The notes beneath the pieces are model-generated. The model was not told the DNA's origin and searched no databases. It saw only the letters and a list, made by a program, of their open reading frames with translations. From the NCBI RefSeq assembly GCF_001194135.2, contig NC_068981.1, positions 7,616,531 to 7,652,800 of the forward strand: a DNA stretch of 36,270 nucleotides, in the 5' to 3' direction. The translations under genes were made by a program, and so were the position numbers. The stretch is from Octopus bimaculoides. Taxonomy: Eukaryota. Shown here one piece after another: positions 1 to 36,270 of this stretch (positions are counted from its first letter, which is position 1; each line of letters starts with the position of its first letter).

Positions 1-183
1 ATATATATATATATATATATATATATAAATGCCAGCAATGCCCGTCTAGGGAGTTGTTGGACCTGCGGTCAGCTTTACTTGGGTTTGCGGCCGCAGGTTC
101 CATGATCGCATGTCTGCGCATCAACAGATGCCGCATGACTAAGCCGCCACGCAGAGGGAGCTGACAACAGACTGACCACCTTA

Positions 184-750
184 TCATTGGAACGCCCCTG
201 CAACTAATTCATATTCTTCTAGAATGGAGCCGACCGTCTCCATTTCGGAGACTCCTGATACCATGACGCTGACGTCGTCCGTGTAGGCAGACACTACTCT
301 TCCGCGTCCCAGTTCGAAAGGGATGGCCCTCAATTGGTCCAACTTCCACAGCAGTGGCTCGAGAGCCAGCACGTACAGAAGAGATGACTGCATGCAGCCC
401 AGACGGACCGAGCATGCGATGCTAAACGGATCCGATAGAAGGTCATTTACTTTGTCCACCGAGCAGGTGCCGATGTGTATTGCAACGATACAGGCTCTGG
501 AAACGGGTCCGAAACCGATCGCTTTAAGGACGGCTTTCAGGAAGCGGTGGTCGACTCTATTGAGTACCTTTGATTGATCCAAACTGATCAGGGCCCCACC
601 GAAGCCAGCTTTAGTCAGTGCCCTCTCTAGGATGCATTGCATAAGGTGGAGGTTGACGTGGACAGACCTGTTAGGGATTGCGCCCGTTGGTGCTTCCTCA
701 ACGACTAGCACCAACCTTGTCGCTAATACCTTGGCCAAAATCTTAAGCTG
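184..750 (-). mobile_element. L1/Tx1-clade non-LTR retrotransposon, decayed reverse transcriptase fragment
   Basis: ORF 184..939 contains LKILAKVLATRL, ISLDQSKVLNRVDH, SVRLGCMQSSLLYVLALEPLL and SAYTDD. These are degenerate forms of the L1/Tx1 RT motifs LDQEKAFDRVDH, SVRQGCPLSPLLY and YADD. The ORF N-terminus is only trinucleotide repeat. Confidence 0.85.
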
Positions 751-905
751 TGTTGTTGTTGTTGTTGTTTCAGTTGTTTGTGGTGGTGGTGGTGGTGGCG
801 TCGGCGGCGACTGAAGCGATGGTGGTGGTGCTGCCGCAGTTCGCATTGCTGCTGCTGCTGCTGCAGTCGTCGTCGTCGTCGTCGTCGTCGTCATCATTAT
901 CGTTG
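751..905. repeat. Compound trinucleotide microsatellite (TGT)n-(TGG)n-(GCT)n-(GTC)n
   Basis: Read directly from the sequence. Confidence 0.95.
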
Positions 906-987
906 CTGCTGGTACTTTGGCACGTGGTACTGATGTCATAGCAACAAGAGGAGATTATATTTTTCTTTGGCCAGGAATTTATTTCAC

Positions 988-1059
988 CTTCAGCTGAGTT
1001 TCTGTTCGCAGTTACAACAGAACGCTGCTCTTGGTCAAATTTTATTTTCTTTTCCGAAT
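988..1059 (-). CDS. Candidate 72-nt internal exon (xDSEKKIKFDQEQRSVVTANRNSAEx)
   Basis: Minus strand: T12 tract then AAATGTCAG acceptor, and AAG|GTGAAA donor. Length is a multiple of 3 and only the phase-1 frame is stop-free. No homology recognised. Confidence 0.35.
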
Positions 1060-1320
1060 CTGACATTTAAAAAAAAAAAATTGGTAAAATGAATAGAATC
1101 CTGTCTTTACAGAAAAATGCAAAAATGGAAAAACAACTATTACACCCCCAAACCCCCCGAAAAAGGAGTTGAACTCAGAGAAAATGTTACCACCACGATC
1201 CAAACAATGCAAGCAAAATACTTGTCGAATAAAATTTTGAATAAGCAGGCTGCAACCAGCCGAAATGCTTGAGTAAATACTTACGAATGAGGTGGGGGGG
1301 GGTCCTACAGGCTGACAGCC

Positions 1321-1357
<37 letters not shown>

Positions 1358-1360
1358 GAA

Positions 1361-1395
<35 letters not shown>

Positions 1396-1537
1396 AGAAG
1401 AAGAAGAAGAAGAAGAAGACGAAGAAGAAGAAGACGAAGAAGAAGAAGAAGAAGAAGAAGAAGAAGAAGAAGAAGAAGAAGAAGAAGAAGAAGAAGAAGA
1501 AGAAGAAGAAGAAGAAGAAGAAGAAGAAGAAGAAGAA
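1321..1537. repeat. (ATA)11 followed by a long (GAA)n tract
   Basis: Read directly from the sequence. Confidence 0.97.
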
Positions 1538-4445
1538 ACAAGACAGGGTACGAAAAATCAGCTACTGGTTCAAATCTTCCCGAAATACAGGAGCTGGAAG
1601 TGCCCCACAACCGGGATATTCCAACAGTTGGCCATAACGCACATCATCAAATAACCAAAAGAAAAAGAACAAAAAAGTTCATTCGGCTTTCTATCATGCC
1701 ATTGAGTTCCCCACAAATAAATCTAATACTAAACGAACCTACTTAAACAGGAGACTGAAACACCTTGAAGTAAGACCCTACATAGACAGTAACAAACTTG
1801 CCAATGTCAGAAGAAACATTATGAAAAAGAAATTACTGAATTAGAGATTGACCAAATTAAACAAGCAGTAAGGGATAAAAAGAATGAAACTGCAGCTAAA
1901 GAAGATACTACAGAGGAAATAATTATAGAACAGCCCAAGTCTGATGAAAATACAGTAATGATTGAAAGAGTTAAGGTAACTGATAGGCAAAGTGAAATAC
2001 TCTCTGAACCAACCATAAACACTAAGGCAGATTGAAATCAAATAGATGAAGAAAGTCACACAGAAATTAACCCAACAGAACTAGATGATCTAAAATATCA
2101 AATCATGATTGAATGACTGAAAATTAAAGAAACCAGTATGAATGAACGCTACACTCTCCCCAAAATTCGCAATTCTAACCAAAACCTGAAAATAATTGGT
2201 AAAATCCGCCTTGCACTTAAGGATATAATTTCAGCTAATGATGTTGATATTACAGATCTCAACCACCTGTACTATGCATCTGCGATGATCTCAACGATGC
2301 TATGTGGTGAAAGGATTAGAAATCGACATGTCCACAAAATGCCTGCTTAGCAAGAGCGTATTCAGCACCAAATTCAGTTACTTAGGCCTGACATAGAATA
2401 TTTGAAAAACCTTAAGTTTGACAAGACTATCAAACCCGAAAATTAATGAAGGAATATAATATGAAAACCATATTTGACATCAATACCACCATAGAGATCA
2501 TCAAGAAAAAGGTGTGTGCTAAAGCTGCCCGCATAGCATGGTATGAAAAGTGCGTTAGATTCTTCAAGGACAACAACATGTTAAAAAATAACCCAAAACA
2601 TTTTTACAGAAAGATAGGAAAAATACCAGTTACAGTAAAGTTTATTCCATCAAAAGAAGAAGTACAGGAATTTGGGAATAAAATTTGGGCAGAAGAAAAA
2701 ACACACAGTGAAAAGGCCTCTTGGATTAATTGAATATCTACTGATTTAGACTCCTTAGAAGAGCAAAAGTGAGAGGGTATCAAGGTAGAGGATGTAAAAT
2801 CTGCTCTCAGGAGGTCAAGCAAATGGAAGTCTCCAGGAAAGGATAAAATTCCTAACTTCTGGTAGAATGTCTTCTCAGAGAGCCATGAACTGCTAACAAA
2901 ACCTTACAACAATGTTTTGCAACAACCTAGTTAATGGTGTCACGTTCCTACTTCCCAAAAATGAAGAAACAAATGAACCAAAAAATGATCGACCCATAAC
3001 CTGCTTAACAACAATGTATAAAATGCTAACATCTGTCTTGACTGAATATGCCTATAGATTTTTAATAGAAATTAGCATATTCCCTAATGAGCAAAAAGGA
3101 TGTAAACGTGGGTCCTATGGTTGTAATGATCAGCTACTCATCAATAAGAGGATCTTGGAAGATTTTCAGAAACGATGCAAAAACTTGTCGATAGCCTGGG
3201 TAGACTATAAAAAACTTTTGATAGTCCAACACATTGCTGGATTAAGAAATGTCTGGAAATGTATAAAATAGCACCTTCTCTTCAAAACTTCTTGTATGTA
3301 AATATGAGAACATGGAGAACCACACTGACTCTCTTAATGCTGGAGATGTAAGAATTTCATGTGGCATTATCCAGGGTGACTCTCTATCACCACTCCTCTT
3401 TTGTTTATCCTTAATACCTCTCTCGAAATTGCTCGATGATGTACAATACCGCTATAACATGTTTGATAAAAATATAAATCATCTCATTTACATGGATGAT
3501 TTAAAGCTATTTGCAAAAAATGACCAACAACTCAAGGGTTTACTAGCGATTGTTAAACAATTCAGTGATGACATCAGTGATAACGATTGTTAAACAAGTC
3601 AGGAGAAATGTGCAAAAGCTACCTTTATCAAAGGAAAAATGACAGAAACATCCAATGTTAATCCTGACCAGCAGAATGTCATAAAGGAATTGGAACCAGC
3701 GGTATTTGAAGGGGACGGAATCAAACATTCAGTGATGAGAGTAAGGATCAGAAGAGAATGTTATCGCAGAGTGAGAGCAATACTCAAGACAGAGCTGAAT
3801 GCAAGAAACAGGATCGAAGCGATCAATACTTTAGCCATACAAGTCGTGACTTACAGTTTCAATATAGTTAACTGGTCAATTACTGAAATATGTCATCTTG
3901 ACAGAAAAATATGAAAATTGTTGACAATGCATAGAAGGCAGATATAGAACAACTTTATTTGCCAAGAAAAGAGGGAGGCCGTGGACATTTACAACTGGAA
4001 TTAACAATGAAGATTGTCACAATTGGCCTAGACACCTACCTGAAATACTCTGATGGCTGAATGTTAAGACTTGTCCCAAAATATGAAAACAAGTAAATTT
4101 CATACTCACTAACAAAACAGGCAAAGGAATATCTAAGTGAATTTCAAATACAAATTCCAGAATTAGACGTACTAGAAACAGGTACAAAACAAAGTTAAGC
4201 GTATGAAAACCTGTGCTAAAGCTGCTGCCTTACATATTCTTACTGATAAATGGCAAGAAAACCTCTCAATGGCAAATATCCAAAGAGAGCTAATATTGCC
4301 GATGTTGACAAAACATTTACCCATCAATGGTTAGTGGCTTCTGGCTTAAAATCAGAAACAGAAGGGTTTATCATAGCAGCCCAAGATCAATGCTTACCTA
4401 CAAGAAACTACCAGGCCAACATATTTAAAGACCGGCAGCTTCCCA
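1538..4445 (+). mobile_element. R4/Dong-clade non-LTR retrotransposon, degraded, 5' region present and 3' end missing
   Basis: ORF pieces include IDSNKLANVRRNI (N-terminal domain), NDRPITCLTTMYK, KGCKRGSYGCNDQLLINK, AWVDYKK, GIIQGDSLSPLLFCLSLIPLS, YMDDLKLFAK and LKSETEGFIIAAQDQCLPTRNY. Many stops and frameshifts. Homology stops before the CCHC finger. Confidence 0.9.
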
Positions 4446-4492
4446 ACATGCAGTCAGATTTTGTCTATGATGTCACGTTCTTTTCTCTACAG

Positions 4493-4529
4493 CCTACTCT
4501 CTGAATATGCACAATTGTATTGTTTGCCC
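4493..4529 (+). CDS. Candidate 37-nt micro-exon
   Basis: GTTCTTTTCTCTACAG acceptor and CCC|GTAAGA donor. Two frames are open (LLSEYAQLYCLP or YSLNMHNCIVCP). No partner exon established. Confidence 0.3.
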
Positions 4530-4588
4530 GTAAGAGTATCTATCAGCAAACGTTTCGTTTCTTTTTTTCTTTTTCTATAAATTTCATT

Positions 4589-4628
<40 letters not shown>

Positions 4629-4890
4629 GTAAGTTTCCAAATTTGGTCGATAGGGATATACAATCCTAGCGGGTATTGTATTCGCTTTTACCGGTTAATA
4701 ATGCTAGTTAACCTCAGTGAGTGTAGAAGAATTGCAGTATGTTTATTTTACAATTCTCAGTAGATTTTCACATCGGTAAATCCGTATGTCTCTATAGAGA
4801 CTGCATGTTGTCGGTTGAGAAGAAATAATAAACGAATAATTAAGGAGAACAGTGATTTATTTATTCAGTTTTATTCTGGAATTAATAACG

Positions 4891-5032
4891 TCTTTCCATT
4901 TCTGTACCGAATCATGTTTCTGCTTCTGAAAAAGCGGCATCAGAAATTAGCACCAAAATGAACGCCAAAATGCAATACTTTCCAGTGTGCACTGAGCGGC
5001 AGCAGAAACATGTTGGTACAGAAATGGAAAGA
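4891..5032. repeat. Inverted repeat, about 33-bp arms with a 76-nt spacer
   Basis: The left arm TCTTTCCATTTCTGTACC-GAAT-CATGTTTCTGCT (4891-4924) matches the reverse complement of 5001-5032 (TCTTTCCATTTCTGTACC-AA-CATGTTTCTGCT). Confidence 0.9.
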
Positions 5033-5614
5033 ATAAAGCTGGATATAGAAATCTCTGTTCTCCTTAGTGATCAATTTATACATACATACATACATAATAC
5101 ATACATACATACATACATACATNNNNNNNNNNNNNNNNNNNNNNNNNNNNNNNNNNNNNNNNNNNNNNNNNNNNNNNNNNNNNNNNNNNNNNNNNNNNNN
5201 NNNNNNNNNNNNNNNNNNNNNNTGTGTGTGTGTGTGCGTGTACCACATCCATATATGTACGTGTGTATGTGTGTATCGACGATATTGTTCTAAGATATTT
5301 CTAGTTTACATTGCGAGCCCAGACTTGGGCACCAGTTATCAAAACGTGATTTTTTTTTTTTTAAACGTGTAAAAATCTCTCACCTTTGTTTTCTTCTTAA
5401 CATCGATTGAAAATATGATAAATATTCGCTAGATTAGTCACATTAGATTATTTTAGTAGAAAATTTCCAATAGAGTTCAATATATGATTTTGGATATTTT
5501 GCTTCCAGTGCTTGATAAACGTGTATTGCTTAGAAAATAATAGAAGCACAAGTCTCAATGTAATCCGTTTAATCGAGCTCTGGATAATTTGGGAGAACAA
5601 TTTATTACAAATAT

Positions 5615-6547
5615 CTAATCACAAAACAATACATTATAGATAATTAAACCCAGGACCAATATTTCTATGAAACAAAACAAAACCCATTTGATTATCTTTT
5701 GGGAGAAACTAGAATCGTTTTTGGTGAGCAGAGAAGACGTACTACGTTTTCTTAGATGGCACTGACATACAGTTTCCGATTTGGAATTGTGTTGTAAATC
5801 CCAGTTTGAACAAGAAAAATGTCGTAAATTTCGTAAAGAATATATATAGGCTCGACGTAAAGATTTAGAGTTACCGGATGACAGTACCGATTCTTTACTA
5901 CTGCAACAAATGTTATAGCCGTAGTTCTTTAGAAGAATTTCTAAATTTCTTCCAGTAGGATAAATGCAAATGTAGAACCTACTTCTATTTGAACGTATTA
6001 CATCGTCATATCCAGAGAAATGAAATGACGGCGAAATGATTTGACGGAATGATTGTTCAGCTTTATTGCCACGGTTAGCATATTGGTAATTCTTTGATTC
6101 CACATTCCATGTTGCCATTGCAGGTTTGCATGAATATTGCTTTGCCTCTAGATTTTCACCAACGCTGCAGTTTGCCAGTATCTTTCGACTGATATCACTA
6201 GAATGTCCCAAAGCATTACTTCCACGTTCCTGCACCGAATTACTTTGATCGTCATTCTTGAATAATTTTAAAAGACTGCGTGCTGAAGAATTAACAGATG
6301 AACAATGTCTTTTGATGAAAGCCAAAATCTGATTGATATCTGTTGTATTCAGTGCAAGTGATTTCTTGGAAATACTTGACTTTTCCTGGTGTTCATGAGA
6401 AATTGCACTAAGCTTATATTTTGAAGGGAAAAAGATTTCTGCTTCGCAGTCATCTAACAAGGGCTGTAAAAGGAAACACGTTAGAATTATGGCTAGTTTC
6501 ATTTTCTTGTCATCCTTAATTGCGGCCAAGAAGATCGATCTCATCAT
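5615..6547 (-). CDS. Uncharacterised 310-aa Cys-rich glycoprotein with signal peptide and C-terminal membrane anchor
   Basis: 933-nt stop-free ORF in non-repetitive AT-rich DNA. Signal-peptide-like MKLAIILTCFLLQPLLDDCEA from the ATG at 6502. Five N-X-S/T sequons, nine ectodomain Cys, an RKR site, and hydrophobic IIKWVLFCFIEILVLGLIIYNVLFC. AATAAA (minus, 5601-5606) lies just after the stop. Possible TTTTAG acceptor just upstream of the first ATG. Confidence 0.8.
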   Translation of the reverse strand: MMRSIFLAAIKDDKKMKLAIILTCFLLQPLLDDCEAEIFFPSKYKLSAISHEHQEKSSISKKSLALNTTDINQILAFIKRHCSSVNSSARSLLKLFKNDDQSNSVQERGSNALGHSSDISRKILANCSVGENLEAKQYSCKPAMATWNVESKNYQYANRGNKAEQSFRQIISPSFHFSGYDDVIRSNRSRFYICIYPTGRNLEILLKNYGYNICCSSKESVLSSGNSKSLRRAYIYSLRNLRHFSCSNWDLQHNSKSETVCQCHLRKRSTSSLLTKNDSSFSQKIIKWVLFCFIEILVLGLIIYNVLFCD

Positions 6548-7540
6548 AACTAAAATCTTATTTCAGCTAAGAGAAGACTGTATGAATTAATCCCTTTTAA
6601 ACAATTGACTGTCGTCTTCTAAAGTTTTCGTGTACTTCCTTAAATGACACCGTTTAATATTCAAAATTCCTTTTGAATTCTTCCGGTCCAATAAAACATT
6701 TGTGATATTTATCGGTTGTGAAGTCGAAAGTTCTTTAATGTTTGTAATAATCTTCAATTAAAGCAGCTTCCTCACAACCTATATAATACATTGAAACATT
6801 GCACTGTATTATGAAAGCTACGAAATGGAGATTTAAATCAGAAATCGCAAGACAGGAAACGCTTTGTACAGGACGCTAAGATATTATAAACTTTCCCTCG
6901 TTTTATTATTTTTTTTTTCATTAAGACCGAAACAAAGTAAAACATTTCAACACGTCATCATATTGACAAAAAAATTAGGTTTGTGGAGTTAAAACTTAAC
7001 AAACTAAGATCAATGCAGCTAAATTAGTTTTAGATTATTCAAATATATTTCGTTAAATATAAAATACTGTGCAATCTATATTTGCGTTTAAAAATATAAA
7101 TTGATTGGATTTAAAACAGGTATGATTAACAACTAAGGTTAAGTCTTAGACAATCCAATTCGTGGGAATTATCACTAATCTCTTTTATTGATCTTTGGGG
7201 GTTTTGTGCCGCAATAATTTCCACTTTATTTGCAGCTTGGTTGATGGGTGGTAAATGACTATACACAACATGTTTTAAAGCACTCCATTATGTGGATGTT
7301 TTGTATCTTAGAGTAACTATTAATAATGTATTAAGGTCTATTTATTTTGCTGCCAATTTCAGTAACTGGGATGGAGTAATAACGGTGACAGGGGACAAAC
7401 CAGCAACCATTACGATAATTTGCTTCTGTTACAACCACTCATAACTTTGCTGTCATCCTTCGATTTAGCCAACACTTCATTTCCTGGGACGAGTCACTGT
7501 TGACGGTGGTGTTGTTGCTATTATTTAGCAACAGGTATCA

Positions 7541-7696
7541 GGGCAGTGAACTGGCAGATTGAATAGCGCGCCGGGAAAAATGTTTAGCAGCATCTCGACC
7601 GTCGGTACCTTTTGAGTTCAAATTTCACCAGGGTCGCTGAAATAAGTACCAGTTGAACACTGGGGTCGATGTAATCGAATAATCCCCTCTCCCAAA
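7541..7696 (+). mobile_element. tRNA-derived SINE, family A, internally deleted copy
   Basis: GGCAGTGAACTGGCAG head, GAGTTCAAATT B-box-like motif, and AAATAAGTACCAG...CTGGGGTCGATGTAATCGA body shared with the copies at 10632-11062. Confidence 0.75.
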
Positions 7697-7742
7697 CTAA
7701 TCAGTACAAAGGATTATTTAGCACCAGATTAGCTACAGTCGA

Positions 7743-7812
7743 ATAGAGAAAAGGAGAGAGAGAGGGGGAGAGAGAGAGGGAGAGAGAGAGAGAGAGAGAG
7801 AGNNNNNNNNNN

Positions 7813-7853
<41 letters not shown>
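7743..7853. repeat. (GA)n microsatellite with a 10-N gap
   Basis: Read directly from the sequence. Confidence 0.95.
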
Positions 7854-7858
<5 letters not shown>

Positions 7859-8027
7859 TATAAAGATGTTCCAGTTGTGACCATCCTGGACTATCTTGTT
7901 CAACATATTCTTTCTGAGTTTAGATGTTGGGATATGACATGATGGAACTTGGCTGTTATTTCTAGCAAGTCAAGCCTCCAGGTAGAAGTGCTTCTATTGC
8001 GAGAAGGTGAGCAACCACAATAACAAC

Positions 8028-8115
8028 AAGGATTTCTGGTATGAGCACAAGTCTAGCAATTTTGAATGAGGTGGGGGGTGAGGTTCATCGTTGTCATCGA
8101 CCGCTGTACTTTCCG
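8028..8115 (-). mobile_element. Degraded 3' fragment of SINE family A
   Basis: GCACAAG...AATTTTG...CATCGACC resembles the reverse complement of the AAAATTTCAGGCCTTGTGC tail at 10770-10790. Confidence 0.4.
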
Positions 8116-8119
8116 TCTG

Positions 8120-9460
8120 TCATCAACAATTTCAATTTTGTCCACCACAGGACTTTCTTACCATGGCCGGCTGGCAGCTAAAATCTGTCTGCCCTTTCCA
8201 GCAAAAAAGAAGGCGCTGGGTAGAACTTCATAATGGACTCGCCCGATAGACAGATCCGCCCTTTGCAAGTCAGAAATATTCGGATGTTAGAAGAGTGAGT
8301 GCGGAACAGTTTCGTCTCACTGGGCGAATATCGAACATACCCGCTGATGGCACTTCAGTCTCTGCAGAGTTTATCTCGAACAGGCAATACACTTTGGTTG
8401 CACTCCCAGGCCAGGGTCCTCTGGAAATTATTAATGGGTTCTGGATGGAAAGTCTACAGAAAGAGACTACCCTATTGATTTTCGTTGATATCCAGTGTTC
8501 CTTCGTGAATGTCATCGCTTTTGTTTGTACCTGTAAAACCCCAGCATGAGACATCCACCAATCGCATAGGTCATGGAACAGAAGGCTGTGAGTACTTGAT
8601 GACACTTTTAGTGCCAGGCAAGCACTTTGCCTCGGTTTTTGTCTGACCAAGACTTGAAGTTATATGAAGGAAACAAGCTAGGATAAAACGCATCAGACAA
8701 ACGGCGACGAATCCAGTTCCCCGTCAAGAATTTCCTGGAGGTTTCGCAGCCTCAGTGTATGGCCGCGGGTCATCATCCACAGCACGCCTAGATCTTCATG
8801 TAGAGGATGTTGAGAGCCTCACCAGTGTCCCTACCATAAAATGAGGAAGAGCACAGGCATCAGTCTAGCGAAATGTGAACTAGGACTAGGTACGATTATC
8901 AAGTGGTAATTGATAATGAAGGTGATGTAGGATCGCCACCACAGCCCGAGCATTCAGGATTTGCTTCGTTTGAGCCCCATTTCTGAGTGACATTAACTAC
9001 TCGACTTATCCCCATGCAAATCTTCTCCAACTGGGCTTCTGGACCAAAGCAGACCCTTAGCAATTTAACCGATCCATCCAGCTCCTCACAAGGCTATCTA
9101 GCCGCAAGCCCATCGAGATCTTTTTTTAAATTTTGGTTCCCATCAGCGACACGCAGTTTCTCAGGGCGGTACAGATCCCTTTCGGTGTTCTTGCTGTCCG
9201 ACGCTTTTACAGTAACATTATTGGAAATACGGATACAGCTATTTTGCATCCAAGTTTTCACAACAGTATATCAAGAGTTAGTAAATACAGAGGAGACGAG
9301 AGGAGACAATCCTGGCAAACTGAACGATTAATACTGAATGGCTCCTATCGGTGACCATTCACCTTAATCTCCCGTCAGATGTCGTTGTACTTTACGGCGA
9401 TCCATCCACTAATGACGGGATCAGTTGAGAAAATTTCGCCCGATCTTCATTCTAATGCTT
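8120..9460 (-). mobile_element. L1/Tx1-clade ORF2 fragment (RT second half to C-terminal domain), heavily decayed
   Basis: Manual minus-strand translation across frameshifts gives PVISGWIAVKYNDI*REIKVNGHR*EPFSINRSV, MGTKI*KKISMGLRL, DGSVKLLRVCFGPEAQLEK, LAWECNQSVLPVRDKLCRD, GRICLSGESIMK and KKVLWWTKLK. Confidence 0.75.
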
Positions 9461-9685
9461 TTAACAGATGTCTCCACAGTAATTCGAAAACTGTTGCCAT
9501 TCTTTTCAAAGTACAAATATCATTTTTCTCTTTGTTTTGGATTACGCCCTGGGGTAAAGCAATCCCTGTTTTTACACAATTCTCCCTGTTAATTGTTTCG
9601 TTATAGAAACATTTTCTGAGTCTGAAAATTTTGTCTGTGTGGTGTGACGATGGAAGTAATATGCATTGTAGAACATATATGTGTT

Positions 9686-9759
9686 TTTGTTGTTGTTGTT
9701 GTTGTTGTTACTGTTACCATTCAGAAGAATTAGGTAAAACTCAAAGAAAACACACACGC

Positions 9760-9799
<40 letters not shown>

Positions 9800-9847
9800 C
9801 AGGGGCATGTTGTCTTATGCTGATACAATGAGAAACANNNNNNNNNN

Positions 9848-9890
<43 letters not shown>

Positions 9891-9939
9891 AACACACAGT
9901 TCAGGGGCATGTTGTCTTATGCTGATACAATGAGAAACA
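9686..9939. repeat. (TGT)n and (CA)n tracts with a 43-nt unique segment duplicated across a 10-N gap (probable assembly duplication)
   Basis: CAGTTCAGGGGCATGTTGTCTTATGCTGATACAATGAGAAACA occurs at 9795-9837 and again at 9897-9939, on either side of the gap. Confidence 0.85.
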
Positions 9940-10631
9940 AACCTAAATGAAAAATACAAGATCCATCCCGGTCTGATTTTAATCATTTGAATGTCAATCG
10001 CCAGACAAATACGTTTGTGTTGCGTTGTTACATTTTCGGCGAACTTGCCAACCTCTCACGCTGGCCAACATAAGAACTTTAACAGTAAGGCACTATACAA
10101 AATACATGGTCTAACATTGAAGTCTGGTTCTTATTTTTAAAAATCCCACATTTTTGTCATGTCACTATTTCGTAAAGAAAATCCTAAGTCTAAAATAATC
10201 CTCCTTAATCGCTCGCATTAAGATGGCATTACATATCTAATACAGCGTTTAAAACATTTCAGCGTAAACTAATATAACATTGACTTCTTAGAGATTTACA
10301 AGTCCGACATATTAAACGAGTCAATAAGTTCCATTGCGAAAGAGTAACGACTAACGTTTCAAACAATGTTTTTCCTAATCTTTAATCTTCTCAGCTAAAA
10401 AAGAAGTCAAATGTATAAACATCAAACATACGGTTTTCTGAACAAAATCCATCCATGGCCAATTGTGTTTCTAAACCAATATAGGAAGCTAATACTTCTT
10501 TTTTGTTTTAATTACTAAAAACCGTGTCCACAGTTTTAGTTTCACCGGAACGGTAGGTTTTTTTTTTGTTTTTTAATCTAATCTACGGTTATGTTGTTCT
10601 TAAATAGCCAGATATTGGCTGTGGACGAATA

Positions 10632-10806
10632 AACTAGGGGCAAAATGCTTAGCGGCATTTCATCCGTTTTTACGTTCTGAGTTCAAACGCCGCCGAATTC
10701 GACTTTGCCTTTCATCGATAAAACAAGTACCAGTTATGGGGCTTTTCTAATCTTGCAATCCACTCCCTCAAAATTTCAGGCCTTGTGCCTGTATTCGAAA
10801 AGATAC
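10632..10806 (+). mobile_element. tRNA-derived SINE family A, copy with degraded head
   Basis: AAAATGCTTAGCGGCATTTC...GAGTTCAAA...GACTTTGCCTTTCATC...AAGTACCAG...AAAATTTCAGGCCTTGTGCC. Confidence 0.8.
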
Positions 10807-10847
10807 TGTGCCTAGTGTAAAAAAGGATATTAATGTGCACGATAATA

Positions 10848-11062
10848 GGGTGAGCTTGCAAAATCATTACTGCGTCAGACAAAATGTTTAGCGGCATTTC
10901 GTCCGTTTTTATGTTCTGGGTACAAATTCCGCTGAGGTTGACTTTGCCTTTAATTCTTTCGGGGTCGATAAAATAAGAATCAGATAAGCACTAGGGTTGA
11001 TGTAATCTACCAATTCCCATCCGTCTCAAATTTTAGGCCATGTGCTTCTATTAGAAAACATA
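10848..11062 (+). mobile_element. tRNA-derived SINE family A, near full length
   Basis: Colinear with the preceding copy: AAAATGTTTAGCGGCATTTCGTCCG...GACTTTGCCTTT...TTTCGGGGTCGATAAAATAAG...AAATTTTAGGCCATGTGC. Confidence 0.85.
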
Positions 11063-11212
11063 TTAATGTGTACAGGAAGCAGAGTCATATTTTAAATCGA
11101 TTCTGTTTAATAAAATTCAGTGAAGATAATCTGTACCTATAAAATCAGTTTAAGTCACTTAAGACGAGAGTGCAGTGAAGAGTGAATGGGATATTCTTCA
11201 GTGTAAAGACAA

Positions 11213-11256
11213 CATTGAACATGTTTCGCCCCTGTAAGAGTTCATCAGTAAAACAG
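11213..11256 (-). ncRNA. Hammerhead-ribozyme-like motif, intact core with decayed stems
   Basis: Minus strand reads CUGAUGA-ACUCUUACAGGGGC-GAAA-CAUGUU-CAA, with a palindromic helix III (ACAUGU) and a GUU triplet. The first base pairs of stem I and stem II are mismatched. Confidence 0.5.
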
Positions 11257-11508
11257 ACTCGTCTCTACTGTTCGATCACAGAATGGAAAGATAAAATGTG
11301 TAGGAGTTTAGTGAAAGAACCTACGGTGAGTGATAACTTAACAGATATCTACATGTATCATTTGTAAATTTAGATTTCACAGCAGTCTATCGGTGCAGAC
11401 GTAACAAATATGTTGGCCTCTAGCATAACAGGCTGCGAAAATGAGATTTAGCGTAACTTCCTGGTTTTGTATACAAACCAAATTCTCTTATCTATTGACT
11501 TATTTTAT

Positions 11509-11663
11509 CTTCTTCTTCTTCTTCTTCTTCTTCTTCTTCTTCTTCTTCTTCTTGTTCTTCTTGTTCTTCTTCTTCTTTTTCTTCTTCTTCTTCTTCTTCT
11601 TCTTCTTCTTCTTCTTCTTCTTCTTCTTCTTCTTCTTCTTCTTCTTCTTCTTCTTCTTCTTCT
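11509..11663. repeat. (CTT)n microsatellite
   Basis: Read directly from the sequence. Confidence 0.97.
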
Positions 11664-11867
11664 TGTAGATAATCTAGCAAAAGATCTTCGTACAAACCAG
11701 AGATTGCTAACAAGCTGTGTGTTTACGCTATCATCTTGTCGCTGTGTTTATAAGTTTATAAGCCTGCAGATTATAAACCGGAAACAAAATAAAGAAAGAA
11801 ATTTAAAACAACAACAACTGAACGAGAAATCTTTGCTGTGAATCAGAATCAGAGAGTCAAAGAAGAA

Positions 11868-12278
11868 ATTATGATTATTTCTTTTTATGCTAGATTTTGT
11901 TGGAACTCCTCGAGTGTCGCATGTGTAGCGGGCTTGCTGCCGCAGCCTACCGTACCATGCTATTTGTTCTTTACAACTTTCCTAATTATTCTGGCCGTGC
12001 CAAGGAGGCAAAACTTTTGTAGCAGTTCTACCGGGCACTCTATTCCGATTTCTTTTATATTCCTCTTGATGCTTCCTGATTCTGTCTCCAAGAACCCAAC
12101 AGTAATTGGCACAATCTTTATCCTCCTTATTTTCTATAGACGGGCTCTTTCGTACATTTACTTTTTGTGTTTCTTCTCGACTATTTGTGGGTCAAAGGAG
12201 CACGTAACATCAACTATATAGTATATATCTGGTGCACTTTGTCCACCACCGCTAGGTCCCGTCTGTTATGTTCTACCC
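11868..12278 (-). mobile_element. R4/Dong-type LINE 3' end (REL domain), subfamily A
   Basis: Minus translation gives HNRRDLAVVDK, DVTCSFDPQIVEKK, IVPITVGFL and ELLQKFCLLGTARIIRKV, then a 3' UTR ending AAATAATCATAAT. Confidence 0.8.
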
Positions 12279-12590
12279 TTATTATTATTATTATTATTAT
12301 TATTATTTTATTGCCTTTGCACAGCTTCTAACGCTGGAGATGTAGTACGGTGTCAGCTTTTCACTATCAGTGAACTAAGGTAGCATCCATTATTTGTCGA
12401 GCACCCTCCGGAGTATCCGAACGGTTCCAAGCAGTGCTGTTTTCTGCAAGTGCTCCACCCTTATTGCAGCCCCTATTTGTTCCATGTACTTCTCAACATT
12501 TTTACTCACTGTTCCCAGGGCTCCGACAATTATTGGTACTACTACCAACTTTTTCAGCGACCACAACAGTTTAACCTTCTAAGCAAACCT
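12279..12590 (-). mobile_element. R4/Dong-type LINE 3' end, subfamily B, with (TAA)n tail (12279-12307)
   Basis: LWSLKKLVVVPIIVGALGTVSKNVEKYMEQIGAAIRVEHLQKTALLGTVRILRRVLDK*, then a short UTR and a (TAA) tract. Confidence 0.88.
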
Positions 12591-12599
12591 GTCATATTT

Positions 12600-13770
12600 A
12601 TTGATTTTTCTATTCAATAGCCTTATTTATATTCGTGCTTTCACTTCACTACCGAGTGCAGTTCTGTATGCCTTGTGTATGTGCTGTACTTTGTGGTGGT
12701 GCTCTTATTTTCATTGTATTCAATGTGTTTTGTGTAAGATGAGTGCGGTGCCTAGTTGTGCTATTTTTTGTATGTTATCTATACATGTAAGCCCTGGAGT
12801 TTTTATTATATATTTATCTGAATGTTTTGTGTCATACCTAATGCGCCCACTATGATAGGAATTGTTCCTGTTTTTAGACTCCACATTCGAGTTACCTCTA
12901 TTTCCAGATCTTTGTAATTTGAAAGTTTCTCCATTTCTTTTAAAGAAATATTGTCATCTGTTGGTAGTGATATATCGATTAGAAAGCATTTTTTTTCCTT
13001 CATGATCTTTGACAACTCTATCCGGCCTATTGGCTTTAATTTTTTTATATGTATTGGCATATCCCAGAGTATGGTTGCTTTCTCATTTTCAGTAAGCTTT
13101 TCTGAGGAGCGCCTATACCATCATTTTTCTGTTCTTATTCTATAGTGTTGGCATAAACTCCAGTGTATGTAGGTCCCAACTCTGTCGTATCTGTGAATAT
13201 ATTCCTTCTTAGCCAGGACTGGGCAGCCAGAGACAATATGATTTACTGTTTCTTCATCACCACATATTCCGCATTTACGTGTCTTTCTTTTCATTAACTG
13301 GTTTTGGTAATTTCTGGTGGGAAAGCTTTGATCTTGTGCTGCAATTAAAAATCTTATTTCATTTGCTGTATCAAGTGTGATGTTGCTACTCTTAACTAGT
13401 TTTCCTCTTTTCAAAGTTGCTTTGGCACATTTTTCTAAGCTAAGTTTCATGTTTATTTTTTTGGTAAATCCATGTACTGTCTGTAGTAATGTTTCCAGCT
13501 GTTTGTCGTTTGTATCATATAGTTTTAGATCATTTGTATATAAAGGGTAGCTGATTATTTTGCCGTAACAGTTGTATCCTCATCCAGTTCTATTTAGCAT
13601 GTCAGATAAATGTGCTAGTTTCAAGCAGAAAAGGAGTGGAGAGACCGTGTCTCCTTGGAATATTCCTCTTCTAATGGGGATGGCTTTGGTTTTTATGAGT
13701 CCCTATTTTGTCTGGAGCTGTAGCACTATTTGCCATTTATTCCTGGAATGTTTTATATCTTTTATATATT
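12600..13770 (-). mobile_element. R4/Dong-type LINE, subfamily C (RT remnant, CCHC finger, REL), internally deleted
   Basis: RRGIFQGDTVSPLLFCL, YTNDLKLY, FLIAAQDQSFPTRNY, CGICGDEETVNHIVSGC (CCHC), NRPDRVVKD..KCFLIDIS (PD..D REL core), IPIIVGALG and QKIAQLGTALIL. Confidence 0.9.
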
Positions 13771-13989
13771 CTATGACCGTCCCTGCACCATTTGTTATCA
13801 CCAGGCAAACCGACACTACCACTGACAGCATCACCACCAACCATATGACCAGAGACGAAATCCACGGTGATAACACCCGCGGAGACGGCAGACGTACCAA
13901 CACCGCTGGATCATTGCGCCATAACGACAGCATCAACACCGGTGATACCAACAACATCCTCACGCCCGGAGCCCACCAGAGATACACCA

Positions 13990-14570
13990 GGAGTGCGAAT
14001 ATAGCCACCTCCCAAGCTTGTAAATATATCGGATCGGCCAGTACATCTTTCAAGTGAGACTTCCACAACCATCAGTCATCCTTCAGAGACCCAGAAAGAC
14101 GTTTTGTCACGTCCCTGACCAGCCATGCGTGGCACCTCAAAGATCAAGGGACCCTATATGATATCAGATGGGAGATAATAGAACATCCAGGCCCATATAT
14201 TAATGGGAGTGGCATCGTAGAGAGAACCAAAATTCTTAAGAACTATGCTAAGCCTAGCACGTTAAATAATCGTAAAGGAATGTCCTCAAATGTGTTAATT
14301 TGAAGAGCTACCGACTGGAAAACTATATCTCCCTGTTTGCTGGTTAGGTTACTACGAGACTGTAAAGCTTTTGATTATAGCTTCTTTTATCCTCTGGTCC
14401 AGGGGATATAACCCGCCCTCAATAATGTTTTATAGGTGAGCCGTTGGACCTCGTTAACGTAGCATTTCCTCACGTCCTCGAGGTAGAAAGTTAAATTTGT
14501 CTTTGTACAGAGTCGGATGAGCTGTCAACAAGGCTTTAGCTTTCGTCGATACGAAACCATTGGTGCCTTT
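13990..14570 (+). mobile_element. Penelope-like element, GIY-YIG endonuclease region plus 3' region
   Basis: KYIGSASTSFK*DFHNHQSSFRDPERRFVTSLTSHAWHLKDQGTLYDIRWEIIEHPGPYINGSG matches the PLE GIY-YIG C-terminal pattern. A hammerhead-like relic lies at 14514-14565. Confidence 0.75.
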
Positions 14571-14639
14571 ATGACTAAAATGTAACTATTTTAAAAAAAA
14601 TATATATATATGAAATTAAAAATATTGGATTTCTAAATC

Positions 14640-14845
14640 TCTCAGAGAGACTTACACAATAGCAGCACGATAAAGTGATGGTTTGTTGCCAACTTAATGT
14701 GGCAGTCCCAGGAAGGGAAAAATGCTGCTGCTACTTAGCCCCAGGAAACACTGTTTCCAGTTGGCCATGTGACTCAAGCGTACTGTGTCCTTATGTTTTC
14801 AAACAGGGGAGATAAGATATTGGTGCACTGTTGTACCACTATCTT
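14640..14845. mobile_element. Unclassified interspersed repeat
   Basis: Recognised only from recall of octopus-type repeats (CTCAGAGAG...ACACAATAGCAGCACGATAAA...). No second copy in the window. Confidence 0.3.
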
Positions 14846-14846
14846 T

Positions 14847-14880
<34 letters not shown>

Positions 14881-15071
14881 NNNNNNNNNNNNNNNNNNNN
14901 NNNNNNNNNNNNNNNNNNNNNNNNNNNNNNNNNNNNNNNNNNNNNNNNNNNNNNNNNNNNNNNNNNNNNNNNNNNNNNNNNNNNNNNNNNNNNNNNNNNN
15001 NNNNNNNNNNNNNNNNNNNNNNNNNNNNNNNNNNNNNNNNNNNNNNNNNNNNNNNNNNNNNNNNNNNNNNN

Positions 15072-15119
15072 GGAAAACGATCGTACTGCATTACCTCTGG
15101 ATATCCTTGTTGCTTATTT

Positions 15120-15150
<31 letters not shown>

Positions 15151-15680
15151 CTCCCAAGTCCGGCACGTGCTTCCTAAAGCACACCGGCCCATCCATGAGA
15201 AAAGCTCTGTCCAAGAACAACACCTCTCACTACTCTGAGGAGTGCACACTGTCGAACTGCCCCACCAATGATGCTGAATTGTGCCAGAATACCTATGTTA
15301 TATATGAGATCATCTGTGGCGCATCCTATATCGGAAGCACGACAAGAAAACTGCATTTACGCATTAAGGAACACATGCAGTTAGATACTTCCGTGAAGAA
15401 ACATCTACGGAAATGCCTGACCCGGGAATTCACAGTGCACATCAAGGCAACATAGTGGAACAGAGGAAACCTCAGAATTTCTGAGGTTATCCTCATACAC
15501 TAAAAAAAGAACCAAAATCAATAATAGAAGGGAGTTACAGAAAGCTAGCTGGTTGCTATAGCAACACCCTTCTGCGCATATCCAATCCACACACGCTCAC
15601 ACACACGTACATCGGCAACATTCGTCAATTTCTTGAAAATGGGGTCATAAACCTGAAATATTGAATACAAGGTAAGTCTA
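15072..15680 (+). mobile_element. Penelope-like element 3' fragment with GIY-YIG endonuclease, interrupted by (AT)n at 15122-15150
   Basis: ORF 15195..15455 gives CTLSNCP...VIYEIICGASYIGSTTRKLHLRIKEH, the classic VY-x-I-x-C...YIG-x-T-x-R-x-L-x-x-R-x-x-EH motif. A hammerhead-like relic lies at 15630-15665. Confidence 0.85.
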
Positions 15681-15769
15681 CATTAATTCACATATTTATT
15701 TTCTTGTGATTTACCTTTCATTTACTTCGCATTGTTTTGGCCTTCCGCACGATCTTTTATACAATATAC

Positions 15770-15980
<211 letters not shown>

Positions 15981-16132
15981 TGTCAGTCGAGTTCCAGATT
16001 ATCCTTGCAGTTTCGGCTGGTTATAATCGATAGTGGTACAACAATGCACCAACATCTTATACTTTAACCTGATGGTGCTTTGATTTACTGGGAAGCAATA
16101 CTACTGTATTGCACAATTTAATAATTCTTTTC

Positions 16133-16171
<39 letters not shown>

Positions 16172-16529
16172 GTAAGATTCGGTTGAATTAGGGACTTAAA
16201 TTGAGGCACCTCGTTAGTTCGGAATAATAAACACACACAACGATATTATGTAAATATCAAAACTCGGTACATAAGTACCGGTCGAAGGATATTCCTGCAG
16301 AATATGGAGACAATTAGACCCAGCTGAGTGAAGAAATCCGCTCTTGAGCTTTTCAGATATGCACATTATATTAAAATATACGGTTCACAATATATACGAA
16401 GGGCAGATTCCGAGACAGGTGAATAAAATATGAATGATGTGTGTGTATGTGAGTGCTTACGTGTGTGTGTATGTATTTCCGTGTCTTTTTAAAATCATCT
16501 TGATTATCTCTGTAAAATAGCTGCCATTA

Positions 16530-16588
16530 TCATTATCACCACCACCACCACCACCACCAATACTACAGCTGTCACTATCGCTGCTGCT

Positions 16589-16621
<33 letters not shown>

Positions 16622-16632
16622 TCTGCTGCCGC
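16530..16632. repeat. Compound (CAC)n-(GCT)n-(GGC)10 trinucleotide tract
   Basis: Read directly; pure (GGC)10 at 16591-16620. Confidence 0.95.
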
Positions 16633-18084
16633 CACAGTGAACACTTTCGCTGTTTGAACGTCGTCATCATTTCCACCTGAAGAAAATTACGTTTGTCTAT
16701 ATTATTTTTCCTAAAATAATTAATTTTCATTCTTTTTCAATTTTACTTTTATTTCATTTCATTCCAATTTCAATAAAATATCCGATTCATTAATTAGTTA
16801 ATTATTTTTTTCCTTCATTTCGGTTTTGGAATTCTATGCTTTTGTTTGTTTTGTGTGTCCTTGAGCGACGGGAATTAACCCCGGTTCACACATTTTGCAT
16901 CTGTGCCGTTTAAGTATCGATGGATGATAGATATTTGCGGAAGATTATGAGTGTGTGCGTACAGAGAGAGAGAGACACACACAGAGTATATGTATATGTG
17001 TATAAATATACATTGACACATACACACACACACATACATACACACTTCAGAAATGAAACCGCCCGTGGACTGTTAGCGATTTATCCTCATTTTCCCTTCT
17101 TTCTCCTTGGACTTTCCTGTTTCAAACCAAGAGCTAGAAACGATAAGAACAACTCTCTTCTTTCACCGAAACGTTAAATTAATATATTGCTTGTGCACGT
17201 CCTCACGTTCGTTTTTTTTTCTTCATTTTTTTTGTTTCTGTTTTTCAATTGTNNNNNNNNNNNNNNNNNNNNNNNNNNNNNNNNNNNNNNNNNNNNNNNN
17301 NNNNNNNNNNNNNNNNNNNNNNNNNNNNNNNNNNNNNNNNNNNNNNNNNNNNNNNNNNNNNNNNNNNNNNNNNNNNNNNNNNNNNNNNNNNNNNNNNNNN
17401 NNNNNNNNNNNNNNNNNNNNNNNNNNNNNNNNNNNNNNNNNNNNNNNNNNNNNNNNNNNNNNNNNNNNNNNNNNNNNNNNNNNNNNNNNNNNNNNNNNNN
17501 NNNNNNNNNNNNNNNNNNNNNNNNNNNNNNNNNNNNNNNNNNNTATATATATATATATATATATATATCCACCACTTCTTGAGTGTGACATTGTCGCGGC
17601 GAAGAGGATTGCATGTTTCGTAGATCCGAAGAGTCTATAAGGTGAGCCGCGGCGGGTAGGCTCATTGCCAAGATGGAAGCCCCAGCTACAGTCAATGGAG
17701 GGCAAACAACCTGACAACTTGTCCAGAAGAACCCTCGACCTGTTACGACACCGACCAAAAGAAACCAAATTGCTCCCCCCACCACACCGTCCCAAAAGAC
17801 CCCTAAATGCCCCTGACATTTTGATGGATGCAGAAGGACTGGCATAGCACCTCCGGTGATGGGGGCTACTGGTGGACCTGATCTGGGATAACTTCAGCTC
17901 CATCAACCAAGCGTGTAAAAGAGAGTACACACACACACACACACTCACACACACGCACACACACACACAGATATGTATGCTCCTATGTATAATGTTTATT
18001 ACATTAAACGTTGCCAGTCTGCTCTTGCCTGGGCTATTCACGATTGTCGTGAACAGGCCAACCAATGGAAAAACTCTGACAGCC

Positions 18085-18150
18085 TCTCAAGTTTAAGGCA
18101 ATGCCCTAATATGGCCGCAACCTGTGGCTGAAACAAGTATAAGCGAAAGA
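18085..18150 (+). mobile_element. SINE-like 3' tail fragment
   Basis: ATGGCCGCA...CTGAAACAAG resembles the family B tail CCAGCATGGCCGCAGTC...TGAAACAAG at 22493-22526. Confidence 0.45.
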
Positions 18151-19407
18151 AATATCTATCGGCTTAACTCAAGATATTGTTGTATATCCTTTAATATTTG
18201 CTCTGTATAAAATATACCAAATACACTTAGCAACTCTTAACTTACGATCGCGTTTGTGTATGTGTGTATGAATGTATAGGTTGTGTTGATATCGATATCG
18301 AGAGAGAGAGGGGGAGAGAAAGAGAGAAAAGGAGAGAGGGGGAGAGAAAGAAAGAGAGTAAAAACGAACCAAAGCATTTATACAAAACTAAATGAAGAAA
18401 TGATTTCGAAGGTAACAGATGAATCCCTGAGTTGATGCGTTATAACATCCTCTGCCATTTAAATATGGTTTAGCATTTCAATCTATGACTCATGGGTATT
18501 ATAGTTTATTCGTCTACAAATCCCAGACTCAAGCCATTTTTTATTTTTCATGCCATAAGTAACTGTTCCTGAAATTTCACCATTACGATTTGTATTTAAA
18601 CATTATCAAAATCCTCTCAATTAAAATAAAACCTTCAGCAATAACTGGAATGTGTCGGTCAGAATTTATAAACGGACTCCACATTTAAAATATTTTATTT
18701 ATAAGAAAGAACGATGCCTCGCATAATATTCGAGAATATTTCTAACCATTCTCAAAGCTAATTAACAGACATCCAAAGCCGAACTTTCACTTCAATTTGT
18801 CTTTCTAATATTCGCTGAGATTATCGTTGCTGTCTTACTTTACAATGCAAGGTTATACATTCATTATACGCTGGCTTCTTATCTGTTCTACACCAGCTTG
18901 TTTTAATCAAAATACACTCACATCATATTGAGTTTATTAAGAACATTTCACCTCCTCTGATATCTGACACATTCAGCATCGAAGATCTTTGGTGTTTGTT
19001 TTTATTTTTCTCCTTATTTTAATTATATTTCGTCTTTGATATAATGTAGATTTGCGGGAGAGATATGATCTCCAAGACATTGCTTACCGAAAATCTTGAT
19101 AACGTCAATGCAACACAGCTGTTTCCATAATTGAAGATAGAATGACTGCTACCATCTTAACAAAATTTGTAATCGTTTGAACACAAATTCAGACATTGAT
19201 TAACCTGACTTATATACAATAGATAGTTTTTTTTTTTTTGTATTGAGGACAAATTAGCCAAGTTATTCGGTTCTAATTGCCAGTCATCCATGCAAACCAA
19301 CTCCTGTCAAAAGCTGACATGAAAAAGCGACTGAAAGATCATCCCAGGTATATTGCTGTTGTTGTTATTTGTATTATTAATCAGTATCGCTCAAAGAGTT
19401 TATACCT

Positions 19408-19408
19408 G

Positions 19409-19470
<62 letters not shown>
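19408..19470. repeat. (CT)n microsatellite
   Basis: Read directly from the sequence. Confidence 0.97.
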
Positions 19471-19475
<5 letters not shown>

Positions 19476-19780
19476 AATGTAAAAACGTAAAAATGATGCC
19501 GGATGTTCTCAGTGAGGGTTATAATCCGGGTTGGTTTTAAAGGACAAGTTGTGAATGAAGATGAGACTCACCCGCCCCCACTCCCTTCCCCCTCTTTCAT
19601 TCTCTCTCTCTCTCTTTAAAGCACACGCCACGCGCGCGCGCGTTTGGTTAAGCGTAAGTAAACATGGAAATGTGACTTTATGTACAGGAGTACGTATGCA
19701 TACACACACGCGTAGAAACACATACACAATTAGGGGTCGTCTGTTCTATCAACCAAGCAATGAATATATATCAAATTTTG

Positions 19781-20115
19781 AAGGTCTACTGGCTGAACAG
19801 GATCACGAATAACCAAGGCTAACGGGAAACCAATAAGAGAAACTATTTCAGCAAAGGAGATGAAAATGGCTGGGTCGAGTTTGCTGCTAGAAATCGAACT
19901 CATTTGTAAGGGTCGCTTTGCAATGGGTTCGACAAGGTAAAAGAAGATGATGGCCGACCAAAGGAAACGTGGTGGGGAACAATAACAAAAGATCTTAAAG
20001 GCAGAAGGTTAACAATGGAAGAAGCTGTCAAGGATGATTTCAGTGTTAGAAGGTGGAATGATCCTGCTGTCGCCTCAAGTGCCACAAGGCACAATGAGAA
20101 CCGATTGAATGAATA
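19781..20115 (+). mobile_element. RTE-clade LINE 3' end, decayed
   Basis: KVYWLNRITN, (frameshifted) RRWKWLGRV, GRPKETWWGTITKDLKGRRLTMEEA and ATRHNE fit the RTE ORF2 C-terminus (I.WPNKISN..RRWKWLGHV..GRPK.TW). Confidence 0.75.
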
Positions 20116-20252
20116 ATATACTAGGAAATGGCTGACGACTAGCATCACACTTGAAACTCAAAAGTATCAACGAAATTGAATCAAACTGTTTTGAACCAGT
20201 CATATAACTCCCGATAAATTCGTTGAGTGTCCTTTTTTCGTTTGTCCACTCA

Positions 20253-20298
<46 letters not shown>

Positions 20299-21599
20299 TA
20301 CATATATATACTCACACACACATACACACACACATACACATACACACACACACACATATANNNNNNNNNNNNNNNNNNNNNNNNNNNNNNNNNNNNNNNN
20401 NNNNNNNNNNNNNNNNNNNNNNNNNNNNNNNNNNNNNNNNNNNNNNNNNNNNNNNNNNNNNNNNNNNNNNNNNNNNNNNNNNNNNNNNNNNNNNNNNNNN
20501 NNNNNNNNNNNNNNNNNNNNNNNNNNNNNNNNNNNNNNNNNNNNNNNNNNNNNNNNNNNNNNNNNNNNNNNNNNNNNNNNNNNNNNNNNNNNNNNNNNNN
20601 NNNNNNNNNNNNNNNNNNNNNNNNNNNNNNNNNNNNNNNNNNNNNNNNNNNNNNNNNNNNNNNNNNNNNNNNNNNNNNNNNNNNNNNNNNNNNNNNNNNN
20701 NNNNNNNNNNNNNNNNNNNNNNNNNNNNNNNNNNNNNNNNNNNNNNNNNNNNNNNNNNNNNNNNNNNNNNNNNNNNNNNNNNNNNNNNNNNNNNNNNNNN
20801 NNNNNNNNNNNNNNNNNNNNNNNNNNNNNNNNNNNNNNNNNNNNNNNNNNNNNNNNNNNNNNNNNNNNNNNNNNNNNNNNNNNNNNNNNNNNNNNNNNNN
20901 NNNNNNNNNNNNNNNNNNNNNNNNNNNNNNNNNNNNNNNNNNNNNNNNNNNNNNNNNNNNNNNNNNNNNNNNNNNNNNNNNNNNNNNNNNNNNNNNNNNN
21001 NNNNNNNNNNNNNNNNNNNNNNNNNNNNNNNNNNNNNNNNNNNNNNNNNNNNNNNNNNNNNNNNNNNNNNNNNNNNNNNNNNNNNNNNNNNNNNNNNNNN
21101 NNNNNNNNNNNNNNNNNNNNNNNNNNNNNNNNNNNNNNNNNNNNNNNNNNNNNNNNNNNNNNNNNNNNNNNNNNNNNNNNNNNNNNNNNNNNNNNNNNNN
21201 NNNNNNNNNNNNNNATATATATGTATATATACATATAATACCTAGGCAGTTATTTAACTGGAAATAACATATAAAGACGTATGTTTGTTATTTAACCGAT
21301 TAAGTTTTGAGGTTTTTGCAGTGTACTTAAAACTACATCAGTTTTGGTTCACTACCATCTGGTGCATCTCGAAGAGTTGTTAGTTTCTATAAGGCATCAG
21401 AAATTCTTCAAACACACCACACGGAACCGGTGTCTCATGGAAGGAAAGTCAGTGTCAACACCTGTTTTTTTCTTCTTGATAACCTTGTCTAATGTTATAT
21501 GGCAGATCTCTTCAATTGACACGTGTTTTTACTGAAGTAAATTTGGGCTCTCTCTAACACATATCTTTTTTATCTGCTATCTAACTTCACAAAATGTAC

Positions 21600-21641
<42 letters not shown>

Positions 21642-21842
21642 TTAAGCGTTTAAATATGTATATGTATGTGTGTCTGTGCGCGCATGCGTGTAAGTATGCA
21701 CAGATTTTCTTTATTTATTTATGTATGTATTTATTGAACGGAGTAACGGACAAAGTATTTGAAAAACATGAATTATCCACGTGACATTAGAGTTGCTTTT
21801 ATAATTTGTTGCAGAATTATCTAGGGAAATACAATTAACCTC

Positions 21843-21887
<45 letters not shown>
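21843..21887. repeat. (AAT)n microsatellite
   Basis: Read directly from the sequence. Confidence 0.97.
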
Positions 21888-21888
<1 letters not shown>

Positions 21889-33490: not shown

Positions 33491-34520
33491 AAATGTTATG
33501 ACAGCCCCACTTCTAATCCTTGTAAGAACTGGGCACAAATACCTGAGAAGGACAGACACAGGATCAAATAGCATCAAGGAGGTCAGGGCACAAAGGATTC
33601 AAATTCATCTATTTACTCGTTCCTGGTTACAATAATCAAATTTATTGAATGCTCTAGTGCAAGTCTTAGGGTTTGATAGGTCTTTCAATTCTTGACCAAA
33701 ATAAAGGCTGCTGTATTCATCCGGATTTAAAATCAACCGGAAGGAAACAAATAACAGAGCAGTAAAATTAAAGTAAGCTACATTTGTAGTAGAAGGCAAT
33801 TTACGCTAATTTCAGGAGTTTTCGAGTAATCACAATAAAATTATAAATTCAAAAGTATTCCTGGGGAAATTCGATACTAAATACGAGTAATATCCTTCAT
33901 ATTTGATAACGAAAACATTAATTCGATTAAACTTTGATACTGCCTTCAACCACAACCAGTCTTCATATTTCTTGTTTCACTTTTTTAACACAGAATTCTT
34001 CAAGCTCAAGCTAAAAGGAATAAAATGGCGATCAACAAGCAACATTTCCTTAATCTTAGGTTGCCAATATTGAGTACAGAAATGTTCAATTAAAGATAGC
34101 AAGATGGCGAAATATGCTGATGTGTAAAAGCTTCTCATAAGATTTATTTTCCAAGCCTCACTCTTCTACCCTCAAAGCTTTACTTTACTAAGCCAGATAT
34201 TTAAATGTATGCTAACATTTTACAGACTCGCTTTCAAGTGCCATTTACAGGTTATATATAAAATAATAATAAAAAAAACTCCTGCCAGGGATCTGTCACA
34301 GAAAACGCATGTTTACTACACAAGGGAAAAATAAAGAAAGTGTTGAAAAGAACGTTGAAGGTTAATGTTTAATACATTCGGCTATAATAGCTCAGATATA
34401 ACTACTTTCACAGGCGCACAGAGAACCATACAGAAAGACGATATTGCATTGATAGCCGAGCAATAAAGAGACATAAATCTGTCACGGAACTCCTCTATTG
34501 CCAACACATAGATTGTTATT

Positions 34521-34523
<3 letters not shown>

Positions 34524-34576
<53 letters not shown>

Positions 34577-34615
34577 NNNNNNNNNNNNNNNNNNNNNNNN
34601 NNNNNNNNNNNNNNN

Positions 34616-34668
<53 letters not shown>
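34524..34668. repeat. (CT)n microsatellite with an internal N gap
   Basis: Read directly from the sequence. Confidence 0.95.
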
Positions 34669-34670
<2 letters not shown>

Positions 34671-36222
34671 TCTCTAATAGTAAATGTGTATTTATCTTAC
34701 TGTGTGTGTAAATGTTTGTGTGCACACGTATATATTTCAGTATGTCTATATACCGCACACAAAGAAAATTTTGCGTATATGCACTCACACATACATATGC
34801 ATATGTGTTTGTCTGTGTTTGCATGTATACATGTATGCATGTATATGTAATATATATGTAGGTATATATATATATATATATATATATNNNNNNNNNNNNN
34901 NNNNNNNNNNNNNNNNNNNNNNNNNNNNNNNNNNNNNNNNNNNNNNNNNNNNNNNNNNNNNNNNNNNNNNNNNNNNNNNNNNNNNNNNNNNNNNNNNNNN
35001 NNNNNNNNNNNNNNNNNNNNNNNNNNNNNNNNNNNNNNNNNNNNNNNNNNNNNNNNNNNNNNNNNNNNNNNNNNNNNNNNNNNNNNNNNNNNNNNNNNNN
35101 NNNNNNNNNNNNNNNNNNNNNNNNNNNNNNNNNNNNNNNNNNNNNNNNNNNNNNNNNNNNNNNNNNNNNNNNNNNNNNNNNNNNNNNNNNNNNNNNNNNN
35201 NNNNNNNNNNNNNNNNNNNNNNNNNNNNNNNNNNNNNNNNNNNNNNNNNNNNNNNNNNNNNNNNNNNNNNNNNNNNNNNNNNNNNNNNNNNNNNNNNNNN
35301 NNNNNNNNNNNNNNNNNNNNNNNNNNNNNNNNNNNNNNNNNNNNNNNNNNNNNNNNNNNNNNNNNNNNNNNNNNNNNNNNNNNNNNNNNNNNNNNNNNNN
35401 NNNNNNNNNNNNNNNNNNNNNNNNNNNNNNNNNNNNNNNNNNNNNNNNNNNNNNNNNNNNNNNNNNNNNNNNNNNNNNNNNNNNNNNNNNNNNNNNNNNN
35501 NNNNNNNNNNNNNNNNNNNNNNNNNNNNNNNNNNNNNNNNNNNNNNNNNNNNNNNNNNNNNNNNNNNNNNNNNNNATATATATATATATATAATGGCACA
35601 CTCGTCAGAAACGATATAATCCACAAGGTATTGAATTATCCTCATAGCCATGTCAATACGCTCGTAATGTTAGTAATAGCGATCATTTCAATGCCGGAAT
35701 TAAGTTGATGCTAAAATATGTTAGAGTCATAAAGTGCCACCTACGAAAGTGAGATCTGACAGGAACCAAGATGGATTAAATGTGTGTGTCTCGTATTTGG
35801 CCTCCATTTTCAATTCCAGCATTCAGGAAAAATAAGTCAATGCAATAAAACTTGAAAAATATCAAATACGTTTTATTTCATATATCACTGGATGTTCAAT
35901 AAATACATTATACTCGGTATAGTTTTTCTATATCGCTATCAATTTTTTTGTTGGTTATGGCGATCATGAGAAGACATGGCCACCCATTTTCAGCGAGAGC
36001 ATTGTATAACATCGATGGGTACTTCGGTTAAGTTAGAAAGCTGGAAATTCCGCTAAACGTTTTGTAGAGACACTTCTAAGTGAAGTCGAAACCAAACGAT
36101 GCTTTATGGAGCAGCGATTTAAGGCGGGAAGAAAAGGCTTGAATGGTTGCATCATTCTTGTAGACAGCATCGATTTGGGTAAAAAATGATTTGTAAATAT
36201 ATTTATAAACTTTATATATAAA

Positions 36223-36270
36223 CTAGCAGAAATACCCGGCTTTGCTCGGGTTAAAGAGAATAATGAAATC
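36223..36270 (-). mobile_element. Helitron-type 3' terminus; element continues past the window edge
   Basis: Minus strand: ACCCGAGCAAAGCCGGGT (GC-rich imperfect hairpin), then ATTTCTG, then CTAG followed by T. This is the canonical Helitron hairpin plus CTRR|T end. Confidence 0.65.

Follow-up and report, generated by a model that had tools for sequence, protein, structure and literature searches.

The question raised by this locus is whether an open reading frame (ORF) of Octopus bimaculoides encodes a surface glycoprotein of no recognisable family, as an initial annotation had suggested, or belongs to a family already known. The DNA analysed (the window) comprises 36,270 nucleotides (contig NC_068981.1, positions 7,616,531 to 7,652,800), and all positions given below refer to it. 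According to the ORF listing, a single ORF of 310 codons plus TAG occupies positions 5615-6547 of the minus strand, on which all features of the gene described here lie. It is read as the complete single-exon coding sequence (CDS) of a divergent CAP/CRISP-like membrane-anchored protein, and its frame is open in three octopods.

The surroundings contain four fragments resembling reverse transcriptase (RT) or GIY-YIG proteins; N gaps account for 3.6 kb of the 36 kb and perfect microsatellite for 2.5 kb, and the description of the interval as transposon-dominated is borne out in part. The claim that this is the only long clean ORF in the window also needs amendment. An RT-like ORF of 251-256 aa is present at 184-954 on the minus strand, whereas all other ORFs of at least 150 aa run through N-runs or microsatellites. 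A search of the window against Rfam returned no RNA family, and no further CAP exons were detected when CAP proteins were compared by tblastn with the window and with the locus in O. vulgaris. At the O. vulgaris locus, the neighbouring gene model is annotated as CAP plus EF-hand, which raises the possibility of a tandem duplication.

An in-frame stop lies five codons 5' of the first ATG of the ORF. In the O. vulgaris annotation, as in the gene calls made on Logan contigs, the protein starts at Met16, the context of which is A-rich (AAGAAAATGA). Residues 1-15 (6503..6547), upstream of this methionine, may represent an optional N-terminal extension, their 15 codons being open in frame in all three species. 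A signal peptide is predicted at aa 16-36 (6440..6502); its hydrophobic core is LAIILTCFLLQPLL, those of the paralogues can be aligned with it, and cleavage is likely after A36 (C-E-A / E) when the -3/-1 rule is applied by eye. N-glycosylation sequons are present at N67, N86, N126, N187 and N277, and that at N187 (N187-R-S, 5981..5989) is the only one common to all three orthologues. The ORF protein has 13 cysteines (residues 24, 34, 82, 127, 140, 194, 214, 215, 246, 261, 263, 292 and 309), nine of them in the ectodomain, including a CC pair at 214-215 and a CxC at 261-263. Only C34, C82, C127, C194, C214, C215 and C261, together with C292 and C309 of the tail, are conserved among the orthologues. 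The hexamer AATAAA (5601..5606, read directly and invariant in three species) begins 9 nt and ends 14 nt past the stop codon, and is a polyadenylation-signal-like candidate poly(A) signal. The sequons, the ectodomain cysteines with their CC and CxC, the Met16 context and the hexamer, as well as an RKR motif discussed below, had all been listed in the initial annotation and were confirmed by script.

Homology to CAP domains and to octopod paralogues

Residues 41-204 (5936..6427) were compared with proteins of the CAP superfamily (CRISP / antigen 5 / PR-1, also SCP/TAPS) by hhalign, phmmer, a custom profile and a profile search of the PDB. Alignment with six bona fide CAP domains by hhalign gave 96.1% and an E-value of 3e-9 over 163 columns. 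A custom profile was built from 120 CAP proteins to the exclusion of the family of the window gene. It yielded scores of 42.5 and 39.8 bits, compared with a maximum of 7.7 bits among 2000 shuffles, but only 7.0 bits for the third-species orthologue. By phmmer, the match to the 6xCAP protein P0004 reached E 1.5e-29, a value that is the sum of six weak, non-independent domain matches. The sole matches in the PDB profile search were the CRISPs triflin (E 0.002) and stecrisp. Pfam CAP (PF00188) matched aa 101-196 with 16.3 bits (E 0.019), which is below the gathering cut-off of 21.1, and this weak match was found in two of the three orthologues. A match to Pfam DUF7045 in one of the three (E 0.0033) was treated as chance. 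Judged from these alignments, aa 41-204 is a degenerate CAP domain, and its homology to bona fide CAP domains is statistically supported.

The degeneration is extensive. Of the 45 columns conserved in the family only 16 persist, among them H115, R121, G130-E131-N132, W147, E150, Q169, G179, C194 and Y196. Among columns conserved in at least 80% of the family, the best-kept block of the CAP cavity is aa 115-131 (6155..6205), which contains H115, R121 and the start of CAP4 (G130-E131-N132-L133); the sequence NALGHSSDISRKIL is invariant in the three orthologues. CAP3 is defined as HNxxR and CAP4 as G[EQ]N[ILV] (PMC4118828). In regular-expression searches CAP4 (GENL, aa 130-133) was the sole signature motif kept, being present in two of the three orthologues, while CAP1, CAP2 and CAP3 were absent in all three. 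As a check, the PROSITE patterns used for CAP1 and CAP2 were found to match 95 and 61 of 121 family members, respectively. Three of the four aligned positions of the cavity tetrad (two His, two Glu) are retained (H115, E131 and E150). The second cavity His is replaced by S in two of the three orthologues and by L in the other, which makes Zn-type coordination by a pair of histidines unlikely.

The motifs are signatures and not requirements, SmVAL4 of Schistosoma mansoni (PDB 4p27) being a structural member of the family without three of them. SmVAL4 adopts the CAP fold with CAP4 only and with most of the cavity tetrad missing (PMC4118828), which sets a precedent for bona fide members that lack the prototypical motifs. 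It is no closer to the window protein than other CAP proteins are, and it is a soluble, secreted, sterol-binding flatworm protein without a membrane anchor. It gave a weak sequence match and ranked 19th among the structural matches found by Foldseek. These structural matches, which bear on the alpha-beta-alpha sandwich fold of CAP proteins, were obtained with an AF2 model of aa 37-216 (pLDDT 66, pTM 0.59), for which the top 23 entries in the PDB were all CAP proteins (TM 0.47-0.63). The fold match does not count as independent evidence, because 97% of the input alignment consisted of ordinary CAP proteins.

Across almost its entire length, tail included, the window protein scores highest (42-50 bits) against three single-exon CRISP-like CAP proteins of octopods. 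These are P0011, named 'cysteine-rich venom protein pseudecin [Octopus bimaculoides]' by one source (CM046601.1, at 7.55 Mb), P0019 from Argonauta hians and P0009 from a third octopod. BLASTP of the window protein against these octopod paralogues gave 24% identity over aa 55-297 (E 2e-12). Gene structure and length class are similar (single exon; 288-307 aa in the paralogues and 295-310 aa for the window gene), and the parts follow one another in the same order, from the signal peptide through an N-terminal Cys with P-x-[KN]-[FY] after it, the CAP domain and the C-terminal region to the hydrophobic tail. The tails of both begin N/K-W-V-L-(L/F)-C. Unlike the paralogues, the window gene has a six-residue insertion between the N-terminal Cys and P-x-[KN]-[FY]. 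The paralogues pass the Pfam CAP cut-off at 74-82 bits and carry CAP1, CAP3 and CAP4, whereas the window gene stays below it and has none of CAP1-3. They also contain 21-22 cysteines, compared with 13 in the window protein, four of which (C34, C194, C214 and C261) align with family cysteines.

Residues 205-283 (5699..5935) correspond in the alignment to the Cys-rich part of P0011, P0019 and P0009, but only C214 and C261 coincide with cysteines there. Since all but four of the 21-22 cysteines have been lost, this segment is a vestige of the Cys-rich C-terminal domain. The protein should not be assigned to the CRISPs in the strict sense, as the Cys framework of the core and of the C-terminal domain is not kept. 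Its similarity, exon count and tail, rather than a tree, place the window gene with the octopod single-exon CRISP-like clade. The initial annotation rightly foresaw an intron-poor member of a family. Its further suggestion of retroposition is not needed to account for the lack of introns, because the closest Octopus and Argonauta paralogues are single-exon too. A retrocopy origin was set aside, there being in addition no poly(A) tract 3' of the gene.

The hydrophobic C-terminus and the polybasic motif

The predicted C-terminal anchor spans W288-C309 (5621..5686) and is followed by D310 only, in agreement with the initial description of a hydrophobic C-terminus without a cytoplasmic tail. Strongly hydrophobic 19-residue windows start at positions 281-292 only; the Kyte-Doolittle maximum is 2.63, and the run reaches the last residue but one. 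P0011, P0019 and P0009 have homologous but shorter tails, relative to which the segment has gained six residues. A helix is placed at 280-308 by the full-length AF2 model, which was built on a shallow alignment of eight sequences and is uninformative (pLDDT 31.8). The combination of signal peptide, sequons and tail-less anchor points to a membrane-tethered or GPI-anchored surface glycoprotein, as had been proposed from the outset.

For the same gene and family, it is conceivable, if rather unlikely, that the C-terminal segment is a GPI-attachment signal, which would be removed in the ER to leave a GPI-anchored mature protein. With D310 alone after the hydrophobic run, the absence of a cytoplasmic tail would fit such a signal. 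So would, by eye in all three species, the small residues at 277-280 (N-D-S-S, N-S-S-G and G-H-S-D), a polar spacer of 7-8 residues and the hydrophobic run. GPI-linked CAP proteins have been documented (PMC6824042), and the tails of related molluscan CAP proteins (P0010, P0007, P0019 and P0004) are short, hydrophobic and similar to classical GPI signals. The tail of the window protein, however, is its most conserved part: the three species do not differ at any of the final 17 residues, and dN/dS amounts to 0-0.11 at a dS of 0.42-0.54. Such conservation would not be expected of a discarded signal that needs hydrophobicity alone. Efficient GPI addition favours marginal hydrophobicity, and this tail is longer (22 residues, six of them gained) and much more hydrophobic (2.63, compared with below 1.6 to 2.2 in the paralogue tails). 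In addition, the conservation of E295, C292 and C309 speaks for a membrane helix that is retained and functional. Taken together, the conservation and hydrophobicity of the tail argue mildly against GPI attachment.

About 20 residues before the C-terminal segment lies a juxtamembrane polybasic motif, R266-K267-R268 (5744..5752), a possible proprotein-convertase site to which the paralogues have no counterpart in the alignment. The window copy (L-R-K-R-S) does not match the convertase consensus R-x-[KR]-R, which is complete in O. vulgaris (RKRR) and in the third species (RRRR). The idea that the ectodomain is shed by a furin-like enzyme is weaker for O. bimaculoides itself, where the motif reads RKRS, than the initial annotation had assumed.

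Selection on the gene in octopods

Orthologues with an intact frame of 310 codons were found in O. vulgaris (85% amino acid identity; L003, positions 9956-10888) and in a third octopod (67%; L001, positions 492-1424). The gene frame shows neither indels nor stops relative to either of them, whereas the flanks are equally diverged and contain indels. From the flanks, 7.5 indels (O. vulgaris) and 12.7 indels (third species) would be expected in 933 nt. Under flank-like neutral change the probability of observing none is 5.6e-4 and 2.9e-6, respectively, that of no stop in simulations is 0.033 and 0.0005, and the joint probability of an intact frame is of the order of 1e-5 for O. vulgaris and 1e-9 for the third species. 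Selection therefore keeps the frame open. By this comparison the ORF is a genuine protein-coding gene, so far found in octopods only, and its description as lineage-specific holds. The Logan contigs L001 and L002 were also considered as evidence of expression, and were rejected for this purpose as they look genomic (colinear with the flanks, with a microsatellite end). Look-ups of the exact window protein, in its 310- and 295-aa forms, returned no record from assemblies or Logan contigs, an absence that carries no information.

The constraint differs strongly between parts of the protein. Over the whole gene dN/dS amounts to 0.51-0.53; in the comparison with the third species bootstrapping sets its upper bound at 0.78, and none of 500 bootstraps reaches 1. 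For the signal peptide and tail the ratio is 0.11-0.12 against the third species, for the C-terminal region (aa 205-283) 0.55-0.88, and for the ectodomain 0.64-0.77 with bootstrap intervals touching 1. The nucleotide identity of the CDS is not above that of the flanks and substitutions are spread nearly evenly across codon positions, indicating that the ectodomain is weakly constrained. Constraint is thus weak on the ectodomain (dN/dS about 0.65) and strong on the signal peptide and tail (about 0.11). For a canonical paralogue, probably in the same species pair, dN/dS is 0.28 and 22 of 22 cysteines are conserved, in contrast to 0.53 and variable cysteines for the window gene. With similar dS (0.375 versus 0.337), the latter evolves about 1.7 times faster than the paralogues at non-synonymous sites.

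The flank-like identity of the CDS, the flat distribution over codon positions, the ectodomain intervals touching 1 and the wholesale loss of signature motifs and cysteines are what would be expected of a decaying relic, i.e. an unexpressed or functionless CRISP-like duplicate that is open by chance. The initial annotation had itself named a disrupted ORF in relatives and a dN/dS near 1 as evidence that would count against it. The frame is nevertheless intact in three species at the joint probabilities given above, dN/dS for the whole gene lies significantly below 1 in the comparison with the third species, and the signal peptide and tail are under very strong constraint. Moreover, invariant blocks of 14-20 residues are present inside the CAP core of the three orthologues, and the gene is annotated in O. 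vulgaris. Decay is accordingly very improbable.

The reading as an orphan that founds an undescribed lineage-specific family, possibly as a retrocopy, is hardly tenable and its central claim of 'no family' already refuted by these alignments: no Pfam match exceeds its threshold, one source names the O. vulgaris orthologue 'Hypothetical predicted protein', and single-sequence and profile searches (the latter with three orthologues) of 5.8 billion proteins returned the two orthologues only, with a word seeding too insensitive at this divergence, but exhaustive phmmer, hhalign, the PDB and custom CAP profiles and full-length pairwise alignments all lead to CAP/CRISP-like proteins, and the intron lack is common to the closest canonical paralogues. 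The terms 'orphan' and 'undescribed family' are accordingly to be dropped, as the core matches CAP and the clear full-length match to a known family that had been missing is essentially provided by P0011 and P0019 over aa 55-297.

Proposed function and known CAP systems

We consider it likely that the window gene, which has a single exon, is a paralogue that has diverged far from the rest of the octopod CRISP-like CAP branch, and that its product is membrane-anchored by the C-terminal segment. It retains the ancestral layout, in which a signal peptide, a CAP domain and a C-terminal region precede a short hydrophobic tail. CAP motifs 1-3 and one residue of the cavity tetrad have been lost, as have most of the cysteines. 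The gains are the polybasic motif and a longer, more hydrophobic and highly conserved C-terminal segment. The protein is expected to enter the ER, to be N-glycosylated at least at N187 and to reach either the cell surface or a luminal membrane, where it would be displayed. The C-terminal segment would serve as a tail-less type I anchor, transmembrane rather than GPI, and the conserved Glu295 in mid-membrane hints at an intramembrane partner. The degenerate CAP fold may act as a fast-evolving, non-catalytic binding surface, and its release at the polybasic site would be possible in species with the full convertase consensus. The product is therefore best read as a membrane-tethered, probably non-catalytic CAP-like surface glycoprotein.

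GLIPR1 has a C-terminal transmembrane helix. The window protein is predicted to resemble GLIPR1 and GLIPR1L1 in that a CAP domain is held at the membrane by a C-terminal hydrophobic element, and GLIPR1 (3q2u, 3q2r) was among the top structural matches to the AF2 model (TM 0.62). GLIPR1L1 is a variably GPI-linked sperm-surface protein, some of its mammalian orthologues being reported as GPI-anchored, and works as a binding partner and not as an enzyme (PMC6824042). Both retain the CAP motifs and disulfides, unlike the window protein, and the likeness need not reflect orthology.

A bolder and rather improbable proposal is that a CAP domain without disulfides and without the metal-binding His has become a rapidly evolving recognition module, confined to octopods and carried on a transmembrane helix whose buried Glu pairs with a signalling or scaffolding partner. 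If true, this would be a new class of surface receptor subunit instead of a secreted CRISP, with a role in, for example, gamete, self/non-self or chemotactile recognition.

The window gene alone opens no long-standing question, and what is new is a divergent member of the CAP family, which itself is already known. A false 'orphan' is nevertheless removed, and the O. vulgaris 'Hypothetical predicted protein' can be named as a divergent CAP-superfamily paralogue. The gene also provides a small, clear example of a secreted Cys-rich scaffold that sheds its disulfides and motifs while its targeting and anchoring sequences are strongly constrained, which may be of use in the annotation of lineage-specific genes of cephalopods and in calibrating how far a CAP domain can drift.

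The open reading frame and its genomic surroundings

The open reading frame (ORF) is encoded on the minus strand (6547 to 5615) and comprises 310 codons plus TAG. Its first ATG is preceded, five codons upstream, by an in-frame stop, and an AATAAA motif (5601-5606, minus strand) starts 9 nt past the stop codon. The features listed in the initial annotation were all reproduced by script: five sequons (N67, N86, N126, N187 and N277), nine cysteines in the ectodomain (a CC at 214-215 and a CxC at 261-263 among them), RKR at residues 266-268, and one strongly hydrophobic stretch at the extreme C-terminus, followed by D310 alone. The -3/-1 rule places the probable signal-peptide cleavage site after A36 (C-E-A | E); C34, which corresponds to the first mature cysteine of the paralogues, would then be lost from the mature protein. 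The description of this frame as the only long clean ORF needs one exception, an RT-like ORF of 251-256 aa free of N-runs (184-954, minus strand); all other ORFs of at least 150 aa cross N-runs or microsatellites.

The nearest database relative is an O. vulgaris protein of 295 aa (P0002, 85% identity), named 'Hypothetical predicted protein [Octopus vulgaris]' by one source, and a further orthologue from a third octopod (P0003, 67% identity) is found on two short Logan contigs (runs SRR11869385 and SRR11869394). Window positions 5261-16983 align colinearly with the O. vulgaris locus (L003, OX597814.1) at 83–87% identity, and the CDS there has a single-exon annotation. The identical 310-codon frame is present in both other species, including the 15 codons before Met16. 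The Logan contigs, which match the flanking DNA colinearly and end in a microsatellite, look genomic and are hence uninformative on expression. About 240 nt 3′ of the stop (~5375-5385, minus strand), the sequence AAAGGTGAGAG resembles a 5′ splice donor and sits within a block invariant across all three species; it may belong to a 3′-UTR intron or to another transcript.

The view of the interval as transposon-dominated was overstated, since what was seen amounts to four RT or GIY-YIG-like fragments together with gaps and microsatellites. The window holds 3598 N in 12 N-runs (5123-5222 to 34888-35575) and 2.5 kb of perfect microsatellite. Nearly all N-runs are bordered by TA, CA or GA microsatellites, indicating assembly gaps at simple repeats, and most long 'ORFs' of the mechanical ORF list arise from N-runs. 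Downstream of the gene, at lower coordinates, lie an N-run with microsatellites (~4940-5300) and a degraded non-LTR-type retroelement remnant (~2422-4504, plus strand; RVT_1 38 bits in one piece). Its RT-like sequence is spread across three frames, implying no fewer than three frameshifts and one or more in-frame stops, and its 3′ part shares 43% amino acid identity with a 400-aa O. vulgaris ORF (L003 19624-20826). A long homopolymer-like, low-complexity tract (~1045-1750), read in its six frames as poly-S, poly-F, poly-K, poly-R, poly-L or poly-E, adjoins a truncated RVT_1 fragment that covers part of the RT profile (187-954, minus strand; Pfam RVT_1 39 bits), which is preceded by a Thr/Ala/Pro low-complexity stretch and has a copy in O. 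vulgaris (L003 17026-17531, 75% identity). Upstream, about 10 kb are syntenic with O. vulgaris, and beyond them are RT and GIY-YIG-like fragments and many microsatellite-flanked gaps. An RT C-terminal and zf-RVT-like fragment lacking its 5′ side (12809-13579, minus strand) is 68% identical in amino acids to the same 400-aa ORF, and a weak GIY-YIG nuclease-like ORF (15123-15452, plus strand; 19.7 bits against a cut-off of 22.6) may be the remnant of a Penelope-like element. No Rfam families were found across the window.

Selection on the reading frame

Nucleotide identity in the CDS equals that of the flanks in both O. vulgaris (92.6% versus 92.1–92.7%) and the third species (81.8% versus 80.5–83.1%), and substitutions are spread almost evenly over codon positions, a pattern that looks neutral. 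Indels are distributed differently: the flanks carry 11 (O. vulgaris) and 12 (third species) events and the CDS none, where 7.5 and 12.7, respectively, would be expected in 933 nt at the flank rate (Poisson P for zero 5.6e-4 and 2.9e-6). When the observed number of substitutions was applied with the flank spectrum, the frame stayed open in 3.3% (O. vulgaris) and 0.05% (third species) of simulations.

Comparison with the third species (Nei-Gojobori, bootstrap intervals) gave a dN/dS of 0.51–0.53 for the whole protein (bootstrap 95% upper bound 0.78), 0.64–0.65 for the ectodomain (1 being reached in 3% of bootstraps) and 0.11–0.12 for the signal peptide plus C-terminal tail. The control was a pair of canonical CRISP-like paralogues, P0011 of O. 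bimaculoides and P0009 (run SRR11869390), the latter probably from the same species as one of the Logan contigs (L001), given the adjacent run numbers and similar dS. This pair showed a dS of 0.375, a dN/dS of 0.28, 80% amino acid identity and conservation of 22/22 cysteines, versus a dS of 0.337, a dN/dS of 0.53, 67% identity and variable cysteines for the gene studied here. Judged by these substitution and indel patterns, selection clearly acts on the frame and on the targeting and anchoring segments, strongly so on the latter, and the ectodomain is only weakly constrained.

Relationship to the CAP superfamily

Pfam matches of the protein lay below the cut-offs for both CAP (PF00188; 16.3 bits, cut-off 21.1) and DUF7045 (17.9 bits, cut-off 27), and a PDB sequence search gave weak matches, the CAP protein SmVAL4 among them. 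Among 1.84 billion representatives, searched exhaustively with phmmer, the only relative besides the orthologues was P0004, an O. vulgaris protein of 1934 aa with six CAP domains, encoded on another chromosome. All six domains match aa 41-215 of the ORF (26% identity, E 1.5e-29); since this E-value is a sum over six similar domains, independent tests were sought. In hhalign, the three orthologues matched the six domains with a probability of 96.1% (E 3e-9, 163 columns), and the orthologue profile retrieved only two snake-venom CRISPs from the PDB sequences (triflin, E 0.002). A custom HMM that drew on 120 ordinary CAP proteins and left out the lineage of this gene scored the protein at 42.5 bits, the O. 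vulgaris orthologue at 39.8 and the third species at only 7.0, the best of 2000 shuffles reaching 7.7. Closest to the orthologue profile among the 120 were three octopod proteins of near-equal size: P0019 of Argonauta hians (50 bits), P0009, and P0011 (42.8 bits; 'cysteine-rich venom protein pseudecin [Octopus bimaculoides]' in one source). The alignment to these paralogues is near full length (BLASTP, 24% identity, aa 55-297, E 2e-12). The protein is thus not the orphan that had been proposed, but belongs to the CAP superfamily as a new, divergent member.

Full-length AF2 modeling with eight sequences gave a pLDDT of 31.8, exceeding 50 only in the C-terminal helix (280-308). For aa 37-216, a 100-sequence alignment gave a pLDDT of 66 and a pTM of 0.59, with the helix-strand order usual for CAP domains. 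The top 23 Foldseek matches of this model in the PDB were all CAP proteins (TM 0.47–0.63), including pseudecin, triflin, GLIPR1, PR-1, Ves v 5, GAPR-1, SmVAL4 and Pry1. As the input alignment consisted mostly of ordinary CAP proteins, the match suggests compatibility with a CAP fold rather than proving it.

The CAP1 and CAP2 patterns applied were given a plausibility check on family members. The protein retains 16 of the 45 columns conserved at ≥80% in 97 ordinary CAP proteins, among the retained residues H115, R121, W147, E150, Q169, G179, C194, Y196 and N201. CAP4 (G130-E131-N132-L133) is kept, and CAP3 is gone in all three orthologues (HNxxR to I/S-K-x-x-C; motifs as defined in PMC4118828). 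The CAP1 region with its second cavity His (replaced by S, S or L), the G-C-G turn and the majority of the core cysteines have likewise disappeared from all three. SmVAL4, which keeps the CAP fold with CAP4 and one tetrad residue as sole remnants (PMC4118828), provides a structural precedent for such motif loss. Only C34, C194, C214 and C261 coincide with any of the 21–22 cysteines of the paralogues, leaving a vestige of the cysteine-rich C-terminal domain (aa 205-283, dN/dS 0.55–0.88). Because the cysteine framework is gone, the label CRISP is unsuitable for this protein.

In P0004, a signal peptide is followed by six repeats, each pairing CAP with a cysteine-rich module; linkers rich in Thr and a hydrophobic C-terminus complete this giant multi-CAP protein of surface or mucin-like type, whose gene extends over 287 kb. 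The downstream neighbour in O. vulgaris is an 829-aa gene model on the same strand (L003 13176 to the locus end) with two CAP and several EF-hand Pfam matches, an uncommon combination. Its CAP exons fall outside L003 and the window, and the model could be chimeric or point to clustering of CAP genes at this locus.

Predicted membrane anchor, possible processing and role

The initial annotation was half right, in that the protein reads as a membrane-tethered, lineage-restricted and intron-less glycoprotein. The C-terminal tail (FSQKIIKW...VLFCD) has homologous but shorter counterparts in P0011, P0019 and P0009, from which it differs by a gain of six residues and by a much higher hydrophobicity (Kyte-Doolittle 19-residue maximum 2.63 versus below 1.6 to 2.0). 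No other part of the protein is as conserved: the final 17 residues are identical across the three species, E295, C292 and C309 are invariant, and dN/dS against the third species is 0–0.11 at a dS of 0.42–0.54. The tail is probably a retained transmembrane helix, which fits strict conservation and high hydrophobicity better than a GPI signal does. A GPI signal is the less likely reading, although small residues at 277-280, a spacer of 7–8 residues and the absent cytoplasmic tail are compatible with the pattern by eye, and related molluscan CAP proteins have C-termini that look like classical GPI signals. A recent retrocopy was rejected, since the CDSs of the closest paralogues, P0011 and P0019, are also single-exon, making intron absence a family trait, and no poly(A) tract was found 3′ of the gene.

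At the position of the polybasic motif the paralogues read N-V-R-P-T, indicating that the motif is new to this lineage. Both O. vulgaris (RKRR) and the third species (RRRR) match the R-x-[KR]-R consensus, which the window copy (RKRS) does not, so that release by a convertase is plausible in the lineage and less so for this allele or species.

The protein would enter the secretory pathway, be glycosylated (N187 is the sole sequon common to all three orthologues) and sit on the membrane, presumably by the proposed transmembrane helix, with its degenerate CAP fold outward. Zn-dependent or channel-blocking activity of the CRISP type is unlikely, because one cavity His is lost and the disulfide framework dismantled. 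The most economical reading is a fast-evolving binding or recognition role, for which GLIPR1L1, a membrane-raft partner of IZUMO1 (PMC6824042), is an analogue.
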